Position numbers and translations under genes: made by a program
Assembly: GCA_021787985.1 (NCBI GenBank)
Contig: JAJYLG010000009.1
Span: 141-64,140, forward strand
Length of the DNA stretch: 64,000 nt
Source: Chloroflexota bacterium
GTDB taxonomy: Bacteria > Chloroflexota > Dehalococcoidia > DSGV01
Reading direction: 5' to 3'
Shown here: positions 1 to 64,000 of the stretch, in pieces
Layout of the letters: every line of letters starts with the position of its first letter
Numbering within the stretch: the stretch's first letter is position 1
Notes under the pieces: model-generated
What the model was told of the DNA's origin: nothing
Databases searched by the model: none
Seen by the model: only the letters and a program-made list of their open reading frames with translations

Positions 1-1144
1 AGCGCTCGACGAGCGTCAGCCCGCGTTGCGTCCAGGCGAGCGCGGCGGCGGGGTCGCGCAGGCGGCGCTCGTGGAGCAGGGCGAGCCGCTCGTACGGCTC
101 GACGGAGCGGTTCGAGTCGTCGGCGGCCAGCGCCTGCCAGCTCCGCAGCGCCTCGTCCAGGTCGCCGGCGCGTTCAGCCGTGCGGGCGGCATGGCGGAGC
201 GCTTCCAGGTGGCCGTCCTCGGCCGCGCGCCGATAGCGTGCGCGTGCGTCGGCCACGGCGCCGCCGCGCTCGAGCCAGCGGCCGGCGGCGACCAGCCCGG
301 TCGCGGCGCCGCCGCCGTCGTCGAGCCGTCGCGCGAGGTGGGCCGCCAGACCGGCCAGGCCGACGATGTCGGCGCGGTTGTGACGGAACACGGGGACGAG
401 CGGGCGGAAGCGGCGTTCACGCTGGTAGCGGAAGTAGACGGAAGGGATGAGCGCGCCCGGCAGGTCGGCCTCACGCCGCAGCTCGAGCAGGCCAGACTCC
501 GCCTCAATCAGGCGCGCCGAGGGCAGCACGTGGCGGCAGAGCGCGCGCGTGGCGTGGAGCAGGTCGGCGTGCGGGAGCGCGGCCAGCCGGGTGCGGCGGC
601 GGCCGAGGACGAAGCGCGTCTCGAGCAGGGGCACGTCGAAGGCGCGGCCGTTGTAGGTCACCAGTGCCTCGACGCCCGCCAGCTCGTGCTCGACGGCGTC
701 GAGCAGCGCCTCCTCGTCCTCGAACGCGGGAAGGAAGACCTGACGGACGTGGAACCCGTCAGGGGCGAAACGGCCGATGCCGACCAGGAAGACGTAGACG
801 CCGGTGCCGCTGCCCAGACCGGTGGTCTCGGCGTCGAGGTAGGCGACACGCTCGGGCGCGACGTCCGCCAGGGCCGGGTCGCGCCCTAGGAGCGCGAGCG
901 CGGCGGGCGGCGGCGGGCGCAGCGGTGCGCGGCCGACGCGGGCGCGGCGCCGCGTCAGATGGTCGGTGACGAAGGCGCGGGCACCGCCGGACTCGAACCA
1001 CCAGCCGGGGAGGAGCGCGTCGAGCGGTGGCTCCGGCGCGCGCTCGAGCGGGGGGGCACGAAACGGGGCGCTCACGGGGACATCGGCGCCGCGCGAGCGG
1101 GCGATGATCTGGCGCAGGCGCTCGTGCAGGGCGGCGTCGCTCAC
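1..1144 (-). CDS. MrfB/YprB-like DnaQ-type 3'-5' exonuclease with C-terminal TPR-like repeats; partial, C-terminus lies beyond the window start; start approximate (possible GTG overlapping vapC stop)
   Basis: Minus-strand reading in the same codon register as the antisense + ORF 26..889 gives a clean protein with exo motifs VAYLDAETTGL (Exo I), YNGRAFDVPLLETRF (Exo II) and HADLLHATRAL (Exo III). TPR-like C-terminal text follows (DLDEALRSWQALAAD...ERLALLHERRLRDPAAALAWTQRGL). The six-frame track misses it because it runs off the window edge. It sits downstream of the DUF1998 helicase, as in the B. subtilis mrfAB pair. Confidence 0.6.
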   Translation of the reverse strand, partial: MSDAALHERLRQIIARSRGADVPVSAPFRAPPLERAPEPPLDALLPGWWFESGGARAFVTDHLTRRRARVGRAPLRPPPPAALALLGRDPALADVAPERVAYLDAETTGLGSGTGVYVFLVGIGRFAPDGFHVRQVFLPAFEDEEALLDAVEHELAGVEALVTYNGRAFDVPLLETRFVLGRRRTRLAALPHADLLHATRALCRHVLPSARLIEAESGLLELRREADLPGALIPSVYFRYQRERRFRPLVPVFRHNRADIVGLAGLAAHLARRLDDGGGAATGLVAAGRWLERGGAVADARARYRRAAEDGHLEALRHAARTAERAGDLDEALRSWQALAADDSNRSVEPYERLALLHERRLRDPAAALAWTQRGLTLVER

Positions 1145-1623
1145 CGGCCCGACCCCAGTGCGGCGAGGTCGAACGCCGGGTCGAACGGGTTGAGGAAGAG
1201 GACTCCTTCGAGCCAGCGGTTGTGGGCGAAGTCCTCGCTGAGGACCATCGGGATCTGGTTCAGCTTGGCGGTCGCCCAGATGAGCGCGTCCCAGATCGAG
1301 AGTTGGAACGTGTTTGCGCCACGGCATGCCTCCCACACCACCAGCGGGGTCAGCTCAAGGACGCGGCAGGCGCGCAGGCAACGGGCGACCTCTGCAAGGG
1401 CAGCGTCCGGGGCAAGTCTCAGCGGTTCCGGCAGTCTCCAGCGGACGGCGCGAAAGAACTCGGTCAGGCACTGGACGCTGAGGACGGCGTCGCGTCTCAA
1501 CACAAGGCGCTCCATCAAGCCCATCGCCTCTGCCTGCCGCACGTGGTCGCGCGGGTCGAAGAGGTAGACGAGTATGTTGGTGTCAACGAGCGCGGCGGCC
1601 AAAGCGGTCCTCGTAGAGCTCAT
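1141..1623 (-). CDS. vapC: PIN-domain toxin VapC
   Basis: N-terminal LVDTNILVYLFDPRD plus acidic residues typical of PIN. Overlaps the upstream RHH antitoxin gene. 160 aa. Confidence 0.75.
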   Translation of the reverse strand: MSSTRTALAAALVDTNILVYLFDPRDHVRQAEAMGLMERLVLRRDAVLSVQCLTEFFRAVRWRLPEPLRLAPDAALAEVARCLRACRVLELTPLVVWEACRGANTFQLSIWDALIWATAKLNQIPMVLSEDFAHNRWLEGVLFLNPFDPAFDLAALGSGR

Positions 1624-1906
1624 CCCGTGTCCAATTGCGGCCGGTCTGGGGCACTCCGATGTTCATGCGCTGCTCGATGTCCGCCTTCAGCTCTTCCCAT
1701 GCAGCGAGGCGGTCACGCTCGCGCAGCAGGGCGATCGCTTGCTCCACTTCTGAGCCCTCGGCGGGCGACTGAGGCTCGAGCACCAAGTGCTCGATCCCTT
1801 GGCGGACCAGCTCGGCCTCCGTCACGCCGAGCTCCCTCGCCCGTCGCTTCAGCAGCTCGTCCTGCCGGGGCTCGATGTAGAACTGCTTGCGCACCATGCG
1901 GGCCAT
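1583..1906 (-). CDS. vapB: Ribbon-helix-helix antitoxin (VapB/CopG-like)
   Basis: 107 aa; N-terminus MARMVRKQFYIEPRQDELLKRRARELGVTEAELVRQGIE is RHH-like. Immediately upstream of and overlapping the PIN gene. Confidence 0.7.
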   Translation of the reverse strand: MARMVRKQFYIEPRQDELLKRRARELGVTEAELVRQGIEHLVLEPQSPAEGSEVEQAIALLRERDRLAAWEELKADIEQRMNIGVPQTGRNWTRDELYEDRFGRRAR

Positions 1907-1951
1907 CGCACGCCTCCGGCGATATACATCGCACTATACATCGTACGCCGC

Positions 1952-4225
1952 TCACGCCCCGAACGTCCGTAGCGCGGCGACGATTCGCAGCGCGGCCGCG
2001 CGAGCGTCCGCCTCGGCCCGCGGCGGCGGGCCGACGCAGCCCGGGCAGCCATCCCGGCAGCCGCAATCGCGCAGCAGCTCATGTGCGGCCTCCAGCAGCG
2101 CCGCGCGCACCTCGAAGCAGCGCTCGGCCAGGCCCACGCCGCCGGGGTATGCCTCGTACAGGAAGACGGTCGGCAGCTCGGTAAACGGGCTGCGCACCTG
2201 CACGGACGTCTGCAGGTCGCGTGCGTCGCACAGCAGGAAGACCGGCGCGACGTTCACCAGCACGTTGGCCAGCCCCAGCAGACCGGCCTCGATCTCCGCG
2301 CGGGTCATCTCGGCGGTCGCGGCGGAGGGCAGCGCCAGCCAGTAGGCCCGCGTTTGCATCTCGTCCTGCGGCAGGGCGATCGTGCCCCAGCCCACGTTCT
2401 CGTGGGTGAACAGCCGCACCTTCTTGAAGATGGTGGCCAGATAGGTCACCGTGACGCCGCCGTGCGCGTGCTCGCAGGCGGCGCTCTCGGCCCGGCCGTC
2501 CTCGTGCAGCACTCTGAGGTCGACGGCGAGCTGGGCGTCGGTGTAGTGGTCCACCTCCACCGGATGCACGTACGCTTTCAGCTCGTCCCAGGCGAGCCGG
2601 TCCACGTGGTACTGGCGGCCGCCGTGGTAGTAGATCGCGTCCTCGTGCACCAGCAACGGCGCGGAGGCCCGGTCCACCTCGCCGATGACGCGCGCCGGCG
2701 GGCCGTGGTCGATGATCACCACGTTCTGGGTGCTGGCGCTGCGCAGCGACACGCCCTCCGCCGGGAAGGACTCGGCCGACCAGAAGTAGCGGTCGCCGCG
2801 GCGGACGAGGATGCCCGCCTCGGCGAGCGCCGCGCAGATGTGCGCCACCGCGGGCCCGAGCTGCTCGCCGTCCCGGAACGGCAGCTCGAAAGCCGCGCAC
2901 TTGACGTGCTCGACCAGGATCTCGAGGTTGTCCGGGTCGATGCGGCCCGCCTCGGCCGGCCGCTCGAAGAGGAAGTCGGGGTGCGTGGCGACGTACTGGT
3001 CGAGCGGGCCGGAGCCAGCCACGAGCACGGCAAGCGACGCCCCCTGCCGCCGGCCCGCGCGGCCGAAGCGCTGCCAGGTGCCGCTCACCGACCCCGGGTA
3101 GCGGCAGCAGACGACCGCGTCCATGCTGCCCACGTCGATGCCGAGCTCGAGCGCGTTCGTGGCCACGACCGTCCGCAGCCGGCCGTTGCGCAGGTCGCGT
3201 TCGATGGCCCGCCGCTCCTTTGGCAGGTAGCCGGCGCGGTAGCCCTCGATCGCCGATCCTGCCGCGGAGGGACGTGCGCGCTCGCCGCGGCGGAGGTAGG
3301 TCACCAGCAGCTCGACCTCCTGCCGGCTCTGCGCGAAGCAGAGCACCTGCGCGCCGGCACCGGAGAGGTCGCGTGTCAGCCGTCGTGCGGCGTGGAGGGG
3401 GCTGCGGCGAATGCCGAGCTCGCGGTTGACCACCGGCGGGTTGTACACGGCCACGGTCCGCGGGCCGCGCGGCGCGCCGCTCTCCTCCACCACCTGGACC
3501 GGCCGGCCGAGCAGCCGCTCGGCCAGATCGCCGGGGTTGCCGATAGTGGCCGAGCTGCAGATGAAGACCGGCTCCGACCCGTAGAACCGCGCGACGCGCA
3601 GCAGCCGCCGCAGCACGTTGGCGACGTGCGAACCGAAGACGCCGCGATACTGGTGCAGCTCGTCGACGACCACGTAGCGCAGGTTCTCGAACAGGGAGAG
3701 CCACTTGGTGTGGTGCGGCAGGATGCCGGTGTGCAGCATGTCGGGGTTGGTGATGACCACGTGCCCGGCCTGGCGGACCGCGCGGCGGGCGTCGGCCGGC
3801 GTGTCGCCGTCGTAGGTGAAGGCGCGCAGGGCGCTGCCGAGCGCATCGACGATCGCCTGCAGCTCGGCGAGCTGGTCTTGCGCCAGCGCCTTGGTGGGGA
3901 AGAGGAAGAGAGCGCGGGACGCGGGGTCATCGAGCACGGCCTGCGCGACGGGCGCCTGGTAGCAGAGCGACTTGCCCGAGGCGGTGGGCGTGGCGACGAC
4001 GACGTCGCGACCCGCCAGCACGGCCGCGATCGCGGTGGCCTGGTGCGTGTACGGGCGTTCGATGCCGCGGGCGGCCAGGGCGCGGCGCAGCGGCTCACCG
4101 ACTCCGGCTGGCCAATCGGCGAGGCAGGCCGGCTCGGGCGGGAGCTCGCGCCAGCAGGTGAAGCCGCGGGCGCGTCGCGGGTCGTCGCGGAGGGCGGCGA
4201 GGGCGTCGGGCGGGAGCATGGGCAC
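1952..4225 (-). CDS. DEAD/DEAH-box helicase with C-terminal DUF1998/MZB zinc-finger domain (MrfA/YprA/Hrq1-like)
   Basis: 757 aa. Walker A TPTASGKSLCYQ; DEAH-type box VVVDELHQYRG; helicase C-terminal motifs; C-terminal Cys cluster CGCRDGCPGC typical of DUF1998. Confidence 0.85.
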   Translation of the reverse strand: MPMLPPDALAALRDDPRRARGFTCWRELPPEPACLADWPAGVGEPLRRALAARGIERPYTHQATAIAAVLAGRDVVVATPTASGKSLCYQAPVAQAVLDDPASRALFLFPTKALAQDQLAELQAIVDALGSALRAFTYDGDTPADARRAVRQAGHVVITNPDMLHTGILPHHTKWLSLFENLRYVVVDELHQYRGVFGSHVANVLRRLLRVARFYGSEPVFICSSATIGNPGDLAERLLGRPVQVVEESGAPRGPRTVAVYNPPVVNRELGIRRSPLHAARRLTRDLSGAGAQVLCFAQSRQEVELLVTYLRRGERARPSAAGSAIEGYRAGYLPKERRAIERDLRNGRLRTVVATNALELGIDVGSMDAVVCCRYPGSVSGTWQRFGRAGRRQGASLAVLVAGSGPLDQYVATHPDFLFERPAEAGRIDPDNLEILVEHVKCAAFELPFRDGEQLGPAVAHICAALAEAGILVRRGDRYFWSAESFPAEGVSLRSASTQNVVIIDHGPPARVIGEVDRASAPLLVHEDAIYYHGGRQYHVDRLAWDELKAYVHPVEVDHYTDAQLAVDLRVLHEDGRAESAACEHAHGGVTVTYLATIFKKVRLFTHENVGWGTIALPQDEMQTRAYWLALPSAATAEMTRAEIEAGLLGLANVLVNVAPVFLLCDARDLQTSVQVRSPFTELPTVFLYEAYPGGVGLAERCFEVRAALLEAAHELLRDCGCRDGCPGCVGPPPRAEADARAAALRIVAALRTFGA

Positions 4226-4340
4226 CGCCGCACATCTGTTCTAACGCTCCTCATAGTAGGCGCCGCCGCGAGCGGACGCAACGGGCGCCGGAGGGCGCGG
4301 CGTCCATGGAACTCCCGCCCTGCGGGGTCGTGGCCTGCCT

Positions 4341-4353
4341 GCCTGCCGCAGGC
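4341..4353. promoter_or_regulatory. 13-bp perfect palindrome GCCTGCCGCAGGC about 90 nt upstream of the amidohydrolase gene; identical copy at 49143..49155
   Basis: Exact palindrome seen at two promoter-proximal sites in this window. Candidate operator for a shared regulator. Confidence 0.3.
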
Positions 4354-4441
4354 GGGCTAGCGGAGGGGTGCCCTCGCCGCCGTGGCCGCCGTTCGCCTAC
4401 TATGACGCCGTGCCGCCGCGCGTCGGCGGTAGGAGGGCACG

Positions 4442-5674
4442 ATGGTTCGCTCGCCGGCGGGATCGGCCGACCTGCTCCTGCGCAACCTCACGCTGATCGA
4501 CGGCACGCGCCGCGGCCCGCAGTCCGGGCTGGACGTGCTCGTCCGCGGCGGCCGCGTCGCCGCGATCGGCCGCGCGCTGCATCCGCCCGACGGCGCGATC
4601 TCCGCGGACCTGGCCGGCGCGACCTGCCTGCCCGGGCTGATCGACTGCCACGTCCACTTCTCGCTGGGCGCCGGCCCGAGCGAGGAGCAGGATGTGCGCG
4701 ATCCGATCGAGATCGTGGCGATGCGAGCCGCGCGCTTCGTCGAGCAGACGTTGGACGCGGGTTTCACCACCGTGCGCGACATCGCCAGCCGCGAGGCGCT
4801 GAACATCCACCTGCGAGACGCTGTCGAGCGGGGCATCATCCGCGGGCCGCGCATCCTGGCCTGCGGGCTGCACCTCTGCATCACCGGTGGCCACGGCTGG
4901 GAGTTCGGTCGCGAGTGCGACGGGGCGGACGGCACGCGCGCGGCCGTGCGGGAGCAGGTGAAACGCGGAGCGGATGTGATCAAGTTCATGGCGAGCGGCG
5001 GCGTGATGACGCCTGGCGGGCCGCCCAAGGCGCCCCAGTTCTCCCTCGAGGAGCTGGGGGCCGGCGTCGAAGAGGCGCACAAGGCCGGCAGGCGCGCCGC
5101 CGCCCACGCCCACGCGGCCGACGCGATCCGCAACGCCGTGATGGCCGGCATCGACTCGATCGAGCACGGTACCTTCATCACCGACGACCTGATCGAGGAG
5201 ATGCGCCGCCGCGGGACGTTCCTGGTGCCGACGTTTGCGGCCATCGACCAGCTCGTGCGGCACGCCGAGGACGGCGGCATGCCCGGCTACGTCGTCGAGC
5301 GCGCGCTCGAGGCGGCGGCCGCGCACCGCGACGCGATGCAGCGCTGCATCCGCGCCGGCGTCCGGATCGCGATGGGCACCGATGCCGGCAGCCCGTTCAA
5401 CCTGCACGGCGAGAACGCGCAGGAGCTACGGCTGATGGTCGAGGCCGGCATGGGCCCGCTCGATGCCCTGCGCGCGTCGACCGTTGACGCGGCCGAGCTG
5501 TGCGGGCTGGACCGCGAGCTGGGCACCGTGGAGGTCGGGAAGCGCGCCGACCTGCTCGTCGTCGACGGCGATCCGTTGCTCGACATCGGGCTGCTGCGAG
5601 ACCGCGACCGCTTCGTGCTGCTGCTGCGGGACGGCCGCGTGGTCCGCCGGTCGCCGCACGTCGTGCTCGACTAG
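4442..5674 (+). CDS. Amidohydrolase-family metal-dependent hydrolase
   Basis: 410 aa. LIDCHVHFS metal-binding His motif; later HAHAADAI and DSIEHGTF motifs typical of amidohydrolase superfamily (imidazolonepropionase/prolidase-like). Confidence 0.8.
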   Translation: MVRSPAGSADLLLRNLTLIDGTRRGPQSGLDVLVRGGRVAAIGRALHPPDGAISADLAGATCLPGLIDCHVHFSLGAGPSEEQDVRDPIEIVAMRAARFVEQTLDAGFTTVRDIASREALNIHLRDAVERGIIRGPRILACGLHLCITGGHGWEFGRECDGADGTRAAVREQVKRGADVIKFMASGGVMTPGGPPKAPQFSLEELGAGVEEAHKAGRRAAAHAHAADAIRNAVMAGIDSIEHGTFITDDLIEEMRRRGTFLVPTFAAIDQLVRHAEDGGMPGYVVERALEAAAAHRDAMQRCIRAGVRIAMGTDAGSPFNLHGENAQELRLMVEAGMGPLDALRASTVDAAELCGLDRELGTVEVGKRADLLVVDGDPLLDIGLLRDRDRFVLLLRDGRVVRRSPHVVLD

Positions 5675-5841
5675 CCGGGTGCTCCTGCCGCTGCCGGCAG
5701 GCGCCGACCACGATCGCCGTTGCGCTGCTCCCTGGGTTGCACAGCCCGATGCACCGGTGAGCGCATCGCCCGCGCCGCCGGTGGTGGGGGTTCGCTTTCC
5801 TCTGCTGCCGCCGATGATCGCCGCGGGAGTCGAGTCACGCC

Positions 5842-6522
5842 ATGGCCGCGGAGAACGTTGCCGAAGTCGCTCGCTTCCGGCCGGGGGCGTCGATGCGCAT
5901 CGAACCCGCCGGTGACGGGGATGCGGCCGTACGCGCACGCTTCCTCGAGATGCGTCGGCACGTGCTGACGGCCGTGCTCGAGGACCCGCGCACGGCCGCC
6001 TGCCTGCGGCCCGGCGCGCGCTACTCCGTCCGCATCATTCATGCCGGCAAACCACACGCGTTCGAATCGCAGTACCTGGGCACCGACGGCATCCTGCAGC
6101 ATCTGGTGCGCTTCACGCCGCCGGACGAGCTGCGGGTGCGAGAGCTGCGGCGGTTCATCCGCGCGCCCGTCCACCTGCGGCCGCTGACGTGCGCGCTGCT
6201 CGATGAATGCGGCGACCCGTGGCAGCCGGTCGACGCGGTGGTGCGCGACATCTCGGGGGGCGGGGCCGGGCTGCTCACGCGCGGGCTGCTGGGCCGGGGC
6301 GCGAGGCTGCACCTCGCGCTGGAGCTGAAGGACCGTCGGCCTCCGCTGGCGCTCACCGCCACGGTGCTGCGCGTCCATCCGCGGGGCCAGTTGTTCATGG
6401 CGGGAACGGTGTTTCGCGAGCTGCGGGAGTCGGACCGCGACCGCATCATCCGTTTCTGCCTGCTGCAGCAGGTGGAGCAGCGCCGCCGCGCCATGGAGCG
6501 CGCCTACCACGCGCGGCGGTGA
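5842..6522 (+). CDS. PilZ-domain c-di-GMP-binding protein (YcgR-like, PilZN+PilZ)
   Basis: RRFIRAP (RxxxR) and DISGGGAGL (DxSxxG) PilZ signature motifs. 226 aa; start could be the internal Met. Confidence 0.6.
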   Translation: MAAENVAEVARFRPGASMRIEPAGDGDAAVRARFLEMRRHVLTAVLEDPRTAACLRPGARYSVRIIHAGKPHAFESQYLGTDGILQHLVRFTPPDELRVRELRRFIRAPVHLRPLTCALLDECGDPWQPVDAVVRDISGGGAGLLTRGLLGRGARLHLALELKDRRPPLALTATVLRVHPRGQLFMAGTVFRELRESDRDRIIRFCLLQQVEQRRRAMERAYHARR

Positions 6523-6536
6523 CGCGAGAGGCGTGC

Positions 6537-6914
6537 CTAGCTCAGCGCGAGGCGGGCGAGTGACCAGCCGAGGATGACGGCGGCCAGCGCACCGCCCACG
6601 CTGCCTCCGACGTATAGCAGCGCACGCAGGAGGTCGGACTCGCGCACCAGCGCCCAGGTCTCCCAGGTGAACGCCGAGAACGTCGAGAAGCCGCCGAGGA
6701 ATCCGGTGACGAGCAGGAGGCGCGTCGTCGTGCCCACGTCGGCGCGTTCGGCGGTGCCGAGGACCACGCCGATGAGGAGGCCGGCGACCAGGTTGACCGA
6801 GAGCGTGCCCCAGGGGAAGAGGCCGGGGAAGCGCGCCTGTACACCGCTGATCATCGCGTACCGCGCGAGCGACCCGACCGCACCGCCGAGCGCTATTACC
6901 AGCCAGCGCGTCAT
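6537..6914 (-). CDS. crcB: Fluoride ion channel CrcB/FluC
   Basis: 125 aa, 4 TM. Motifs GGAVGSLARY and GFLGGFSTFSAF are typical CrcB. Confidence 0.85.
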   Translation of the reverse strand: MTRWLVIALGGAVGSLARYAMISGVQARFPGLFPWGTLSVNLVAGLLIGVVLGTAERADVGTTTRLLLVTGFLGGFSTFSAFTWETWALVRESDLLRALLYVGGSVGGALAAVILGWSLARLALS

Positions 6915-6944
6915 CCGTCTCCGTGCCAGGTGGCGGCCGCAGCC

Positions 6945-7022
6945 GCCTGAGTGCAGAGGCCATCAGCGCAGGCGCGCGGTTCGGCCCGCCGACGGCGGGC
7001 GGGCGGGCCTCACCGCCCGCCC
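6945..7022 (-). promoter_or_regulatory. Fluoride riboswitch (crcB RNA motif) in the 5' leader of crcB
   Basis: Minus-strand RNA GGCGGUGAGGCCCGCCC...GAACCGCGCGCC...CUGAUGGCCUCUGCAC closely matches the T. petrophila fluoride aptamer (GGCGAUGAGGCCCGCCCAAACUGCC...GCUGAUGGCCUCUACUG). A GGCGGC-UGCG-GCCGCC hairpin follows before the crcB AUG. Coordinates approximate. Confidence 0.65.
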
Positions 7023-7104
7023 CACCGTATCAGGGAATCCGCGAGAAACAACAGGGCCCGCCGTGGGGGGCGGGCCCGAGCCTGGATGCCGGTCAGGTCG
7101 GCCG

Positions 7105-7593
7105 TCAGCGCGCGCCGTTCGCGGCCGCCTCGACCTTCCCCGCTTCGACCGTCTGGCCGACCTTGACCTGGATCTGCTTCGGCCGTGCGGCCTCCAGCGT
7201 GGGCAGGCGCAGCTTCAGGACGCCGTGCTCGTAGTTCGCCTCGATGTGCTCGACGTCGACGGTGGTCGGCAGGGCGATGCTGCGCACGAAGCTTCCGTAG
7301 CGCCGCTCGTGGCGGTAGTAGCGCTCGCGCTCGACCTCCTCGGCCTGCTTGAACTCACCCTGGATGGTGAGCACGCCGTTCTCGACGGTGATCTTGATGT
7401 CCTCGGGTCGGACGCCGGGGATGGGGGCCGTCACCCAGAGCGCGTCGTCCTTCTCATAGACATCGAGCGGGATGAAGCTCTCCGCCTCGAAGAGGCGCAA
7501 CGGGCGCCAGAACGGCTCGTCGAGCACGCGCTCCATGGCGCGACGCATGTGGCCGAGCTCCGCGAATGGGTCCCAGCGGATGAGATCAGGCAT
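7105..7593 (-). CDS. Hsp20/alpha-crystallin small heat-shock protein
   Basis: 162 aa; alpha-crystallin domain text (DVYEKDDALWVTAPIPGVRPEDIKITVENGVLTIQGE...GSFVRSIALP). Confidence 0.85.
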   Translation of the reverse strand: MPDLIRWDPFAELGHMRRAMERVLDEPFWRPLRLFEAESFIPLDVYEKDDALWVTAPIPGVRPEDIKITVENGVLTIQGEFKQAEEVERERYYRHERRYGSFVRSIALPTTVDVEHIEANYEHGVLKLRLPTLEAARPKQIQVKVGQTVEAGKVEAAANGAR

Positions 7594-7791
7594 GGTGGTA
7601 CCTCCTTGAGCGTTGTGGCCGGGCGGAAGGCCTTCCCGGCATTTCCACTTCTCGGTCTGGAGGATAGCAGGGACCAGGAGTGTCTGTCAAGGTACTTGAT
7701 AATGACGACATCAGGGTTCTACCATTAGGTCAGCGCAAATCCCTGGCGGCTCGCGCGGTCGCGTGCTAGGCTGCCGGCAGGGGGTGGGGCG

Positions 7792-8769
7792 ATGCCCCGC
7801 GACTACTACGAGGTCTTGGGCCTTTCGAAACGGGCCACCGAGCGCGAGGTCCGGCAGGCGTTTCGCAAGCTGGCGCGACGCTACCACCCCGACGTGAACC
7901 CCAGTAACCGCGATGCCGAGGCCCGTTTCAAGGAGATCAACGCTGCCCACGAAGTCCTCTCCGACCCGGAGAAGCGCGCCAAGTACGACAAGTACGGCGA
8001 CCGCTGGGAGCAGGCCGACCTCATCGAGGAAGCACGCCGCCAGCGCGAGCAGCAGCGCACCTGGACGCGCGGACCCTTTGCCGAGCCGGGCGCCAATGGC
8101 GAGGCCGCCGACTTCGCTTCGCTTTTCGGTCAGATGTTCCGTGCCCGCCGGCCGCAGCGCGGACAGGACATCGAGTACCCGCTCGAGATCACGCTCGAAG
8201 AGGCTTACAGCGGCACGCTGCGGATGCTACAGCTCGCCGGCGGAGCGACCTGTACCACCTGTCTGGGCAGCGGTCACACCGCGGCCGGCCGTTGCGCCGA
8301 TTGCGGTGGCTCGGGCTACCAGGAGCGCCCGCGGCGGCTCGAGGTCAAGATCCCGGCCGGCATCCGTGGCGGCGGCCGCGTACGCGTGGCCGGCGAGGGA
8401 CAGCCGGGCGTCGTCGGCGGTCCGCCGGGCGACCTCTACCTGGTCGTTACCGTGCGCGACCACGACCGCTTCGAGCGCAAGGGTGACGACCTGCACACGG
8501 ACGTGAACGTGCCGTTCCTGCAGGCGGTGCTGGGCGGGGAGGCGTCCGTGCAGGGGATGAAGTCGCGGCTCGCCCTGACCATCCCCCCACTGACTCAGAA
8601 CGGTCAGGTGTTCCGCCTGCAGGGCCAGGGAATGCCGCGGCTGGGCGGCCGCGGGCACGGTGACCTGTACGCCCGCGTCCGCATCGCGTTGCCGACCCAC
8701 CTCTCGCCCGAAGAGCGGCGGCTGTTCGAGGAGCTGCGCGCGCTGCAGCAAGGGGCGGGCGTACGGTGA
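7792..8769 (+). CDS. DnaJ-class co-chaperone (CbpA-like; J domain, reduced Zn-finger region, C-terminal domains)
   Basis: J domain DYYEVLGLSKRATEREVRQAFRKLARRYHPDVNP with HPD. Two CxxCxGxG repeats only. 325 aa. Confidence 0.8.
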   Translation: MPRDYYEVLGLSKRATEREVRQAFRKLARRYHPDVNPSNRDAEARFKEINAAHEVLSDPEKRAKYDKYGDRWEQADLIEEARRQREQQRTWTRGPFAEPGANGEAADFASLFGQMFRARRPQRGQDIEYPLEITLEEAYSGTLRMLQLAGGATCTTCLGSGHTAAGRCADCGGSGYQERPRRLEVKIPAGIRGGGRVRVAGEGQPGVVGGPPGDLYLVVTVRDHDRFERKGDDLHTDVNVPFLQAVLGGEASVQGMKSRLALTIPPLTQNGQVFRLQGQGMPRLGGRGHGDLYARVRIALPTHLSPEERRLFEELRALQQGAGVR

Positions 8770-8794
8770 GCCGACAGACGGCCGGTGACTCGCG

Positions 8795-9166
8795 ATGACC
8801 TCGCAACGGGATGACCTGCCCGCCGGCGTCAACGCCGACGAGCCGTGCTACGTGATCTCGGTGGCGGCGCGCATCTTGGGCGTGCACCAGCAGACGCTGC
8901 GCTACTACGAGCGGGCCGGCCTCGTCCGCCCGTCGCGCTCGCGTGGCAATCTCCGCCTGTACTCGCGGCAGGACGTGGACCGCGTGCGACACATCAAGCA
9001 ACTGATGGATGACCTCGGCGTGAATCTGGCCGGAGTCGAAGTGATCCTGCGAATGCGCCAGCGGATCGATGAGCTCGAAGCCGAGCTGGCCGAGCTGCGC
9101 GACCAGCTCCGTGACCTGCTGTGGCCCGAGCCGCCGCAGCTCGCGCCGCCGGCCGAGCGCCCCTGA
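8795..9166 (+). CDS. hspR: MerR-family heat-shock repressor HspR
   Basis: YVISVAARILGVHQQTLRYYERAGLVRPSRSRGNLRLYSRQDVDRVRHIKQLMDDLGVNLAGVEVIL matches HspR/CbpM family. Directly downstream of the dnaJ-like gene. Confidence 0.75.
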   Translation: MTSQRDDLPAGVNADEPCYVISVAARILGVHQQTLRYYERAGLVRPSRSRGNLRLYSRQDVDRVRHIKQLMDDLGVNLAGVEVILRMRQRIDELEAELAELRDQLRDLLWPEPPQLAPPAERP

Positions 9167-9188
9167 TCCGCGTGCTGAGGAGTAGCGC

Positions 9189-9812
9189 ATGACTATGGCC
9201 CAGACGGCCGATACCCAGCCGGAAGGACTTCCCGGCGACGAGTTCGCGGACACGCGCGCCGCGTGCGAGACGCACCGGGGCGAGCACGGCGCCGGATGCG
9301 AGGTGCACCCGGTATCCGTCGAGGCCGGACGCCTGCTGCGCACGCTGGTGCGCCTGAGTGGTGGCCGCCGCGTGCTCGAGATCGGCTCGGGCGGCGGCTA
9401 TGGCAGCCTGTGGCTATCGGGCGGGGTTGCCCGCAGCGGCTGGGTCGAGAGCATGGAGTCCGAGCCGCTCCACGCGCGGCTGGCGCGCGAGCAGCTCGCC
9501 GCTCACGACGTCAACCGGCTGGTTACGGTGGTCGAGGCGGACTTCCGCGAGCGGGCGGCGACGGTGTTCGGGCCGTACGACTTCGTGCTGCTGCAGGTGG
9601 CGCCGCGGCAGTACGCCGACCTGCTGCCGCATCTCGAGCGCATGCTGCGGCTTGGCGGCGGGCTGGCGCTCGCGCATCTGGACGCCGATTGGCTCGCGGA
9701 GGACGACCGGCAAGCCGAACGCGAGTTTCTGGAGGCGATCGGCGGCTCGCGCCATTGGGACGGGCTGGTGGTCTCGGAGCCGCACCTGGGGATCTGGGTG
9801 CGGAGGGAGTAG
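9189..9812 (+). CDS. Class I SAM-dependent O-methyltransferase (caffeoyl-CoA OMT-like family 3)
   Basis: VLEIGSGGGYGSLWL SAM-binding motif; 207 aa. Confidence 0.6.
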   Translation: MTMAQTADTQPEGLPGDEFADTRAACETHRGEHGAGCEVHPVSVEAGRLLRTLVRLSGGRRVLEIGSGGGYGSLWLSGGVARSGWVESMESEPLHARLAREQLAAHDVNRLVTVVEADFRERAATVFGPYDFVLLQVAPRQYADLLPHLERMLRLGGGLALAHLDADWLAEDDRQAEREFLEAIGGSRHWDGLVVSEPHLGIWVRRE

Positions 9813-9861
9813 CGGCTGCCTTTGCCCGCGTGGGGAAGGGCGCCGAGAGCGTGGTGCAACG

Positions 9862-12219
9862 ATGGTGATGCGACCGGACCGATTCACTGAGCAGGCACAG
9901 CAGGTGCTGACGCAGAGCCAGGAGCTGCTGCGGACGCGCGGCCACGGCCAGTGGAGCGTGCCACACCTCTTCTCCGCGCTGCTCTCGGTGGAGGGGAGCC
10001 TCGCCGTGCGGCTGCTGGAGCGCGCCGGCGTCGACGTGGGGCGGCTACGCAAGGCGGTCGAGGGGGTGCTCGACCGCACGCCGCGGCTGGAGTACTCCAG
10101 CGCGCAGCTCTACCTGACGCCGGGCGTGGTGCAGGTGCTCGAGGCGGCGGACCGGGAGGCGCACCGCCTGAAGGACGAGTACATCGGCGTCGAACACCTG
10201 CTGGTGGCCGTGGTGGAGTTCGCCGAGGACGGCGCGAGCAAGGGGGAGCGCGAGCTGCAGCAGATCGCCCGCCAGTTCGGGCTGACCAAGGAGCTGGTGT
10301 ACCGCGCGCTCCAGGAGGTCCGCGGCGGGGCGCGTGTCACCTCGCCCACCCAGGAGAGCCGCTACGAAGCCTTGGAGCGCTACTCGGTTGACCTGACGGG
10401 GCTGGCGGGGGAGGGGAAGCTCGACCCGGTGATCGGCCGCGAGATGGAGATCCGCCGCGTGATGCAGGTGCTGAACCGGCGCTACAAGAACAACCCGGTG
10501 CTCATCGGCGAGGCGGGCGTCGGCAAGACGGCCATCGTCGAGGGCCTGGCGCAGCGCATGGCCGCCGGCGATGTGCCCGAGAACCTGCGCGGCCGCCGCC
10601 TGCTGGCGCTCGATATCGGCGCGCTGGTGGCCGGCTCCAAGTTCCGCGGCGAGTTCGAGGAGCGCATGCGCGCGGTGATCGACGAGATCCGGCGCGCCGC
10701 CGGCGAGGTCGTCGTCTTCATCGACGAGCTGCACCAGGTGGTGGGCGCGGGCGGCGCCGAGGGCGCGATCGACGCGTCCACCATGATGAAGCCGGCTCTC
10801 GCCCGCGGCGAGCTGCACGTCATCGGCGCGACGACGCTGGACGAGTACCGCCAGTACATCGAGCGTGACACCGCGCTGGAGCGCCGCTTCACGCCGGTGT
10901 ACGTCGACGAGCCGAGCGTGGAGGACACCGTGGCCATCCTGCGCGGCCTACGGCCGAAGCTCGAGGAGCACCACCACGTCCGTATCACGGACGACGCGCT
11001 CGAGGCCGCGGCGGGGCTGGGCGAGCGCTACGTGACCGGCCGCTTCCTGCCGGACAAGGCGATCGACCTGGTGGACGAGGCGGCGAGCCGCGCCGTCATC
11101 GCGGCGCAAACGGAGGAGCCGCCCGTGGAGCCGGGGACCGGCGAGGCGGAAGGCGGCCTGCTCGTGGACGAGCCGGAGGTGGCCGGGGTCGTCGCCCAGA
11201 CGACGGGCATCCCCGCCGGGCGGCTGATGCAGGACGAGCGTGAGCGGCTGCTCGAGATGGAGGAGGCGCTCGGCGAGCGCGTCGTGGGCCAGGAAGCGGC
11301 CATCCGCTCGCTGGCCGAGGCGCTGCGCCGGGCGCGGGCCGGGCTCAAGGACCCGCGCCGGCCGATCGGGTCCTTCATCTTCCTTGGGCCGACGGGAGTG
11401 GGCAAGACGGAGCTGGCGAAGGCGCTGGCCGAGTTCCTCTTCGGCGACGAGGACGCGCTGGTGCGGCTCGACATGAGCGAGTACCAGGAGCGGCACGAGG
11501 TGAGCCGCATGGTGGGCGCGCCGCCCGGGTATGTCGGCTACGGCGAGGGCGGGACGCTCACCGAGGCGGTCCGCCGCCGACCGTACCGGGTGATCCTGTT
11601 CGACGAGATAGAGAAGGCGCACCCGGACGTGTGGAACATGCTGCTGCAGGTGCTCGAGGACGGTCGCTTGACCGACGGCGAGGGCCGCACGGTGGACTTC
11701 CGCAACACGGTCATCATCATGACCGGCAACCTGGGCAGCGAGGAGCTGCGCCGCGAGGCGCTGGGCTTCGCGCCCGGTCAGCGCGCGTCCTCGGCGGTCG
11801 ACCGCCAGCGGCTGGAGCGTGCCGTGCAGAAGGCGCTGCGTGAGACGTTCCGGCCGGAGTTCGTCAACCGGATCGACGAGGTGATCATCTTCGAGCCGCT
11901 GGGAGAGCCAGAGCTGCTGCGGGTGGTCGACCTGCTGCTGGCCGAGGTGTCGGAGCGGCTGGAGGAGCAGGACGTCCGCCTGCAGGTGACGGACGCGGCG
12001 CGCAAGCAGCTCGTCAAGCAGGGCTACGAGCCGGCGTACGGCGCGCGACCGCTGCGGCGCGTGGTCGAGCGCGAGGTGGAGAACCCGCTGGCGCGCCGCC
12101 TGCTGGCGGGCGAGCTGGAGCGGGGCGAGGTCGCGCTGGTCGATTGGGACGGCGGGCAGTACACGTTCACGCGCGCGGCGGTTGGCGAGCCGGCCGTCGC
12201 CGTGGCGGACGCGCCCTAG
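9862..12219 (+). CDS. ClpB/ClpC-family AAA+ chaperone (two NBDs, short middle domain)
   Basis: N-domain repeats; Walker [10 protein letters not shown] and GPTGVGKTE; Walker B FIDELH and [10 protein letters not shown]; sensor motifs. About 785 aa, shorter M-domain than canonical ClpB. Start ATGGTGATG. Confidence 0.8.
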
Positions 12220-12277
12220 CGGCTGACCAAGGCGGGATGCTCCCCGCCGCGGGGAGTACGGACGCAGCCGGGCGCAC

Positions 12278-12403
12278 TCATTCTGCCTGGGCCACCGGCT
12301 GCCGGGCGGAGGGCTCCGTGTCGGCGTGCGCAGACGCCGTCGAGACGAACGAAGCGAGCGCGGCGGCGTGCAAGACCAGCAATAGCGCTCCGTAGCGGCT
12401 CAT
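12278..12403 (-). CDS. Small ORF encoding a signal-peptide-like 41-aa peptide (MSRYGALLLVLHAAALASFVSTASA/HADTEPSARQPVAQAE)
   Basis: AGGAG RBS 7 nt upstream. ATGA overlap with stop of the IS256 fragment ORF. Hand-mapped, low confidence. Confidence 0.25.
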   Translation of the reverse strand: MSRYGALLLVLHAAALASFVSTASAHADTEPSARQPVAQAE

Positions 12404-12933
12404 CGGTCTGCTCCTACTGCACCGCGCGCAAGGTGGGGATGACCTGGCGCAGGATTCCGACGTTCGTGCACCAGTCCGGACAGCGCGGCTGCTGCCCGGA
12501 GCACGGGTTCAGACCCGCGAAAGCCGGCGATTACCAGCGACTCCGGCGCCGCAGTGCGGCTGACACCGCTCGCCAGCAAACAGGAGGCCAAGGTGTCGTC
12601 AGTGTTGCGGAGCTTGGGCCGGGCCAGTGCCATGACCCGGGCCATGGCCTTCACGGTGAGCGGCCCGTAGCCGTTGCGCTGGCCGACGTGGCACCGCTGC
12701 CCGTGGGCGTTGCGGTCCCGGCCCAGGCACTCACTCACCTCCAGTTCCAGGCCGGCCTGCATGACCAGCCCGACGCCGAGCCGGTCCATCGTTTCCAGTA
12801 CCCCGCCGAGCTCCCGGCCAGAGGCGAAGAGCGCGTCGATCGCGACCTGGACCTGCTGCGCGGGGAATCCTCGTTGGGACACGGGCGTAGACCTCCTTCC
12901 TCGAGTTGTCAGGGACTCCGAAGGAGGGCCCAC
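12400..12933 (-). pseudogene. IS256/mutator-family transposase N-terminal fragment (no DDE domain present) - IS remnant
   Basis: LGRDRNAHGQRCHVGQRNGYGPLTVKAMARVMALARPKLRNTDDT matches the conserved N-terminal region of IS256 transposases (RNGY..R.L.T..G.L.L..P..R). The ORF stops after about 130-170 aa and no catalytic domain follows. Local GC is lower than the surroundings. Confidence 0.55.
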
Positions 12934-13058
12934 GCCCGCCGCCGGTTGCGTGCCCCTCTTGCGCCGCCCTTGGGAAGCTTCCCACCGAACGGTCCGGCCT
13001 GCTCAAGGTGGCCAAGTGTGCGAGGATTGGGGTAGGCAGCGATGTAAGGAGTCTCTCA

Positions 13059-13247
13059 ATGCCCGAGCACCCACAGGCACAAAGCGACAACCAGGCTATC
13101 CAGCAAGGGCTCGTGGAGCGTGGCCGCTCGCTGCCCGGTGTGGCAACCCTGGTGGACGTCTACGGCCGGCTCAGCGCTCATACGCAGCTGCTAGTCAACG
13201 TTCAGCCCAGCCAAGTGAAGAACGCCACCGGCGGCAACATCGGCTGA
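13059..13247 (+). CDS. Small hydrophilic ORF (62 aa) immediately upstream of, and likely co-transcribed with, the soluble S49 peptidase
   Basis: AAGGAG RBS 7 nt upstream of ATG. Stop is 3 nt before the GTG start of the peptidase. No recognizable domain. Confidence 0.4.
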   Translation: MPEHPQAQSDNQAIQQGLVERGRSLPGVATLVDVYGRLSAHTQLLVNVQPSQVKNATGGNIG

Positions 13248-13250
13248 CGC

Positions 13251-14273
13251 GTGCCGACCTGGGGCGAGATCCTCGCTGAGCTGAATGACCCGGCGAACCG
13301 CCTCCCGAACGGGACGCCGGACTTTGACCGTGTCCGGCGAAAGTACCTCGTCCATCTGCACGAGTTGACCCGACGACCGACGATCATCTACTACACCGAC
13401 TGGTTCGGCAAAGGCGGCCCAGCATCGTCGATCACCCTTGAGGACATGCAGGGGATGATGGAAGTCTGCAAGGACCTTCGTGGTCCCAACCTCGACATCC
13501 TCTTGCACAGCCCCGGCGGCAGTCCGGAGGCCACGGCCAGCCTGGTCCGCTACCTTCGCACGAAGTTCTCCCATATCCGCGCGTTCGTCCCTCTGGCCGC
13601 CATGTCCGCGGCGACGATGTGGGCGTTGGCTGGTGACGTGATCGTGATGGGCAAGCACTCGCAGCTTGGCCCGATCGACCCGCAGATGGTGGCCGGCGCC
13701 TGGACGGCACCGGCGCGGGCAATCCTACGACAGTTCGAGCAAGCGAAGGAGGAGTGCAAGGACCCCTCCCTTCTGGGGGCGTGGATGCCCATCCTCCAGC
13801 AGTACGGGCCAGCACTCATCCAGCAGTGCGAGGCCGCCGAGGCACTCGCCGTCCGCCTGGTCCGCGAGTGGCTTGAGCAGTACATGTTTGCCAGCGCACC
13901 GGACGCTGCCGCGAAGGCTGAAGCTGTGGCGGGGTACTTCGCCGACTACGAGGAGCACCGGTCACACTCGCTCGGCATCGACCGCGAACAGGCCCGCAGC
14001 AAGGGGGTGCGGATCGAGGATCTGGAGGCAAGTCAGGATCTACAGGACGCCGTGCTCAGCGTGCATCACGCCACCATGCACACGCTGCAAGGCCCCGCGG
14101 TCAAGATCATGGAGAACCATCTCGGCCGCACGTTCGCGAAGCTGACCCAGCAACTTGTCGTCCAGATGCCGATGACGGGGCCGGGTCAGGTCGGCACGTT
14201 GCCGCCGGGCATGCCCGGGCTCGGTCCGCTTGGGGTGCATGGTTCAGGACCTCCTCCCTTGGGTCAACCGTAG
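13251..14273 (+). CDS. SDH-family (serine dehydrogenase proteinase, S49/ClpP-fold) peptidase, soluble, with Pro/Gly-rich C-terminal tail
   Basis: LHSPGGSPEA and FVPLAAMSAATMWALAGDVIVMGKHSQLGPIDPQM parallel the LHTPGG and VLGPVDPQL motifs of the membrane-bound paralog at 19903..20763. No N-terminal TM. GTG start. Confidence 0.75.
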   Translation: MPTWGEILAELNDPANRLPNGTPDFDRVRRKYLVHLHELTRRPTIIYYTDWFGKGGPASSITLEDMQGMMEVCKDLRGPNLDILLHSPGGSPEATASLVRYLRTKFSHIRAFVPLAAMSAATMWALAGDVIVMGKHSQLGPIDPQMVAGAWTAPARAILRQFEQAKEECKDPSLLGAWMPILQQYGPALIQQCEAAEALAVRLVREWLEQYMFASAPDAAAKAEAVAGYFADYEEHRSHSLGIDREQARSKGVRIEDLEASQDLQDAVLSVHHATMHTLQGPAVKIMENHLGRTFAKLTQQLVVQMPMTGPGQVGTLPPGMPGLGPLGVHGSGPPPLGQP

Positions 14274-14605
14274 ACGCGCCTTGCGCTTGCGCAGCCCAAG
14301 ACGCCGGCTCAGCGGTGCGGGGCTGGATTGAAGTCCGTCGGCCGAGAACGCCAGCAGCAGACAGGAACAGGCAGCGGTCACGCGGACGGTGAGAAGTCTC
14401 CGGCCGAGTGCCAGTCCGTGCCCTTCATATTCACCGCGGCCCCTGTTGATTCCAGTCTCGGCTGCCTCTCGCCGATGGGGGAGAACTACTCCTCGGCGCG
14501 CTGGCTGGAGCTTCTCCACCGGCTGACTCTCTATGACGGGTCTTCGAGCGTTGCAGGCAGAATGCATGCTGAAGTAATGTCGTAGTGCGGTCATCGGAGG
14601 TAGCC

Positions 14606-14860
14606 ATGAAGCAGCTCACGCTCCGGGACATCCCCGAAGAGGTCGTCCAGGCGCTGCGCGAAGAGGCTGCGGAGCGCGGCCAGAGCATGAACGCGGTGGC
14701 TCGCTCGGCTCTTGCGGAGCACGTCGAGCGCCGGCGGTGGAGCCAGCGCCTGCGCGAACGGTTGCCCGTGATGGACGCCCTACGGAACCGGATCGCGCGT
14801 CGGCACGGCCGTGAGCTGGACGACAGCGCCGCCCTGGTTCGGGCAGATCGCGAGCGGTGA
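14606..14860 (+). CDS. vapB: VapB/FitA-like RHH antitoxin
   Basis: MKQLTLRDIPEEVVQALREEAAERGQSMNAVARSAL is typical of StbC/VapB-type antitoxins. GGAGG RBS. Overlaps the downstream PIN gene. Confidence 0.7.
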   Translation: MKQLTLRDIPEEVVQALREEAAERGQSMNAVARSALAEHVERRRWSQRLRERLPVMDALRNRIARRHGRELDDSAALVRADRER

Positions 14861-15306
14861 TGCCGCACGACCGCTTCGTGGTGGACGCTTCCGTTGCAGT
14901 GAAATGGGTGCTGCCCGAACCGGGATCCGGGCGGGCGCGACGGCTGCTGGAGCGTGCGGCGCGGAGCGACACGCAGTTCCTCGCACCGGACATCTTCGTC
15001 GGCGAGGTGGCGAACGTCATCTGGAAGCGCTGCCGCCTCCGTGGTGAGCTGCTCGAAGATGAGGCTCGGGAGGCGCTGTCCGCATTGCTGGGCACGCTTC
15101 CGGAGATCATCCCGAGCGCGACGCTCGTGGCGCAGGCCTTCGAGCTGGCGCTGAGCTTCCGGCGTCCGGTGTACGACTGTATCTACGTTGCGCTGGCGCT
15201 GCGCGACGGGTGTCCGCTGGTGACGTCTGACCTGGCGCTCGCCCGCTCGATGGGACCGGCCACGGGGCAAGTCATCCATCTCGACGACCTGGAGCTCGGC
15301 GGGTGA
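14857..15306 (+). CDS. vapC: PIN-domain toxin VapC
   Basis: FVVDASVAVKWVLPE N-terminus; PIN acidic residues; 149 aa. Confidence 0.75.
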   Translation: MMPHDRFVVDASVAVKWVLPEPGSGRARRLLERAARSDTQFLAPDIFVGEVANVIWKRCRLRGELLEDEAREALSALLGTLPEIIPSATLVAQAFELALSFRRPVYDCIYVALALRDGCPLVTSDLALARSMGPATGQVIHLDDLELGG

Positions 15307-15445
15307 GCTGCGCGCCCGTGGCCAGGAGCGAGGTCGCCCGCGCGAGACGCGAGAGCCCCACGTCCCGCCTCCGTCCTTGCCGAGTCCCAGCGCCATTCCC
15401 GCGAAGAGTCCCGCTCGCGTTCCCGCGGCGGCGCACAATGCAGCC

Positions 15446-16192
15446 ATGGAGCTGCGCATCGGCTGCTCGGGCTGGATGTACGCTCACTGGCGCGGGGTTT
15501 TCTACTCGCCGGGCGTGCCCACGGCGCGCTGGCTGGAGCACTACTGCACGCGCTTCGACACGGTCGAGCTGAACGCGAGCTTCTATCGCTGGCCCTCCGA
15601 GCGCACCGTGCAGGGGTGGCCAGGGCGCACGCCGCCCGGCTTCCGTTTCGCCGTCAAGGTGACGCGGCGCGTGACCCATCTGCAGCGGCTGCGCGACTGC
15701 GAGGGCACCCTCGCCGCCTTCATCGAACGGGTGCGGCCGCTGGGCGAGCGGCTGGGGCCGCTGCTCTATCAGCTCCCGCCATCGATGCAGCGGGACGATG
15801 CCCGCCTGGCCGCCTTCCTGGAGCTGCTGCCGCGCGACCTGCTGCACGCGTTCGAGTTCCGCCACCGGAGCTGGTGGGCGGACGGCGTGTTCGAGCTGTT
15901 GCGCGCCCGCGGCGCCGCGTTCTGTGTCTACCACCTGGGCGGCGAGCAGACGCCGGTCGTGGCGACATCGGACGAGGCGTACGTGCGCTTCCACGGCCCG
16001 GCCGGGGCGTACTGAGGGTCGTACTCGGATGACGAGCTACGCGAGTGGCTCACGCGCGTCCACGGGCTGCCGGGCGTGCGCCGCGCGTGGATCTACTTCA
16101 ACAACGACGCGGAGGGGTGGGCGCCGCACGATGCCGCGCGGCTGCGCGAGCTGGCGGCGGGGGAGCACGGAACCGCGGATGACCGCGGATGA
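15446..16192 (+). pseudogene. DUF72 (YecE-like) family gene interrupted by an in-frame TGA at about 16013..16015; reading frame continues 58 codons with conserved DUF72 C-terminal sequence
   Basis: Upstream part MELRIGCSGWMYAHW...YVRFHGPAGAY then TGA. The same frame continues GSYSDDELREWLTRVHGLPGVRRAWIYFNNDAEGWAPHDAARLRELA, which is the typical DUF72 C-terminus. Likely TGG-to-TGA nonsense mutation or a sequencing error. Confidence 0.5.
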
Positions 16193-16360
16193 CCGCGGCG
16201 GTGAGGGCACGCGCCGTTTGCGAGGATTCAGGAGGTTGAGGCTGGCAAGACGAGACCCCGCGCGGCGAAGCCGGCCCCCCAATCCGCGCTCGTCTGCGGA
16301 AATCCGCGGACGCGTGCGAGATGCCGCTCCATCCGTGTTCGTCCGTCGGGCGCGACCCGC

Positions 16361-18958
<2,598 letters not shown>

Positions 18959-19100
18959 GGCGGTACCCCTGGAGTGGCTCCAATCACAGTTTCGCGCACC
19001 TGTCGCCGCTTCCGGTACGGCTCGCGGAAGGCGGGTCGCCTGCGCGTCGCACGCGGGGAGGTCGCTCGTCGTGGCGGAGCGGCATCACGCGGACGAGGAT

Positions 19101-19775
19101 TCACGCGCCTTCCTTCGTGCCGGCGAGCCCGGCCTCCTCGCGCGTGAGCCGCCGCGCGGTGTCCGCCAACCAACCCTGCAGCGACATGTTCGCCGGCCGC
19201 CGGGCCAGCGCCTCGAAGCAGGTCGCGAGCGTGCGGGTCAACACGCGCTCGCCGATGCGCTCCACCCCGGAGCCAGCCGCTCCGGCGCGCTCCAGCTCCT
19301 TCCGGATCACGGCCGACACGGCCGGCAGCTCGTCCCACGTGAGCCGGTCGAAGGCGGCCCGGTCGCCGGCCAGCGCGCGGTCGAGCAGCTCGCGCTCCTC
19401 GATCAGCACGCGCTCGTCAGCGGCGCGCGCGGCGGGCGCCAGCCCGGCGCGGGTGCGCTCGTATCGGTGCTCGCCGCGCAGGCGGCCCATGTAGCGCTGG
19501 AGCTGCCGCTCCACGCCTTGCGCCGCCGCCAGCAGCGCGCCCTCCACCGACTCGGCGCTCCGCCGCGAGACGAGCGCGGAGTCGAGGACGAAGAGCCGCA
19601 GGACGGCCCGGTACTCCTCGCGGCGCGAGTGGCGAGACAGCTCCACCACGGCGTGGACGAGCTCCGGGTCCACGTGTTTGAGCTGCGATTCCATGTGGGC
19701 GAGGTGCCGCTCGACCAGGGCCTGGTATTCGGACGGCGCGTCCATGCGGGTGGTGCTGAGCTGATAGCGGAGCAT
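19101..19775 (-). CDS. Hypothetical protein (about 224 aa) between the S49 protease and clpB
   Basis: AGGAGG RBS 6 nt upstream of ATG (MLRYQLSTTRMDAPSEYQ...). Same strand and close spacing to neighbours. No recognizable domain. Confidence 0.5.
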   Translation of the reverse strand: MLRYQLSTTRMDAPSEYQALVERHLAHMESQLKHVDPELVHAVVELSRHSRREEYRAVLRLFVLDSALVSRRSAESVEGALLAAAQGVERQLQRYMGRLRGEHRYERTRAGLAPAARAADERVLIEERELLDRALAGDRAAFDRLTWDELPAVSAVIRKELERAGAAGSGVERIGERVLTRTLATCFEALARRPANMSLQGWLADTARRLTREEAGLAGTKEGA

Positions 19776-19902
19776 CGCGGTCCTCCTGGCAAGCCGCCGA
19801 AAAGCGGGTGTCCCCCCAGATGCACAGCCCACCCCTTGCCTGGTCTGTGCACCAGGAAAGGGGCGGGGGGATGGTCGAAGCGGGTTTCTCAACATCCTGC
19901 TG

Positions 19903-20763
19903 CTAGTCCTTGCCGCCCGCGGTCGGCCGGCGAGTGGGCGCTGGCGCGGGCCGGTACGGCACCGGCACGTACTCCACGGTTGGTCGACCACGGCCGGCCT
20001 GCGGGTAGAGGTTCATCAACTTGTAGACCTCCAGCGGCATGTCCGTGCTCACCGGCAGGCCGAGCTGCTGGGCCTCCTCCACCTTGATCGGATAGTCGTG
20101 CGTCCAGATGCCGGTGGATAGCGTCTCGGCAAGCTTCTCGGCTGCCTCCGGTGGCATGCGGTCGGTGAGCAGCTCGGCCACCATGGTGCGCACCTGGTTG
20201 ATCGCCTTGCGCGCCACGTCCGCGAGGATGAGCGTTTCGTCGTCCACCTTGTCCACGTCCTTCTGCTCGACGACGCGGACGATGGAGGTGGCGGGGAAGT
20301 TGCCGAGCTGGGGGTCGACCGGGCCGAGGACGGCGTTCTCGTCCATGACGATCTGGTCGGCGGCGAGCGCGACCAGCATTCCGCCGCTCATGGCGTAGTG
20401 GGGCACGAAGACGGTCACCGGCGCGCGGCGTCGCTGCAGGGCGTGCGCGATCTGCTCGGCCGCGATCACCAAGCCGCCGGGCGTGTGCAGCACCAGGTCG
20501 ACCGGCACGTCGGGGTCGGTGAGCTTGATGGCGCGCAGCACCTCCTCCGAGTCGTCCATGTCGATGTAACGGACGATGGGGAAGCCCAGCAAGGCCATCG
20601 TCTCCTGGCGGTGGATCAGCGTGATCACGCGGCTCCTGCGCTTCTTCTCCAGGTCATGGATGAGCCGCATCCGCGCGGCGCGCAGCATTCGTTGCCGCAG
20701 CAGCGGCTGGATCGTGACCAGGATGAGGAAGACCCAGAACAGGTCGAGGATCGAGAACGTCAT
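19903..20763 (-). CDS. SDH-family S49/ClpP-fold serine protease, membrane-anchored
   Basis: N-terminal TM (ILDLFWVFLILVTIQPLL); LVLHTPGGLVIAAEQIAHAL; FVPHYAMSGGMLVALAADQIVM; VLGPVDPQLG. Confidence 0.8.
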   Translation of the reverse strand: MTFSILDLFWVFLILVTIQPLLRQRMLRAARMRLIHDLEKKRRSRVITLIHRQETMALLGFPIVRYIDMDDSEEVLRAIKLTDPDVPVDLVLHTPGGLVIAAEQIAHALQRRRAPVTVFVPHYAMSGGMLVALAADQIVMDENAVLGPVDPQLGNFPATSIVRVVEQKDVDKVDDETLILADVARKAINQVRTMVAELLTDRMPPEAAEKLAETLSTGIWTHDYPIKVEEAQQLGLPVSTDMPLEVYKLMNLYPQAGRGRPTVEYVPVPYRPAPAPTRRPTAGGKD

Positions 20764-20784
20764 TACTCTCCCTCCAATGCGCCG

Positions 20785-21486
20785 TCACCAAGGCCAGTGC
20801 TCGTCGAGGTGGAAGTCCCCGTACGGCCGCAAGCGGATGAACACCGGCACCAGCACCGCCCCCGTGACGAAGCCGCCCACGTGCGCCCAGAATGCCACCC
20901 CGCCCGAGGCCTCGGCCGGCAGATTGGCGACGACCGTCGCCACGCCGTTCCAGAGCTGGCTCAGGAACCAGAATCCGATATACACGAGCGCCGGGATTTC
21001 GATGATCCACGGGAAAAAGAAGATGGGCACCAGCGTGATCACGTGCGACCGCGGGAACAGCAGCAGATAGGCGGCCATGACGCCGCTGATGGCGCCGCTC
21101 GCCCCGATGGTCGGCAGGGTGCTGCCGGTGTTCGCCGCGATGTGCGAAAAGTTCGCCGCGACGCCGCAGAGCAGGTAAAAGAGCGCGTAGCCGGCATGCC
21201 CGAGCCGGTCCTCCACGTTGTCGCCGAAGATGTACAGCGCCAGCATGTTCCCGATGATGTGCACCCAGCCAGCGTGAATGAAGAGCGCAGCGAAGAGCGT
21301 AGCGACCTGGCCCAGGTCCGTGTGGTCGAGGAAGCGCGCCGGCACGACGCCCAGCCGCTCGATTGTGGCGACCGCCCCGCTGCCCCGCGACAGCTCGACT
21401 CCGAACACGGCCGCGTTCGCGAGGATCAGGGCGGTGTTCACCCAGGGGAACGAACGCGCACGGACCGTGTCCTTGAGCGGGATCAC
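20785..21486 (-). CDS. Rhomboid-family intramembrane serine protease
   Basis: 6-7 TM. GASGAISGV catalytic Ser motif and AHVGGFVTG catalytic His. 233 aa. Confidence 0.85.
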   Translation of the reverse strand: MIPLKDTVRARSFPWVNTALILANAAVFGVELSRGSGAVATIERLGVVPARFLDHTDLGQVATLFAALFIHAGWVHIIGNMLALYIFGDNVEDRLGHAGYALFYLLCGVAANFSHIAANTGSTLPTIGASGAISGVMAAYLLLFPRSHVITLVPIFFFPWIIEIPALVYIGFWFLSQLWNGVATVVANLPAEASGGVAFWAHVGGFVTGAVLVPVFIRLRPYGDFHLDEHWPW

Positions 21487-21506
21487 CGGCCGTCAATCCA
21501 CGCCCG

Positions 21507-22883
21507 TCAGAAGCGGGTCAGGGCGCCCACGTGCCCGTACTCCGCCAGCCGAGCGCTGGCGTCTCCGCGAACGATGTCCAGCTCGGCGCCCTGCTCGAAG
21601 GCCCGGTCGATGAGCCGCCCGACCACATCGTCGCGTGCGACCAGCGCGGCGCCGCACAGACGACACGCGCCGCTGGCCACGGCGGTGAGGTGGCCGCAGT
21701 TGGGGCACTCCCATCCGTGATCCTCGTAGTTGGCGTTCACGATCAGCAGCATGAGTCGTTTCTCGCCGGCGGCGGCAAGCGTGTCCTCCCGGCCGCGCAC
21801 GCCGTTGGCGCCCTTGAGCGCGGCCGTGGTCACACGCTCGACGCGATCCGCCTCGACCTGCCGCTCCACGCGCTGCGCATGCTCGGTAACGAGCTGCAGC
21901 ATGCGGTCGGGCGGCGTGTCGACATCGGTGGCGATCTGGCCGCGCAACGCGTCTTGCAGTCGCGCGCTCAAGTGTGGCCGCAGCTCGGCCAGCGCCTCGC
22001 TGGGACCGCCGATGAGCAGATGGCGACAGGCGGCCTGCTCGAACAGCCGGTCGGCCGTCTCCACGGCGCGCTTCGCGTGCCAGAGGACGTGGGTCTCATG
22101 ATGGCGCTGGCGGCTCTCACCCTCGACCGACCAGCCTCCCGCCCTCGGTCGCGGGACGACCTCGTCGAGGAAAGCGCTGTAGTCCTCGATCTCGCCCATG
22201 AAGACGACGTAGATGCGCGCCTCGCGCTTGTCGAGCAGCAGCACCAGGTAGCGCTCGAACTCCTCGACGAGCACGGCCAGCGGGCGGATGAAGGGCCGGT
22301 CGGCGAATACGGCCTGGTCGCGCACGGGCACCGGCAGGCGAAACGCCCGCCACAGCCCCAGGCCCGGGCTGCTGATGATGGCGAGGCCGCGGCCGGTCCC
22401 GTCGTAGACGGTCTCCATCCAGCGCTCGACGCCCTCGGCCGCCGCTCGCGCGGCCGCGACCTTCCGGTCGGCGCGCGCCTCGATATCGCGCAGCGCTTGG
22501 CCGAGCATGGAGTGCAGCGCGTGGCGCGGCGTGTCGTAGTCGCGCCGCGTGGGCGAGAGATCGAGGTACACGCTCAGCACGGGCGACGACTCCGAGTGCA
22601 GGCCGCGCAAGTCGTCCAGCAGATCGGGCGTCGCCAGGTCGTAGCGCTTCGTGGGCACGACCTTCAGGCGTCGCAGTAGCTCTACCAGACGGTCGGCGGG
22701 CATCTGCTCCACGCCCTCGCGAGGGACGCGGCGAACGGCAGCGGTGACGCTCACGAGCTGCCTCACGCGCGTGGCGCACTCCAGGCAGTTGCGCGCGTGC
22801 GCGCTGACGCGGTCATACGTGGCCGGGTCGAGGTGCTTATCGACGAAGTCATCCAGCAGGGCGAATGCCTGGGCATGGTCCAT
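21507..22883 (-). CDS. Anti-sigma factor: N-terminal zf-HC2 anti-sigma domain fused to eRF1/Pelota-like (baeRF-type) domains 2 and 3 with GGQ replaced by GGW and a Zn-ribbon insert; no TM segment
   Basis: HARNCLEC (H-x3-C-x2-C) zf-HC2. Central region VVPRPRAGGWS...RQRHHETHVLWHAKRAVETADRLFEQAACRHLLIGGPSEALAEL aligns to eRF1 domain 2 (LPKKHGRGGQS...RKVAETAVQLF...LAGSADFKTEL). C-terminal EDTLAAAGEKRLMLLIV aligns to eRF1 domain 3 (EDTLKALEMGAVEILIV). CPNCG...CRLCG Zn ribbon. Confidence 0.65.
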   Translation of the reverse strand: MDHAQAFALLDDFVDKHLDPATYDRVSAHARNCLECATRVRQLVSVTAAVRRVPREGVEQMPADRLVELLRRLKVVPTKRYDLATPDLLDDLRGLHSESSPVLSVYLDLSPTRRDYDTPRHALHSMLGQALRDIEARADRKVAAARAAAEGVERWMETVYDGTGRGLAIISSPGLGLWRAFRLPVPVRDQAVFADRPFIRPLAVLVEEFERYLVLLLDKREARIYVVFMGEIEDYSAFLDEVVPRPRAGGWSVEGESRQRHHETHVLWHAKRAVETADRLFEQAACRHLLIGGPSEALAELRPHLSARLQDALRGQIATDVDTPPDRMLQLVTEHAQRVERQVEADRVERVTTAALKGANGVRGREDTLAAAGEKRLMLLIVNANYEDHGWECPNCGHLTAVASGACRLCGAALVARDDVVGRLIDRAFEQGAELDIVRGDASARLAEYGHVGALTRF

Positions 22884-22909
22884 GGCTTGCCTCCCGAGGC
22901 GAATCCGGA

Positions 22910-23578
22910 TCAGCGAACGCGAGTGCGTTCGCCGAAGAGGAGCTGGCGAAGGTGCTCGCGGGCGCCGCGGTAGAGGCGTCGTATCTCGTCCGGTCCCTGG
23001 CCGAAGATACGGGCGACTTCGCCGAGCGGGACGCGTTCGATGGCGACCAGCGTGAAGACACGGCGCTCGAGGCCGGGAAGCAGGTGAACGATGCGCTCGT
23101 ACTCGTCGGCGAGCGATGCGGCCTCGGTCGCCTCCGCCTCGAGCGGCGGCGGGGGTGGCGGCTCATCGCTGGAGGCGTAGGCGGGCAGGAAGTACGCCCA
23201 GAACGGACGGCCGTCGGGCGTCTCGCCCTCGCCGGACGGCGGCTGCAGGCCGCGCTCGCGACGGCCGCGGCGGACCTCGCGGTCCACCTGCTTGAGGACG
23301 AGGTGTCGTAGCCAGCCCCGCAGCGTGGCGCCCTCGGGCATGTGGTTCAGGTGGAGCATGGCCAGCAGCACCGCGTCATTCACCAGGTCGGCGGGCTCGA
23401 CCTCACCGGGGCCGAGATCGCCGAGCCGCTGGTGGGCGTCCAGCTCACGGGCGGCGAAGCGGTAGAGCGAATCAAGCTGAGGCTGGATCAGGCGCTCGAA
23501 CGCCTCGCGGTCTCCGGCGCGGGCGTCGTGCAGCAGGTGGAGGTCGTCAGCAGAGTGGAGCGCCCGGCGAGCGGCCAT
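22910..23578 (-). CDS. ECF-type RNA polymerase sigma factor (sigma-70 regions 2 and 4) with an unusually long Pro-rich linker
   Basis: Region 2 DREAFERLIQPQLDSLYRFAAR...ADLVNDAVL; region 4 LPGLERRVFTLVAIERVPLGEVARIFGQGPDEIRRLYRGAREHL. Insert PSGEGETPDGRPFWAYFLPAYASSDEPPPPPP between them. Confidence 0.8.
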   Translation of the reverse strand: MAARRALHSADDLHLLHDARAGDREAFERLIQPQLDSLYRFAARELDAHQRLGDLGPGEVEPADLVNDAVLLAMLHLNHMPEGATLRGWLRHLVLKQVDREVRRGRRERGLQPPSGEGETPDGRPFWAYFLPAYASSDEPPPPPPLEAEATEAASLADEYERIVHLLPGLERRVFTLVAIERVPLGEVARIFGQGPDEIRRLYRGAREHLRQLLFGERTRVR

Positions 23579-23744
23579 GTCAGTCCTCCAGTGGCGCGCC
23601 GGCCTTCGCCATGCTCAGCATGACGCGTTTACGTTAGAATTGTCAAGATAACGTACTGTTGTGGCGAGGTTGAATCGCTGGCCGCGAGCCCGCAGAACGA
23701 CCGACCCGGCTGGCGTGCTCTCCGATGGGCGACGCTCCGGTGGA

Positions 23745-24923
23745 CTAGCCGCGCGGCAGCCCGAGTCCCCGCATCGCGACGATGCCCCGCTGGATCTCGC
23801 TCGTGCCGCCGGCGATCGTCGCCGAGACGGTGGCGAGGTAGTTGTACGCCATGCGGCCGCCGATGCGGTGGTGGGCACTGGCGCCCTCCAGCGGGCCGTA
23901 GAGGCCGAGGAGCTGCACGCCGATGAGCGCCACGCGCTGGGCGAGCTCAGTGCTGTAGAGCTTGGCCGCCGACGCCTCGTGGTTCGGCACCAGGCCGCGC
24001 ATCTGCATCGAGACCACGCGGTAGGAGAGCATCCGGCCGACCTCGATCTCGATCGCCGCCTCGGCGAGTCGAGCGCGTACCTCCGGCCGGCGCGCCAGCT
24101 CGGGTCGGTGCTCACGGGCGTCCTCGATCAGGTCCTCGAACATCCGCCGAGCGTTGCTCGCGCCGGCGATGCTCGATCGCTCGAAGTCGAGCGAAAGCGC
24201 CAGGTGGTACCAGCCGCGGTTCAGCTCGCCCACCAGGCTCTTCTTGGAGATGCGAACGTCCTCGAAGAAGACCTGATTGAAGCTGTGGTCGTTCGCCATG
24301 TTGATCAGCGGCTGGATCGTGATCCCCGGCGCGCGCATGTCGTCGAGGATGAACATCGAGATGCCCCGGTGCTTGGGGGCGCCGGGATCGGTTCGCGCGG
24401 CGAGCCAGCCCTTGTTGGAGTGATGCGCGCCCGAGGTCCAGATCTTCTGGCCGTTGATGACCCATTCGTCGCCGTCGAGGACGGCGCGCGTCTGCAGCGC
24501 GGCCAGGTCAGAGCCCGCGCCCGGCTCGGAGTAGAGGGTGCACCAGACGTCGTCGGCGCCGGTGATGCGGGGGAGGTACTCCTGCTTCTGCTCTTCGGTA
24601 CCCAGGTGGATCAGGGCGGGGCCGACCCAGGCGACACCCATGGAGAAGGCCCCCGGCACGCGCCGGTACGCCACCTCCTCGTTGAAGAGCATCTGCTGCA
24701 TGTAGGTGGCGCCCAGCCCGCCGTACTCTTTCGGCCAGGCCATCGCCAGCCAGCCCCGTGTCGCGAGCCTGCGCGAGAACTCGCGCGACATCGCGAACGC
24801 TTCCGCCGTCCCGAAACCGTACTTGTCATCGACTCGCTGCCACTCGGCGGGCAGCTCCTCGTCGAAGAACGTACGCAGCTCGGACAGGAAGGCCTCGTCC
24901 TCGGCGGTCAGGCGAAAGTCCAC
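23745..24923 (-). CDS. Acyl-CoA dehydrogenase
   Basis: 392 aa; ACAD N, middle and C domains (GWLAMAWPKEYGG...; YSEPGAGSDLAALQTRA; C-terminal helical domain). Confidence 0.85.
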   Translation of the reverse strand: MDFRLTAEDEAFLSELRTFFDEELPAEWQRVDDKYGFGTAEAFAMSREFSRRLATRGWLAMAWPKEYGGLGATYMQQMLFNEEVAYRRVPGAFSMGVAWVGPALIHLGTEEQKQEYLPRITGADDVWCTLYSEPGAGSDLAALQTRAVLDGDEWVINGQKIWTSGAHHSNKGWLAARTDPGAPKHRGISMFILDDMRAPGITIQPLINMANDHSFNQVFFEDVRISKKSLVGELNRGWYHLALSLDFERSSIAGASNARRMFEDLIEDAREHRPELARRPEVRARLAEAAIEIEVGRMLSYRVVSMQMRGLVPNHEASAAKLYSTELAQRVALIGVQLLGLYGPLEGASAHHRIGGRMAYNYLATVSATIAGGTSEIQRGIVAMRGLGLPRG

Positions 24924-25212
24924 GGCAGTCCCTCCGCTGTTGGTGCCCGGCGCTCCGCTCGGGTCCGGTGGCAGGATAGCAGGCGGCGGCGCGATCGGCG
25001 GAGCGAAAAGGGAAGCGGGCCACGCCAGCCGGCGACCTGACTCGCCCGCGGGTCGGTGCTTCTCATGCCGCGGGTCACATGCGTCGGGGATTCTGTCCGG
25101 CTAGTCGGGAACGATCCGGTCTCCTCAAACGTTAAGAAAGCTGGAGGTGGGGCCGGAAACCGGCGGCGGCCGACGGCCGGTAACGGCCCTGCGCGCAGAA
25201 GGGAGACACGCT

Positions 25213-26166
25213 GTGAAGAAAAGGGCGGTTGTCGCGACGGTTCTCCTGGCCGCGGTGGCGGTCGGGCTATGGGTTGCGCTGCCGAGGGTCGGCCGTGACG
25301 GGACGGCGGCTCACGCGCAGAGCAACGACGTCCAGGTACGTCAGGGCCTGGCGGTGCTGGCCGCGGGCGCCGACGTGCCGGTCTCCGGCGGGATGCTCGC
25401 GGCGGGGATGGAGAGCGCGAGCGGCGCCGGCGCTACGCAGGGCGGCGTGGTCGTGCAGCAGGCAGGGCCGCTACCGGCCGGCGAGCGCGGCCTCTCGGTT
25501 CAGGGACAGGGTCAGGCCACCGCGGCGGCGAATACCGCGCGGCTGCAGTTCACGCTGATGCAGGGCGGCGGCCCGGTGCCGATGCCGGCCATCCCAGGGA
25601 AGGGCGAGGGAGGCTCACCGGTGCCGATGCCCGCCGTGTCTCCGATCACCGCGGACGACGTGAAGCCGGTGGTCGATGCCCTGGTCGCAGCCGGGGTGCC
25701 GTCGGGCGCCATCGAGGTGGACATCCTCCCCATGGGCGCGCCCTACGGGCGGGGCATTGCCAGGGTAACAGTGACGATCAATGCTCCCACCCAGAGCGGA
25801 CTGCGGAAGATCGTGACCGCGGCCAGCGACGCGGCTATTCAGACCGGCAAGCTGATGCTGCAAAACGTGGGAGCGCAGTTCGGCGTCAACGACTGCACGT
25901 CGTTGGAGAAGACCGCCCGCACGGCCGCGGTGAGCAACGCCAAGGACCGCGTGGCCGCGCTGGCGGCGGCGCTCGGCGTTCAGGTCGGTGATGTGCTCTT
26001 CGCGTCGGAGTACCCGAGCTTCGGTCCGTTCGGGCCGGGCGCGGCCACGTGCGGAAACTCTCCGAAGCCCGTCCCGGTGCCTGGATACTTCCCGCCCTAC
26101 GACCCGTCGGCTCCCCCGCAGGTGACGGTGACCACCATGGTCAACGTCGCCTGGGGCATCAAGTAG
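25213..26166 (+). CDS. SIMPL/DUF541-domain secreted protein
   Basis: Signal/TM then SIMPL-like repeats (ARLQFTL...; KDRVAALAAALGVQVGDVL). GTG start with AGGGAG RBS. Confidence 0.65.
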   Translation: MKKRAVVATVLLAAVAVGLWVALPRVGRDGTAAHAQSNDVQVRQGLAVLAAGADVPVSGGMLAAGMESASGAGATQGGVVVQQAGPLPAGERGLSVQGQGQATAAANTARLQFTLMQGGGPVPMPAIPGKGEGGSPVPMPAVSPITADDVKPVVDALVAAGVPSGAIEVDILPMGAPYGRGIARVTVTINAPTQSGLRKIVTAASDAAIQTGKLMLQNVGAQFGVNDCTSLEKTARTAAVSNAKDRVAALAAALGVQVGDVLFASEYPSFGPFGPGAATCGNSPKPVPVPGYFPPYDPSAPPQVTVTTMVNVAWGIK

Positions 26167-26278
26167 GAGGGCGCCCGAGACTCGCTCTGGGGTGGGGCGC
26201 GGGGGCGACGCCGGCCGGCGGCGCCCCCAGGGCGCCGTCAAGCCGCGTCGATGGCAGCCGCGCGCCGCGCGGCCGGCG

Positions 26279-27829
26279 CTACCGAGCAGCGGGCGGCGTG
26301 CCGATCGTGGCCGGAGGTGGCGCGAGGAAGCGGTCGAACAGCCCGGAGAGGTCGCAGCCGCAGGCCGACTGGACGGCGGAGCGGAAGGCCGCGCCGCTGG
26401 TCACGCGGTACATCTCCGCGCGGTAGTACGTTTGCAGGGCGCGCTCGAACACCGTGGCGCCCACCTGCTGCTCCAGCTGCTGGAGGAAGTACGCGCCCTT
26501 GCCGTAGACGACTCGGGCGTATTCCTTCTCGGTAGGGTACGCGGCCACGGGCAGGTTGATCGGCAGGTCGGCGGCGGTGCCCTCGATGCCGCGGTAAGGG
26601 TTGAGCACGATCGCGCCTTCCAGCGCCGCGAACGCATCCGGATGACGGTCCTCGTACCAGCGCAGCGCGCTGTAGTTGGCGAACGGCTCGTCGAGCCACG
26701 GTTCGTCGACCTGGTTGTCGCCCACCACGCCGTACCACCACTGGTGCGCCAGCTCGTGCGCCAGGGTGAAACCGAGCGACGGCCCGCCGCGGGTGAAGAC
26801 GCCGCCCGGGAGCTCGACCGCCATCGGCCACTCCACGCCGCCGGCGGTCACCGGCCCCTCGACGATCACCAGCCGCCGGTACGGGTACGGCCCGAAGCGC
26901 CGCTCGAAGTAGGTCATGATGTCGGCGGCGAGGTCGAGCGCTTGCTCGGCCGCTGCGCGGAGCTCCGGCGAGGTCGCCACGGTGATCCGGACGCCGTCGC
27001 CGGTGGTACGCGAGACCTCCTGGTACGAGTCGGCGACGATGGCGAAGAAGTCGCGCACGGGCGCGGCGGCGTATCGCAGCGTGCTCCCATCACCCGGCAG
27101 CGGCGCACCCGAGCCCCAGACGCGGAAGCCCCGCGGGACGCGCAGCTCAACGAGGTAGCCGCCCGCCTGGGAGAAGACCTGGTCGCCATCCGGCGGCGCG
27201 TCATCGGTGAACCATCCGCCGGCCCGGTAGGGCGCGACCTGCGGATACCAGCTCACCAGCGTCACCAAGTGCGGGTCGGCGTGGAAGAGGTTGTAGCCCT
27301 CGCTGGACGTGGCCGGCAGGTGCAGGCGGAAGTCGAGCGCGACCTCGGCGGTCCCGCCGTCCGCGAGCGGCGGGTCGAGCGGCACGCGCAGCACGGTGCG
27401 GCTGGGCGAAAGGAGCGGCGTGACGGCGCGGCCGCCCACGCGCGCGGCCGTGACCTGCATGTCGGCGCCGTTGTACGGCAGGTTGGCGTACAGGCGGAAG
27501 ACGAGCGCATCTCGCGGCGCGCCGGTGCGGTTGACCCAGCGCACGTCCTCGCTGCCGCTGACGGAGGCCGCCGCCGGGTCGACTTGGGCGCGGATGTGGT
27601 ACTGCAGGTCCTGCGCGAAGCGGAGGTCGGCCGCGCGGCCCGGGCGGAGCGCGTCGCCGAGCTCGCCGACGGGCAGCGGGGTAGCGGTGGGGGGCGCGGT
27701 GGCGCTCGGCGGCGTGCCGGTGGCGGGTGTCGGGGCGATCGCGGACTTGCCACCGCAAGCGGCCGCCCCGAGGACGAGGAGGGCGACCCCCGCGGCGCGG
27801 AAAGGGAAACGACCCGGCGCACGCAACAT
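26279..27829 (-). CDS. M1-family zinc aminopeptidase, lipoprotein
   Basis: Lipobox LVLGAAAC; HELAHQWWYG (HEXXH) plus downstream E. 516 aa. Confidence 0.8.
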   Translation of the reverse strand: MLRAPGRFPFRAAGVALLVLGAAACGGKSAIAPTPATGTPPSATAPPTATPLPVGELGDALRPGRAADLRFAQDLQYHIRAQVDPAAASVSGSEDVRWVNRTGAPRDALVFRLYANLPYNGADMQVTAARVGGRAVTPLLSPSRTVLRVPLDPPLADGGTAEVALDFRLHLPATSSEGYNLFHADPHLVTLVSWYPQVAPYRAGGWFTDDAPPDGDQVFSQAGGYLVELRVPRGFRVWGSGAPLPGDGSTLRYAAAPVRDFFAIVADSYQEVSRTTGDGVRITVATSPELRAAAEQALDLAADIMTYFERRFGPYPYRRLVIVEGPVTAGGVEWPMAVELPGGVFTRGGPSLGFTLAHELAHQWWYGVVGDNQVDEPWLDEPFANYSALRWYEDRHPDAFAALEGAIVLNPYRGIEGTAADLPINLPVAAYPTEKEYARVVYGKGAYFLQQLEQQVGATVFERALQTYYRAEMYRVTSGAAFRSAVQSACGCDLSGLFDRFLAPPPATIGTPPAAR

Positions 27830-27927
27830 GCGCTTGTATGGTAGCGGGTGCGGGTTGCTCCGCCGGCGCGACCGCTAGCGCGACGGAGAGATGGGGACGA
27901 CTCGCCGGTGGACGCGGCCGCCACGCG

Positions 27928-28578
27928 TTATGGAACTACCCAACGGATGGTCGCTCGGGAGCGCAGCTCCGCCACCAGGCGATCTTTGGCCTGACGGCGA
28001 GCGGCGGTATCTGACGTGGCGCCGCCGGGCGCATGCGTGTACAGCGACTCCAGCAGCTTGCCGATGATCCGCTGGTCCTCGTACGCTCGGATGACCCTCG
28101 GGTCGTCGAGCCACTGGGACCAGGTCTGGTCGCCGTACGACCCGAGGGCGAGCTCGGTTACCTGCGCCCGCCCCTGGGGGGAAAGCGAGTCCAGGCTGGC
28201 GACGACATCCCGCATCGCCGGGAGCACCTCCTCAGCCGTCGCGGTGTAGCCGCGGCGCGCCGCTTCCTGGCGCAGCAGGACCTGCTGTTCGATGACCTGT
28301 TTCGCCTGTGGCGCGAAGTGCTCGAGCGGTTCGCTGCTCGGAGCGTGTGACTGCCATCGGAGCCGCGCCTCCTCCTGCAGCAGCCACTCGCGCGCCACCG
28401 GCTCGCCGTTGATCCAGCCGACGGTTGCAGGGTACTTCGGTGTGTTGATGGGGCTGAGCCACGGCACCGCCTGGCCCGGCCCTTGCCGCAGAGCGTACCG
28501 AGTTCCGGCTGCCACGCCGGCGATCGCCAGCAGCCCGGCCGGCAGCAGCAGCGACTTGCGCGTGAGTAGGGCCCTCAT
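27928..28578 (-). CDS. Secreted SurA-N-like chaperone-domain protein (hypothetical)
   Basis: N-terminal signal peptide, 216 aa, weak SurA N-terminal-domain resemblance. Confidence 0.45.
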   Translation of the reverse strand: MRALLTRKSLLLPAGLLAIAGVAAGTRYALRQGPGQAVPWLSPINTPKYPATVGWINGEPVAREWLLQEEARLRWQSHAPSSEPLEHFAPQAKQVIEQQVLLRQEAARRGYTATAEEVLPAMRDVVASLDSLSPQGRAQVTELALGSYGDQTWSQWLDDPRVIRAYEDQRIIGKLLESLYTHAPGGATSDTAARRQAKDRLVAELRSRATIRWVVP

Positions 28579-28673
28579 GAACTGGTCTGCCCTGGAGGCC
28601 GGCGGAGGCGCCGCGGGCCGACATGTGCTTCTATTCTAGCTGGTGGCTCTCGCCACTTGCGAGGAGGCAACCC

Positions 28674-29333
28674 ATGGGCCGCAGGCTGCTCCATCCGCAC
28701 GAGGCACGCCGGCTGCTGACGCCCGGGCCGGTGGTGCTGGTGACTACCCGCTTCGCCGGCCTGACAGACGTGGCGCCGGTCGCCTGGTGCGCGCCGCTGT
28801 CGGCCGAGCCGACGCTGATCGGGATCGCCCTGCATCCGGCGCGCCACACGCACGATATGGTGCGTGCGTCCGGCGAGTTCGCGCTGAGCATCCCCGGTCG
28901 GCGGCTGCTGCACCACGTGCAGTACTTCGGCACGACGAGCGGGCTGGAAGAGGACAAGCTCGGGCGGTCGAAGCTGCCCTGGTTTCGTGGCGAGCACGTG
29001 TCGGCGCCGCTGCTGGAAGGTTGCCTCGGCTGGATCGAGTGCTCCGTGGAGGACGCGCGCGCCGTTGGCGACCACACGCTCTATATCGGCCGGCTGTGGT
29101 CCGCGCAGGCGCTCACCGAGGCGTTCGACGACTACTGGCTGCTGGAGGATGCGGACTTCGCGCCGCTGCACTACCTGGGGGGCGACCGCTACGCCGTGCT
29201 GAACGAGGTGCTGCAGGCGCAGCCGCCCGAGGACCGCGAGAAGTTCGCCGACGAGATCGCACGGCAGCAGCGCGAGGAGGCGGAGCGCGAGGCGGAGGCG
29301 GAGGCCGAACGTCAGCGACGCGGCGAGGGGTAG
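28674..29333 (+). CDS. Flavin reductase-like (FMN-binding split-barrel) domain protein with acidic/charged C-terminal tail
   Basis: GGAGG RBS; LTPGPVVLVTTRFAG...VAPVAWCAPLS flavin_reduct motif. Confidence 0.7.
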   Translation: MGRRLLHPHEARRLLTPGPVVLVTTRFAGLTDVAPVAWCAPLSAEPTLIGIALHPARHTHDMVRASGEFALSIPGRRLLHHVQYFGTTSGLEEDKLGRSKLPWFRGEHVSAPLLEGCLGWIECSVEDARAVGDHTLYIGRLWSAQALTEAFDDYWLLEDADFAPLHYLGGDRYAVLNEVLQAQPPEDREKFADEIARQQREEAEREAEAEAERQRRGEG

Positions 29334-29513
29334 AGGGGCGACGTGGCCCGTCGCGGAGGGTGTGCGAGGATACCGAGGCGAATCCGCGAATGAGCGCACA
29401 TGGCCGCCGATGGGCCCGGCCGACGCGGGCGCGTCCGCCATCGGCGGCAGGCCCGCGGCGAGCCCCCTGCGGTTCTAGCAGGGTGTTGAAGAATCTGTTT
29501 CGACCATCCCCCC

Positions 29514-29596
29514 ACCCCCTTCCTGGCCAGGAAGGGGGCACGTTTCGTATCTGGGGGGACACCCCCAGGCCCCCGGCAGAGGGGTCAGACCCCTCT
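29514..29596. repeat. Three tandem perfect GC-rich palindromic hairpins (CCCCCTTCCTGG|CCAGGAAGGGGG; CTGGGGG-ACA-CCCCCAG; CAGAGGGGTC-A-GACCCCTCTG) between convergent genes
   Basis: Seen directly in sequence. Likely bidirectional terminator array or REP-like element. Confidence 0.5.
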
Positions 29597-29620
29597 GGAC
29601 TCCCCCTTCTTAGCGACCTG

Positions 29621-30166
29621 CTAGGCGAAGAGCGCGGCCAGCGGCAGCGTGATGTCCGGGAAGAGCGCGCAGGTGAGCGTGTCGCCCGCGCCGAGGGGCG
29701 GGAGCTCGCGGTAGCCTTCTGGGGCGTGCTCGTAGACGCGGGCGGTCTGGGCGTCGGGGTCGACGACCCAGTAGAAGCGGACGCCGAAGCGGGCGTAGAT
29801 GCGGAGCTTGGCGCCGAGGTCGCGCTCGCGGGTGCCCTCGGAGAGGACCTCGACGATGAGGTCGGGAGCGCCGCGGACGTTCTCCTCGGTGATGATGTGC
29901 AAGCGGTCGCTGCGGACGAAGAGCAGGTCGGGCTGGACCACGTTGCGCTCGTCGAGCAGCACATCGAACGGGGCCGTGTACCCTTCGCCGTAACCAGCCT
30001 GCACGGCCCTGTCCAGCAGGTGTGTGAGTCGCCAGACAATCCGCTGATGCTTGCGCTTGGGCGATGGGCTCACGGCAAGCTCCCCGTCGAGGATCTCGTA
30101 GCGTTTGCCGTCGTCGGGCATCTGGCGTAGGTGCGCGTAGCTGAAGACCGGCGGGATGATGGTCAT
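29621..30166 (-). CDS. Uma2-family (DUF820, PD-(D/E)XK) endonuclease, copy 1
   Basis: 181 aa MTIIPPVFSYAHLRQMPDDGKRYEILDGEL...DLLFV...EVLSEGTRERDLGAKLRIYARFGVRFYWVVDP. About 90% identical paralog at 49579..50124 including about 30 nt of leader. Confidence 0.8.
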   Translation of the reverse strand: MTIIPPVFSYAHLRQMPDDGKRYEILDGELAVSPSPKRKHQRIVWRLTHLLDRAVQAGYGEGYTAPFDVLLDERNVVQPDLLFVRSDRLHIITEENVRGAPDLIVEVLSEGTRERDLGAKLRIYARFGVRFYWVVDPDAQTARVYEHAPEGYRELPPLGAGDTLTCALFPDITLPLAALFA

Positions 30167-30302
30167 CGTGGCTGTCGTCCTGCGTTGAGCATACACCGGC
30201 CCGTGGGCATGTGTGGGCGAAGCGCAGGAGCCATCCTGCTCGGTCGTCGCCGCGCGGCTCGGAGCGTTGTACGAGACATAAGCGCTCCCGGGGCGCCTCG
30301 TC

Positions 30303-31646
30303 CTATGCCGGTTGGCGCGCCGGCTGTAGCTGCCTGGGACGATAGCGGAAACGCGTCCAGAGCTCGGCTAGCAGCGCGACGCTCGCGAAAGCGAGCAGCA
30401 CGTAGCGCGGGCTGGCGATGTCGGCGATGGCGCCACCGATGAGCAGCGGTAGGAGCGAGAAGAGCTCCGCCGCCGCACTCTGCGTCCCGAAGACCGCCGC
30501 CTGCCGCTCCTCGGGGGTGCGAGAGGACAGCGCAGCGCGCGTCCCCACCCCCACCAACGAGAAGGCCAGCCCTAGCGGCACGGCCAGCATCATGACGCTG
30601 ACCACCAGTGAGGAGATGCCGAGCTTCTCCGCCAGCCCGGCGATGTTGAGGTGGATCTGCTGCGACACGAACGTCGCCACGGAGACCTCCAGTCCCAGCA
30701 GCCACACCACCACGGCGTAGAGCCAGAACCCGCCGGTGACGACGCGGTGATGACTGAACAGCGCGCCGAGCCACGGCGCGATGAGCAGCCCCAGGACTCC
30801 GCCCACCGCCGCCGGCGCCGCGATGTAGACGGTCGCTGTCGGGTCGAGGTGTAGCACGCGGTAGACGTAGTGTGGCATCAGCACCACGACCAGCTTGAGC
30901 AGCGTGGTGACCAGCACGAAGTCGAGCACGACGAAGAATGAGGTGCGGTCCGCGCGAATCGTGTCCCAGCCGGTGCGGTAGGTATCGAGAAAGCCGCGCA
31001 GCGGTTGGTGCGGGCGCAGCCGCGCGGCCTTGTCGAGTCGAGGGATGCGCGCCTGCATGTACCCGGCGTAGACGAACCCGATCGCGGCCAGGACGTAGAC
31101 GGGCTCGGCGCCGAACGGCTTGAGGATGATCGGCGCGATGAGCGCCATGCCCACCACTTGGCCCATCACCTGGGCCAGCTCGAAGAGGGAGTGGGCGGCA
31201 CCGTACTCCTCCTCGGTCACGACGGCGGGCAGCGCTGCCGCCTCGGCTGGGCTGTTGAACTGTCCCACGAAAGAGAGCAGCGCGATGACCAGGTAGATGC
31301 CCAGGACTCCCGGCCGGGTGAGGGCGAGCGCAGCGCACAGGCCGGCGCGCACCAGGTTGGTGGTCACGAGCGTCGTGCGCTTGGGCCAGCGGTCGGAGAG
31401 TGCGCCGGCGAACGGACCGAAGACCACTGCCGGGACGCTGTAGGCGATGATCAGCAGCACGGCATTGAAGGAGGAGTTGGTGCGCTCGACCAGCGCGATG
31501 AGCAACGAGTAGAGCAGGCCGTTCTCGGCCGTCATGCCCGCCATCCGCCCGGCGAGCAGCCGGCGAAAGCGCGGGTAGCGCACCAGGCCCCGGAGTCCGC
31601 GGCTGATCCCGGTGGCTTGGCGACGCGCGCTCGCTTGGCTGCTCAT
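30303..31646 (-). CDS. MFS transporter
   Basis: 447 aa, 12 predicted TM, MFS motifs (GALSDRWPKR). Confidence 0.8.
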   Translation of the reverse strand: MSSQASARRQATGISRGLRGLVRYPRFRRLLAGRMAGMTAENGLLYSLLIALVERTNSSFNAVLLIIAYSVPAVVFGPFAGALSDRWPKRTTLVTTNLVRAGLCAALALTRPGVLGIYLVIALLSFVGQFNSPAEAAALPAVVTEEEYGAAHSLFELAQVMGQVVGMALIAPIILKPFGAEPVYVLAAIGFVYAGYMQARIPRLDKAARLRPHQPLRGFLDTYRTGWDTIRADRTSFFVVLDFVLVTTLLKLVVVLMPHYVYRVLHLDPTATVYIAAPAAVGGVLGLLIAPWLGALFSHHRVVTGGFWLYAVVVWLLGLEVSVATFVSQQIHLNIAGLAEKLGISSLVVSVMMLAVPLGLAFSLVGVGTRAALSSRTPEERQAAVFGTQSAAAELFSLLPLLIGGAIADIASPRYVLLAFASVALLAELWTRFRYRPRQLQPARQPA

Positions 31647-31681
31647 GCGCCTATTCTAGAAGTGCGGGGAGGCTCGAATCC

Positions 31682-32116
31682 GTGGACAACGTCGACCCGA
31701 TCGCCGCGCACTATGGGGCAGAGCGCGAGCTGGCCGCCGCCGACCTGCAATCCGGGGAGCGGGTGGAGGCGGGTGCCATCGGCCTGCAGCCGCGCAGTCG
31801 GGGAAAGGGGCTGCTGGCGCGCCTGGCGAACGCCCGGCCGCGCGCGTACCGGCTGGTGCTCACCGACCGGCGGCTGCTGGTGTATCGGGGTGCCTCGCTG
31901 CGCCCCGGGGCGGGGCGCCTGGAGCGTGCGCTGCCGTGGCACCAGGTCCGCCGGGCCGAGCTGGTGCTCGGCGAGCGGTTCCACGAGCTGACGCTGCTGA
32001 CCGCGGAGGGCGACTTGCGTTATGCCCTGCCGCGGACCGAGAGCGACGCCGGCCACCTGCAGCAGGTGCTGCGGCGGGTCGTGTCGGCGCTCAACGTGCG
32101 CCTGGCCGAGTCGTAA
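31682..32116 (+). CDS. Hypothetical PH/GRAM-like domain protein
   Basis: 144 aa; pattern RLVLTDRRLLVYRG...HELTLLTAEGDL resembles bacterial PH (bPH_2) domains. Weak. Confidence 0.4.
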   Translation: MDNVDPIAAHYGAERELAAADLQSGERVEAGAIGLQPRSRGKGLLARLANARPRAYRLVLTDRRLLVYRGASLRPGAGRLERALPWHQVRRAELVLGERFHELTLLTAEGDLRYALPRTESDAGHLQQVLRRVVSALNVRLAES

Positions 32117-32130
32117 CCCGGGAGCGCGGC

Positions 32131-32730
32131 GCCATCGAAGGGATCGTCTCGCTGCTCGATGGGCCCCACGCGGCCGAGGTCGAACGCACGTGGGCCGAGC
32201 TGGAGCGCGAGTGCGGGCTGCGCGGCGTGCACGGGACCCCATTCCCGCACTTCTCCTACCATGTGGCCAACTGCTACGACAGCGCCGACCTCGACCGGGC
32301 GCTTGCTCCGTTGATCGCGGACATGGCGCCGTTGCGGGCGCGGACCGGCGGCTTGGGCGTGTTCTCCGGGGCTGCGCCGGTGCTCTTCGTCGCGGTCGTC
32401 CGCACGGCCGAGCTGAGCGCGCTCCATCGGATGGTGACCGCCGCGGTCACGCCGGCGGCCCATGGCCCAGTGGCGTACTACGAGCCCGAGCAGTGGATTC
32501 CGCACATCACGCTGGCCATGGGCGACACCGACGCGGAGCGGGTGGCCGCGGCGATGCGGCTGCTGGCCGACCGCGACTTCACGTGGGAGGTCGAGGTCGA
32601 CACGCTCGCCTGGATCGCTGAGGCGCCCGGCGGTCAGGCGCTGCGGACGCGCTGGCAGCTTGGCGCCCGCCCCCGCGGACTGGCGGGGGGCGGCCGCCCG
32701 GACACGGAGCGACGTCCGCGGCGCGCTTGA
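32131..32730 (+). CDS. 2H phosphoesterase superfamily protein (LigT/2'-5' RNA ligase-like); start codon uncertain
   Basis: Two H-x-T/S-x motifs (FPHFSYH and PHITLAMG). No canonical start found immediately upstream of the conserved N-terminus, so the start is approximate. Confidence 0.55.
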   Translation, partial: AIEGIVSLLDGPHAAEVERTWAELERECGLRGVHGTPFPHFSYHVANCYDSADLDRALAPLIADMAPLRARTGGLGVFSGAAPVLFVAVVRTAELSALHRMVTAAVTPAAHGPVAYYEPEQWIPHITLAMGDTDAERVAAAMRLLADRDFTWEVEVDTLAWIAEAPGGQALRTRWQLGARPRGLAGGGRPDTERRPRRA

Positions 32731-33045
32731 GAGTGCGACCCTCGCGGCCACAGGCGTCAGCGTCCTGCCGTCTGCCTGACCTGCCCGCTGCGGGCAGGCG
32801 CTCCGAGGCTGGCGCACGCGGTGCCTTGCCGCCGCCTTTGTGGCATGCGACAGGGAGTCACGCGGTAACCCGTTGAGCGCGGATTCCGGGCGCGCTAGGA
32901 TGATGCCGCACGGGAGCCAACAGGGGAGGATGTGGCGTGGACCACGCGGACCTGGTGATCGGCGTCGCGCTGCTGGGTGTGGCGATCCTGGGGATGCTCA
33001 TCTGGCTGGCGGCCGTGAGCCTCGACAAGATCCTCCGCTGAGGCG

Positions 33046-33249
33046 ATGCACCCGCGCCTGCGTCACCCGCGATCGCTGCTGTTTGGGCTGGCCGTTGGCG
33101 TCGGGGTCGCGGCCCTGATGGTGCTGATGAACGCGCTGCCCATGGGAGGCGCGTCGCCGCTCAATGCTCCCGACGATTTCACCATCGCCGCCCTTTCGGC
33201 GTTCGCGGCGCTCTGCGGCTACGTCCTCTGGCGCGAATACAAGGGTTGA
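33046..33249 (+). CDS. Small two-TM membrane protein (67 aa); preceded by a possible 34-aa one-TM peptide at about 32934..33038
   Basis: Hydrophobic segments LLFGLAVGVGVAALMVLM and IAALSAFAALCGYVLW; GAGG upstream. Low confidence. Confidence 0.3.
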   Translation: MHPRLRHPRSLLFGLAVGVGVAALMVLMNALPMGGASPLNAPDDFTIAALSAFAALCGYVLWREYKG

Positions 33250-33330
33250 CCCGCTCCGGCCAGGCAGGGCGATAATGGCCGGCCCGTGGTCGCGTTACGA
33301 CGGTCGCCGTCGCCCCGGGCTCATCCGCGG

Positions 33331-33954
33331 CTACTCCCTCGTCCGGGCAGCGCGGCACTCCGCCTCGAGCGCATCGAGGTCGGCGCGGGTGTTGATGTTG
33401 CGGAACGCGCGGCCGGACGGGTCGCAGCGCCGCCATTCCACCTCGGGCCACGGCTCCCAGCTCACCTCGTCCAGGAACGCGGTCGTCTTGAGCCGGCCCT
33501 CGATCAGCGCACGCTCGACCGCGGGTAGGCAGTCGCGCCGGTAGGCCGCACAGAGCGGCTCGAGCAGACCATCGGCCGCCGGCAGGACGGCCGCGCGGCC
33601 CGAGGCGCGGGCGTGCGCCAGCAGCGCGCGGAAGAGGGCGGCGGGCGCCAGCGGCAGGTCGGCCGCGGCGACGAGGTACCAGTCGGCCGCCCGAGCGCGC
33701 ATCGCCGTGACGATGCCGCCCAGCGGTCCGGCGGCGCGCACGACGTCGTGCGCATGGTGCAGCGGCACGGGAATGGAAAGCGGCAGGTCGGGCTGACCGG
33801 CGGCGCGTACGACCACGATCTCCTGCGCCACCAGCGCCAGGCGTCGTGCCACGTGCTGCGCCAGCGGCGCACCGCAGAGCGGCGCGAGGGCCTTGTCCCC
33901 GCCGAACCGCCGGCCATGCCCGCCGGCGACGATGACCGCGGTTACGCGTTCCAC
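33331..33954 (-). CDS. mobA: Molybdenum cofactor guanylyltransferase MobA
   Basis: VIVAGGHGRRFGGDKALAPLCGAPL N-terminal nucleotide-binding motif; 207 aa. Confidence 0.8.
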   Translation of the reverse strand: MERVTAVIVAGGHGRRFGGDKALAPLCGAPLAQHVARRLALVAQEIVVVRAAGQPDLPLSIPVPLHHAHDVVRAAGPLGGIVTAMRARAADWYLVAAADLPLAPAALFRALLAHARASGRAAVLPAADGLLEPLCAAYRRDCLPAVERALIEGRLKTTAFLDEVSWEPWPEVEWRRCDPSGRAFRNINTRADLDALEAECRAARTRE

Positions 33955-34041
33955 GCCTTCGAGTATGCGACGCGGCGGCGGTAGCGCGCTTCGCCGAGCT
34001 GTTCTGCTCGGCTATCCTGAGGCCGGACGCATTCGCCCGAG

Positions 34042-34409
34042 GTGGTGCCGATGGAAGCGACCCTCTCCTCCAAGGCCGCGGAGCTGGTTCGACAGCAGCT
34101 CGACCGCCTCTCCCACCTGCGCGGCGTGGGGCCGGAGCCGCTGGTCTACTATCAGTGGGCGGACGAGACTTCGAACATCCTCTACGAGGCGCTGGGACCG
34201 GACCACCCGGCGACGCGGGCATTCGTCCGGGCAGTCGGCGAGCGCGGCCGCACGCCCTACCAGCGCGGCGTGGCGGACAACATGTCGCTCGGGATCTACG
34301 GTCCCTGGGGCATCCTGGCGCGCCTGAACCGCGGTGAGGCCGCCCTGCGCGAGCTGCTTGGACTCCCACCGGTCGAGCCTCAGCCGACCACGCATCCGCA
34401 CGTCACCCC

Positions 34410-34413
<4 letters not shown>
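34042..34413 (+). CDS. Hypothetical protein, first gene of overlapping 3-gene operon
   Basis: 123 aa, no recognized domain. Stop overlaps next start (ATGA). Confidence 0.5.
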
Positions 34414-36075
<1,662 letters not shown>

Positions 36076-36226
36076 ACGCTCGCCCCCTGCGGCCGGTCCC
36101 CTCGCCGCAGCTCCAGTGTAGTCGCCACCCGGTTAACGGGTTGTGATTCCGCCGACGCGGGGTGCAGCTCGCTCGCGCGGAATCCGTCGCCGAGCGGCAG
36201 AAGGCTGCCGGGATCGCTGCATCGTG

Positions 36227-36355
36227 GAGGAAGCACGCCGCGATATCCGCGAGGCGATCGAGCAGCACGTCCAGGTGTTGCTGGACCACGGGCAGGCGAT
36301 TCCGCAGGATGACAAGCTCGTCCACGTCGAGGAACTGACCGTCGGGATTCCGTGA
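36227..36355 (+). pseudogene. HicB-like antitoxin C-terminal remnant (about 43 codons)
   Basis: VEEARRDIREAIEQHVQVLLDHGQAIPQDD resembles the conserved HicB segment (EEALENIKEAIELYLE..GEPIPEP). No HicB N-terminus or HicA partner found. Confidence 0.3.
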
Positions 36356-36593
36356 TGACGCGGCCCCCCCCCCGATCACGTCGCGGGAGCTGGTCGCACC
36401 CGGTCTTCGGACCGGGTGAGCATTGAAACCTCAGACCGCAGGGGTTCGTCCAAGACCGATCGTCTGTCAGCCATCTGACATTGTGGCACCAGGAGCGGAA
36501 GGCGGCCGTAACCGTGCCGGCGCACACCGGTGCGGACATCGACCGGGGCCCGGCGGCGCGCATCCTCAGGGATGCCGGCTTCACCGTCGAGGA

Positions 36594-37061
36594 CTATCCG
36601 TGGCTGCGCTGAGCGCGCGCGTTTGATTTGCCCGAGGAGCCGTCGCTGACGCGGGCGATGTTCTCGCGCTCCGAGTCTTCCGCCGTGGCGTCCAGGTAGG
36701 CGGCGAGGATCTCGCGCGCGAGCGCGTCCGACGTCCAGCGCAGGGAGAGGCAGAGGACGTTGGCGTCGTTCCAGCGGCGGGCGCCGCGCGCTGTCTCCGC
36801 GTCCCAGCAGAGGGCGGCCCGCGCGCCCGGCACCTTGTTGGCGGCGATGGACACGCCGGTGCCCGTCCAGCAGCAGGCGACCCCGACTTCCGCCTCGCCG
36901 GAGACCACGGCGCGCGCCACCATCTGGCCCACGTCCGGCCACTGCTCGCCCGTGCCCCCAGGCGGGCCGACGAGCCGCAGCTCGTAGCCGCGGCGGCGCA
37001 GCTCCTCCGCCAGCGTGTGCACCACCGGTACGTCCTCGTCCGCGCCCACGATCGCGCGCAT
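36594..37061 (-). CDS. rpiB: Ribose-5-phosphate isomerase B (RpiB/LacAB family)
   Basis: MRAIVGADEDV...GVACCWTGTGVSIAANKVPGARAALC catalytic region. Confidence 0.8.
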   Translation of the reverse strand: MRAIVGADEDVPVVHTLAEELRRRGYELRLVGPPGGTGEQWPDVGQMVARAVVSGEAEVGVACCWTGTGVSIAANKVPGARAALCWDAETARGARRWNDANVLCLSLRWTSDALAREILAAYLDATAEDSERENIARVSDGSSGKSNARAQRSHG

Positions 37062-37123
37062 GCTGCCCTCCCGCCCGTCGCTCTCCATAATCGTACGGAG
37101 ATGCGTGCCAGGAGGGAGCCGGG

Positions 37124-38095
37124 ATGTTGCGTTGTTTCGTCAAGCGGACCGAAGCCGAGAAGCTGGAACCGTGGGACGGTGCCGTCACGGATGCGTTGGC
37201 GGACCCAGGCGCGCTCGTTTGGGTCGACTTGCAGGACGCGTCCGACGAAGAGGTGACGCGAGCGGGCGCCGCGCTGGGGCTGGCGGAGCTGACGCTCGAG
37301 GACATCCGCAAGGGCGGTCAGCGGGCCAAGCTGGAGCCTTTCCCCAGCTACACCTACCTGGTGATGTTCACCGCGCGGGTCAACGCCGACGCCACGGACC
37401 TCGACCTGGAGCAGGTGGACGTGGCGTTCGGCGACCACTGGGTGCTGACCCGCCACCCCTCGTCGCTGGACTTGGAGGGCCAGTTGCGCGAGCGCCTCAA
37501 CGCCCGCGCGGCGCTGCGCGACCACGTGCCAGACGCGCTCGTTTACGCCGTGGCCGACGCCGTGGTCGACTCCTACTTCCCCCTGCTCGACGCGCTGGAC
37601 GATCAGCTCGACTCGCTCGAGGACGAGGTGGTGGAGCGGCCGCGGCAGGCGCAGCTCCACCGCATCCTCGAGATGAAGCGCGGCGTGAACCGCCTGCGCC
37701 GGGTGATCGGGCCGCAGATGGAGGCGTTCGCGCGGCTCACCAACCCGGCATACGCGCTCGTTCGTGAAGACCATATCGTGTACTTCCGCGACGTGCATGA
37801 CCACCTGATCCGCGCGTTCGAGGTGGTGGACGGCTTCCGCGACCTCCTCGCGAGCGCGCTGGACGCGTACCTCTCGACGGTCAACAACTTGATGAACGAG
37901 GTGATGAAGCGTCTGACGGTGGTCGGCTCGATCTTTCTGCCGATCACGTTCGTCACCGGGGTGTTCGGGATGAACTTCGGTCACCTGCCGCAGGTGCGGT
38001 GGGACGCGGGAGAGCTGTTCTGGTTGGCGCTGCTGGGGATGCTCGTGATCAGCGTGGCGCAGGTCTGGTACATGCGGCGCAGGGGGTGGATGTAG
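37124..38095 (+). CDS. corA: Magnesium/cobalt transporter CorA
   Basis: 323 aa; C-terminal two TM with GMNFGHLP (GMN motif). Confidence 0.85.
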   Translation: MLRCFVKRTEAEKLEPWDGAVTDALADPGALVWVDLQDASDEEVTRAGAALGLAELTLEDIRKGGQRAKLEPFPSYTYLVMFTARVNADATDLDLEQVDVAFGDHWVLTRHPSSLDLEGQLRERLNARAALRDHVPDALVYAVADAVVDSYFPLLDALDDQLDSLEDEVVERPRQAQLHRILEMKRGVNRLRRVIGPQMEAFARLTNPAYALVREDHIVYFRDVHDHLIRAFEVVDGFRDLLASALDAYLSTVNNLMNEVMKRLTVVGSIFLPITFVTGVFGMNFGHLPQVRWDAGELFWLALLGMLVISVAQVWYMRRRGWM

Positions 38096-38263
38096 CGGCC
38101 GACCGCGCGGGCGCCGGCGGTCTCAACGGGGCCAAGTCGTTGCCGCGCGGCCCAGGTCGGAGGGGACATGTCAGCAGAAGGCGCGGCGCACCGGGGGCAA
38201 TGCGATCCCCGTCCGCATCCATCTGCGTTCGGCTGAGGTTCGCCCCGTGGCCGTGGGAGCTGG

Positions 38264-38464
38264 CTAGCCGGCGGCGGCCTCCTTCTCGGGGTTCGGCAGC
38301 CGGGCGAGCGCGGCGTGGATCGCCCCGTACATGTGGTCCTCGCGCGTGTAGATGCTCAGCATCTCCTCTAACGCATGGCGGACCAGCAGGATGTCGCGCT
38401 TCGTCAGGGTGATTGAGACCTGCTGGTCGAGGACGGTGTCGTCGAGACCCTTGGTGTAGGGCAT
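38264..38464 (-). CDS. Small hypothetical protein (66 aa) downstream of cysteine synthase
   Basis: Strong GGTAAGGAG RBS before ATG (MPYTKGLDDTVLDQQVSITLTKRDILLVRHALEEML...). Confidence 0.45.
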   Translation of the reverse strand: MPYTKGLDDTVLDQQVSITLTKRDILLVRHALEEMLSIYTREDHMYGAIHAALARLPNPEKEAAAG

Positions 38465-38474
38465 GGCGTTCTCC

Positions 38475-39416
38475 TTACCACCAGATCGTGTCGTCGAGCT
38501 CGTCCTCGTCCGGGTGGGGCGGCTCGGGCGTGGCCTCCCACAGCCGCGTGCCGAGGTACTTCCAGCCGCCGTCGGCGAGGACACAGACGATCTTGCCGCG
38601 CCGGACACGACGGGCGAAGCGCAGCGCGGCGTGGACGACCGCGCCGCCGCTCGGCCCGGCGAAGATCCCTTCGCTGCGGGCCAGGGTGAGAGCGTGCGCG
38701 AAGGCGTGCCGGCTGCGGATCAGCACCTTGCCGTCCAGGACAGCGGCGTCGAGGATGGGCGGCACGTAGCCGTCCTCGAACGACTGGAGGCCCTGGACCT
38801 GGCTGCCCGGGTGGGGCTCCACCGCGACGACCTTGACGGCGGGGCGTGCCTCCTTCAGCCGGCGCCCGACGCCGGTGATCGTGCCGCCGGTGCCCAGGCC
38901 GGCGACCACCACGTCCACGTCAGGGAGGTCCCGCAGGATCTCCGCGCCGGTCGTCGCGTAGTGCGCCTCCACGTTCCTCGGGTTGGAGAACTGGTCCGGC
39001 AGGTACCAGTCGTAGCGGTCGGCCAGCGCGCGCGCGGCCAGCATCGCCGCACGGACGTCCCCGCCGCCGCTCACCCAGTGGACCACCGCGCCGTACGCGC
39101 CCAGCAGCCGCCCGATCTCCGGGAAGACGTTCTCCGGGACGACCACGTGGACCGTGTAGCCCGCCAGCCGGCCGAGCATGGCCAGCGCGATGCCGGTGTT
39201 TCCGGTGCTCGCTTCCACGATCGCGTCGCCGGGGCGCAGGCGTCCCTCGCACTCGGCCGCCCGCAGCATCGCCAGAGCGATGCGGTCCTTGATCGAGCCG
39301 GTGGGGTTGGCGCCCTCCAGCTTGGCGTACAAGCGCACCCCCTCGGGCAGCGGCAGGTTGCGGAGCTCGACCATCGGGGTGTCGCCGACGAGCGTTTCCA
39401 GCGACTGGGTCTTCAC
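38475..39416 (-). CDS. Cysteine synthase (PLP-dependent O-acetylserine sulfhydrylase, CysK/CysM family); start likely GTG near 39416, not the upstream ATG
   Basis: TPMVEL...NPTGSIKDR (PLP lysine)...EASTGNTGIALA...GTGGTITG. The upstream in-frame extension would translate the heptamer repeat array. Confidence 0.8.
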   Translation of the reverse strand: MKTQSLETLVGDTPMVELRNLPLPEGVRLYAKLEGANPTGSIKDRIALAMLRAAECEGRLRPGDAIVEASTGNTGIALAMLGRLAGYTVHVVVPENVFPEIGRLLGAYGAVVHWVSGGGDVRAAMLAARALADRYDWYLPDQFSNPRNVEAHYATTGAEILRDLPDVDVVVAGLGTGGTITGVGRRLKEARPAVKVVAVEPHPGSQVQGLQSFEDGYVPPILDAAVLDGKVLIRSRHAFAHALTLARSEGIFAGPSGGAVVHAALRFARRVRRGKIVCVLADGGWKYLGTRLWEATPEPPHPDEDELDDTIWW

Positions 39417-39441
39417 GAGATCAGTGTAGGCGGCCCAGGGA

Positions 39442-39490
39442 CGAGATCTGAGAGCCGAGATGCGAGATCCGAGATCTGAGATTGGAGATG
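39442..39490. repeat. Tandem heptamer array, seven units of GAGAYYN (GAGATCT GAGAGCC GAGATGC GAGATCC GAGATCT GAGATTG GAGATGG); locus A of a dispersed family
   Basis: Seen in sequence, in the divergent intergenic region between cysteine synthase and the SHOCT gene. Confidence 0.6.
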
Positions 39491-39586
39491 GGGGGCGCCA
39501 ACGATGGCGGCGCATACTGGAGACGCGGTCCGGGATTGGTGACTGGAGACGGGCGGAGGCCGCGGGGCTGGGCCAGGAGGTGAGAT

Positions 39587-39844
39587 ATGTGGCACATGGG
39601 CCAGGGCTGGGGCTGGTGGTGGATCGTCGGCACCGTGTGGATGGTGCTCTTCTGGGGACTGGTCATCGCCGGCATCGTCTGGCTGGTGCGGGTGCTGACC
39701 GAGCCACGGGGCGCAGCGCCCGGGTCGGCGGCGCCGCCCTCGGCAACGCCGGCCGATCCCCTGACACTGCTCAAGCGGAGGCTGGCCGCGGGCGAGATCA
39801 CGGAGGAGGAGTACGACCGCCTGCGTCGCCGGCTGCAAGAGTGA
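39587..39844 (+). CDS. SHOCT-domain small membrane protein
   Basis: Trp-rich TM N-terminus then LKRRLAAGEITEEEYDRLRRRL (SHOCT). Paralog at 43959..44201. Confidence 0.6.
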   Translation: MWHMGQGWGWWWIVGTVWMVLFWGLVIAGIVWLVRVLTEPRGAAPGSAAPPSATPADPLTLLKRRLAAGEITEEEYDRLRRRLQE

Positions 39845-40042
39845 CCGGCGGTTCGCGCCCGGCTTGTGCGGCCGGGCGACTCCGTCTCTTGCACGCCTGA
39901 CGACGGCGGGGTGCGTCTTCCGCGGCCGCCGGTGGTGACATGCGGCGGCAGGGGATGGCGGAGGTTCGGTGACCGCTCGTGCGCTCGAGGAAGCGGCCCT
40001 CGGCTTCGGATCCGCTGGCTGGGCGGCCGCTCCGAGGCCCCT

Positions 40043-40105
40043 GGTCTCCAACATCAGACCCTGGACTTCAAGTCTCAGATCTCAAGTCCCAGGTCTCCGC
40101 TCTCG
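40043..40105. repeat. Imperfect long palindrome built from GAGAYYT/AGATCT heptamer units (locus B of the family), downstream of the SHOCT gene
   Basis: GGACTTGAGATCTGAGACTTGAAGTCC core on minus strand, flanked by AGACC(C)TGG arms. Confidence 0.5.
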
Positions 40106-40261
40106 TCCCACGGCCGCGGTCCCTCGCGTTCCCGACACCCGTGTGGGGTGCGGGCTGAGAGGTCGGCGCCGGCGCGTCGACGAGCGTGCTCGCTTGCCCC
40201 TGCGCGGGCCGGGTCCTAGCATTTCGGTCATCCGGCACGGAGTCGCCCGGGGCGTGAAGGA

Positions 40262-41761
40262 ATGACCCCAGACTGGCGCCAGCGCCTGACCCTGCTCGCC
40301 TCCGCCCTCGGGGTCGCCATGCTCACCCTGGACAATTTCGTCGTCCAGGTGGCGCTCCCGCACATCGGCGACGAGTTCCACGCGGGCCTCTCGACGCTCG
40401 AGCTGACCGTCTCGGCCTACATCTTCGTGCTGGCGGTGTTTCCCATCGCTGCCGGGCGCCTGGGAGACGTGTTCGGCCGGCGGCGGTCGTTTCTTGCGGG
40501 CCTGGCCATCTTCACGCTCGCCAGTATGGCCTGCGGCGCCGCGCCCAACGACTGGACGCTGATCGGCGCCCGGGCGGTGCAGGGGCTGGGTGGCGCGGTG
40601 ATGTATCCTGCCACGCTCTCGCTGCTCACGCAGGCGTACCCGGAGGGTCGCCAGCGCGCCTTCGCGCTCGGCGTATGGAGCGCCGTGGGCGGGGTCGGAC
40701 TGGTCGCCGGGCCGGTGCTGGGCGGCGTGATCGTGGAGGGGCTGGGCTGGCGCTGGGTCTTCTACGTGAACGTACCGGTGGGAGTCCTTGCCGCCGCGCT
40801 CACGCTCTGGGCCGTGCAAGAGAGCCGCGACGAGCGCGCGCCACGGCGCGTCGACCTGGGCGGGCTGCTGCTGCTGGCGGCGGGGCTCGGCTTTCCGACC
40901 TGGGCGCTGATCCACGCCAACGACTATGGATGGGCGTCGGCGCGGCTCCTGGGCATGCTCGGGGGCGGCGCGCTGCTGCTGGTGGCCTGGGTCCAGGTCG
41001 AGCGGCGGGTGACCGCGCCGCTCGTGCCGTTGGAGCTGGTCGCGGACCGCGCATTCGCGGCGATCCAGGTCACGTCGTTCCTCTACTCGGCGGCGGCGTT
41101 CGGGGTGCAGGCGTACATGAGCCTGCTCATGCAGAACACCTGGGGCTACTCGCCGCTGCTGGCCGGGCTGTTGTACCTCCCCAGCACGGTGACGTACGTG
41201 GTGCTGGCGCCGTCTGTGGGCCGGCTGGCCGGCCGGGCGGGGCCGCGTGTGCGCTGGATGCTTGTCGGAGGGTGCCTGCTGATCGTCTTGTCCTACCTCT
41301 ATATGGCGGCGATGACACCCGAGAGCCGGTTTGTGGACGGCCTGCTGGGCCCGATGCTGCTCCGTGGCGTTGGCCTGGCGTTCCTGGTGGCGCCGGTGGC
41401 GGTGGTGGCGATGGACTCGGCCCCGCGACGTTTCAGCGGGCTGTCGGCAGGTGTGCTCACCATGACCCGCCAGACGGGCGTGGTGCTGGGCATCGCGCTG
41501 CTCGGGGCGGCGTACCAGACGCGGGCGGCGGGGGCGGTGCCGCCGGCGGCGCGCGACTCCGTGCTTTCCTTCCTGACGGAGGCTCCCGAGGTCACCCGGC
41601 AGGTCGCCGCGCGGGCCGTGAACGCAGGATACGTGGCGCTCGCCCTGGCCGCGGCGGTGCTGGCACTGGCGGCCGCCGTCGCCGCGCTTGCCGTGCGCAG
41701 CGGCCGCTACGCGCGTGAGGCGCCGGGGACGGGCCCGGAGGCCGCGGTCGTTGCCGACTAG
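40262..41761 (+). CDS. MFS transporter, DHA2 (14-TMS drug:H+ antiporter) family
   Basis: 499 aa; motifs LDNFVVQVALPHIG and GRLGDVFGRRR. Confidence 0.85.
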   Translation: MTPDWRQRLTLLASALGVAMLTLDNFVVQVALPHIGDEFHAGLSTLELTVSAYIFVLAVFPIAAGRLGDVFGRRRSFLAGLAIFTLASMACGAAPNDWTLIGARAVQGLGGAVMYPATLSLLTQAYPEGRQRAFALGVWSAVGGVGLVAGPVLGGVIVEGLGWRWVFYVNVPVGVLAAALTLWAVQESRDERAPRRVDLGGLLLLAAGLGFPTWALIHANDYGWASARLLGMLGGGALLLVAWVQVERRVTAPLVPLELVADRAFAAIQVTSFLYSAAAFGVQAYMSLLMQNTWGYSPLLAGLLYLPSTVTYVVLAPSVGRLAGRAGPRVRWMLVGGCLLIVLSYLYMAAMTPESRFVDGLLGPMLLRGVGLAFLVAPVAVVAMDSAPRRFSGLSAGVLTMTRQTGVVLGIALLGAAYQTRAAGAVPPAARDSVLSFLTEAPEVTRQVAARAVNAGYVALALAAAVLALAAAVAALAVRSGRYAREAPGTGPEAAVVAD

Positions 41762-41882
41762 GGTGGGGTACCGCCCCACAGGAGTGTCAGAAGATACCCT
41801 ATAGGAGCAGGGGTATACCGCCCGATAGGGTGGGAGCGGTGGCACGAGCCACCAAACCGCAGGATGGAGGACACAGGTAGCG

Positions 41883-42302
41883 ATGGCAGCCGAACGGATG
41901 TCTATCGTCTGCTTCTCGGGCACGGTCGACAAGCTGCTGGCGGTGTCGACACTGGCCACGGGCGGCGCGGCGATGGGGCTGGAGGTCGAGCTGTTCTTGA
42001 CCTTCTGGGGGCTGGAGGCGTTCCGCAAGGGCGCGTACCAGACCAACGACCGGATCAGCGCTGATTTCGAAGACCACAAGGTCCCGATGATGCAGGCGAT
42101 GCAGGAGAAGAAGGTCCCGAACTGGCTGGACACGCTGCGCGGCGCGGCCGAGATTGGTGATGTGAAGGTCTACGCTTGCGGTATGACCATGGACCTGTTC
42201 GGCTGGAAGCTCGACGACCTCGAGGACCTGGTCAGCGACGTGATCGGCGTAGCCAGCTTCGTCGAGCGTGCGAAGGAAGGAAAGATCACGCTCTTTATCT
42301 GA
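41883..42302 (+). CDS. DsrE/DsrF-like sulfur-relay family protein
   Basis: MSIVCFSGTVDKLLAVSTLATGGAAMG...VYACGMTMDLFG. Confidence 0.7.
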   Translation: MAAERMSIVCFSGTVDKLLAVSTLATGGAAMGLEVELFLTFWGLEAFRKGAYQTNDRISADFEDHKVPMMQAMQEKKVPNWLDTLRGAAEIGDVKVYACGMTMDLFGWKLDDLEDLVSDVIGVASFVERAKEGKITLFI

Positions 42303-42319
42303 GCGGGGAGGGACCTGAA

Positions 42320-42568
42320 ATGGCAGTGCCGGAAGGAATTAGCATCAGCAAGGAGATCGACGCGCGCGGCAGCTTTTGCCCGGGGCCGCTGATGGAGCTC
42401 ATCCGCGGCGTGAAGAGCGTCCAGGTCGGCGAAGTCGTGTCGGTGCTCTCGTCCGACCCGGGATCCGCTCGCGACATCCCGGCCTGGGTGCAGAAGGCCG
42501 GTCATGAGTTCGTTGGGACCTTCCAGGAGGAAGGCTACACCCGCTTCGTGGTCCGCAAGACGCGCTGA
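42320..42568 (+). CDS. TusA-like sulfurtransferase
   Basis: IDARGSFCPGPLMEL (CPxP motif); GGGAGGG RBS. Confidence 0.8.
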   Translation: MAVPEGISISKEIDARGSFCPGPLMELIRGVKSVQVGEVVSVLSSDPGSARDIPAWVQKAGHEFVGTFQEEGYTRFVVRKTR

Positions 42569-42633
42569 GCGAAGAGCACCATGTCGAGAGAGGAGACGAT
42601 GGGGTATCGTCGGATGCCCCGTCATGGCATGCG

Positions 42634-43770
42634 ATGACCGCACGGATTGTCGTCCTCGGCGGCGGGGTAGGTGGCACGCTGGTAAGCAACCTGCTCGCGC
42701 GGAAGCTATCGCGCAGCGCGGCCGAGATCACTGTCGTGGATGCAACGGGCCGGCACATCTACCAGCCCGGCTGGCTGTACGTGCCGTTCGGGCTCGAGAA
42801 GCCGGAGAACCTGGTCAAGCGGGAGCGCTCGCTCCTGAGTCGCAAGGTGCGGCTCGTGGTGGACCGGGTGGTGAAGATCGACGCCGACGCGCGCCGGGTG
42901 GTGCTGGCCGAGGGCGCCCCGCTGGAGTACGACTACCTGGTCGTAGCGGCGGGTGCGCGGCTCGCGCCGGAGGCGGTTCCGGGTTACGAGGAGGCGGCGC
43001 ACAACTTTTACAACGCGGAGAACGCCCTGCGACTGCGGGCGGCGCTGTACGGGTTCGGAGGCGGCACGGTGGTGGTCGGCGTCGCCGACATCCCGTACAA
43101 GTGCCCGCCGGCGCCGCTCGAGTTCACGTTCATGCTCGAGGACTACCTGAAGCAGCGTGGCCTGCGCGACCGGACGAAGATCGTCTACCTCTCGCCGCTC
43201 AACCGCGTCTTCACCATCGAGACGGTGTCGCAGATGGTCACGCCGTTGCTCGAGGAGCGGGGCGTGGAGTACCGGCTGTTCTTCAACACCGAGTCGATCG
43301 ATCCAGTGGCGAAGGTGGTGCGGTCGATGGAGGGCGAGGAGGAGCAGTACGACCTCCTGGTCCTGGTGCCGCCGCACCGCGGAGCCCCGGTGGTGGTGGA
43401 GTCCGGGCTGGGCGATCAGCAGGGCTGGCTGCCCACGGACCGCGAGACGTTGCAGGTCAAGGGGCGTCCCGAGATCTACGCGCTGGGCGACGCGACCGAC
43501 CTGCCGGTGAGCAAGAGCGGCTCGGCCGCCCACTTCCAGGCCAAGGTGGTGGCCGACCGGATCGCGGACGCCGTGCACGGCAAGCAGCCCGCGGCCAAGT
43601 ACGACGGGCACGTGCTCTGCTTCCTGGAGACCGGGTACGGCCAGGCGACCCAGCTCGCCTTCGACTACGAGCACCCGCCGCAGCCGCCGCGGCCGTCACG
43701 CTTCTACCACTACGAGAAGATGCTGTTCAACCGCACCTACTGGTACATCGTGCCGCGCGGGATCGTCTGA
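42634..43770 (+). CDS. sqr: Sulfide:quinone oxidoreductase (FAD-dependent pyridine nucleotide-disulfide oxidoreductase)
   Basis: RIVVLGGGVGGT Rossmann; KCPPAPLE; 378 aa typical SQR architecture. Confidence 0.75.
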   Translation: MTARIVVLGGGVGGTLVSNLLARKLSRSAAEITVVDATGRHIYQPGWLYVPFGLEKPENLVKRERSLLSRKVRLVVDRVVKIDADARRVVLAEGAPLEYDYLVVAAGARLAPEAVPGYEEAAHNFYNAENALRLRAALYGFGGGTVVVGVADIPYKCPPAPLEFTFMLEDYLKQRGLRDRTKIVYLSPLNRVFTIETVSQMVTPLLEERGVEYRLFFNTESIDPVAKVVRSMEGEEEQYDLLVLVPPHRGAPVVVESGLGDQQGWLPTDRETLQVKGRPEIYALGDATDLPVSKSGSAAHFQAKVVADRIADAVHGKQPAAKYDGHVLCFLETGYGQATQLAFDYEHPPQPPRPSRFYHYEKMLFNRTYWYIVPRGIV

Positions 43771-43796
43771 CCGGACGACTGCCGCCTTCGCAGACC

Positions 43797-43824
43797 AGCC
43801 GCCGCCTCGCCAGGGGCGGCGGCT
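43797..43824 (+). terminator. Stem-loop AGCCGCCGCC-tcgccagg-GGCGGCGGCT followed by T-containing tract, downstream of sqr
   Basis: Perfect 10-bp stem seen in sequence. Confidence 0.45.
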
Positions 43825-43958
43825 TCGATCTGTCTACGGAATCGGGCGCACGCGAAACCTCCACGGACCCTTCGCACGGACTTCACAGGTCCTTCAAACT
43901 CCGGCTGCAGAGTGAGAGATGAGCAAGAGAGGCCGGAACAGCCGGCGGGGGTGGACGA

Positions 43959-44201
43959 ATGATGGGCTACGGATTTCCGGGGTCGTGGATGGGTGGCTGG
44001 AGCTGGTTCGGCATGGGTCTGGGGCTCGTCTTCTGGGCGCTGCTGATCGGGCTGGTCGCGTGGATCGTCGTGTCGCTGGCCCAGCGGCCCGCCGGGCCGA
44101 GCGCCCCGCGGCCGGAGGACGTGCTCCGCGCGCGTTACGCGCGCGGCGAGATCACGCGCGAGGAGTACGAGCACACGCTCCAGGTGCTGCGCCAGCCGTA
44201 A
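43959..44201 (+). CDS. SHOCT-domain small membrane protein (paralog)
   Basis: Trp/Gly-rich TM then LRARYARGEITREEYEHTLQVL. Confidence 0.6.
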   Translation: MMGYGFPGSWMGGWSWFGMGLGLVFWALLIGLVAWIVVSLAQRPAGPSAPRPEDVLRARYARGEITREEYEHTLQVLRQP

Positions 44202-44255
44202 CGGTCCGGCGACGCGCACGTGGAGAAGCGAGAACGGAACGGAGGTGACAGTACG

Positions 44256-44933
44256 ATGACCAGGTCGAAGATGCTCAAGATCGTGGCGTTCGGGGTGGCG
44301 CTGGTCGGCGTGATCGCGTTGCCGGCAGTGGTAGCGGCGACGGGCGCCGGACGGCCGAGCGCCGCGGGTGGCGCAGCGCAGGCGACGGCCCAGCCGGTGC
44401 GGGCTGACCGGGTCGAGATGCGGGACTTCAGCTTCGACCCCGGGGTCATCCGCGTGGAGCCCGGCACCACGGTGACGTGGACGAACACAAGCCAGACCCC
44501 GCATAACGTGGTCGCGAACGACGGCTCGTGGAAGTCGGACCTGCTGCGACCGGGCGACACATACCAGCACACGTTCAGCACCGCGGGTGTGTACGAGTAC
44601 CGTTGCACGCTGCATGCGGGCATGGTCGGCGCGGTGGTGGTGGGCGACACGACGCCGGCGCCCGCGCTTGGGCCGAGCGGCCAGCCCGGCCCGCAGGGCG
44701 GCTACGGCGCGATGTACCAGTGGATGGAGCAGAACGCGCCCGAGATGTGGCAGTGGATGCAGCAGAACCACCCCAACGGCATGGGATCGGGCATGACGCA
44801 GAACTGCTCACGCTTCGATCGGGGCGCTGGCAGCGGTCCGACCTCTTCGACCCCGCCGAGCTCCGGCGCAAACGGCAGCCGATCCGGGTTCGGACCGGGT
44901 GGCATGATGGGAGGTGGAGGGCCCTGGCGCTGA
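44256..44933 (+). CDS. Cupredoxin (type-1 blue copper protein, plastocyanin/pseudoazurin-like) with Gly/Met-rich tail
   Basis: Signal peptide; HNVV...YEYRCTLHAGM supplies His, Cys, His, Met copper ligands. Confidence 0.7.
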   Translation: MTRSKMLKIVAFGVALVGVIALPAVVAATGAGRPSAAGGAAQATAQPVRADRVEMRDFSFDPGVIRVEPGTTVTWTNTSQTPHNVVANDGSWKSDLLRPGDTYQHTFSTAGVYEYRCTLHAGMVGAVVVGDTTPAPALGPSGQPGPQGGYGAMYQWMEQNAPEMWQWMQQNHPNGMGSGMTQNCSRFDRGAGSGPTSSTPPSSGANGSRSGFGPGGMMGGGGPWR

Positions 44934-45018
44934 GCCGACCGGCGACGAGTGGCTGGTGGAGCAGCAGGGCGGGTCTTGCGGCCCGCCCTGCCACGTGTGG
45001 CGCGCAGGAGCGCGGGTG

Positions 45019-45714
45019 ATGGCGCGAGTGCTGGTGGTGGACGACGAGCCCCGCATCGTGGACGCGGTGCGGCTCTACCTCGAGCGAGACGGTCACGAGG
45101 TGCTGACTGCCGGCGACGGCGAGGAAGCACTGCGGCGCTTCGCGGACGAGCGGCCGGACGCGGTGGTGCTCGACCTGATGCTGCCCAAGCTCGACGGGTA
45201 CGAGGTCTGCCGGCGCATCCGCGCTCGCTCGCAGGCGCCGGTGATCATGCTGACCGCGCGGGCGGAAGAGGTCGACAAGCTGGTGGGGCTCGAGCTCGGC
45301 GCGGACGACTACGTCACGAAGCCGTTCAGCCCGCGCGAGCTCGCCGCGCGCCTGCGGGCCGTGCTGCGCCGCGCCCAGCCGCCGGCCACCGAGGGCGTGT
45401 CCGAGCGGAGCATCGTTGGTGATCTGGAGGTGGACCGGGCGGCGCACGAGGCGCGCTGCGGAGGCCGCGTCCTGGACCTGACGCCGACCGAGTTTCGCAT
45501 CCTGGCAACCTTGGCGGCCAGCCCGGGCCGGGTGTTCACCCGCGAGCAGCTCCTCGAGCAGGCGCTCGGCGAGCACGCGCTGGGCGGCTACGACCGCACC
45601 GTCGACGCGCACATGAAGAACCTGCGGCGGAAGCTGGCATCCAACGGGAGTGCTTCGGGCTGCCGCATCACCACGGTGTTCGGCGTGGGCTACAAGCTGG
45701 AACGAACGGCATGA
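45019..45714 (+). CDS. OmpR-family response regulator
   Basis: RVLVVDDEPRI...VLDLMLPKLDG receiver; winged-helix C-terminus. Confidence 0.9.
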   Translation: MARVLVVDDEPRIVDAVRLYLERDGHEVLTAGDGEEALRRFADERPDAVVLDLMLPKLDGYEVCRRIRARSQAPVIMLTARAEEVDKLVGLELGADDYVTKPFSPRELAARLRAVLRRAQPPATEGVSERSIVGDLEVDRAAHEARCGGRVLDLTPTEFRILATLAASPGRVFTREQLLEQALGEHALGGYDRTVDAHMKNLRRKLASNGSASGCRITTVFGVGYKLERTA

Positions 45715-46856
45715 AGGCCATGGACCGGCTGGGCGTGAAGCTTGCCGCCGCCTTCGCGGCGGTGTCGCTGATCGGCGTGGCGGTGGTGGCGGCATTCGCC
45801 GGCGTGGCCACGGAGCACAACTTCAACCGCTACGTCGCCGACATTCGTGCCGGAGGGATGCACGGCATGGGGATGACGGCCGACGCGATGGCCGCGATGA
45901 TGGGCGCGCCGCGGCAGCAGTTCCTGAGCGACCTGCGGACGTCGCTGCTCTTCGCGGCGCTGGTGGCGGTCGGGGTGGCGGTGGTGCTGGGCGTGGTGCT
46001 GGCGCAGACGATGACCGGCCCGCTGCGCCGCCTGACGCTCGTGGCGCATCGCGTGGCGGCCGGCGACCTGGCCCAACGCGTCCCGGTGACGGGTGGCGAC
46101 GAGATCGCCGACCTGGGCACGGCCTTCAACACCATGGCCGCGGCGCTGGCGCGGGCGCAGGAGGAGCGCCAGGACCTCGTGGCGGACATCGCGCATGAGC
46201 TGCGAACGCCCCTCGCCGTCCTGCAGTCGCACGTGGAGGCGATGCAGGACGGGTTGGTGCCGGCGGACGCCGAGCATCTCGCGACTCTGCACGAGGAGAC
46301 GGCGCTGCTCAGCAGGCTCGTCGAAGACCTGCGCGTCCTGTCATTGGCGGACGCTGGGCGGCTCGAGCTGCGGCGTGAGCCGCTCGATCTGGTGGCGGTG
46401 GCGCGCGCCACGCTGGAGGAGTCGGCGTCGCTGGCGGCTGGCCGCGGCGTGACGTTGCGGTTGGAGGATGGCGGCGCGGCCCTGCCGGTCCTGGCGGACG
46501 CGGGGAGGCTGCGCCAGGTGCTGCACAATCTGCTGAGCAACGCGCTGCGCTTCGCGCCGGCCGGCACGGACGTGACGGTCTCGCTGCGCCGCGAGGACAG
46601 CCGGGGGGTGTGCACGGTGGCGGATCAAGGGCTCGGCATCCCCTCCGAGGACCTGCCACGGGTGTTCGAGCGGTTCTATCGAGCGGATCGCTCGCGGGCG
46701 CGCGCCACGGGCGGCAGCGGGCTGGGCCTCGCCATCGTGCGGCGACTCGTCGAAGCGCATGGCGGGACGATCGTCGCGGAGAGCCCGCCGGGGCAGGGCG
46801 CGCGCTTCACGTTCCGACTGCCGCTGGCGGCGGGTGCGGGAGAGGGTTTCGATTGA
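45711..46856 (+). CDS. Sensor histidine kinase (2 TM, HAMP, HisKA, HATPase_c)
   Basis: IAHELRTPLAV H-box; N, G1, G2 boxes (GGSGLGLAIV). ATGA overlap with the response-regulator gene. Confidence 0.85.
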   Translation: MKAMDRLGVKLAAAFAAVSLIGVAVVAAFAGVATEHNFNRYVADIRAGGMHGMGMTADAMAAMMGAPRQQFLSDLRTSLLFAALVAVGVAVVLGVVLAQTMTGPLRRLTLVAHRVAAGDLAQRVPVTGGDEIADLGTAFNTMAAALARAQEERQDLVADIAHELRTPLAVLQSHVEAMQDGLVPADAEHLATLHEETALLSRLVEDLRVLSLADAGRLELRREPLDLVAVARATLEESASLAAGRGVTLRLEDGGAALPVLADAGRLRQVLHNLLSNALRFAPAGTDVTVSLRREDSRGVCTVADQGLGIPSEDLPRVFERFYRADRSRARATGGSGLGLAIVRRLVEAHGGTIVAESPPGQGARFTFRLPLAAGAGEGFD

Positions 46857-46890
46857 TGAGGCGCGCTGTGATGGCATACGAGGTGTCATT

Positions 46891-47148
46891 ATGGCATGCC
46901 TGGAACGTACCCAGGTGCAGTTGACCCAAGAGCAGATGCGTGCGTTGCGGGAGATCGGCGCGCAGCGCGGCCTGCCGGTCGCCGAGCTGGTCAGGGAAGC
47001 CGTCGAGGGCTGGCTGCTCCGCGAACGTTGGATCTCGTGGGAGGAGCAGAAGGCCCGGGCGCTGGCAGTGACCGGGAGATTCTCCTCCGGGTCGGCCGAC
47101 GCCAGCGGCGAGCATGACGCCTACCTGGGCGAGGCGTTCTCGACGTGA
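46891..47148 (+). CDS. vapB: RHH antitoxin (VapB-like)
   Basis: MACLERTQVQLTQEQMRALREIGAQRGLPVAELVREAV; overlaps the PIN gene. Confidence 0.65.
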   Translation: MACLERTQVQLTQEQMRALREIGAQRGLPVAELVREAVEGWLLRERWISWEEQKARALAVTGRFSSGSADASGEHDAYLGEAFST

Positions 47149-47552
47149 TGGTCTTCGTCGACACGTCTGCGCTGTACGCCCTGCTGGACCGTGATGACCG
47201 CCATCACGCAGAGGCCGAACGTGCGTGGCGTGCTCTCCTGGCACCCGATTCCGGGTTGGTGACCCACAGCTACGTTCTCGTGGAATCAACCGCGCTGGTG
47301 CAGCGGCGACTTGGGCCGCAGGCGGTCCGCGGGCTGCACACCGACCTGCCGCGGCCTATCGCAACCGTATGGGTCGACCAACGACTCCACGAGCTCGCGG
47401 TGGCCGCGCTGCTGGGCAGCGAGCGCAGGGACGTCAGCCTGGTCGACCGCGTCAGCTTCGAGCTCATGCGTCAGGCGGGCATCGAGAAGGCGTTCGCGTT
47501 CGACCCCGGTGTCGCGCACGAGGGCTTCGACCTGGTCCCGCCGGTCGCTTGA
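47145..47552 (+). CDS. vapC: PIN-domain toxin VapC
   Basis: MMVFVDTSALYALLDRDD PIN N-terminus; 135 aa. Confidence 0.75.
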   Translation: MMVFVDTSALYALLDRDDRHHAEAERAWRALLAPDSGLVTHSYVLVESTALVQRRLGPQAVRGLHTDLPRPIATVWVDQRLHELAVAALLGSERRDVSLVDRVSFELMRQAGIEKAFAFDPGVAHEGFDLVPPVA

Positions 47553-47681
47553 CCGCTCGTGCCCGCGGGTTGGACGTCCGCGGTCGATTGGCGGGTCGGT
47601 TGCGTCCTGCGAACCTCGCGCTGGTACTGTTTCAGGGAGGCCCTCCGTCCGCCGGACGGCCGGCCGCGAGTGGAGGGGGAG

Positions 47682-48104
47682 ATGGACCCGGTCGACGAGA
47701 TGCTGGCACGTTACCCGACCTCGATGCTCTCTCACGTTGGCATCCGCTACGTGGAGCGATCGGACGAACGCGTGGTGGCGGAGCTGGACTTCCGCCCGGA
47801 GCTGCAGCAGCTCACCGGGCTCTTCCATGCCGGTGCCCTGGTGACGCTGGCCGACTCGACGGCGACGGCCGCGGCGATGCGCCACGCTCATCGAGGTCAC
47901 GGCGGGCCGCTGCCGCCCGAGCGGTTCCCGCTGGCGGTACAGATCTCGTCCGCGTTTCTGCGCAACGCCGGCCACGGCACGGTCCGCGCCGAGGCCCGGA
48001 TCATCCATCCCGGGCGACGGATGGTGGTGATCGAGACGCGCGTGACCGACGAAGACGGTCGCCTGCTGGTGGTGCAGACGAGCACGCACCTCGTGCCCGG
48101 GTGA
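47682..48104 (+). CDS. PaaI/4HBT hotdog-fold thioesterase
   Basis: LSHVGIRYVE...GLFHAGALVTLADSTA hotdog motif. Confidence 0.7.
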   Translation: MDPVDEMLARYPTSMLSHVGIRYVERSDERVVAELDFRPELQQLTGLFHAGALVTLADSTATAAAMRHAHRGHGGPLPPERFPLAVQISSAFLRNAGHGTVRAEARIIHPGRRMVVIETRVTDEDGRLLVVQTSTHLVPG

Positions 48105-48117
48105 GATCGTCCCGGCG

Positions 48118-48990
48118 TCAGCCCTCGACGGGCGCGTCCGGCACGCGCCCCTCGGGCGCCGGCCCGTCTGCCTGACCGGCAGGCGCCAGCGGCCCGCGCG
48201 AGACTCCCCGGTAGCGGCGGGCCAGCCACCACCAGAGCGCCAGGCTGGCCGCGAAGGTGACGACCGCGGTGAGCTGGGCCTGCTTGAGGTCCAGCGCGGT
48301 GATGCTGTTCGCCCGCCAGAAGAAGACGACGAACTGGGTGATGCTGTAGCCGGCCAGGTACGCGGCGGTCACCCGCCCAGGCATCGTGCCGCGCCGCACC
48401 ACCAGGACCAGCGCCGCGATGAGCACCAGGTTCGCGAGGATCTCGTAGGCCGCGGCCGGCTGGTAGGCGACGCCCAGCTCGGGAGCGAAGCTGCCCGGGT
48501 TCAAGTAGGCGGTGCCCCACGGCAGATGGGTCGCGTAGCCGAGGATGTCGCCGTTGACGATGTTGCCGATGCGCCCGAAGGGCTGACCGAAGGCGGCGAA
48601 GAGCGCGGCCACGTCCAGCATCGGCCAGATGGCGAGCCCCCGTCGCCAGGCGAATGCGGCGATGGTCAGCGCCACGGCCGCGATGGCGCCGAAGAAGGCC
48701 ATGCCTCCGTTCCATACCGCGAAGATCTGGAGCGGATGGTGCAGGAAGTACATCTGGTCGTTCTGGACGACGTAGTAGAGGCGGCCGCCGATGAGGCCGA
48801 AGACAACGGCCCAGGGGAAGACGGACCACAGGTCATCCTCGCTGGCGCCCAGGCGGCGCACGAAGCGTTTGGCAAGCTGGGCGCCGATGACGATGCCGAC
48901 GACGTACATGATGCCGTACCAGCGCACCGCGAATCCGCCCAGGTGGAACGCGACCGGGTCGATGTTGATGTCGATCGTGGCGAACGGCAA
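48118..48990 (-). CDS. lgt: Prolipoprotein diacylglyceryl transferase
   Basis: 290 aa; GGFAVRWYG and GRIGNIVNGD signature. Confidence 0.85.
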   Translation of the reverse strand: MPFATIDINIDPVAFHLGGFAVRWYGIMYVVGIVIGAQLAKRFVRRLGASEDDLWSVFPWAVVFGLIGGRLYYVVQNDQMYFLHHPLQIFAVWNGGMAFFGAIAAVALTIAAFAWRRGLAIWPMLDVAALFAAFGQPFGRIGNIVNGDILGYATHLPWGTAYLNPGSFAPELGVAYQPAAAYEILANLVLIAALVLVVRRGTMPGRVTAAYLAGYSITQFVVFFWRANSITALDLKQAQLTAVVTFAASLALWWWLARRYRGVSRGPLAPAGQADGPAPEGRVPDAPVEG

Positions 48991-49142
48991 GCTGCACCTC
49001 GACTGAGAGACGGGGCATCACCAGTATCACACGGGGAGCGGGAATGGCGCGCGGCGCGTCATTCCGGCCGAGCGAGCCGACGCGAGCGCGAGCCGGAATC
49101 CAGGGCTGGAGATATCGGATGTGGCAGGCTGGATTTCCGCCT

Positions 49143-49155
49143 GCCTGCCGCAGGC
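49143..49155. promoter_or_regulatory. Second copy of palindrome GCCTGCCGCAGGC (within a 21-bp palindrome) about 50 nt upstream of the EthD-like gene
   Basis: Identical 13-mer to 4341..4353. Confidence 0.3.
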
Positions 49156-49204
49156 AGGCCTCCGCGCGCCGTATCATGGGCGGCGATCCTATTGCAGGAG
49201 GGTG

Positions 49205-49518
49205 CGGTGGCGAAGCTGCTGGTGCTCTACAACGAGCCGGCCGACCCGGAGGCGTTCGAGAAGCACTATTTCGAGGTGCACGTGCCGATCACGAGGCGCT
49301 TCCCGGGCGTGAAGTCGTTCCGCGTGAGCAGGGGGAAGGTGCGCAGCCCGGGTCAGCCCGCCGCGCCGTACTGGTTCGTCGCGGAGCTGGAGTTCGACTC
49401 GGTCGAGGCGCTCCGCGCCGCGTTGGCGTCGCCGGCCGGGCAGGAGGCGGCGGCGGACATTCCCAAGTACGCCGGGGCGGGCGTCTCCATCCTGATGTTC
49501 GAGGATGCGGAAGCCTGA
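49205..49518 (+). CDS. EthD/Dabb-like stress-responsive alpha-beta barrel protein
   Basis: About 104 aa, KLLVLYNEPADPEAFEKHYFEVHVPI...; GTG start. Confidence 0.5.
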
Positions 49519-49578
49519 GCGCCAAGGGCGAATCCAGGCGGCGAGCCGGAGTATGCTGAGGGCAGGACGACAGCCACG

Positions 49579-50124
49579 ATGACCATCATTCCGCCGATCT
49601 TCAGCTACGCGCACCTGCGCCAGATGCCGGACGACGGCAAGCGCTACGAGATCCTCGACGGGGAGGTTGTCGTGAGCCCATCGCCCAAGCGCAGGCATCA
49701 ACGCATCGTGGGGCTCCTGTACGAACTCCTCACGGAAGCGCAGCGACTCGGCCAGGGCGAGGTCTACTTCGCCCCATTCGACGTGGTGCTCGACGAGCGC
49801 AACGTGGTCCAGCCCGACCTGCTGTTCGTCCGCAGCGACCGCCTGCACATCATCACCGAGGAGAACGTCCAGGGCGCTCCCGACCTCATCGTCGAGGTCC
49901 TCTCCGAGGGCACCCGCGAGCGCGACCTCGGCGCCAAGCTCCGCATCTACGCCCGTTTCGGCGTCCGCTTCTACTGGGCCGTCGACCCCGACGCCCGGAC
50001 CGTCCGCGTCTACGAGCACGCCCCCGAGGGCTACCGCGAGCTCCCGCCCCTCGCCGCGGGCGACACGCTCACCTGCCCGCTCTTCCCGGACATCACGCTG
50101 CCGCTGGCCGCGCTCTTCGCCTGA
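49579..50124 (+). CDS. Uma2-family (DUF820) endonuclease, copy 2
   Basis: 181 aa; near-identical to copy 1 on the opposite strand. Confidence 0.8.
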   Translation: MTIIPPIFSYAHLRQMPDDGKRYEILDGEVVVSPSPKRRHQRIVGLLYELLTEAQRLGQGEVYFAPFDVVLDERNVVQPDLLFVRSDRLHIITEENVQGAPDLIVEVLSEGTRERDLGAKLRIYARFGVRFYWAVDPDARTVRVYEHAPEGYRELPPLAAGDTLTCPLFPDITLPLAALFA

Positions 50125-50483
50125 GAACCGCAGAGATCGTCCGGCGGCAGCGCACGGTTGACCTTGTCGGCCCGCCCGATGCGAACGGACAGCCGGAGCA
50201 GGTCCCGCGTGCCTGATGCCGGGCAGACGTCTCAAGGCTGAGGCGCCCGCCGGCGGCGCAGGAGGCGGCCGGGGGCGCGCTCGGCGTCGCGGCGTGCCGA
50301 TTGCGGGTGGGTCCGGACCGGTGTAGGGCGTCACCCGACAGGGCCTGCCGCATTCAGCGCAGGTTGCCCGACAGACACCCGCTGTCCGCGCGGGCAGAAT
50401 GCGGCCGCAGGTCCTCGTGCTACCTGATGGGGACCGCGTGCGCGCACCCGGCCCGGCGGGCCGGTGCCCTGGAGGAGGGTTTC

Positions 50484-50936
50484 ATGTTCGAGCAGCACCT
50501 GATCAGTGCCGCCGTCGAGCACGTCGCGGCGGTCTCGCGGAGTGACTGGCGCGCGTATCGCGAATCGCTCGCGCCCGAATGCACCTATGAGGAGAAGGGG
50601 ACCGACCGCCGCTTGGCCGGGGCGGACGCCGTCGTGCGCGCGGTCTCCGGCTGGAAGCAGCCCTTCTCGGACCTGAAGGGAACGGTCACAAACCGGCTCG
50701 CCGTGGGCAACATGGTCGTGCTCGAGGTTACCTGGGAGGGCACGTTCAACGGCCTGATGGCCACGCCGTTCGGGACGCTGCCGCCCACCGGCCGGCGCGG
50801 GTCGGTGGACGCGGTGCTGGTGTATCGGTTCCGTGACGGGCTGGTGGTCGAGGCGCGCCACTACTTCGACCTGTTGACCGTGCTGGCACAGACGGGCGCC
50901 ATGCCGCAGGTGCAGGCACCCGTACCGGTATCCTGA
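50484..50936 (+). CDS. SnoaL/NTF2-like fold protein
   Basis: About 150 aa, ketosteroid-isomerase-like pattern (YEEKGT...VVLEVTWEGTF...VYRFRDGLVVEARHYFD). Confidence 0.55.
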   Translation: MFEQHLISAAVEHVAAVSRSDWRAYRESLAPECTYEEKGTDRRLAGADAVVRAVSGWKQPFSDLKGTVTNRLAVGNMVVLEVTWEGTFNGLMATPFGTLPPTGRRGSVDAVLVYRFRDGLVVEARHYFDLLTVLAQTGAMPQVQAPVPVS

Positions 50937-51027
50937 CCCGTCGGCCACGCCGGGCGACGGGCCGGAACCCGCCAGGGCTCCGGCCCAAGCCTTGCCTGGC
51001 AGTACGATGTCTCGCGGAGGATTCGAC

Positions 51028-52437
51028 ATGGAATATCGCATCGAACGTGACTCGATGGGCGAGCTGCAGGTGCCCGATGACGCCTACTACGGGGCGCAGA
51101 CGGCGCGCGCGATAGTCAACTTCCCCATCTCCGGGCTTCGCTTTCCGCGCGGCTTCATCCGGGCGATGGGCGCCATCAAGCAGGCCGCGGCCGAGACGAA
51201 CGTCGAGCTCGGCCTGCTGGACGAGGCGCGCGCGCGGGCCATCCTGCAGGCCGGTGAGGAGGTGATCGCCGGGAAGCTCGATGACCAGTTCCCGCTCGAC
51301 ATCTACCAGACCGGCTCGGGCACCTCGACGAACATGAACACGAACGAGGTGATCGCCGGGCGCGCGAACGAGATCCTGGCCGGCAAGCGCGGCGGGCGAG
51401 AGCCGGTGCACCCGAACGACCACGTCAACCTGGGGCAGTCGTCCAACGACGTGATCCCGACCGCCATCCACGTGTCGGCGGCGGTCGAGCTGCAGACGGT
51501 GCTGCTGCCGGCCATGGTCGAGCTGCGCGACGTGCTGCGGGCGAAGGGGCGCGAGTGGGACGACGTGGTGAAGATCGGCCGCACGCACCTGATGGACGCC
51601 ACGCCGATCCGCCTGGGTCAGGAGGCATCGGGCTGGGCGCGTCAGGTGGAGCTCTGCTGCCAGCGGCTGGAGTCGGTGCAGCCGCGGCTGCTGGAGCTGG
51701 CGCTGGGCGGCACCGCGGTCGGCACGGGGCTGAACACGCACCCGGAGTTCGCCGCGAAGGTCGCGGCGAGGCTCGGCGCGCGCTTTGGCCTGGCCTTCCG
51801 GGAGGCGGAGAACCACTTCGAGGCGCAGCAGTCGAAGGACACGGCGGCCGAGCTGGCCGCGCAGCTCTCGGCGGTCGCGACGGCGCTGGTGAAGGTGGCG
51901 AACGATATTCGCTGGCTGTCGTCGGGGCCGCGCTGCGGGATCGGGGAGATCCGGCTGCCGGCGGTGCAACCGGGCAGCTCGATCATGCCGGGCAAGGTCA
52001 ACCCGGTGATGTGCGAGGCGCTGATCATGGCCTGCGTGCAGGTGATGGGCAACGCGGTGGCCGTGCAGGTCGCCAACACGCACGGAAACCTGGACCTGAA
52101 CGTGATGATGCCGGTGATGGCGCGCAACCTGCTGGAATCGATTGACATCCTCGGCAACGCGGTGCGGGCGTTCACGGAGCGTGCGGCGCGCGGCATGGAA
52201 GCGAACCGCGAGCGGGCGGCGAGCTTCGTCGAGTGGTCACTGGCGATGGTGACTTCGCTGGCGCCGGTGGTCGGCTACGACCGGGCGGCGGAGATCGCGC
52301 ACGAGGCGGTGGAGAAAGGCAAGACGGTCCGCCAGGTCTGCCTGGAGGACGGCGTGCTGCCGGAAGCGGAGCTGGACGCGCTGCTCGACCCGCGGGCGAT
52401 GACGGAGCCCGGTATCCGGGGAAAGGGCGGCGAGTAA
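51028..52437 (+). CDS. fumC: Class II fumarate hydratase
   Basis: YRIERDSMGEL N-terminus; GSSIMPGKVNPV signature. Confidence 0.9.
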   Translation: MEYRIERDSMGELQVPDDAYYGAQTARAIVNFPISGLRFPRGFIRAMGAIKQAAAETNVELGLLDEARARAILQAGEEVIAGKLDDQFPLDIYQTGSGTSTNMNTNEVIAGRANEILAGKRGGREPVHPNDHVNLGQSSNDVIPTAIHVSAAVELQTVLLPAMVELRDVLRAKGREWDDVVKIGRTHLMDATPIRLGQEASGWARQVELCCQRLESVQPRLLELALGGTAVGTGLNTHPEFAAKVAARLGARFGLAFREAENHFEAQQSKDTAAELAAQLSAVATALVKVANDIRWLSSGPRCGIGEIRLPAVQPGSSIMPGKVNPVMCEALIMACVQVMGNAVAVQVANTHGNLDLNVMMPVMARNLLESIDILGNAVRAFTERAARGMEANRERAASFVEWSLAMVTSLAPVVGYDRAAEIAHEAVEKGKTVRQVCLEDGVLPEAELDALLDPRAMTEPGIRGKGGE

Positions 52438-52454
52438 GCGGCCTGCCGGGCGGG

Positions 52455-52500
52455 ACTGGGATTTGCGATTCGAGACCTGAGACTTGAGATCTGGGCCGGG
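52455..52500. repeat. Dispersed repeat locus C: GGGACTGGGATTTGCGATTCGAGACCTGAGACTTGAGATCTGGGCC (heptamer GAGAYYT units)
   Basis: About 85% identical to locus D at 53688..53730. Immediately 3' of fumC. Confidence 0.6.
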
Positions 52501-52678
52501 GCCGAGCGGCGGGCGGGACCGGGAGGAAGGATGGCGCCGGCCAGCTTGTGATGGGTGCGCCAGACATGCGCGGCAGAGCACATCAGCCTGGCTGTACAGA
52601 AGCTGCAGAAGTGGCAAATCCGCGGTATTGGCAGTAGGATGAGGGTGCGGTAACACGCGTTGAGTGAGGTGCAGCCGG

Positions 52679-52987
52679 ATGGCCACTCGAGTCGTTTCGG
52701 CGCAAGAAGCGCGGGCGAAGTTCGCTGAGCTTACGGATCGCGTGCATTACACCGGCGAGCCAGCGATCGTCGAGAAACAGGGCCGTCCATTCGTGGCGCT
52801 GGTTCGGCCCGAGGACGTGGAGGAGCTGGAGCGGCTGCGGGCGTGGTGGCGCAGCGACGAGTTCAGTCGGCGCGCGGCCCGCGCGGCTCAGCAGGTCACG
52901 GGCCCGGAGCCGACCGAGCAGGAGATCGTGGCCGCGGTGAAGCGGACTCGTGAGGAGCTGTACCGCGAGCGCTATGGCGCAGCGTAG
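52679..52987 (+). CDS. Phd/YefM-family antitoxin
   Basis: MATRVVSAQEARAKFAELTDRVHYTGEPAIVEKQGRPFVALV. Confidence 0.7.
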   Translation: MATRVVSAQEARAKFAELTDRVHYTGEPAIVEKQGRPFVALVRPEDVEELERLRAWWRSDEFSRRAARAAQQVTGPEPTEQEIVAAVKRTREELYRERYGAA

Positions 52988-53513
52988 GCTGCGGGTCGCG
53001 CTCGATGCCAACGTCCTCATCGCGGGTGTCCGTCTCCCGCGCTGGCCGCACGAGGTGCTGCGAACCGCCCTGGGCGACTTCTTCGACGTCGCGCTGCCCG
53101 CCCAGGTGATTGTGGAGGCCAGGCGACACCTGGCGCAGCCCGCTCAGATGGCCGCTCTCCAGTTCTTCCTCGAAGCGTCACGGCATGAAGAGCTCACGAT
53201 GCCGCCGGTCAACGTGGTTCGACGGAATGTGGACCTGGTGCGCAGCGAGAAGGATGTGGCGATCGCGCTGGCGTTGCTGGTGGGTGACGTGGACATCTTC
53301 GTCACCAGCGATCGCGACTTTACGGAGCCGGTCGCCACGGCCGAGCGCTTTCGGAAGCAGGTGCGGGTGATGCTTCCGGCGGTGTTCCTGCGCGAGGTCG
53401 CCGGATGGGGCTCAGAAGCGCTGGAGACCATCCGCAACCGGACCTGGGAGGAATGGCGGTCCGAGCTCGCTGCGTCCGCAGGACGCCTGGCCGCACCGGA
53501 CGTTGCGCCCTGA
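52974..53513 (+). CDS. PIN-domain toxin (VapC-like)
   Basis: RVALDANVLIAG; 180 aa; overlaps the antitoxin gene. Confidence 0.7.
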   Translation: MAQRRLRVALDANVLIAGVRLPRWPHEVLRTALGDFFDVALPAQVIVEARRHLAQPAQMAALQFFLEASRHEELTMPPVNVVRRNVDLVRSEKDVAIALALLVGDVDIFVTSDRDFTEPVATAERFRKQVRVMLPAVFLREVAGWGSEALETIRNRTWEEWRSELAASAGRLAAPDVAP

Positions 53514-53653
53514 TCGAAGGGGCGACTGTGCGCGCTGCCGAGCGTGCGGAGAACAGGTTGGAGGAAGCACGCGACGGCGGAAGCGGCGGGCGTCGCCGTA
53601 GGCCAGGTTGTTCTGGATCTCGACGAAGAACCTACCGGGGCTGCCCCAACGGG

Positions 53654-53677
53654 CGCCCGTTTGGGCGAACCACCGTA
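53654..53677. terminator. Near-perfect palindrome GCCCCAACGGGCG/CGCCCGTTTGGGC between convergent PIN and radical-SAM genes
   Basis: Seen in sequence; bidirectional terminator candidate. Confidence 0.4.
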
Positions 53678-53687
53678 GGTGGCGGCG

Positions 53688-53730
53688 GGCGGGACCGGGA
53701 TTTGCGATTCGAGATCTGAGATCTGGGCCG
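53688..53730. repeat. Dispersed repeat locus D: GGGACCGGGATTTGCGATTCGAGATCTGAGATCTGGGCC
   Basis: Matches locus C; same family as loci A and B. Confidence 0.6.
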
Positions 53731-53739
53731 CGGCCTGGA

Positions 53740-54717
53740 TCAGGCCGGGCAGAAGGCCGATGCCAGAGCCGCGTCCGGCGGACGGGCGGGCAAGGTCGGC
53801 GGGCGGTGGGCGACGGCGGCGAGGAGTCCGGGCAGGCGTAGCTGCCCGGGTTGGGAGCGGTCGTCCTCAGTCCAGCGGTCGTCGAGAGCGAAACGGCGCT
53901 TGAGCTCGTCGATCTCGCGCTGCACCTGGGCACGGTAGCGCGGCGGCGCGTACGCGTGGTCGTAGAGGCGGGCGTAGAGCGGCAGCAGGTGCGGGTAGTG
54001 GATGGCGAGCGCGTCGAAGAAGGCCTGGCGCGTCGCGGGCTGCAAGAACAGGGCATTGGCGGCGACGAAGGACGCGCCGTGGTCGCGAGCCGCGCGCACG
54101 ACCTGCTCGAGCGTGGCCGGATCGTCGTTGATGCCGGGCATGACCGGCGCCATCAGCACGCCCGCGCGGACGCCGGCTTTCGCTAGCTGCTCCAACGCGC
54201 CGAGGCGCTTCCAGGGTGGGGCGGTCGAAGGCTCGATCCGCCGCCAGCGGTCGCGGTCGAGGAAGCTCACGCTGAAGTTGACGGTGAGCGGCGCCTGACG
54301 CCCAAGCTCCTGCAGGATGTCGCGATCGCGCAGGATGAACGGGGACTTGGTGACGATGCTGGTCGGGTTGGCGTGGCGGACCAGGACCGCGAGGCAGCGA
54401 CGGGTGAGCCGGTAGTGGAGCTCGGCCGGCTGGTAGGGGTCGCAGGCGGTGCCGACCGCGATCAGCTCGCGCCGCCAGCTTCGGCGGGAGAGGTCGCGAT
54501 GCAACGCCTCGGGGGCGTTGACCTTGACCTCGACCAGCCCGGCGAAGTCGGCCGACGGGTCGTAGCCGAGCAGGGCGTAGCTGGAGCGGGCGAAGCAGTA
54601 GGCGCAGTCGTGCTGGCAGCCGCGGTACGGGTTGGCGGACCAGCGAAACGGCAGCGGCCCCCGCACGCGATTGAGGAGCGTGCGGCAGGCGGTTTCCACG
54701 AGCTGCGGTGGCGGCAT
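53740..54717 (-). CDS. Radical SAM protein (SplB/DNA-photolyase-like COG1533 family)
   Basis: CQHDCAYC (CxxxCxxC) cluster motif; 325 aa. Confidence 0.75.
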   Translation of the reverse strand: MPPPQLVETACRTLLNRVRGPLPFRWSANPYRGCQHDCAYCFARSSYALLGYDPSADFAGLVEVKVNAPEALHRDLSRRSWRRELIAVGTACDPYQPAELHYRLTRRCLAVLVRHANPTSIVTKSPFILRDRDILQELGRQAPLTVNFSVSFLDRDRWRRIEPSTAPPWKRLGALEQLAKAGVRAGVLMAPVMPGINDDPATLEQVVRAARDHGASFVAANALFLQPATRQAFFDALAIHYPHLLPLYARLYDHAYAPPRYRAQVQREIDELKRRFALDDRWTEDDRSQPGQLRLPGLLAAVAHRPPTLPARPPDAALASAFCPA

Positions 54718-54875
54718 GAGCGACCCCCTCTGCGGATAACAGAACAGATGTTCTGTTCGCTGTCAAGTCGCCTCCTCCCGGCCGTACCTGGAGGCTGCCG
54801 CGCCGCGGGACGGGATTCCGTCCGCCAAAGGATGAACCCCATCAGCCGCAGTGGGTCGGCGTGCGACGCGGGTCG

Positions 54876-55700
54876 ATGATGGAGCCACGGCCGCTCTACG
54901 GCGTCGACTTCAGCGGCGCGGCCGACGCGGGGCGTCGCGTCTGGGTGGCGCGCGGTCATCCACACGGTGAGGGCGTGGCAGTCGAGTGGTCGCGGCCGCT
55001 GGCCACACTGCCGGGCGGAAGCGTGGCGCGCGACCGAGCGCTCCGCGCCTTGCGACAGTTCATCGGCGTGGCTGGCGAGGCGATTTTCGGGTTGGACGTG
55101 CCGCTGGGGCTGCCGGCGTCATTGGTGCGCGAGCGCACCTGGAAGGACTTCCTGCGCGCCTTCCGTGCTCGTTATCCCTCCGCCCAGGAGTTCCGCCGCT
55201 CATGCTGGGAGGCGGCCGGCGGTCGTGAGCTGCGACGGCTCACCGAGCGGGAGGAGCGCGCACCGTTCTCCGCCTACAATCTGCGTCTCTACCGCCAGAC
55301 GTTTTGCGCCCTGCGCGACGTGGTCGGCCCGCTGGTGGCGGACGGTCGCGCTCGCGTGCTGCCGATGCAGGCGGCCCGGCCCGGGGTGCCGTGGCTGCTC
55401 GAGGCGTGTCCGGCGTGCACGCTCAAGCGGCTTGGGCTGTACCGTCCTCCCCACCGGCCATACAAAGGCGGGTCGGAGCTCCACGCGGCCGCCCGGTCGC
55501 TCGTGGTCGAGCGGCTGGAAGCGGAGGGTCGTGTGCAGTGGGTGTCGTCCGCGGCGCGCGCGGCGGCGCTCGGCCAGAGTGGAGGGGACGCGTTGGACAG
55601 CGCGCTGGCGCTGCTCGCCGTGGCGGGTGCCATGCGCCGGCCCGAAGCGCTGACCGGCGCCCGCCCGCCGTACGACATCGAGGGACGGGCCCACGGCTGA
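54876..55700 (+). CDS. DUF429-family (RNase H-like fold) protein
   Basis: LYGVDFSGAADAGRRVWVA N-terminus typical of DUF429. Confidence 0.55.
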   Translation: MMEPRPLYGVDFSGAADAGRRVWVARGHPHGEGVAVEWSRPLATLPGGSVARDRALRALRQFIGVAGEAIFGLDVPLGLPASLVRERTWKDFLRAFRARYPSAQEFRRSCWEAAGGRELRRLTEREERAPFSAYNLRLYRQTFCALRDVVGPLVADGRARVLPMQAARPGVPWLLEACPACTLKRLGLYRPPHRPYKGGSELHAAARSLVVERLEAEGRVQWVSSAARAAALGQSGGDALDSALALLAVAGAMRRPEALTGARPPYDIEGRAHG

Positions 55701-55706
55701 GCCGGG

Positions 55707-56135
55707 TCAGCTCGTTTGCGGCGGATGGGCGCCGGCGGCGAGGCCGTGCCGGCGGCGGACGAGCCGCACCGCCACGTGGGTCGCGCCCAACCGTGCCACG
55801 CCGGTGTCGACGAGCCCGGCAGCGGCCGCGGCGGCGAGTACTTCATGCTCGGCCAGGGCACCGGGTTGCCCGTGCACGGGGAAGCACACCCATACCACGC
55901 CGGCCACGGCGAGGCCGGCGGCCGCATCGGCCAGGCGCTCGCTCGCGGGCTCGCCCGCGCGCAGCCAGGCGAGCACCACGTCGGCCGGCGAGGCGTCGGG
56001 CGTGGCCTGCGCGGGGGCGACCGTGATGCGCGGGAGCAGCCCCGGGGCGGGCGTGCCGACGACGCGGACTCGCGTCGCCGGTCCGATGCCGAGCCGTTCC
56101 GCGATGCCGGGACCGGCGGGTTCTGCCTCGCGCAC
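55707..56135 (-). CDS. Hypothetical protein
   Basis: 142 aa ORF with plausible codon usage, no domain recognized. Confidence 0.35.
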   Translation of the reverse strand: MREAEPAGPGIAERLGIGPATRVRVVGTPAPGLLPRITVAPAQATPDASPADVVLAWLRAGEPASERLADAAAGLAVAGVVWVCFPVHGQPGALAEHEVLAAAAAAGLVDTGVARLGATHVAVRLVRRRHGLAAGAHPPQTS

Positions 56136-56190
56136 GTGCTACCCCTTCCCTCGCGCCGCAGGATAGCAGACGCTGGATGGAGGACTACGA

Positions 56191-56964
56191 GTGACCATTC
56201 TCCAACACTTCGGCGCGTTTGGCATCGGGCTGCTCATCGGGCTGCTCGGGGGGTTGTTTGGCAAGGGCGGAAGCGCCGTTGCGACGCCCCTCTTGCGGAT
56301 GATCGGCCTTCCTGGATTCGTCGCGGTTGCTTCGCCGCTGCCGGCGACGATCCCCGGGACGGCGGTCGCCTCGGCGGAATACTGGCGCGAGCGAATGCTC
56401 GACTGGCCGGTGGTGTGGTGGAGCATCGTCATCGGCATTCCGGCCACGATCGCCGGGTCGTTTCTGTCGCAGGTCACGGGCGCCGGTCCGCTGCTGGTGC
56501 TGACGGCCCTGCTGGTGCTCGGGTTTGGACTGTCATTCCTGGTGCGGCCAACCGAGCGCGCGGGGCAGGTCGCGGCCGCGGCCGCCGACCCGCCGGACCG
56601 GCCGCCGTACTGGCCGCTGCGGCTGCTCGCGGTGACGGCGTCGGTGGGGCTGGTGTCGGGCCTGCTGGCGAACTCGGGGGGCTTCCTGCTGGCGCCGAGC
56701 TATGCGCGCTTCCTGCGCCAGCCGATCAAGACCGCCTTCGGATGCTCACTGGCCGTGTCGGCCGTGCTGGCCATCCCGGGGACGATCGTGCACTGGTACC
56801 TGGGCCACATCTCGTGGCCGGTGACCGGCCTGGTGGCGTTGGGGTCGGTGCCGCTGTCCTATCTCGGCGCACGGATGGCGATCCGCATGCAGGCGTCACA
56901 CCTGGAGCGATGGTATGGCGTCGCGCTGACCGCGCTGGGCATCGTGTTCCTGTTTCACCACTGA
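56191..56964 (+). CDS. TauE/SafE (DUF81) family anion exporter
   Basis: 257 aa, two 4-TM repeats with GxGGG motifs (GLLGGLFGKGGS). Confidence 0.8.
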   Translation: MTILQHFGAFGIGLLIGLLGGLFGKGGSAVATPLLRMIGLPGFVAVASPLPATIPGTAVASAEYWRERMLDWPVVWWSIVIGIPATIAGSFLSQVTGAGPLLVLTALLVLGFGLSFLVRPTERAGQVAAAAADPPDRPPYWPLRLLAVTASVGLVSGLLANSGGFLLAPSYARFLRQPIKTAFGCSLAVSAVLAIPGTIVHWYLGHISWPVTGLVALGSVPLSYLGARMAIRMQASHLERWYGVALTALGIVFLFHH

Positions 56965-57082
56965 CAGGCTCGGCCGCCATCAAGAGCCCGTCGCACGCGC
57001 GCTGAAACCTCCACAAACCGCCGCAAAGCGCCGTCGGCCGGGGCTCGGTTCTGCCGCGGGCGGGGACTACACTCGGATCGCC

Positions 57083-57841
57083 ATGCGCACCGTCCTTCCT
57101 GTCGTCACATCGACGCTGGCGTTGCTGTTCGCCATTGAGATTGGCGTGCAGTGGGTGGAGCGCCGCCGCCCGCATCAGTTGGTGTGGGCGCTCGCGCTGG
57201 CCTGTTTCGCGACGGGCGCCGCCTGCGAGTTCGTGGGTGCGGTCTGGGGCTGGAGCGTGCCGCTCTACCGCGCCTGGTATCTGGCAGGCGCGATGTACGC
57301 GGCAGCGTGGCTGGGGCTTGGGTCCGTCTTCCTGCTCGTGCCGCGGCGGGTCGCGCTGTGGGCGGCCGCGATTGTCGCTGCGCTCTCGGTGATCGCGCTG
57401 ATACGTGTCTTGCAGGTGAACGTGGCCGCGGCGGACGTGGTGCCGCCGTCGGGCGAGGTACGGCCGCCGGCCGTCCACGGGCTGCCCGGTGATGTGGTCG
57501 CGCTGGTTGCGGTGCTCAACAGCTTCGGCACGATTGCGGTGATCGGCGGCGCGCTGTGGAGCGCGTGGCGTTTCCGGACGGCCGGCTGGGCCGCCTACCG
57601 CGTGGTGAGCAACGTGCTCATCGCCGGCGGGGCGCTCGTGGTCGGCGCGGCCGGCACGCTGACCCGCCTCGGACGGCCGGAGTACCTCTTCGTCGGCGAG
57701 TTCTTCGGGATCGTGCTCATCTACGCCGGCTTTCTGCGCAGCCGGCCGCGGATCAGCCTGCCGCTGGTGGCGATCCTCCGGGGCGGAGGCGGCCGGCCGC
57801 ACACGCCGGTCCTTCCGCCAAAGGACAGCGGCGCCTCCTAG
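57083..57841 (+). CDS. Integral membrane protein, hypothetical
   Basis: 252 aa, about 7 TM. Confidence 0.5.
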   Translation: MRTVLPVVTSTLALLFAIEIGVQWVERRRPHQLVWALALACFATGAACEFVGAVWGWSVPLYRAWYLAGAMYAAAWLGLGSVFLLVPRRVALWAAAIVAALSVIALIRVLQVNVAAADVVPPSGEVRPPAVHGLPGDVVALVAVLNSFGTIAVIGGALWSAWRFRTAGWAAYRVVSNVLIAGGALVVGAAGTLTRLGRPEYLFVGEFFGIVLIYAGFLRSRPRISLPLVAILRGGGGRPHTPVLPPKDSGAS

Positions 57842-57969
57842 CCGTCGTCCGGCGCGTCAGATCCCGGTGTGGGCGAGCCCCGCCCAGCCTGTCCCCGCGG
57901 CGACCGCTCGTCGATAGATCCGGGGGAGAACCGGCGCGGCGCCGCGCCGGTCCGTCACGGGAACCGAGG

Positions 57970-58704
57970 CTACACGCCGCGCGCGAGACGCAGCGCGAGC
58001 GATTCGGGCAGGCCGGCCGCGCGGATCTTGCGCTGCGTCGCGGGGACGTCGTAGGCGACGCGGCGGAAGGTCACGGTTCGGCGCTCCGTGTCGTAGAGCG
58101 CGAACGCGGCGCGGGGGTCGCCGTCGCGCGGCTGGCCGACGCCGCCCGGGTTGACCACGGTCGGGAGATCGCCGAGCTGGAGCACGGCACCCGCTGGCAG
58201 AGGCGGACGAGGCGAGATCAGGTCGAGCCGGCGACCGGCACCGCGGAACACGAGCGGCACGTGGGTGTGACCCACGAATCCGATGGGGGTGTGCTGCCGT
58301 TGCAGGTGGGCGCGGGCGGCGTCCTCATCGAACAGGTACTCCAGGAGCGGGTCACGCAGGCTGCCGTGGCAGAGCGTGGCGCCGTCGCGCTCGAGGGTCC
58401 GCGGACAAGCGGCGAGGTAGTCGCGCTGCTCGGGCGTGAGCTGGCCGGCCGTCCAGTGGTTCGCCTCGGCGGCGATGGGGTTGAAGAGCGAGGTATCGAT
58501 GATGCCGACCGCGGCCGCGTCGTGGTTCCCGAGGACGTTGACGTGCGGCAGCTCACGGACGCGGTCGATGGCCGCGCAGGGCTCCGGGCCATAACCGACG
58601 GTGTCGCCCAGGACCCAGACGCAGTCGAATGCGCCGGCCGAGTCGAGCACGGCCTGAAGCGCCTCCATGTTGGCGTGGATGTCGGCGATGACCAGCACGA
58701 CCAC
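57970..58704 (-). CDS. Metallophosphoesterase (calcineurin-like); start approximate (GTG)
   Basis: VLVIADIHANMEAL, VWVLGDTVGYGPEP, VLGNHD, GHTHVP motifs. Confidence 0.75.
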   Translation of the reverse strand: MVVLVIADIHANMEALQAVLDSAGAFDCVWVLGDTVGYGPEPCAAIDRVRELPHVNVLGNHDAAAVGIIDTSLFNPIAAEANHWTAGQLTPEQRDYLAACPRTLERDGATLCHGSLRDPLLEYLFDEDAARAHLQRQHTPIGFVGHTHVPLVFRGAGRRLDLISPRPPLPAGAVLQLGDLPTVVNPGGVGQPRDGDPRAAFALYDTERRTVTFRRVAYDVPATQRKIRAAGLPESLALRLARGV

Positions 58705-58733
58705 GGGAGGTCCGCCGCGCCGACGGGTCGCCG

Positions 58734-59243
58734 TCAGCCGCGGGCCGACGGCCGGGGCGCCGGACACGCGCCGACGAGCGACCTCGCGCGCAATCGCAGC
58801 GTCCACAGCAGGAGCAGGAGGGATGCGACACCGATGTAGATCTGGGCGGGGGCGAACCAGGTCAGCGCGCCGCTGGTGCCCAACAGCAGGACCGCCAACT
58901 GGTTGCAGGTCGGGCAGCCGACCGCCAGGAAGGAGAGCACACCGCCCGCGACGACGCGCCGCTCGCCGCCGTCCCGAGCAGGCAGCAGGTACGTGGCGGC
59001 GGTGAGGCCCACCAGCAGCCCGGTCAGAGCCCAGATGACGTAGTCCTGAGGTCGCGGCGGGACGGCGCGGCCGAAGAGCGGGTTGGGGATGAGGACAGTC
59101 GGCACGCCAATGACCACCAGCGTCGCGACGCCGGCTGCCGCCCCGGCGAGCCACGTGCGTGGGCGGAAGAGCCGCAGCGCGTGCCACATCTCGCGGAAGG
59201 CCGTCGCGGGCCGGCCGCCGGCCGCGCGCTCCAGCGCTGTCAT
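58734..59243 (-). CDS. Membrane protein, hypothetical (4 TM, CPTCN motif)
   Basis: 169 aa hydrophobic ORF upstream of the phosphoesterase. Confidence 0.5.
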   Translation of the reverse strand: MTALERAAGGRPATAFREMWHALRLFRPRTWLAGAAAGVATLVVIGVPTVLIPNPLFGRAVPPRPQDYVIWALTGLLVGLTAATYLLPARDGGERRVVAGGVLSFLAVGCPTCNQLAVLLLGTSGALTWFAPAQIYIGVASLLLLLWTLRLRARSLVGACPAPRPSARG

Positions 59244-59413
59244 GCCGACCTCCGTGGCGCCGAGCAGGCGGCGCCCGTCATCCAGTGTACGCAGCCGCGG
59301 CGGGGTGAGGTGCGGCCCCGGGCGGCTCGGAAGACCGCGTGGCGTGGGTTGCAGCCGGGGCGACCGCTATCATTCAGGAGGCGGCGGAGACCGCATCGGA
59401 GCCGGAGGTGAGC

Positions 59414-60295
59414 ATGGTGGGAGAGTTCCGCGTCGACAGCTATCGGTTCTTGCCGCGGAGCTTCCGCCCCGCGTTCGAATCCTTCCCCGAGCAGCCCGTC
59501 ACCGTCTCAGCGGCGCGGCCGCGCGTCCCGCTGCCGCAGGCGCGCGTGGCGCTGTTGACGTCGGCCGGCCTCTATCTCGAGGGGCGGCAGCAGCCGTTCG
59601 ACCTGGAGCGAGAGCGGCGCGAGCCGCGATGGGGCGATCCGACGTTCCGTGAGATCCCGCGCGACGCGCGGCAGGACGAGATCGGCATGGCGCACCTTCA
59701 CCTCAGCGCGGACGACGTCTTGCAGGACTTCAACATCGCCCTGCCGATCGACGCGTTCGCCGCGTTGGAGCGCGAGGGCGCATTCGGTTCGCTGGCGCAG
59801 CGGCACTACTCGTTCATGGGCTACCAGGGCGAGTCGACGCGCGCGTGGGAAGAGGAGCAGGGGCCCGAGCTGGTTCGCCGCCTTGAGGAGGACCGAGTCG
59901 ACCTGCTGATACTCGCGCCCGCCTGACCGGACTGCTGCAAGAACGTGCCCGTGCTGGCACGGACGGTCGAGACGGCAGGCATCGCCACGGTCATCGTCAC
60001 GCCGATGCCGGAGATCGCCGAGCGGTTCCGCCTGCCGCGCATCGTGGGAGTGGAGTTCCCGTTCGGCCATGCGTTCGGCATGGCGGGAGACCGTGCGATG
60101 CAGCAGCGGGTCGCGCGGGCGGCCCTGGCGCTCTACGAGCAAGTGGACCTGCCGGCGCGGGTCGACCTGGAGATCCCGTGGCCGGTCGAGCAGTCGGTCG
60201 CCTACCGGGCTTGGCAGCCGTCCGAGCCGTCGCCGGTCGTCCGCTACCGGTTGGAGCAGGCGGCGCGGAGACGGGAGGGGCAAGGGGCGGGCTGA
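59414..60295 (+). CDS. GRDB-family (glycine/sarcosine/betaine/proline reductase protein B-like) protein with in-frame TGA at 59924..59926: candidate selenoprotein (or interrupted gene)
   Basis: Two six-frame ORFs share one frame, separated only by TGA: ...DLLILAPA-TGA-PDCCKNVPVLARTVETAGIATVIVTP.... A CCGTG-CTGG-CACGG hairpin begins about 21 nt 3' of the TGA (bacterial SECIS position). Family resemblance to GrdB/PrdB-type selenoproteins (U followed by Cys). Confidence 0.5.
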
Positions 60296-60407
60296 AGGCG
60301 GGTCGGGCGGAGTCGAATAGAATCGGTTGAGGGGAGATCGGCACGGGCGATGAAGCTCGGCCGGCGCCAAGCACCTCGCCGGCCGCGGTGCGGCGTTTTC
60401 CCGCCGG

Positions 60408-61106
60408 TCAGCTCGCGTGCCGCGCCGCGCCGGGGATCACCGTGGCGGGCGTGGGCTTCCCGATCCGTATGACCATCACCGCCGTCGCGGACGCCAGCCA
60501 TACCGCGTACAGCGGGTACGGCACGTACGCCGCCAACCAGCCGTCGGCCGCCAGGGGCCCGGAGTCCAGGACGATACCGAACACCGGAGCCAACTGCGCG
60601 GCGGCGGCCGCCGCCGAGAGCCATGCCAGCCAGGCCGGGAAGGCCCTGGTCCGAAGCGACAGGACCGCGACCGCGATCAGCATCACCGCCAGGGGCAGGT
60701 TGGCGACCGTGAACAGCGCGTCCATCGTCCCGACCAGCGCCGGCTGCCCCGCGTCTTTGGCGGCCGTGGCCAGACCGATCTGGAAGGTCAGAGCCACTAC
60801 CGTGATCATCGTCGAGGCGACACCCGCGCCGAATGCCACCGTTGACAGCCTGCCGGTGCCGCCCTCGGCCCGGAACAGGAAGCTGCGCAGGCTGCCCACG
60901 AACCACAGGAAGAACCCGGCCCCGATCACGAAGAGCAGGGCCTGCGCCAGGAGCGCTCCCCGGTTGTCGGCGAAGTAGTCCGCGATCTTTGCAACCGGAT
61001 CGCTTGCGCGCACCGGCCCTCGCTCGAATACGACCGCCGCGGCGCCGGCCAGGAGCGCCCCGAACCCGCTCGCCGCCCCCCAGCGCTCCCATCTCGTCTC
61101 GGTCAT
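60408..61106 (-). CDS. Integral membrane protein, hypothetical
   Basis: 232 aa, about 6 TM. Confidence 0.5.
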   Translation of the reverse strand: MTETRWERWGAASGFGALLAGAAAVVFERGPVRASDPVAKIADYFADNRGALLAQALLFVIGAGFFLWFVGSLRSFLFRAEGGTGRLSTVAFGAGVASTMITVVALTFQIGLATAAKDAGQPALVGTMDALFTVANLPLAVMLIAVAVLSLRTRAFPAWLAWLSAAAAAAQLAPVFGIVLDSGPLAADGWLAAYVPYPLYAVWLASATAVMVIRIGKPTPATVIPGAARHAS

Positions 61107-61158
61107 GACGCCTCCGCCTTCTGCTGGTGAGCCCAGCGTTTCCGCGTCGCGGCGCGGA

Positions 61159-61557
61159 TCAAGCTCGCCGCGCCGCTTCGTGCCGGCGGCAGTCGGTCCG
61201 CGGCTGAACGTCGTGCGCGAAGGCGGTCACGAGGATCAGGACGAGCAACAAGGGCGTCACGGCCGTCACCAGCGGCGTGAGTCGCAGGATACGCTCGGCG
61301 ACGAGGGCGGCGATGAGCCACGACGCCACGGCCCACGTGAGGTAGGCGACCAGGACCCACGGCCAGAGCCGCGCCAGCATCCGCGCTGTGCCCGGTGGCA
61401 GGTGCGCTCGCCACCACGTGAGCGGCGCGTCGATCTGGGTGCCGGCGATCCCCGCGATGACGCCGACCCACAGGCTCGTGAAGCCTCCGCCGACCAGGAA
61501 GAGGACGGCGGTGAGCAGGAGCAGCACGCGGCCCCCGTGCCGATTCCGTCCGCTCAT
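61159..61557 (-). CDS. Membrane protein, hypothetical
   Basis: 132 aa, 3-4 TM. ATGA overlap with the upstream MBL gene. Confidence 0.45.
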   Translation of the reverse strand: MSGRNRHGGRVLLLLTAVLFLVGGGFTSLWVGVIAGIAGTQIDAPLTWWRAHLPPGTARMLARLWPWVLVAYLTWAVASWLIAALVAERILRLTPLVTAVTPLLLVLILVTAFAHDVQPRTDCRRHEAARRA

Positions 61558-62264
61558 GCGCGGCCCCTCGGCAACCGCTCCATCGGAAATGGTCTGCCGT
61601 GCCCGGGGTAGACCATCCGGACGCCCAGCCCGCGCAGTCGCTCGACGCTCGCCCTGGCGGCCGTCAGGTCGTTGATGAAGAACTCCAGCCCTGGTCTGAA
61701 GAAGAAATTGGCCAGCAAGTCGCCGCAGAACAGATCACGGCCGCTCGTGAGGATGCCGATCGAACCCGGCGTGTGACCGGGCAGGTGGAGGACCCGGGCA
61801 TCGGACCCGTAGTCGTCCAGGCTCTGCCCGTCCTCGAGGTAGAGGTCTGGTTGGAAAGTATCGAACGGGCCCGGCTTGATGAACAACGCCGCGATCCTGA
61901 AAAGCGCCGAGAAGCGGTCCGGCTTGGCTTTGAGCCCCCAGTTCCAGTCGCCGCGCTCGACCCGCCCGACATCGTCACGGTGCATGGCCAGCTTGGCACC
62001 GAACCTCTCCCGGAGATGGGCGGCATTGCCCGCGTGGTCGTAGTCGCCGTGGGTGAGCACGATGAGCTGCAGCCTGCCTGGCACGCAGCCCGCCTTCGCC
62101 AGCGCCGTGTCGATGTCGGCGCGCCTGCTGGGCAGCCCGGTGTCCACCATGACGAAGCCGCTGCCGGCAGGGAGTAGATAGCAGTTGGCGCTTGCCAGGG
62201 CGATGGTTGTGATGTGCGCACCGCCGATCGCTGTCGTCGGCCTCGGTACCCCGCTCCCTGTCAT
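61554..62264 (-). CDS. MBL-fold metallo-hydrolase
   Basis: LTHGDYDHAGNAAHL (HxHxDH) and LPGHTPGS motifs. Confidence 0.8.
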   Translation of the reverse strand: MTGSGVPRPTTAIGGAHITTIALASANCYLLPAGSGFVMVDTGLPSRRADIDTALAKAGCVPGRLQLIVLTHGDYDHAGNAAHLRERFGAKLAMHRDDVGRVERGDWNWGLKAKPDRFSALFRIAALFIKPGPFDTFQPDLYLEDGQSLDDYGSDARVLHLPGHTPGSIGILTSGRDLFCGDLLANFFFRPGLEFFINDLTAARASVERLRGLGVRMVYPGHGRPFPMERLPRGRA

Positions 62265-62511
62265 TCCGTGTCTCTCCTGTCCCGGGGTGTGTTGGCCCCG
62301 GGTCCTGGCCCGCGCTTTCTCACTGACGACCGGACCTCCGCCCAGCGCTTCGTGACGGTAGCATAGGCGTAGTCTTTCCGGGCACGTGTGTTGTTCTTAT
62401 GACGGAGGATACGCCCGCTCCTCTCCTTCGCGAAACTCCACACGCTTCGCTGCGCGACCCTCGCCGCGCGAGGCGGCGTCCAGCTCCCGGACCAGCTACA
62501 ATGACGCCGCG

Positions 62512-63000
62512 ATGGAAGCGACCCGCGAGGCGCGCACGGCGCGCCTCTTGTGTGTCACGCACGCGGCCGAGGAGACGCGGGCGCTCGGCCGGCGGCTCGG
62601 CGCGCTGCTGCGGCCGGGCGACGTGGTGCTGCTCTACGGGGAGCTGGGCGCGGGCAAGACGTGCCTGGCGCAGGGCGTCGGCGAGGCGCTGGACGCTCCC
62701 GAGCCGGTGAACAGCCCATCGTTCATCCTGCTGAACGAGTACGCCGGCCGGCTGGTGCTCTATCACGCTGACCTGTACCGCATCGCGGACCCTGGCGAGG
62801 CGTTCGATCTGGGGCTGGGGACGTACACGACCGACGGCGTGCTGGTGGTGGAGTGGCCCGAGCGGGCCGAAGCCGCCCTGCCGGCCGGCCACCTCGCCCT
62901 GCGGTTGGAACACGCCGGCGGCGATGTTCGGCGGGTCCTCGGCTGGGCGACGGACGCGCGCCACGAGCGGCTGCTCGAGGCGCTGGCCCGGGCCGGCTGA
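62512..63000 (+). CDS. tsaE: tRNA threonylcarbamoyladenosine biosynthesis protein TsaE (YjeE ATPase)
   Basis: LYGELGAGKT Walker A; NSPSF...Y..DLYR pattern. Confidence 0.85.
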   Translation: MEATREARTARLLCVTHAAEETRALGRRLGALLRPGDVVLLYGELGAGKTCLAQGVGEALDAPEPVNSPSFILLNEYAGRLVLYHADLYRIADPGEAFDLGLGTYTTDGVLVVEWPERAEAALPAGHLALRLEHAGGDVRRVLGWATDARHERLLEALARAG

Positions 63001-63725
63001 TGCACGCCTTGTGCGTCGAGACGGCGGGACCGCTCTATGGGGTCGCGCTCGTGGACCTGCCTGCCGGTCCGGCGGGGGCAGGCGACGCGGGCCCGCTGGC
63101 GGAGGTCACGTGGCGCACGAGCGGGCGGCACGGCGCGGAGCTCGCGTCGCGCATCGAGGCACTGGTCGCCGACCACGGGCTGCGAATGGGCGACCTGGAC
63201 GGGTTCCTGGTGGACCTGGGGCCGGGGAGCTACGCCGGCCTCCGCGCTGGCGTGAGCACTGTGCTGGCGCTGGCGTCGGCCACCGGCAAGCCGGCCGCAG
63301 GCGTGGGGCGGCTGGAGCTGGATGCGACGCCCTTCCGCCAGGCCGGCATGCGCTGCCTGGCGGTGCATGACGCGGGCGGCGGAGACTGGGCCTGGGCGGT
63401 CGTTGGGCCAGGCGGGATGGAGTCCGGCCCACGTCTCGGCCCCGCGGGGTCGGTCGGCGAGAGCGTGCCGGAGGTGGACGTCGTGCTGGGCGAGGTCGAC
63501 GCGCCGCTGGCCGATGCCCTGCGGGCGCGCTTTCCTGGCGCACGCTTCGCCGTTGCGCGGCCGTGGCTGCGCCAGGCGTGGTGGCTGGCGGTCGGTGGGT
63601 GGGAGCGGTTGCGGGCGGCCCGTGCGGGCGACCTGGCGGCGCTGCAGCCGTGGTACCTGCGCGAACCGAAGATCACGCCGTCGCCGAAGGTGCGGGCAGG
63701 GCCAATCGGACCATCGGAGGGATGA
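63000..63725 (+). CDS. tsaB: tRNA threonylcarbamoyladenosine biosynthesis protein TsaB (YeaZ)
   Basis: MHALCVETAGPLYGVAL...LVDLGPGSYAGLRAGVS; 1-nt overlap with tsaE. Confidence 0.8.
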   Translation: MHALCVETAGPLYGVALVDLPAGPAGAGDAGPLAEVTWRTSGRHGAELASRIEALVADHGLRMGDLDGFLVDLGPGSYAGLRAGVSTVLALASATGKPAAGVGRLELDATPFRQAGMRCLAVHDAGGGDWAWAVVGPGGMESGPRLGPAGSVGESVPEVDVVLGEVDAPLADALRARFPGARFAVARPWLRQAWWLAVGGWERLRAARAGDLAALQPWYLREPKITPSPKVRAGPIGPSEG

Positions 63726-64000
63726 CAGGAGTGGAACGTACGCTGGTGCTGGTGAAGCCTGACGCGATGCAGCGCGGGCTGGCGGGCGAGGTGATCTCAC
63801 GGCTGGAACGCCGGGGCCTGCGCATCGTCGGCCTGAAGCTGATGCAGGTGAGCAGGGCGCTCGCCGAGCGGCACTACGGCGAGCACCAAGGGAAGGGCTT
63901 CTACGCCGGGCTGATCGACTACATCACCTCGGCCCCCGTGGTCGCGGCGGTGTTCGAGGGGGCGAACGCCATCGAGGCGGCGCGGCAGGCCATGGGCGCG
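63722..64000 (+). CDS. ndk: Nucleoside diphosphate kinase (partial, 3' end beyond window)
   Basis: ERTLVLVKPDAMQRGLAGEVISRLERRGLRIVGLK...; ATGA overlap with tsaB. Confidence 0.9.
   Translation, partial: MTGVERTLVLVKPDAMQRGLAGEVISRLERRGLRIVGLKLMQVSRALAERHYGEHQGKGFYAGLIDYITSAPVVAAVFEGANAIEAARQAMGA

What the first reader, a model, noticed from the sequence alone, without database searches (positions are those of the whole stretch)
1..4225. MrfA-like helicase and MrfB-like exonuclease separated by an inserted VapBC module
The DUF1998 DEAH helicase (1952..4225) and the DnaQ-type exonuclease with TPR tail (1..about 1144) resemble the B. subtilis mrfAB (yprAB) mitomycin-adduct repair pair. The exonuclease is missed by the ORF track because it runs off the window edge. 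Here a complete RHH-PIN toxin-antitoxin pair lies between them on the same strand. The vapC stop appears to overlap the exonuclease start. A TA module embedded inside a DNA-repair two-gene unit is unusual. It could stabilise the locus or co-regulate it.
Basis: partly seen in the sequence, partly recalled or inferred. Interest (0 to 1): 0.55.

Follow-up and report, generated by a model that had tools for sequence, protein, structure and literature searches.

The report
Toxin-antitoxin cassette splitting a DNA-repair operon
A normal two-gene DNA-repair unit (MrfA helicase and MrfB exonuclease) in an uncultured high-GC Chloroflexota-like bacterium has a small, intact VapBC toxin-antitoxin cassette, with its own control sequence, inserted exactly at the junction of the two genes; this is a real but fairly ordinary one-off insertion.

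Summary
On the minus strand lie mrfA (1952-4225), vapB (1583-1906, RHH), vapC (1141-1602, PIN) and the first 381 codons of mrfB (1-1144). mrfA matches B. subtilis YprA/MrfA end to end (E=5e-250). mrfB matches the MrfB exonuclease core (E=4e-28) and keeps all DEDDh residues. A near-identical metagenome contig completes mrfB at 430 aa. The vapC stop and mrfB start overlap as GTGA.

The TA pair is a lineage-specific insertion. Of 160 mrfA relatives, 129 have mrfB directly downstream and none has a VapBC homologue. The whole 808-nt gap is homologous to free-standing VapBC cassettes from unrelated sites. Its GC content is 66%, against 73-77% in the flanking genes.

The cassette carries a family-conserved tandem repeat (GATGTATA-N4-GATGTATA, 1923-1946) that contains a -10-like hexamer. 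This is probably its autoregulated promoter and operator.

mrfA is preceded by a one-mismatch LexA-type box. Perfect boxes occur upstream of mrfA in 46 of 156 relatives.

The most likely layout therefore mirrors E. coli dinB-yafNOP. A damage-responsive promoter reads through all four genes, and an internal antitoxin-controlled promoter also drives mrfB. This transcription model is inferred, not shown. Interest is modest.

The parts
4230..4241 (-). LexA-type (Cheo-box-like) site GAACAGATGTGC, one mismatch from GAAC-N4-GTTC, 5-16 nt upstream of the mrfA start
   Evidence: It shares its left half and spacer with the only perfect box in the window, GAACAGATGTTC at 54742. Perfect boxes lie within 200 nt upstream of mrfA in 46 of 156 relatives, at 1.65/kb against 0.0099/kb background. 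Function in this genome is inferred.
4253..4281 (-). Candidate mrfA promoter, TTGCGT-17 nt-TACTAT (weak match to consensus)
   Evidence: Read directly from the sequence. It falls below the threshold of the consensus scan. Inference only.
1952..4225 (-). mrfA (yprA-type) SF2 DExH helicase with a C-terminal Zn-binding MZB/DUF1998 domain
   Evidence: Pfam DEAD, Helicase_C, WHD_HRQ1 and MZB. PDB 6ZNP YprA, E=5e-250, over residues 9-734. GKS and DELH motifs and all four Cys are aligned.
1923..1946 (-). Tandem 12-nt repeat GTACGATGTATA / GTGCGATGTATA: probable VapB operator, containing a -10-like TATAGT (1938-1933). A GGAGG ribosome-binding site follows at 1917-1913.
   Evidence: Repeat family D10. 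The motif is unique in 64 kb with 0 expected by chance. The same tandem motif sits 13-30 nt upstream of vapB in 9 of 10 homologous cassettes at unrelated loci, and the sequence further upstream is not conserved.
1583..1906 (-). vapB, ribbon-helix-helix antitoxin (107 aa)
   Evidence: Pfam RHH_3. The N-terminal RHH motif and the C-terminal VPQTGRxWTRDELYE motif are shared with homologues. It overlaps vapC by 20 nt, as in homologous cassettes.
1141..1602 (-). vapC, PIN-domain toxin (153 aa from TTG 1602)
   Evidence: Pfam PIN, E=8e-13. There are 692 homologues at 55-67% identity. The acidic residues D7, E48, D105 and E123/D124 are invariant, and the C-terminus has the native length.
1141..1144 (-). 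GTGA overlap: the mrfB start GTG (1144-1142) shares bases with the vapC stop TGA (1143-1141)
   Evidence: The gene caller chose the same start. Homologue N-termini (LRxKLxRL motif) align from this start.
1..1144 (-). mrfB (yprB-type) DEDDh 3'-5' exonuclease, first 381 of 430 codons; the gene runs off the window
   Evidence: RNase_H_2, E=4e-29. PDB 8UN9 MrfB, E=3.7e-28. D104, E106, D170, H255 and D259 are invariant in the alignment. The full gene is at L001:10763-12055.
1946..1955 (-). Left copy (GTGAGCGGCG) of a 9/10 direct repeat that spans the mrfA stop. The right copy (GTGAGCGACG, 1135-1144) spans the vapC stop and mrfB start. Possibly a duplicated ancestral mrfA-stop/mrfB-start overlap.
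   Evidence: Read from the junction sequences. The repeat finder did not report it. Weak evidence: it could be chance in 73% GC DNA.

Best explanation
This is an ordinary mrfA-mrfB (yprAB-type) helicase/exonuclease excision-repair operon in a sparsely sampled, high-GC bacterium that is probably Chloroflexota. A self-contained 0.8-kb VapBC type II toxin-antitoxin cassette has inserted exactly at the junction of the two genes.

Shown:
- All four genes are intact and keep their catalytic and signature residues.
- The cassette fills the whole gap between the mrfA stop and the mrfB start.
- The cassette carries a family-conserved tandem repeat that contains a -10-like hexamer.
- No terminator-like structure separates any of the four genes.
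- The vapC stop overlaps the mrfB start.

Inferred:
- Two promoters transcribe the unit, as in E. coli dinB-yafNOP.
- The first is a promoter upstream of mrfA, bearing a slightly degenerate LexA-type box, which reads through mrfA-vapB-vapC-mrfB after DNA damage.
- The second is an internal promoter in front of vapB. The VapB or VapBC complex represses it by binding the tandem repeats, and it also drives mrfB.
- mrfB translation, which in relatives is coupled to mrfA, is now coupled to termination at vapC.
- The cassette itself is most likely a selfish addiction module that landed there and persists. As a side effect, mrfB expression is tied to TA autoregulation.
For: - Gene identities.
- Completion of mrfB from a near-identical contig.
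- Insertion. Of 160 relatives, 129 have mrfB immediately downstream, 0 have VapB or VapC homologues, and the largest other gaps are about 800 nt.
- Cassette extent. blastn homology to cassettes at unrelated loci starts 7-11 nt after the mrfA stop and runs to the vapC stop.
- Composition. The cassette is 66.2% GC with GC3 of 83-85%, against 73-77% GC and GC3 of 92-94% in mrfA and mrfB.
- Mobility. Homologous cassettes sit in varied, unrelated contexts.
- Operator/promoter. The tandem GATGTATA motif is conserved upstream of vapB in 9 of 10 cassettes and is unique in the window.
- No terminator or significant hairpin lies between mrfA and vapB (z = -0.39).
- GTGA overlap.
- LexA-type boxes are enriched about 170-fold upstream of mrfA in relatives, and the window has a one-mismatch box in the same place.
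- Precedent. yafNO is transcribed both from the SOS-regulated dinB promoter and from its own antitoxin-autoregulated promoter (PMC2814082, read).
Against: - There are no transcript data, so both promoters are inferred. The consensus scan found no sigma-70-like promoter anywhere in the region.
- The LexA-type box has a mismatch in the conserved GTTC half. About 14 one-mismatch sites are expected by chance per 64 kb.
- No relative closer than 62% identity exists in the collections searched. An 'empty site' in a sister genome could therefore not be shown, and the insertion cannot be dated.
- The GC dip is moderate: it lies in the lowest 4% of same-sized windows.
- Toxicity of VapC and neutralisation by VapB are untested.
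Confidence: 0.72

Rival explanations
1. Functional recruitment. This VapBC family has been co-opted into damage-inducible (LexA-controlled) operons as a DNA-damage-triggered brake on translation and growth. It would act together with repair enzymes rather than as a mere hitch-hiker. DNA damage raises transcription and/or depletes the labile antitoxin, and the freed VapC RNase pauses growth while MrfAB (or ImuB/DnaE2) act.
For: - Two orthologous loci (L163, L164; their IMS proteins are 75% identical) carry cassettes of the same VapC family (62-65% identical) immediately downstream of an imuB-like Y-family polymerase gene. That gene is preceded by a -35/LexA-box/-10 promoter. In L164 the cassette lies between imuB and dnaE2.
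- So 2 independent placements out of about 10 distinct contexts are inside LexA-box operons.
- mrfA carries LexA-type boxes in many relatives.
- E. coli has several SOS-induced toxins, including yafNO in the dinB operon.
Against: - Eight other contexts of the family are unrelated to DNA repair. They lie next to gyrA (divergent), NrtR, a phosphodiesterase, prophage-like genes, cytochrome c biogenesis genes, kinases and an epimerase.
- The association was noticed post hoc in a very small sample.
- None of the 135 relatives with mrfAB has the cassette, so it is not needed for MrfAB function.
Confidence: 0.12
2. The TA pair is a decaying or inactive remnant that merely separates the two repair genes. 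Its only effect, if any, is polar.
For: Chromosomal TA modules often decay. No activity data exist. The VapB here has a 13-18 residue longer linker than its closest relatives.
Against: - Both ORFs are full length with native termini.
- All invariant PIN acidic residues and both conserved VapB motifs are retained.
- The two operator repeats have identical 8-nt cores (GATGTATA), and the 12-nt units match at 11 of 12 positions.
Confidence: 0.1
3. The four genes form a composite anti-phage defence system built around a YprA-family helicase (as in DISARM, Druantia, Dpd or ARMADA), with PIN and DEDDh nucleases as effectors.
For: [quoted passage not shown] PADLOC models for BrxHI, SngC, DruE and DpdF hit the helicase core.
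Against: - The PADLOC hits cover only the generic helicase core (about residues 60-400) at up to 163 bits. The full-length match to repair MrfA scores 835 bits.
- The partner gene is MrfB, which marks the repair branch of the family.
- VapB, VapC and MrfB hit no defence model.
- No defence partner genes flank the locus; the neighbours are housekeeping and heat-shock genes.
- The TA pair is absent from all relatives.
Confidence: 0.03
4. The arrangement is ancestral to a deep, unsampled lineage, and vapBC and mrfB are transcribed independently of mrfA. In that case mrfAB no longer functions as a unit here.
For: No genome closer than 62% identity is available, so the age of the arrangement is unknown. 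The cassette has its own promoter-like element.
Against: - Adjacency of mrfA and mrfB is the rule across Chloroflexota, Bacillota and other phyla.
- The cassette still has lower GC and GC3 than its flanks.
- No terminator follows mrfA.
Confidence: 0.05

Closest known systems
Bacillus subtilis mrfAB (yprAB) mitomycin C excision-repair pair
   Same: - The helicase aligns end to end with YprA/MrfA (PDB 6ZNP), including the GKS and DExH motifs and the four Zn-binding cysteines.
- The exonuclease matches the MrfB core (PDB 8UN9), with all DEDDh residues, the conserved N-terminal LRxKLxRL motif and a homologous C-terminal region.
- Both genes are on the same strand, helicase first.
   Different: - The two genes are 808 nt apart instead of abutting or overlapping, with a TA cassette between them.
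- mrfB is translationally coupled to vapC, not to mrfA.
- A LexA-type box-like site precedes mrfA.
- Substrate specificity (mitomycin C adducts) is unknown here. The B. subtilis work found that distant homologues do not cross-complement.
Escherichia coli dinB-yafN-yafO-yafP operon (an SOS-regulated type II TA inside a DNA-damage operon)
   Same: - A type II TA pair sits downstream of, and on the same strand as, a DNA-damage-response gene and is followed by a further gene of the operon.
- The TA pair has its own antitoxin-autoregulated promoter in addition to read-through from the upstream damage-inducible promoter. This is shown experimentally for yafNO (PMC2814082) and inferred here.
   Different: - The TA family differs: RelE-like YafO with YafN there, PIN with RHH here.
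- The repair genes differ: Pol IV there, MrfA/MrfB here.
- Here the TA pair splits two proteins reported to work as partners.
- Nothing has been tested experimentally here.
VapBC (PIN toxin with RHH antitoxin) chromosomal type II toxin-antitoxin modules
   Same: - Antitoxin-first gene order with a 20-nt gene overlap.
- An RHH DNA-binding domain.
- A PIN domain with conserved acidic residues.
- Repeats overlapping a -10-like element upstream.
- Scattered, context-independent genomic distribution.
   Different: - This subfamily is remote from solved VapCs (best PDB E=0.02-0.05), falls far below the NCBIfam VapC cutoff and matches no PADLOC model.
- Its operator is a tandem direct repeat, GATGTATA-N4-GATGTATA.
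- Its RNA target is unknown.

Membership tests
MrfA / YprA repair helicase (criteria of Burby & Simmons, quoted) | DExH-box SF2 helicase core with motifs I and II | tested here: met
   Pfam DEAD, E=1e-32, and Helicase_C, E=4e-16. TPTASGKS and DELH align with B. subtilis YprA.
MrfA / YprA repair helicase | C-terminal DUF1998/MZB domain with four conserved cysteines | tested here: met
   Pfam MZB, E=5e-20, residues 652-731. CgCrdgCpgC aligns with CpChdgCpsC of 6ZNP.
MrfA / YprA repair helicase | Full-length collinearity with the characterised protein, placing it in the repair branch rather than a defence branch | tested here: met
   6ZNP E=5e-250, query 9-734 against chain 8-733. Defence models hit only the helicase core, at up to 163 bits.
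MrfA / YprA repair helicase | Confers resistance to mitomycin C; 3'-5' helicase activity | not testable with these tools
   Needs genetics and biochemistry.
MrfB / YprB exonuclease | DEDDh catalytic residues conserved (the homologue criterion) | tested here: met
   D104, E106, D170, H255 and D259 are invariant in alignment A2. They align with the B. subtilis MrfB core, 8UN9, E=3.7e-28.
MrfB / YprB exonuclease | C-terminal TPR domain | tested here: inconclusive
   The protein's own Pfam TPR_6 hit is not significant (E=0.61). Its C-terminal region aligns with that of Bacillaceae and other MrfB homologues. Of these, one reaches Pfam's TPR cutoff (L049, TPR_14, 25.3 bits against 23.5) and others give weak TPR hits. 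The last 49 residues lie outside the window.
MrfB / YprB exonuclease | Encoded immediately downstream of mrfA in one operon | tested here: not met
   It is on the same strand and downstream, but separated by the 808-nt VapBC cassette. In 129 of 160 relatives the genes abut. Co-transcription is not testable here.
VapBC type II toxin-antitoxin | PIN-domain toxin with conserved acidic active-site residues | tested here: met
   Pfam PIN, E=8e-13. D7, E48, D105 and E123/D124 are invariant among 12 family members.
VapBC type II toxin-antitoxin | Upstream, overlapping antitoxin gene with a DNA-binding domain | tested here: met
   RHH_3, 23.1 bits against a cutoff of 21.6. The 20-nt overlap with vapC is the same architecture seen in all homologous cassettes.
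VapBC type II toxin-antitoxin | Operator repeats at its own promoter (autoregulation) | tested here: inconclusive
   A conserved tandem repeat with an embedded -10-like hexamer lies upstream of vapB in 9 of 10 cassettes. Binding and repression were not tested.
VapBC type II toxin-antitoxin | Toxin arrests growth and the antitoxin neutralises it | not testable with these tools
   Needs expression experiments.
LexA (SOS) regulon, Gram-positive/Chloroflexota-type box GAAC-N4-GTTC | LexA box in the promoter region | tested here: inconclusive
   A one-mismatch box lies at 4241-4230. Perfect boxes occur upstream of mrfA in 46 of 156 relatives. That this motif is the LexA box in Chloroflexota rests on my recollection of published work on Dehalococcoides, not on a tool result.
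YprA-helicase defence systems (DISARM, Druantia, Dpd, ARMADA and others) | Signature partner genes and helicase inserts | tested here: not met
   The PADLOC models DrmA, DruE and DpdF/J match only the helicase, and only its generic core. None of the five proteins scanned matched any other component of those systems. The called neighbours are housekeeping and heat-shock genes by their precomputed Pfam families.

The most novel reading that the evidence does not exclude
This VapBC subfamily, recognisable by its GATGTATA tandem operator, is repeatedly captured inside LexA-controlled DNA-damage operons: here between mrfA and mrfB, and elsewhere between imuB and dnaE2. There it would act as a damage-induced RNase 'pause button' that coordinates growth arrest with repair or mutagenesis. 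This would be a Chloroflexota counterpart of the SOS-induced toxins of E. coli. It would also imply that mrfAB is an SOS regulon member in Chloroflexota and related phyla.
Probability: 0.12. Interest if true: 0.55.

Novelty: new variant of a known kind. Interest (0 to 1): 0.3.

Why it matters
For the locus itself the value is mainly annotation. The left-edge gene is mrfB, the operon is mrfAB, and the two small genes are a mobile VapBC cassette rather than repair factors.

If the two-promoter model is right, mrfB expression here depends on TA autoregulation and on translation of the toxin gene. That would be a natural experiment on how tightly MrfA and MrfB need to be co-expressed.

Two by-products may interest DNA-repair researchers:
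- Strong enrichment of LexA-type boxes upstream of mrfA in Chloroflexota and several other phyla. This suggests mrfAB is damage-inducible there. I found no paper in the searched library describing this.
- A second placement of the same TA family inside an imuB-dnaE2 SOS cassette.

Neither changes current understanding of TA systems or of MrfAB.

Tried and rejected
- **Exact look-up of the 757-aa helicase.** It found nothing because the gene caller used a start two codons downstream. The antitoxin look-up succeeded instead.
- **Search for closer relatives with an empty site.** The genome and metagenome scans returned nothing above 62% and 58% identity. All four proteins are singletons at 90% identity. 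The insertion could therefore not be dated.
- **Longer mrfB start.** The frame stays open 210 nt further upstream (first start at window 1336, giving 494 aa). I rejected it because homologue N-termini align from the GTG at 1144 and the gene caller agrees.
- **ATG 1623 as the vapC start.** Rejected in favour of TTG 1602, based on homologue N-termini.
- **Phage carriage of the cassette.** No relatives were found in the viral contig collection, although one homologue sits beside terminase- and HNH-like genes.
- **Defence-system reading.** PADLOC hits cover only the generic helicase core.
- **Structured RNA or terminators in the region.** There were no Rfam hits. The mrfA-vapB spacer has no significant fold. 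The only terminator-like hairpin lies inside the mrfB coding sequence and is at chance frequency.
- **Consensus sigma-70 promoter scan.** It found nothing, so the promoter assignments rest on conserved -10-like hexamers only.
- **Target-site duplication.** A 9/10 repeat, GTGAGCGRCG, occurs at both junctions. It is too short to trust in 73% GC DNA, and the repeat finder did not report it.
- **Paralogues in the window.** There are no further copies of this TA family in the 64 kb.

Full report
**1. What is in the sequence**

The window is about 71% GC, so spurious long ORFs occur on both strands of 1-4225. Only the minus-strand set has database support.

- **Helicase, 1952-4225.** Pfam finds DEAD, Helicase_C, WHD_HRQ1 and MZB (the former DUF1998). 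It aligns over residues 9-734 with B. subtilis YprA/MrfA (PDB 6ZNP, E=5e-250). The aligned features include TPTASGKS, DELH and the four Zn-binding cysteines.
- **Antitoxin, 1583-1906.** A 107-aa ribbon-helix-helix protein (RHH_3, just above Pfam's cutoff).
- **Toxin, 1141-1602.** A 153-aa PIN protein. The start at TTG 1602, rather than ATG 1623, follows from homologue N-termini and an independent gene call.
- **Exonuclease, 2-1144.** The ORF tool omits the left-edge frame because it runs off the window. Translating it gives 381 aa with an RNase_H_2 domain (E=4e-29). It matches the crystallised core of B. subtilis MrfB (PDB 8UN9, E=3.7e-28).
- **Overlap.** The mrfB start GTG (1144-1142) and the vapC stop TGA (1143-1141) form GTGA.

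**2. Completing the edge gene**

The antitoxin sequence occurs on a 76.5-kb ENA metagenome contig (L001) and a 3.7-kb Logan contig (L002). L001 differs from the window at 1 of 9500 positions compared, and L002 is identical over 3745 nt.

On L001 mrfB is 430 aa, so 49 codons lie beyond the window. A Nudix gene follows 54 nt downstream.

In an alignment with nine homologues from Chloroflexota and Bacillota, the DEDDh residues (D104, E106, D170, H255, D259) are invariant. The N-terminal LRxKLxRL motif begins six residues after the GTG, which supports that start.

The C-terminal third aligns with the corresponding region of Bacillaceae MrfB. One of those proteins reaches Pfam's TPR threshold and several give weak TPR hits. 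This protein's own TPR hit is not significant. B. subtilis MrfB is described as an exonuclease core plus a three-repeat TPR domain (PMC11194089). The 'TPR tail' is therefore plausible by homology but not independently shown.

**3. Is the TA pair an insertion?**

I collected 80 genome and 80 metagenome loci encoding the closest helicase relatives (46-62% identity). The named ones are mostly Chloroflexota/Dehalococcoidia and Bacillota.

| Arrangement downstream of mrfA | Loci (of 160) |
|---|---|
| mrfB frame open to within 250 nt of the mrfA stop, same strand | 129 |
| No mrfB ('YprA only') | 12 |
| Contig truncated | 13 |
| Gap larger than 250 nt (350-800 nt) | 6 |

None of the 160 has a detectable VapB or VapC homologue.

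The six larger gaps contain:
- a PD-(D/E)XK (PDDEXK_3) gene with low GC in L145 and L147;
- two Rdx-family ORFs in L019;
- repeat-rich, ORF-less DNA in L007, L142 and L156.

The junction is thus occasionally invaded by small elements, but a TA pair is seen only here.

The cassette is 66.2% GC with GC3 of 83-85%, against 73-77% GC and GC3 of 92-94% for mrfA and mrfB. That places it in the lowest 4% of same-sized windows.

The VapC has 692 homologues at 55-67% identity, and the few that carry a name are from Dehalococcoidia/Chloroflexi MAGs.

In the 11 distinct contexts I could read, the vapBC pair sits as a stand-alone two-gene cassette in unrelated neighbourhoods. blastn homology between the window's cassette and these copies starts 7-11 nt after the mrfA stop and runs to the vapC stop. 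The entire 808-nt gap is therefore cassette and nothing else.

VapC ends where its homologues end, and its acidic PIN residues are invariant. VapB keeps both conserved motifs. I conclude that this is an intact mobile VapBC cassette inserted precisely at the mrfA/mrfB junction.

A 9/10 direct repeat (GTGAGCGRCG) spans the mrfA stop on one side and the vapC-stop/mrfB-start on the other. This would fit duplication of an ancestral GTGA overlap. It is too short to be trusted in such GC-rich DNA.

No genome closer than 62% identity is available, and all four proteins are singletons at 90% identity among about 15 billion sequences. An empty site could not be shown.

**4. Regulatory signals**

*The mrfA-vapB spacer.* The 45-nt spacer contains a tandem 12-nt repeat, GTACGATGTATA/GTGCGATGTATA (1946-1923), followed by GGAGG and the ATG.
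- The motif is unique in the 64 kb, with zero expected by chance.
- The same tandem motif (consensus CGATGTATAATGCGATGTATA) lies 13-30 nt upstream of vapB in 9 of 10 homologous cassettes. Sequence further upstream is unrelated.
- The first repeat contains a -10-like hexamer: TATAAT in several copies, TATAGT here.

This is the expected look of an RHH-antitoxin operator overlapping the cassette's own promoter, but binding is untested.

*Terminators.* There is no terminator-like hairpin and no significant fold between mrfA and vapB (z = -0.39). There is no room for one between vapC and mrfB.

*Upstream of mrfA.* The sequence GAACAGATGTGC (4241-4230) lies 5-16 nt before the start codon. It is one mismatch from GAAC-N4-GTTC. 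From memory, that is the Gram-positive-type LexA box also reported for Dehalococcoides.
- One-mismatch sites are common (22 observed, 14.5 expected per window), so this site alone is weak evidence.
- Perfect boxes occur within 200 nt upstream of mrfA in 46 of 156 relatives, often in pairs. The density is 1.65/kb against 0.0099/kb elsewhere in the same loci.
- The only perfect box in the window (AACAGAACAGATGTTCTGTT, 54739-54758) has the same left half and spacer. It sits just upstream of a radical-SAM gene.

*Most likely model (inferred).* mrfA-vapB-vapC-mrfB is read from a damage-responsive promoter upstream of mrfA. An internal, VapB/VapBC-repressed promoter drives vapB-vapC-mrfB. mrfB translation is coupled to vapC termination. 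This is the experimentally established logic of E. coli dinB-yafNOP, where yafNO is transcribed both from the SOS-regulated dinB promoter and from its own antitoxin-autoregulated promoter (PMC2814082).

**5. Rival explanations**

*Functional recruitment.* Two orthologous loci (L163, L164; their IMS proteins are 75% identical) carry a cassette of this same family directly downstream of an imuB-like polymerase gene. That gene has a textbook -35/LexA-box/-10 promoter. In L164 the cassette lies between imuB and dnaE2, next to a second, unrelated MazE-PIN pair. Together with the window, that makes two independent placements inside LexA-box operons among about ten contexts. This is suggestive, but it was noticed post hoc in a tiny sample, and the other eight contexts are unrelated to repair. 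I give it about 0.12.

*Defence system.* This is disfavoured. PADLOC hits cover only the generic helicase core, at up to 163 bits against 835 bits for MrfA. MrfB marks the repair branch of the YprA family (preprint 10.1101/2025.09.15.676423). The other three proteins hit no defence model, and the neighbours are housekeeping and heat-shock genes.

*Inactive remnant or ancestral arrangement.* Neither can be excluded, but the intact residues and the phyletic pattern argue against both.

**6. Comparison with what is known, and verdict**

By the published homologue criteria, both flanking genes qualify as MrfA and MrfB. [quoted passage not shown] The only family trait not met is immediate adjacency.

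The small genes are a typical, if divergent, VapBC module. They have no close solved structure and score far below the NCBIfam VapC cutoff.

The composite has not been described in the papers I could search. It is, however, a variation on a known theme: a type II TA embedded in a damage-response operon.

The finding is real but of modest interest (0.3). The side observations may be more useful than the insertion itself. These are the LexA-type boxes upstream of mrfA across many relatives, and the same TA family inside an imuB-dnaE2 cassette.

Noticed in passing
Loci L005, L007, L009, L010, L012-L015 and others (46 of 156 mrfA relatives); window 4230-4241: Perfect GAAC-N4-GTTC (LexA/Cheo-type) boxes, often two, lie within 200 nt upstream of mrfA. 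The named loci are mostly Chloroflexota (Dehalococcoidia, Limnocylindria, Thermomicrobiales), with a few Bacillota and one Dormibacterota. This is about 170-fold above the background density of the same loci, and none of the Bacillus or Priestia loci has one. It suggests mrfAB is SOS-regulated in these phyla. I found no paper in the library describing this.
   Followed up: partly
L164:2439-5611 and L163:2495-4456: The same VapBC family (62-65% identical VapC, same tandem operator) sits directly after an imuB-like Y-family polymerase gene that has a -35/LexA-box/-10 promoter. In L164 it lies between imuB and dnaE2, together with a second, opposite-strand MazE-PIN pair. The imuB-dnaE2 spacer thus holds two TA cassettes.
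   Followed up: partly
window 54739-54758 and 53740-54717(-): The only perfect LexA-type box in the 64 kb is an extended palindrome, AACAGAACAGATGTTCTGTT. It lies about 20 nt upstream of a 325-aa radical-SAM gene, which from memory resembles the SplB-like 'DNA repair photolyase' group. This is probably a genuine SOS gene of this organism.
   Followed up: partly
L145:8516-8893, L147:4031-4408, L019:6767-7293, L007:10331-10829, L142:4317-4679, L156:8367-8720: Other small elements occasionally occupy the mrfA/mrfB junction in relatives. These are a low-GC PD-(D/E)XK (PDDEXK_3) gene, two tandem Rdx-family ORFs, and repeat-rich ORF-less DNA. The junction seems to tolerate insertions.
   Followed up: partly
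L001:12110-12610 (just beyond the left edge of the window): A 166-aa Nudix hydrolase gene follows mrfB by 54 nt on the same strand. It weakly matches a PADLOC candidate family (PDC-S07). No homologue of it was found downstream of mrfB in the relatives, apart from one weak hit in L105.
   Followed up: no
window 1135-1144 and 1946-1955: A 9/10 direct repeat, GTGAGCGRCG, occurs at both ends of the cassette and spans the stop/start codons. It may be a duplicated ancestral mrfA-stop/mrfB-start overlap, or it may be chance.
   Followed up: partly
window 739-763(-): A 10-bp hairpin followed by a T-rich tail (CCTGACGGGTTCCACGTCCGTCAGG TCTTCCTTCC) lies inside the mrfB coding sequence. The count is at the chance level for the scan (1 found, 0.9 expected).
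   Followed up: no
window 1144-1336(-): The mrfB reading frame stays open 210 nt upstream of its start, inside vapC in another frame. The alternative start at 1336 would give 494 aa. I judged this an artefact of high GC, because homologue N-termini align from GTG 1144.
   Followed up: yes
window 7105-9166 and onward (L001:1-4802): A heat-shock cluster lies a few kb from the locus: hsp20, then dnaJ, a MerR/HspR-like regulator, a PCMT methyltransferase and clpB. The hsp20 region has a local GC dip (about 65%).
   Followed up: no
whole locus: MrfA, VapB, VapC and MrfB are each singletons at 90% identity in a collection of about 15 billion proteins. The locus was found on only two assemblies (ENA ERZ27233565, Logan SRR13170411). 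The lineage is very poorly sampled.
   Followed up: yes

What the first reader, a model, noticed from the sequence alone, without database searches (positions are those of the whole stretch)
21507..22883. Anti-sigma factor fused to an eRF1-like release-factor domain with GGQ changed to GGW
The partner of the ECF sigma factor has no transmembrane segment. It carries a classical zf-HC2 anti-sigma domain (HARNCLEC) followed by eRF1-like domains.

- The segment LDEVVPRPRAGGWS aligns with eRF1 LPKKHGRGGQS.
- ...AKRAVETADRLFEQA...LLIGGPSEALAEL aligns with RKVAETAVQLF...LAGSADFKTEL.
- EDTLAAAGEKRLMLLIV aligns with EDTLKALEMGAVEILIV.

The catalytic Gln of GGQ is replaced by Trp, and a CxxC...CxxC zinc ribbon is inserted in domain 3. 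This resembles a Pelota/Dom34-like A-site probe that cannot hydrolyse. Such a protein could couple ribosome stalling or empty A-sites to release of an ECF sigma factor. I know of no experimentally characterised anti-sigma factor of this architecture. The domain assignment rests on my by-eye alignment.
Basis: partly seen in the sequence, partly recalled or inferred. Interest (0 to 1): 0.85.

Follow-up and report, generated by a model that had tools for sequence, protein, structure and literature searches.

The report
Anti-sigma domain fused to Balon hibernation factor
A soluble protein that joins a sigma-factor-binding (anti-sigma) domain to a Balon-type ribosome hibernation factor sits directly after its ECF sigma gene in several mostly Chloroflexi-like lineages, which suggests an uncharacterised direct link between the state of the ribosome and stress transcription.

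Summary
Window 21507-22883 (-) encodes a 458-aa soluble protein. It has an N-terminal class-I/ZAS anti-sigma domain (H3, H29-x3-C33-x2-C36; four helices) followed by a complete three-domain aeRF1-fold body.

That body is not a Pelota-like novelty. It belongs to Pfam baeRF_family10 (96 bits). Its closest solved relatives are the mycobacterial ribosome hibernation factors Balon Msmeg1130 and Rv2629 (profile E 2.5e-31; Foldseek E 3.6e-23, TM 0.78).

GGW does fall on the eRF1 GGQ position, but QGGWSQ is the norm for this family. The Zn ribbon is ancestral, not inserted.

The fusion is real and rare: about 7 of the best 150 50%-identity clusters. An orthologous ECF-type sigma gene lies directly upstream in 8 of the 9 loci with a long extension that had readable upstream DNA. 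It also lies upstream of one member with a short extension, and in none of the five loci without an extension scanned with a full-length sigma query. Neighbours are stress genes such as BON, Hsp20, DnaK/ClpB and FtsH.

I found no paper that describes this architecture.

Best reading: an anti-sigma factor whose sensor is an A-site-binding hibernation factor. This would couple sigma availability to ribosome state. The mechanism and its direction are inferred, not shown.

A nearby HPF-sigma2 chimera may belong to the same circuit.

The parts
22910..23578 (-). ECF-type sigma factor (222 aa; sigma2 + sigma4, with a lineage-specific insert in sigma2)
   Evidence: NCBIfam TIGR02937 sigma70-ECF scores 39 bits against a cut-off of 42.9. 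Pfam Sigma70_ECF, r4 and r4_2 hits are weak. Orthologues (28-42% identity over the full-length alignment) lie directly upstream of the fused gene in L001, L004, L008, L010, L011, L015 and L018, and upstream of the short-extension member in L020. The L008 orthologue passes Pfam Sigma70_r2 and r4_2.
21507..22883 (-). Anti-sigma-domain / Balon-like (baeRF family 10) fusion protein, 458 aa, soluble
22659..22883 (-). N-terminal class-I anti-sigma domain (residues 1-75). Helices at 3-14, 20-32 and 34-52, plus a fourth helix at 63-73.
   Evidence: zf-HC2 matches 7 of 9 N-terminal segments (best E 1.8e-9). The N-terminal profile hits RsiW (E 0.007), RslA and ChrR. For the AF2 model of the domain alone, the nine best Foldseek hits are chains of just three anti-sigma PDB entries, RslA (seven chains of 3hug), ChrR and RskA, though none is significant by E-value alone.
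22776..22799 (-). ZAS motif H29-x3-C33-x2-C36 (HARNCLEC). H3 is the likely fourth ligand.
   Evidence: Read directly from the sequence. The motif is kept in P0002, P0017, P0019 and P0024. It is lost in P0003-P0009, P0018, P0020 and P0102.
22299..22622 (-). Balon/aeRF1 N domain (about residues 88-195), with the family hallmark PVLSVYLDLSP
   Evidence: The profile alignment to Msmeg1130 and Rv2629 starts here. L92, P101, S104, Y106, L107 and P111 are invariant.
21864..22298 (-). Middle (RNase H-fold, GGQ-loop) domain, about residues 196-340
   Evidence: Pfam baeRF_family10 covers residues 197-334.
22131..22139 (-). G249-G250-W251, positionally equivalent to the eRF1 GGQ. The surrounding loop (residues 239-259) is modelled with low confidence.
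21510..21863 (-). C-terminal (Pelota/eRF1_3-like) domain, about residues 341-458. This is the EF-Tu-facing domain in Balon.
21654..21707 (-). CxxC...CxxC zinc ribbon (C393, C396, C407, C410)
   Evidence: Conserved in nearly the whole family. It aligns with the ribbon of aRF1 4af1.
20785..21486 (-). Rhomboid protease, 20 nt downstream and probably co-transcribed
   Evidence: Pfam Rhomboid E 6.6e-31. A 46%-identical rhomboid lies next to the sigma-Balon pair in L020.
19903..20763 (-). ClpP-like SDH-type serine protease
   Evidence: Pfam SDH_protease E 2e-119. A fragment of an orthologue lies beside the rhomboid gene in L020.
19101..19775 (-). HPF (S30AE) domain fused to an ECF sigma2-like domain, with no sigma4 (224 aa)
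   Evidence: Pfam Ribosomal_S30AE scores 26.5 bits against a cut-off of 23.7. The C-terminal 80 aa align to residues 11-90 of the window sigma (32% identity, E 5e-6). Family-to-family hhalign gives probability 96.8%, E 2.5e-10. Orthologues sit next to Balon genes without an extension in L006/L007 and L022.
16361..18958 (-). ClpB disaggregase, the next gene on the same strand
   Evidence: Assigned from the translation (AAA+ ClpB). ClpB/DnaK/DnaJ/GrpE also follow the pair in L001.
23579..23744 (-). Intergenic region upstream of the sigma gene (presumed promoter, not defined)
   Evidence: No motif shared with orthologous loci exceeded the shuffled controls.

Best explanation
The locus encodes a cytoplasmic sigma/anti-sigma pair. 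The anti-sigma factor is itself a Balon-type ribosome hibernation factor.

**Shown**
- The domain architecture.
- Membership of the Balon/baeRF family 10 lineage.
- Loss of the catalytic Gln.
- Conserved, often overlapping, gene pairing with an orthologous ECF-type sigma.
- Stress-gene neighbourhoods.

**Inferred**
- In growing cells the free protein holds the sigma factor between its N-terminal anti-sigma helices.
- When stress or starvation makes ribosomal A sites available, the aeRF1-like body docks into the A site with EF-Tu, as Balon does. The anti-sigma domain sits immediately before the N domain that enters the decoding centre, so ribosome binding and sigma binding compete.
- The ribosome pool would then act as a sink for the anti-sigma factor, with a logic like FlgM export. 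Sigma would be freed to transcribe its own operon and stress genes.
- Once ribosomes are saturated, or once they return to translation and eject the factor, the excess factor recaptures sigma.

The opposite sign is not excluded: sigma could be parked on hibernating ribosomes and released on wake-up.
For: **The body is a Balon relative**
- Pfam PF18854 at 96 bits.
- PDB profile hits to Msmeg1130 (2.5e-31) and Rv2629 (4e-16).
- Foldseek E 3.6e-23, TM 0.78 to ribosome-bound Msmeg1130, over all three domains.
- Both mycobacterial proteins were shown to bind the A site and to inhibit translation (PMC10901736).

**The N-terminus is an anti-sigma domain**
- H-x3-C-x2-C plus an upstream His.
- zf-HC2 in 7 of 9 N-terminal segments, and above threshold in P0017, P0019 and P0024.
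- Sequence and fold hits are led by RsiW, RslA, ChrR and RskA.

**The extension and the sigma neighbour go together**
- An orthologous sigma lies directly upstream, with a gap of 26 nt down to overlaps of 11-14 nt. This holds in the window, L001, L004, L008, L010, L011, L015 and L018.
- It also lies upstream of the 36-aa-extension member in L020.
- No full-length sigma lies upstream in the extension-less loci L006/7, L009, L012, L013 and L014 scanned with sigma queries. L022, also extension-less, has a sigma4-only gene there.

**The body is conserved in the fused clade**
- Mean column identity is 64%. The family-invariant positions in all three domains are retained. This argues that the ribosome-binding function is kept.

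**Neighbours are stress or dormancy genes**
- BON, Hsp20, DnaK-GrpE-ClpB-DnaJ, FtsH, an HspR-like MerR, YflT, AhpC/Grx and an HPF chimera.
- The Balon paper already lists alternative sigma-70 factors among Balon operon neighbours.
Against: - No binding data exist for sigma, the ribosome or EF-Tu.
- The isolated-domain evidence for the anti-sigma domain in the window protein itself is marginal. It scores 21.8 bits against a cut-off of 22.2, and the Foldseek E-value is 0.17.
- Mutual exclusivity of sigma binding and ribosome binding is pure inference. I could not examine where the N-terminus of Balon lies on the ribosome.
- No shared ECF-type promoter was found upstream of the operons or of the neighbouring stress genes, so the regulon is unknown.
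- One fused member (P0019, L017) has no sigma directly upstream, although its contig is only 3 kb.
- The NCBIfam equivalog cut-offs for the characterised Balon families are far from met (62 against 480 bits). Functional equivalence is therefore an extrapolation across about 20% identity.
Confidence: 0.5

Rival explanations
1. The protein is primarily a hibernation factor, and the anti-sigma domain only provides stoichiometric negative feedback. Sigma drives the operon, and every new Balon molecule titrates one sigma. Ribosome binding has no influence on sigma binding.
For: Autoregulated sigma/anti-sigma operons are the rule for ECF systems (established knowledge). Gene order and translational coupling fit this. 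The body is well conserved.
Against: This does not explain why a signal-less anti-sigma factor would be selected. Some input must relieve the inhibition. Extension-less relatives manage without the domain.
Confidence: 0.2
2. Release of sigma is by regulated proteolysis of the fusion protein (Clp, FtsH or Lon, or the neighbouring proteases) under heat or proteotoxic stress. The Balon body serves as degron or adaptor.
For: Protease and chaperone genes lie beside the pair: rhomboid, SDH-type protease and ClpB in the window; FtsH in L015; an HtrA-like protease in L001; rhomboid and SDH again in L020.
Against: Rhomboids cleave transmembrane substrates, and the protein has no membrane segment. The protease neighbours are not conserved across the fused loci. 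No degron was identified.
Confidence: 0.12
3. It is a redox-sensing zinc anti-sigma factor of the RsrA type. Oxidation of the H/C ligands releases sigma, and the release-factor body is a passenger effector.
For: H3/H29/C33/C36 form a complete ZAS ligand set. There is a weak NCBIfam hit to RsrA (E 0.096). AhpC, glutaredoxin and thioredoxin genes lie near the pair in L018 and L022.
Against: Most fused orthologues (P0003-P0009, P0018, P0020, P0102) have lost the Cys/His ligands yet keep both the domain and the sigma neighbour. In many ZAS proteins the zinc site is only structural (established knowledge; RslA and ChrR are debated cases).
Confidence: 0.08
4. It is an active peptidyl-tRNA hydrolase or ribosome-rescue factor (the NCBI name for P0006 is 'Vms1/Ankzf1 family peptidyl-tRNA hydrolase'). 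The N-terminal helices are not an anti-sigma domain.
For: Burroughs and Aravind singled out baeRF family 10 as keeping a conserved Gln and possibly being catalytic. QGGWSQ is common in the family, and P0019 has a true GGQ. acVLRF1 hits are present.
Against: The window protein has neither flanking Gln (RAGGWSV). Most of the fused clade has no GG motif at all. The closest solved relatives are non-catalytic hibernation factors. The evidence for the anti-sigma domain and the sigma pairing is independent of this question.
Confidence: 0.05

Closest known systems
Balon ribosome hibernation factors (P. urativorans Balon; M. smegmatis Msmeg1130; M. tuberculosis Rv2629), equivalent to the baeRF-1 clade of Burroughs and Aravind, Pfam baeRF_family10
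   Same: Shares the three-domain aeRF1 fold and the N-domain hallmark. It has no GGQ or NIKS motif. Like Rv2629, it has an (A/G)GW loop. It sits in a stress-operon context with an HPF/RaiA-type gene nearby.
   Different: Carries an 85-aa N-terminal anti-sigma domain that the characterised Balons lack. It keeps the Zn ribbon that the mycobacterial proteins have lost. Identity to Msmeg1130 is only about 20%, and the NCBIfam equivalog cut-offs are not met. Ribosome binding is untested.
Class-I (ASD) zinc anti-sigma factors: RslA, ChrR, RsiW, RsrA
   Same: Shares the H-x3-C-x2-C motif with an upstream His and the topology of three helices plus a fourth. The gene lies directly downstream of the cognate ECF sigma gene.
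   Different: Has no transmembrane or periplasmic sensor, and no cupin or other small-ligand domain. The C-terminal 'sensor' is a translation-factor mimic. Most orthologues have lost the zinc ligands.
eRF1/aRF1 class-I release factors and Pelota/Dom34
   Same: Homologous fold. The GG of the loop aligns with GGQ. The C-domain Zn ribbon matches that of aRF1.
   Different: Has Trp in place of the catalytic Gln and no NIKS motif. Similarity to these proteins is much weaker than to Balon (aRF1 3e-14, Pelota 1.5e-4, against Balon 2.5e-31). TIGR03676 scores 29 bits against a cut-off of 234.7.
PhyR-NepR-EcfG partner switching and FlgM-sigma28 export checkpoint (analogies of logic only)
   Same: In each, a soluble anti-sigma factor has its availability set by a competing binding partner or sink. 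The HPF-sigma2 chimera resembles a sigma mimic in the way the sigma-like domain of PhyR does.
   Different: There is no receiver domain and no secretion apparatus. The proposed competitor is the ribosome. None of this has been tested.

Membership tests
Balon / baeRF-1 family 10 (PF18854) | Pfam PF18854 above the gathering score | tested here: met
   96 bits against 27.1, residues 197-334.
Balon / baeRF-1 family 10 (PF18854) | Three-domain aeRF1 fold superposable on a solved Balon | tested here: met
   The AF2 model (pLDDT 80.6) matches 8v9l_z with Foldseek E 3.6e-23, TM 0.78 and 388 aligned columns. The profile scores E 2.5e-31 to Msmeg1130.
Balon / baeRF-1 family 10 (PF18854) | Absence of functional GGQ and NIKS motifs | tested here: met
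   The loop reads RAGGWSV, with W251 at the Gln position. No NIKS occurs in the sequence.
Balon / baeRF-1 family 10 (PF18854) | Binding to the ribosomal A site with EF-Tu and inhibition of translation | not testable with these tools
   Needs biochemistry or cryo-EM.
NCBIfam MSMEG_1130 / Rv2629 / AOC03_06830 ribosome-hibernation-factor equivalogs | Score above the curated equivalog cut-off | tested here: not met
   62.4 against 480, 38.2 against 320 and 28.1 against 330 bits. The protein is a relative, not an equivalog.
Class-I anti-sigma factor (ASD; zf-HC2 PF13490, ZAS subgroup) | H-x3-C-x2-C zinc motif with an upstream ligand | tested here: met
   H3, H29, C33 and C36.
Class-I anti-sigma factor (ASD; zf-HC2 PF13490, ZAS subgroup) | PF13490 above the gathering score | tested here: inconclusive
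   The window protein scores 17.4 bits as a whole and 21.8 bits for the isolated N-terminus, against 22.2. The orthologues P0017, P0019 and P0024 pass at 27-34 bits.
Class-I anti-sigma factor (ASD; zf-HC2 PF13490, ZAS subgroup) | Three-helix bundle plus a fourth helix, resembling solved ASDs | tested here: inconclusive
   Four helices are predicted (pLDDT 67). The top nine Foldseek hits come from three anti-sigma entries: RslA (seven chains of 3hug), ChrR and RskA. The best E-value is 0.17, with probability 0.97.
Class-I anti-sigma factor (ASD; zf-HC2 PF13490, ZAS subgroup) | Gene adjacent to, and co-oriented with, a cognate ECF sigma gene | tested here: met
   The gap is 26 nt in the window. 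The arrangement is conserved in 8 of 9 long-extension loci with readable upstream DNA.
Class-I anti-sigma factor (ASD; zf-HC2 PF13490, ZAS subgroup) | Physical binding to, and inhibition of, the sigma factor | not testable with these tools
   No complex prediction or assay was available.
eRF1/aRF1 release factor (TIGR03676) | Catalytic GGQ, the NIKS-type stop-codon motif, and the curated score | tested here: not met
   GGW in place of GGQ, no NIKS, and 29.2 against 234.7 bits.
Pelota/Dom34 | Closest similarity to Pelota, including its N domain | tested here: not met
   Pelota hits are the weakest within the superfamily (profile E 1.5e-4; Foldseek 1e-8 to 1e-3, TM 0.2-0.35). Balon and aRF1 score far better.
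ECF sigma factor (partner gene 22910-23578) | Sigma2 and sigma4 only, and a score above the family cut-off | tested here: inconclusive
   TIGR02937 scores 39 against 42.9 bits, and Sigma70_ECF 19.2 against 21.1. The L008 orthologue passes Sigma70_r2 and r4_2. The ECF group in the Casas-Pastor classification could not be assigned, because no supplementary files are held for that paper.

The most novel reading that the evidence does not exclude
The anti-sigma/Balon fusion, its ECF sigma and the HPF-sigma2 chimera form a partner-switching circuit that assembles on the hibernating ribosome. Balon occupies the A site while HPF occupies the neighbouring 30S channel. This brings the sigma2 mimic on HPF next to the anti-sigma domain on Balon. 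The mimic captures the domain and releases the genuine sigma. Transcription of the stress regulon would then report directly the number of ribosomes carrying both factors. The 'split' arrangement in L022 (sigma4-only protein, Balon, small protein, HPF-sigma2) would be another version of the same transcription/hibernation coupling.
Probability: 0.12. Interest if true: 0.9.

Novelty: new variant of a known kind. Interest (0 to 1): 0.7.

Why it matters
Hibernation factors and ECF sigma/anti-sigma pairs are both well studied, but as separate stress systems. A protein that is physically both would give a one-polypeptide route from ribosome occupancy to promoter selection. That is a kind of input not described for anti-sigma factors, whose known inputs are envelope signals, redox state, proteolysis and partner switching.

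It also bears on how Balon-type factors are regulated and dosed against the ribosome pool. The Balon work left that question open.

The system is directly testable because it is small and soluble. The components are one sigma, one 458-aa protein and ribosomes.

The finding also warns against current database names. Members are named 'peptide chain release factor subunit 1' or 'Vms1/Ankzf1 peptidyl-tRNA hydrolase', and these names are probably wrong for this clade.

Tried and rejected
- **Shared promoter:** I extracted the regions upstream of the sigma operons and of the neighbouring stress genes. I then enumerated all 4-mer / 15-19 nt spacer / 4-mer pairs across eight loci. The best pair occurred in 4 regions, the same as the usual maximum in shuffles. 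The regulon therefore remains undefined. By eye, TCAAC-N15-CGTTA upstream of the window sigma gene resembles an ECF promoter, but it is not supported by conservation.
- **Sigma-70 promoter and terminator scan of 18800-23800:** nothing useful.
- **Rfam and tRNA scans of the whole window:** no hits, so no help in naming the organism.
- **ECF group assignment:** the main text of Casas-Pastor et al. 2021 mentions no Chloroflexi, ribosome or release-factor context, and no supplementary files are held.
- **Supplements of the baeRF and Balon papers:** nothing is held, or nothing was found, on anti-sigma fusions.
- **Literature searches:** eRF1 or Balon combined with anti-sigma or ECF returned nothing relevant.
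- **Frameshift or assembly artefact:** rejected, because the same architecture occurs in many independent assemblies at 30-45% identity.
- **Hidden anti-sigma domain upstream of P0012 in L020:** rejected. All frames upstream carry stop codons, or belong to the sigma gene.
- **Rhomboid as the site-1 protease of this anti-sigma factor:** rejected for lack of any membrane segment.
- **The search for related loci with the 16-sequence alignment:** this failed because no stretch was conserved enough. It was repeated with the 9 fused members.
Full report
**1. What is in the sequence**

The ORF at 21507-22883 (minus strand) is 458 aa. It starts with ATG, and GGGAGG lies 7 nt upstream of the ATG. It begins 26 nt after the stop codon of a 222-aa sigma-like gene at 22910-23578. 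The protein has no hydrophobic stretch that could cross a membrane; the highest 19-residue Kyte-Doolittle mean is 1.35.

**2. The C-terminal 370 residues**

- Pfam gives baeRF_family10 (PF18854) at E 3.2e-27 and 96 bits, against a cut-off of 27.1. Weaker hits go to acVLRF1, baeRF_family12 and Host_attach.
- NCBIfam gives sub-threshold hits to the three named ribosome-hibernation-factor families (MSMEG_1130, Rv2629, AOC03_06830) and to aRF1/eRF1.
- A profile of 16 homologues, searched against PDB sequences, ranks as follows:

| PDB chain family | E-value |
|---|---|
| Balon Msmeg1130 | 2.5e-31 |
| Balon Rv2629 | 4e-16 |
| aRF1 | 3e-14 |
| eRF1 | 5e-10 |
| P. urativorans Balon | 3e-6 |
| Pelota | 1.5e-4 |

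- An AF2 model (mean pLDDT 80.6; only the loop at 239-259 falls below 50) matches ribosome-bound Msmeg1130 with Foldseek E 3.6e-23 and TM 0.78 over 388 columns. aRF1/eRF1 follow, and Pelota/Dom34 come well behind.

The eRF1 homology claimed by eye is therefore real. The correct address is the Balon / baeRF-1 family 10 lineage. Two members of that lineage have been shown to occupy the A site and to block translation (PMC10901736).

**3. The GGW motif and the zinc ribbon**

HMMER aligns the window's RAGGWS onto eRF1 HGRGGQS and aRF1 QRKGGQS. W251 therefore does take the place of the catalytic Gln. Across 165 relatives, however, the usual loop is [K/H/D]QGGWSQxR[Y/F]QRHH, and Rv2629 Balon has AGW at the same place.

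GGW is thus a family trait. Burroughs and Aravind noted a conserved Gln in family 10 and suggested possible catalysis (PMC6514570). Those Gln residues flank the GGW.

- The window protein has lost both flanking Gln residues (A248 and V253).
- Most other members that carry the N-terminal extension have no GG motif at all (PPATGxxVEKTGHRH).
- A few fused members differ: P0024 keeps the family-typical QGGWSQ and P0019 keeps a true GGQ.

The CxxC...CxxC ribbon (C393, C396, C407, C410) is conserved in almost every relative. It aligns with the ribbon of archaeal aRF1. It is ancestral, not inserted.

**4. The N-terminal 85 residues**

- The window protein has H3 and H29-x3-C33-x2-C36, the ChrR/RslA-type ligand pattern.
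- zf-HC2 scores just below threshold for the window protein: 17.4 bits for the whole protein and 21.8 bits for the isolated N-terminus, against 22.2. It matches 7 of 9 aligned N-termini (best E 1.8e-9). It is above threshold in P0017, P0019 and P0024.
- A profile of the N-termini finds RsiW (E 0.007), then RslA, ChrR and DdvA among its weak hits.
- An AF2 model of the domain alone (pLDDT 67) has helices at 3-14, 20-32, 34-52 and 63-73. Its nine best Foldseek hits are chains of three anti-sigma entries: RslA (seven chains of 3hug), ChrR and RskA. The best is RslA, with probability 0.97, TM 0.68, 29% identity and E 0.17.

Each line of evidence is modest. Together with the gene context they make the anti-sigma assignment solid. 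Most orthologues (P0003-P0009, P0018, P0020, P0102) have replaced the Zn ligands but keep the helices.

**5. Distribution and context**

The word-indexed search found 16 relatives, of which 9 carry the extension. The exhaustive search of 1.84 billion cluster representatives found 2,844 relatives. Of the best 150, only about seven clusters have an N-terminal extension of 84 aa or more: P0001, P0017, P0018, P0019, P0020, P0024 and P0102. The fusion is real but rare.

Named sources are Chloroflexota MAGs (Roseiflexaceae and Chloroflexi OHK40).

An orthologous sigma gene lies immediately upstream in these loci:

| Locus | Gene order |
|---|---|
| window | sigma - fusion - rhomboid - SDH protease - HPF chimera - ClpB |
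| L001 | BON - sigma - fusion - dnaK grpE clpB dnaJ htrA merR |
| L004 | BON - sigma - fusion - yflT |
| L008 | sigma - fusion |
| L010 | sigma - fusion |
| L011 | sigma - fusion |
| L015 | sigma - fusion (14-nt overlap) - hsp20 - doxX - ftsH - dnaJ - merR |
| L018 | ahpC - grx - hsp20 - hsp20 - BON - sigma - fusion (11-nt overlap) |

- L017 (P0019) has no sigma directly upstream, on a 3-kb contig.
- L019 is too short to say.
- L020 carries a sigma in front of a member with only a 36-aa extension that resembles helix 4.
- Members without an extension have no full-length sigma neighbour (L006/7, L009 and L012, and the more distant relatives L013 and L014). Those in L006/7 sit next to an HPF-type gene, as Burroughs and Aravind and the Balon paper describe. 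L022 carries a sigma4-only gene instead (section 6).

The extension and the sigma neighbour therefore travel together.

**6. A related gene in the window**

Three genes downstream, 19101-19775 (-) encodes an S30AE/HPF domain. Its C-terminal 80-90 residues are homologous to region 2 of this very sigma group. The pairwise comparison gives 32% identity and E 5e-6. The family-to-family hhalign gives probability 96.8% and E 2.5e-10.

- Orthologues flank extension-less Balon genes in L006/7.
- In L022 the order is: sigma4-only protein, Balon, an 89-aa protein, HPF-sigma2.
- Elsewhere the chimera is not next to a Balon gene.

'SigE-HPF' chimeras, often adjacent to Balon genes, were reported in a 2025 preprint (10.1101/2025.11.04.686544). 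This part is therefore not new. Its co-location with an anti-sigma/Balon fusion suggests a sigma mimic that could compete for the anti-sigma domain.

**7. Mechanism**

Shown:
- The architecture.
- Family membership.
- Loss of the catalytic residue.
- The conserved sigma pairing.
- The stress-gene context.

Inferred:
- The protein sequesters its sigma.
- Docking of the Balon body into the A site of idle or stressed ribosomes competes with that sequestration, so the hibernating ribosome pool titrates the anti-sigma factor.

The direction of the switch is open. So is whether ribosome binding and sigma binding are exclusive at all. The rivals are plain feedback, proteolysis, redox sensing, and an active hydrolase. 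They are weighed in the Rival explanations section. The loss of Zn ligands in most orthologues argues against redox sensing as the general mechanism. The absence of a membrane segment argues against the rhomboid acting directly on this protein.

**8. Novelty**

The Balon paper lists 'alternative sigma-70 factors' among Balon operon neighbours. Pfam precomputed hits show zf-HC2 plus baeRF_family10 on some members. Full-text searches found no description of an anti-sigma/Balon fusion or of its function. The baeRF survey and the main text of the ECF reclassification do not mention it either.

I rate it a new variant of known kinds: an anti-sigma factor with an unprecedented sensor, or equally a hibernation factor with a transcription-factor-binding module. 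It is of clear interest, but the function is unproven.

Noticed in passing
window 19101-19775 (-): A 224-aa protein with an N-terminal HPF/S30AE domain and a C-terminal domain homologous to region 2 of the neighbouring ECF sigma group, with no sigma4. It is 41% identical to the gene next to the extension-less Balon in L006/L007. A 2025 preprint describes such SigE-HPF chimeras, but their role is unknown. It could be a sigma mimic.
   Followed up: partly
L022 2940-5416: A 'split sigma' arrangement. A 127-aa sigma4-only protein overlaps the start of an extension-less baeRF10 gene. An 89-aa protein and an HPF-sigma2 chimera follow, and then AhpC and glutaredoxin.
   Followed up: partly
L006 4600-4881; L022 4473-4742: A small conserved protein (89-93 aa, motif W..GYRDPPG) immediately precedes the HPF-sigma2 chimera. 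It has no Pfam hit. ORFs of 79-137 aa precede the chimera in L021, L023 and the P0180 locus too, although the L021 one, the only one translated, does not resemble them. No such ORF lies in front of the window copy.
   Followed up: no
window 19903-21486 (-); L020 1-818: A rhomboid plus ClpP-like SDH-type protease gene pair lies next to the sigma-Balon pair in two loci, in different gene orders (the rhomboids are 46% identical). The fusion protein has no membrane segment, so it is not an obvious rhomboid substrate.
   Followed up: partly
window 13329-13781 (+): A second, diverged copy of an SDH-type/NfeD-like protease domain: 33% identity over 159 aa to the gene at 19903-20763 (tblastn E 1.4e-13).
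   Followed up: no
P0019 (L017 1454-2857) and P0075: These close relatives carry a true GGQ (KAGGQQAEK). Of the two, P0019 is a complete fused member; P0075 is a 197-aa fragment with no N-terminus. The window protein has GGW, and most other fused members have no GG motif. The catalytic loop is therefore evolving freely within this one clade.
   Followed up: partly
P0018 (623 aa): A fused member with an extra C-terminal extension of about 170 aa and a weak HTH_17 hit (E 0.0037). P0008 also has a 50-aa acidic tail.
   Followed up: no
L015 4230-4312: Three direct repeats of (A/C)(T/G)GTTTCG lie just upstream of the sigma gene of the P0024 locus. This may be an operator or promoter element. It is not seen in the other loci.
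   Followed up: no
L001, L004, L011, L015, L018 (gene upstream of sigma): A BON-domain protein lies immediately upstream of the sigma gene in L001, L004, L011 and L018, and two genes further upstream in L015. It is often about 635-724 aa, with faint PRC/DUF2171 hits. No such gene lies directly upstream of the sigma in the window. It is probably the first gene of the operon in those lineages.
   Followed up: no

What the first reader, a model, noticed from the sequence alone, without database searches (positions are those of the whole stretch)
59414..60295. Candidate selenoprotein: GRDB-family ORF with in-frame UGA and downstream hairpin
Two adjacent same-frame ORFs are separated only by TGA (…LLILAPA-U-PDCCKNVPVLART…). 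The combined about 293-aa protein resembles the glycine/betaine/proline reductase protein B family, whose members are frequently selenoproteins with Sec followed by Cys. A CCGTG-CTGG-CACGG stem-loop starts about 21 nt downstream of the UGA, which is the position of bacterial SECIS elements. Selenoprotein genes are routinely mis-annotated as two ORFs or pseudogenes.
Basis: partly seen in the sequence, partly recalled or inferred. Interest (0 to 1): 0.6.

Follow-up and report, generated by a model that had tools for sequence, protein, structure and literature searches.

The report
Split selenoprotein gene, orphan PrdB-like
The two adjacent ORFs are one 293-residue gene whose internal UGA almost certainly encodes selenocysteine; it belongs to an environmental selenoprotein family catalogued as "proline reductase PrdB" since 2005, so it is a correct but ordinary find.

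Summary
Window 59414-60295 (+) is one reading frame interrupted only by TGA at 59924-59926, and both halves have coding composition. The selenoprotein reading is strongly supported by comparison. All 80 of the best genomic relatives, from several phyla, carry TGA at exactly this column, followed by conserved P-D-C-C-x-N-V-P-V-L-A-R. Rare full-length homologues carry Cys there. The part downstream of the TGA shows purifying selection. Of 159 informative codon columns, only the four at +6 to +9 after the UGA never vary synonymously, and they lie in a hairpin that meets the published bacterial SECIS consensus. Three Cys homologues have lost that hairpin. The family-conserved hairpin is 59944-59949/59956-59961 with loop CGUGCU.

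The protein belongs to the GrdB/PrdB superfamily. It fails the curated cut-offs for true PrdB and GrdB and has no prdA or grd neighbour in the window or in 83 other loci, so its substrate is unknown. No selA, selB, selD or tRNA-Sec lies on the available contig, and the rest of the genome could not be checked. The family has been catalogued since the Sargasso Sea and GOS selenoproteomes. Verdict: a new member of a known kind, of low to moderate interest.

The parts
59404..59410 (+). Shine-Dalgarno-like GGAGGTG, ending 3 nt before the ATG (the GGAGG core is 5 nt from it)
   Evidence: Read directly from the sequence. The function is inferred. The ATG at 59414 is the start that aligns with the homologues' N-termini, M-x-VDS[FY][KR][FY]LPRS.
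59414..60295 (+). Complete coding sequence of a 293-residue PrdB-like selenoprotein, including the terminal TGA at 60293-60295
   Evidence: Public gene calls split it into P0001 (170 aa, 59414-59926) and P0121 (116 aa, 59945-60295).
59924..59926 (+). In-frame UGA, predicted selenocysteine codon (residue U171)
   Evidence: TGA stands at the same alignment column in 80 of 80 related genomic loci. Full-length homologues have Cys (TGC) there.
59924..59938 (+). Redox motif U171-P-D-C174-C175 (UxxC plus an extra Cys)
   Evidence: Motif conservation is shown. The second Cys is at least 90% conserved across the wider superfamily. In the AF2 model of Cys homologue P0005, the Sec-equivalent Cys168 lies in the loop after strand 161-165, and Cys171 starts helix 171-184.
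59944..59961 (+). Family-conserved SECIS-type hairpin: stem 59944-59949 pairs with 59956-59961 (C-G, G-C, U-A, G-C, C-G, C-G); loop 59950-59955 is CGUGCU
   Evidence: This is the RNAalifold consensus of 77 sequences. 95% of cells are paired, and one U-A to C-G compensatory change occurs. Synonymous entropy is zero only at codons +6 to +9. As an isolated hairpin it scores -10.4 kcal/mol. It meets all four published bSECIS criteria.
59949..59962 (+).
   Evidence: It is present in the window and favoured in the window's own predicted ensemble together with a window-specific lower stem. Its fifth pair forms in only 7 of 77 relatives. As an isolated hairpin it is less stable than the conserved one in 77 of 77 sequences. 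[quoted passage not shown]
59945..60295 (+). Artefactual 'hypothetical protein' ORF, called from the internal GTG (Val178 codon)
   Evidence: P0121 is in the public collection as a separate 116-aa protein. A further 222 similar C-terminal fragments of about 110-120 aa exist.

Best explanation
Window 59414-60295 encodes a single 293-residue selenoprotein. The UGA at 59924-59926 is recoded as selenocysteine (U171) by the standard bacterial route. A hairpin in the coding sequence, starting 17 nt after the UGA, would recruit SelB carrying Sec-tRNA(Sec) to the ribosome. That hairpin has stem 59944-59949/59956-59961 and apical loop CGUGCU, which begins 23 nt after the UGA.

The protein is a short, stand-alone paralogue of the GrdB/PrdB 'selenoprotein B' superfamily. 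It carries a U-P-D-C-C motif at a strand-loop-helix junction. The most likely chemistry is a selenol/thiol redox cycle: nucleophilic attack by Sec171, then resolution by Cys174 or Cys175 into a selenenyl-sulfide, then re-reduction by a thiol system.

It is probably not the B subunit of a D-proline or glycine reductase complex, because no pyruvoyl partner (prdA, grdE) or grdA gene accompanies it anywhere. Its substrate is unknown.

What is shown: one reading frame; a conserved TGA; a Sec/Cys pair at this column; translation of the downstream half; an RNA-level constraint; and superfamily membership. What is inferred: SelB dependence, the redox mechanism, and independence from PrdA.
For: 1. The frame is single and both halves look coding.
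2. Of 521 protein homologues, almost all are 165-173 aa and stop exactly at this column. The few full-length ones have C-P-D/G-C-C.
3. All 80 best genomic loci carry TGA there, never TAA or TAG. They come from Dehalococcoidia and other Chloroflexota, Acidimicrobiia, Binataceae, Acidobacteriota, Dormibacterota-like and proteobacterial MAGs with 46-74% GC. The TGA is followed by P[DAS]CCxN[VA][PS]V[LM]AR.
4. Nucleotide diversity downstream of the UGA is 0.29/0.24/0.52 at codon positions 1/2/3. That is a coding pattern, at least as constrained as the N-terminal half.
5. Of 159 informative codon columns, only +6 to +9 (AAC GTG CCC GTG) have zero synonymous entropy. Column +10 uses only YTG, +11 only GCR, and +12 is 68% CGT, although CGT and GCA are rare elsewhere in the gene.
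6. These bases form the RNAalifold consensus hairpin. It has one compensatory U-A to C-G change and meets the bSECIS consensus for loop size, stem length, G at loop position 2, 23-nt spacing and -10.4 kcal/mol.
7. Three Cys homologues (L083-L085) break those codon choices.
8. TGA is an ordinary stop for 16 of 34 strong ORFs in the window, so the genetic code is standard.
9. Pfam GRDB scores above its cut-off. The match ends at residue 168 and model position 345 of 347, just before U171. NCBIfam PrdB, GrdF, GrdH and TIGR01918 align collinearly across the column.
10. The AF2 model of a Cys homologue (pLDDT 93) places the U/C-x-x-C at a strand-loop-helix junction.
11. No neighbouring gene is conserved among 84 loci.
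Against: - No selA, selB or selD (Pfam scans; gene table of L001) and no tRNA-Sec lies in the 64-kb window or the 4.9 kb beyond it. The rest of the genome is unavailable, so the Sec-decoding trait of this organism is assumed, not shown.
- No Rfam family matches the hairpin.
- The single-sequence fold is not significant.
- In this member's own predicted ensemble, the register-shifted hairpin B dominates, so which hairpin acts here is unresolved.
- Most stem pairs are invariant. Covariation therefore rests on one compensatory change in three related sequences.
- The redox mechanism and the independence from PrdA are inferences. A partner could be encoded elsewhere in the genome.
Confidence: 0.85

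Rival explanations
1. It is the genuine selenoprotein B subunit of a D-proline reductase, or another Stickland-type reductase, whose PrdA/PrdC (or Grd) partners are encoded elsewhere in the genome.
For: The best NCBIfam match is PrdB TIGR04483 (E = 1e-35), collinear over model positions 24-223 of 238. JGI names many homologues 'D-proline reductase (dithiol) PrdB'. The literature lists this environmental family as 'proline reductase PrdB', motif UxxC.
Against: The score of 123 bits is far below the equivalog cut-off of 300. No prdA- or grd-type gene appears in the window. No neighbour at all is conserved across 84 loci, whereas the literature describes prdB-prdC and grdA-grdB as operons. The hosts are largely Chloroflexota and Acidimicrobiia MAGs from soil and water, not amino-acid fermenters.
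Confidence: 0.1
2. The UGA terminates translation, and the locus makes two separate polypeptides: 170 aa, plus 116 aa re-initiated at GTG 59945.
For: This is how gene callers annotate it here and in hundreds of relatives.
Against: The six codons between the UGA and the GTG (P-D-C-C-K-N) are among the most conserved in the protein and lie in the same frame. Full-length Cys homologues are colinear across the junction. The stop is always TGA, never TAA or TAG, in 80 of 80 loci. No ribosome-binding site precedes the GTG (sequence). The confident AF2 model of the Cys homologue (pLDDT 93, pTM 0.93) is continuous across the junction.
Confidence: 0.03
3. It is a pseudogene or an assembly or sequencing error: a TGC-to-TGA change in a Cys-type gene.
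For: A single nucleotide separates TGA from TGC, and the contig is a metagenome assembly.
Against: A second assembly carries the same TGA. TGA stands at this column in 80 of 80 relatives. The downstream half is under purifying selection. The SECIS-type codon constraints are intact here, whereas they have decayed in true Cys forms.
Confidence: 0.01
4. The UGA is read through, but not as selenocysteine: for example as near-cognate Trp or Cys, or under a reassigned code.
For: The flanking context Y-UGA-C is, from general knowledge, a weak termination context. The Sec machinery was not found on the contig.
Against: TGA serves as the normal stop for about half the strong ORFs in the window, including this gene's own end. 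Homologues carry Cys at the column, the hallmark Sec/Cys pair. A conserved hairpin matching the SelB-dependent SECIS consensus lies at the canonical distance.
Confidence: 0.01

Closest known systems
Environmental 'Proline reductase PrdB' selenoprotein family (pfam07355, motif UxxC) of the Sargasso Sea and GOS selenoproteomes (PMC1088965, PMC2398784)
   Same: It has the same Pfam domain and the same UxxC motif. Sec forms outnumber Cys forms in both: 42 to 1 in the Sargasso Sea and 235 to 110 in GOS, and here 113 of the top 120 protein hits and 80 of 80 loci. It is found in non-fermenting environmental bacteria. This is most probably the same family.
   Different: I could not align the published sequences, so identity of the clade is inferred from domain, motif and abundance. 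Those papers label it by homology as proline reductase and do not address the missing PrdA partner.
D-proline reductase subunit PrdB (TIGR04483; Clostridium sticklandii, C. difficile)
   Same: It is homologous over nearly the whole length of PrdB (model positions 24-223 of 238). Size is similar (about 240 against 293 aa). The motif is Sec-x-x-Cys (literature). A selenol nucleophile with a resolving Cys is expected.
   Different: It scores 123 bits against a cut-off of 300. It has no prdA (pyruvoyl proprotein) or prdC, prdD, prdE neighbours. It has an extra Cys (U-P-D-C-C), clade-specific invariant motifs (ERERxEPxWGDP, HLH) and N- and C-terminal extensions.
Glycine/sarcosine/betaine reductase protein B (GrdB, GrdF, GrdH; PF07355, TIGR01917, TIGR01918)
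   Same: The C-terminal half of GrdB (model positions about 212-411) aligns with residues 31-232. The UGA falls where the Pfam GRDB model ends. The motif is UxxC.
   Different: It lacks the roughly 210-residue N-terminal half of GrdB. Its scores of 35-52 bits compare with cut-offs of 600-800, and it is below the TIGR01918 subfamily cut-off (41 against 65). No grdA, grdC, grdD or grdE lies nearby.
Bacterial SECIS elements (consensus model summarised in PMC13188914)
   Same: It is a hairpin inside the coding sequence with a 6-nt apical loop, a 6-7 bp stem, G at loop position 2 followed by U, a loop starting 23 nt after the UGA, and -10.4 kcal/mol.
   Different: Its 18-nt core is unusually invariant across phyla and GC contents, because it overlaps strongly conserved residues N-V-P-V-L-A-R. 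A competing register-shifted hairpin is possible in this member. No SelB binding data exist.

Membership tests
Bacterial selenoprotein gene (UGA recoded to Sec) | In-frame UGA conserved at the same column in orthologues | tested here: met
   80 of 80 loci carry TGA, never TAA or TAG. Protein homologues are truncated at the same column.
Bacterial selenoprotein gene (UGA recoded to Sec) | Cys-containing homologues aligned with the UGA (a Sec/Cys pair) | tested here: met
   P0002-P0007 have C-P-D/G-C-C, and the codon is TGC in L083-L085. Distant homologues mostly have C-P-x-C.
Bacterial selenoprotein gene (UGA recoded to Sec) | The sequence downstream of the UGA is translated (coding signature and amino-acid conservation) | tested here: met
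   GC3 is 0.91. Codon-position diversity is 0.29/0.24/0.52. Downstream motifs are conserved.
Bacterial selenoprotein gene (UGA recoded to Sec) | A bSECIS hairpin meeting the consensus: loop 3-9 nt, stem 4-16 bp, G in the first two loop positions, 16-37 nt from UGA to loop, MFE of -7.5 kcal/mol or lower | tested here: met
Hairpin 59944-59961 has a 6-nt loop CGUGCU, a 6-bp stem, 23-nt spacing and -10.4 kcal/mol. The criteria are from PMC13188914.
Bacterial selenoprotein gene (UGA recoded to Sec) | selA, selB, selC (tRNA-Sec) and selD present in the same genome | not testable with these tools
   None lies in the window or the adjoining 4.9 kb. Only a 76.5-kb contig of this organism is accessible. 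The Sec-decoding trait is documented in Chloroflexi, Actinobacteria and Acidobacteria generally.
GrdB/PrdB 'selenoprotein B' superfamily (Pfam PF07355) | Pfam GRDB domain above the gathering score | tested here: met
   36 bits against 22, E = 6e-9, residues 31-168.
GrdB/PrdB 'selenoprotein B' superfamily (NCBIfam TIGR01918 subfamily) | Score above the curated subfamily cut-off | tested here: not met
   41.4 bits against 65.45.
D-proline reductase PrdB (TIGR04483 equivalog) | Score above the equivalog cut-off | tested here: not met
   123.4 bits against 300.
D-proline reductase PrdB (TIGR04483 equivalog) | Genomic association with prdA (pyruvoyl proprotein) and prdC, prdD, prdE | tested here: not met
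   No such gene lies in the window. No gene is conserved within 6 kb on either side across 84 loci.
D-proline reductase PrdB (TIGR04483 equivalog) | Sec in a UxxC motif | tested here: met
   U171-P-D-C174. The family motif UxxC is as listed in the literature.
Glycine/sarcosine/betaine reductase protein B (GrdB, GrdF, GrdH) | A protein of about 430 residues with the N-terminal half, and scores above the curated cut-offs | tested here: not met
   It is 293 residues and aligns only to model positions of about 212-430. It scores 35.6, 52.4 and 49.3 bits against cut-offs of 602, 800 and 775.
Glycine/sarcosine/betaine reductase protein B (GrdB, GrdF, GrdH) | Operon with grdA, grdE, grdC, grdD | tested here: not met
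   These genes are absent from the window and from the related loci.

The most novel reading that the evidence does not exclude
The U-P-D-C-C clade may not be a proline reductase subunit at all. It may be a distinct, functionally uncharacterised stand-alone selenoenzyme. It is almost always Sec rather than Cys. It carries a near-invariant SECIS shared across Chloroflexota, Acidimicrobiia, Binatota, Acidobacteriota and others. It has no pyruvoyl partner, no conserved operon and no solved structure for its fold. Its substrate and its reductant would then be open questions for one of the most abundant environmental selenoprotein families.
Probability: 0.55. Interest if true: 0.45.

Novelty: new member of a known kind. 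Interest (0 to 1): 0.25.

Why it matters
In practice, this is one more case of a real selenoprotein gene split by automatic gene callers. They produce a 170-aa 'GRDB' fragment and a 116-aa 'hypothetical protein', and the same error recurs in hundreds of public records. Merging them corrects the annotation, and the gene marks the host as a likely Sec-decoding organism.

In scientific terms, the family has been in selenoproteome catalogues since 2005, so the existence of the gene will not surprise a specialist. Two points remain mildly interesting. The name 'proline reductase' is probably a misnomer for this orphan clade, whose function is unknown. And its SECIS is conserved at the nucleotide level across phyla, which makes it a clean test case for SelB-SECIS recognition outside Proteobacteria and Firmicutes.

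Tried and rejected
- **Rfam.** The gathering-threshold search of the whole window and the permissive E-value search of 59850-60050 gave no SECIS or other credible family.
- **ARAGORN.** It found no tRNA in the window and no tRNA-Sec in any fetched locus.
- **Single-sequence folding.** It is not significant (z = -1.24), so the hairpin alone is not evidence.
- **Other selenoprotein candidates in the window.** A scan for other stops flanked by coding-like sequence found only two further same-frame pairs. The TGA pair at 20785 (-) is two separate genes; the pair at 44199 is a TAA, which cannot encode Sec, and was not followed up.
- **Neighbourhood conservation.** Across 84 loci nothing is conserved beyond the gene itself and its antisense or off-frame shadow ORFs. 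This rejects an operon-based functional assignment.
- **Pfam annotation.** Scans of about 40 window ORFs plus the gene table of L001 found no SelA, SelB, SelD, PrdA or Grd proteins.
- **Promoter and terminator scan.** Nothing was found.
- **Cluster look-up.** The taxon of the 71%-GC source organism remains undetermined.
- **Literature.** I found no functional study of orphan PrdB-like proteins.

Full report
**1. Observation**

Window 59414-60295 (+) translates in one frame to 293 residues. The only interruption is TGA at 59924-59926 (...LLILAPA*PDCCKNVPVLART...), and the frame ends at TGA 60293-60295. A GGAGGTG motif ends 3 nt before the ATG. Homologues begin at the equivalent position, so 59414 is the right start.

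Both halves have the composition of real genes in this 71%-GC genome. GC3 is 0.88 upstream and 0.91 downstream, with GC2 about 0.5. A scan of the window for stops flanked by coding-like sequence on both sides found only two others. One, at 20785 (-), is two separate genes that happen to share a frame: a rhomboid-like membrane protein followed by a second ORF with its own start. The other, at 44199, is a TAA, which cannot encode Sec, and I did not examine it further.

Taken alone, the region does not fold better than shuffled sequence (z = -1.24). So the hairpin is present but is not evidence by itself.

The window is part of a 76.5-kb metagenome contig (ENA ERZ27233565). A second assembly (Logan SRR13170411) has the same TGA. 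I could not tell whether the two assemblies are independent. Public gene calls split the locus into a 170-aa protein (P0001) and a 116-aa protein (P0121) that starts at an internal GTG.

**2. Is the UGA a sense codon?**

A protein search returned 521 homologues. Nearly all of the best 120 are 165-173 aa and cover only the first 56-58% of the query. They end at exactly this column (...LAP[AGSV]). A handful are full-length (279-296 aa), and nearly all of them have Cys at the column, in C-P-D/G-C-C. A search with the C-terminal part returned 222 fragments of about 110-120 aa, mostly labelled 'hypothetical protein'.

At the DNA level, 405 relatives were found among species-representative genomes. 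In all 80 best loci the codon at this column is TGA, never TAA or TAG. It is followed in frame by P-[DAS]-C-C-x-N-[VA]-[PS]-V-[LM]-A-R. These loci come from Dehalococcoidia and other Chloroflexota, Acidimicrobiia, Binataceae, Acidobacteriota, Dormibacterota-like and a few proteobacterial MAGs, with 46-74% GC.

Downstream of the UGA, pairwise nucleotide diversity is 0.29, 0.24 and 0.52 at codon positions 1, 2 and 3. That is the signature of a translated sequence under purifying selection. This half is slightly more conserved than the N-terminal half.

TGA also ends 16 of 34 strong ORFs in the window, so the genetic code is standard. Across the wider superfamily (1140 cluster representatives at E <= 1e-3), distant full-length homologues mostly have C-P-x-C here. 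The second Cys is at least 90% conserved. The Sec/Cys pair criterion is therefore met.

**3. The RNA element**

I built a codon alignment of 73 Sec-type genes and measured synonymous codon entropy at 159 columns with a conserved amino acid.

- The mean entropy is 1.28 bits.
- Only four columns have zero entropy. They are consecutive: +6 to +9 after the UGA (AAC, GTG, CCC, GTG).
- The next three columns are restricted. Leu is only YTG. Ala is only GCA or GCG. Arg is 68% CGT, although GCA and CGT are rare codons elsewhere in the same genes.

RNAalifold on 77 distinct sequences predicts one helix, alignment columns 21-26 with 33-38. In the window this is 59944-59949 paired with 59956-59961, with loop 59950-59955 (CGUGCU). 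With the A-U pair that CGT adds, 95% of cells are paired. The U-A pair is replaced by U-G in 28 sequences and by C-G (both sides changed) in three related sequences. Slid controls give 14-58% pairing.

This hairpin meets the published bacterial SECIS consensus, which requires a loop of 3-9 nt, a stem of 4-16 bp, G within the first two loop positions, 16-37 nt between the UGA and the loop, and an MFE of -7.5 kcal/mol or lower (PMC13188914). Here the loop is 6 nt, the stem is 6 bp, the loop has G at position 2 followed by U, the spacing is 23 nt, and the energy is -10.4 kcal/mol.

Four of its pairs are invariant, but the fifth forms in only 7 of 77 sequences. As an isolated hairpin it is less stable in all 77 sequences, with a mean of -4.0 against -10.8 kcal/mol. 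I therefore regard the conserved hairpin as the family's SECIS and leave the acting register in this member open.

As a control, three Cys-type genes have TGC at the column and break the constraints:

- L083: TCA CCG GTC CTG GCT.
- L084: ACC TTG GGC GTG CTC GCG AGG.
- L085: CTT GCT CGA.

This is what one expects if the constraint serves Sec insertion. Rfam has no matching family. The base before the UGA is a pyrimidine in 76 of 77 sequences, and the base after it is always C.

**4. What the protein is**

Pfam GRDB (PF07355) matches residues 31-168 to model positions 214-345 of 347, at 36 bits against a cut-off of 22. The model ends just before U171.

NCBIfam gives its best match to D-proline reductase PrdB (TIGR04483): 123 bits, collinear over model positions 24-223 of 238. 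The equivalog cut-off is 300. GrdF, GrdH and GrdB models score 35-52 bits against cut-offs of 600-800 and match only their C-terminal halves. The TIGR01918 subfamily model scores 41 against 65. So the protein is a member of the GrdB/PrdB superfamily but not a bona fide PrdB or GrdB.

No prdA, prdC, grdA, grdE or related gene occurs in the window. Clustering all ORFs within 6 kb on either side in 84 loci found nothing conserved except the gene itself. None of the window's neighbours recurs in any other locus. By contrast, prdB-prdC and grdA-grdB are described as operons (PMC13188914).

An AF2 model of the Cys homologue P0005 is confident (49% identical to the window protein, same CPDCCKNVPVLAR motif; pLDDT 93, pTM 0.93). 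It places the Sec-equivalent Cys168 in the loop after strand 161-165, with Cys171 opening helix 171-184. This is the usual geometry of a redox-active C/UxxC centre, which is my inference. Neither sequence search nor Foldseek found a solved structure of this fold.

**5. Mechanism**

The recoding step most likely works as follows. SelB carrying Sec-tRNA(Sec) is recruited by the hairpin that starts 17 nt after the UGA, and it inserts Sec171. This is inferred from the match to the SECIS consensus and from established knowledge of bacterial Sec insertion.

For catalysis I take PrdB and GrdB as the analogy. There the selenol attacks a substrate carbon, and a neighbouring Cys resolves the selenoether into a selenenyl-sulfide, which thiols then re-reduce. 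I propose a Sec171/Cys174(/Cys175) selenol-thiol cycle. The pyruvoyl partner that activates the amino acid in the Stickland enzymes is not linked to this gene anywhere. So the substrate is unknown, and the label 'proline reductase' is probably a misnomer for this clade. That is an inference, held at about 0.55.

**6. Sec machinery**

The window and the further 4.9 kb of the contig contain no selA, selB, selD or tRNA-Sec. That is uninformative for a genome of several megabases, and the remainder could not be accessed. The Sec-decoding trait is documented in Chloroflexi, Actinobacteria and Acidobacteria (PMC1794560). The pattern in sections 2 and 3 is hard to explain without that trait.

**7. 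Novelty**

'Proline reductase PrdB' (pfam07355, UxxC) was the third most abundant selenoprotein family in the Sargasso Sea selenoproteome, with 42 Sec genes and 1 Cys homologue (PMC1088965). It was among the top families in GOS, with 235 Sec and 110 Cys (PMC2398784). NCBI already names relatives 'glycine/sarcosine/betaine reductase selenoprotein B family protein'.

This locus is therefore a new, mis-split member of a known selenoprotein family. Interest is low to moderate. What remains of interest is the unknown function of the orphan clade and its unusually invariant SECIS.

Noticed in passing
window 58734-59243 (-): The divergently transcribed neighbour is a 169-aa predicted membrane protein with a C-P-T-C motif. 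It has no Pfam family at E <= 1e-5. It is not found next to the gene in any of the 83 other loci, so a functional link to the UxxC protein is not supported.
   Followed up: partly
window 19903-21492 (-): Two ORFs share a frame and are separated only by TGA 20785-20787, with coding-like composition on both sides. By reading the translation, they are a rhomboid-like membrane protein followed by a separate protein with its own start. This is not a selenoprotein.
   Followed up: yes
window 7105-12219 and 16361-19084: There is a heat-shock cluster: HSP20 (-), DnaJ, a MerR/HspR-type regulator and a ClpB-like AAA+ protein (+). A second ClpB-like paralogue sits 4 kb away on the other strand.
   Followed up: no
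window 21507-23162 (-): A 551-aa ORF carries a bacterial archaeo-eukaryotic release-factor-like domain (baeRF family 10, with a weaker hit to the Actinobacteria/Chloroflexi VLRF1 family). This may hint at the taxon of the unnamed 71%-GC host.
   Followed up: no
window 41829-44933 (+): A possible sulfur-oxidation module: a DsrE-like protein, an FCSD/sulfide-dehydrogenase-type flavoprotein and a cupredoxin, followed by a two-component system (44908-46856).
   Followed up: no
window 59921-59929, and loci L003-L082 at the equivalent site: The base immediately 5' of the Sec-UGA is a pyrimidine in 76 of 77 family members (Ala is GCC or GCT, never GCG or GCA). The 3' base is always C (Pro codon). The Glu codon at +15 is 75% GAA, although GAG dominates elsewhere. 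These may be additional context constraints on recoding.
   Followed up: partly
protein collection hits P0123-P0241 and P0008-P0120: Hundreds of public records annotate this family as two ORFs: an N-terminal 'GRDB/PrdB' fragment of about 166-173 aa and a C-terminal 'hypothetical protein' of about 110-120 aa that starts at an internal GTG or ATG. This is a systematic mis-annotation.
   Followed up: partly
window 12200-15250: A stretch with lower coding signal and slightly lower GC (about 0.685). By reading the ORF list only, it holds a Clp-fold-like protease ORF (13251-14273) and a PIN/VapC-like ORF (14857-15306). It may be a small mobile or accessory island.
   Followed up: no
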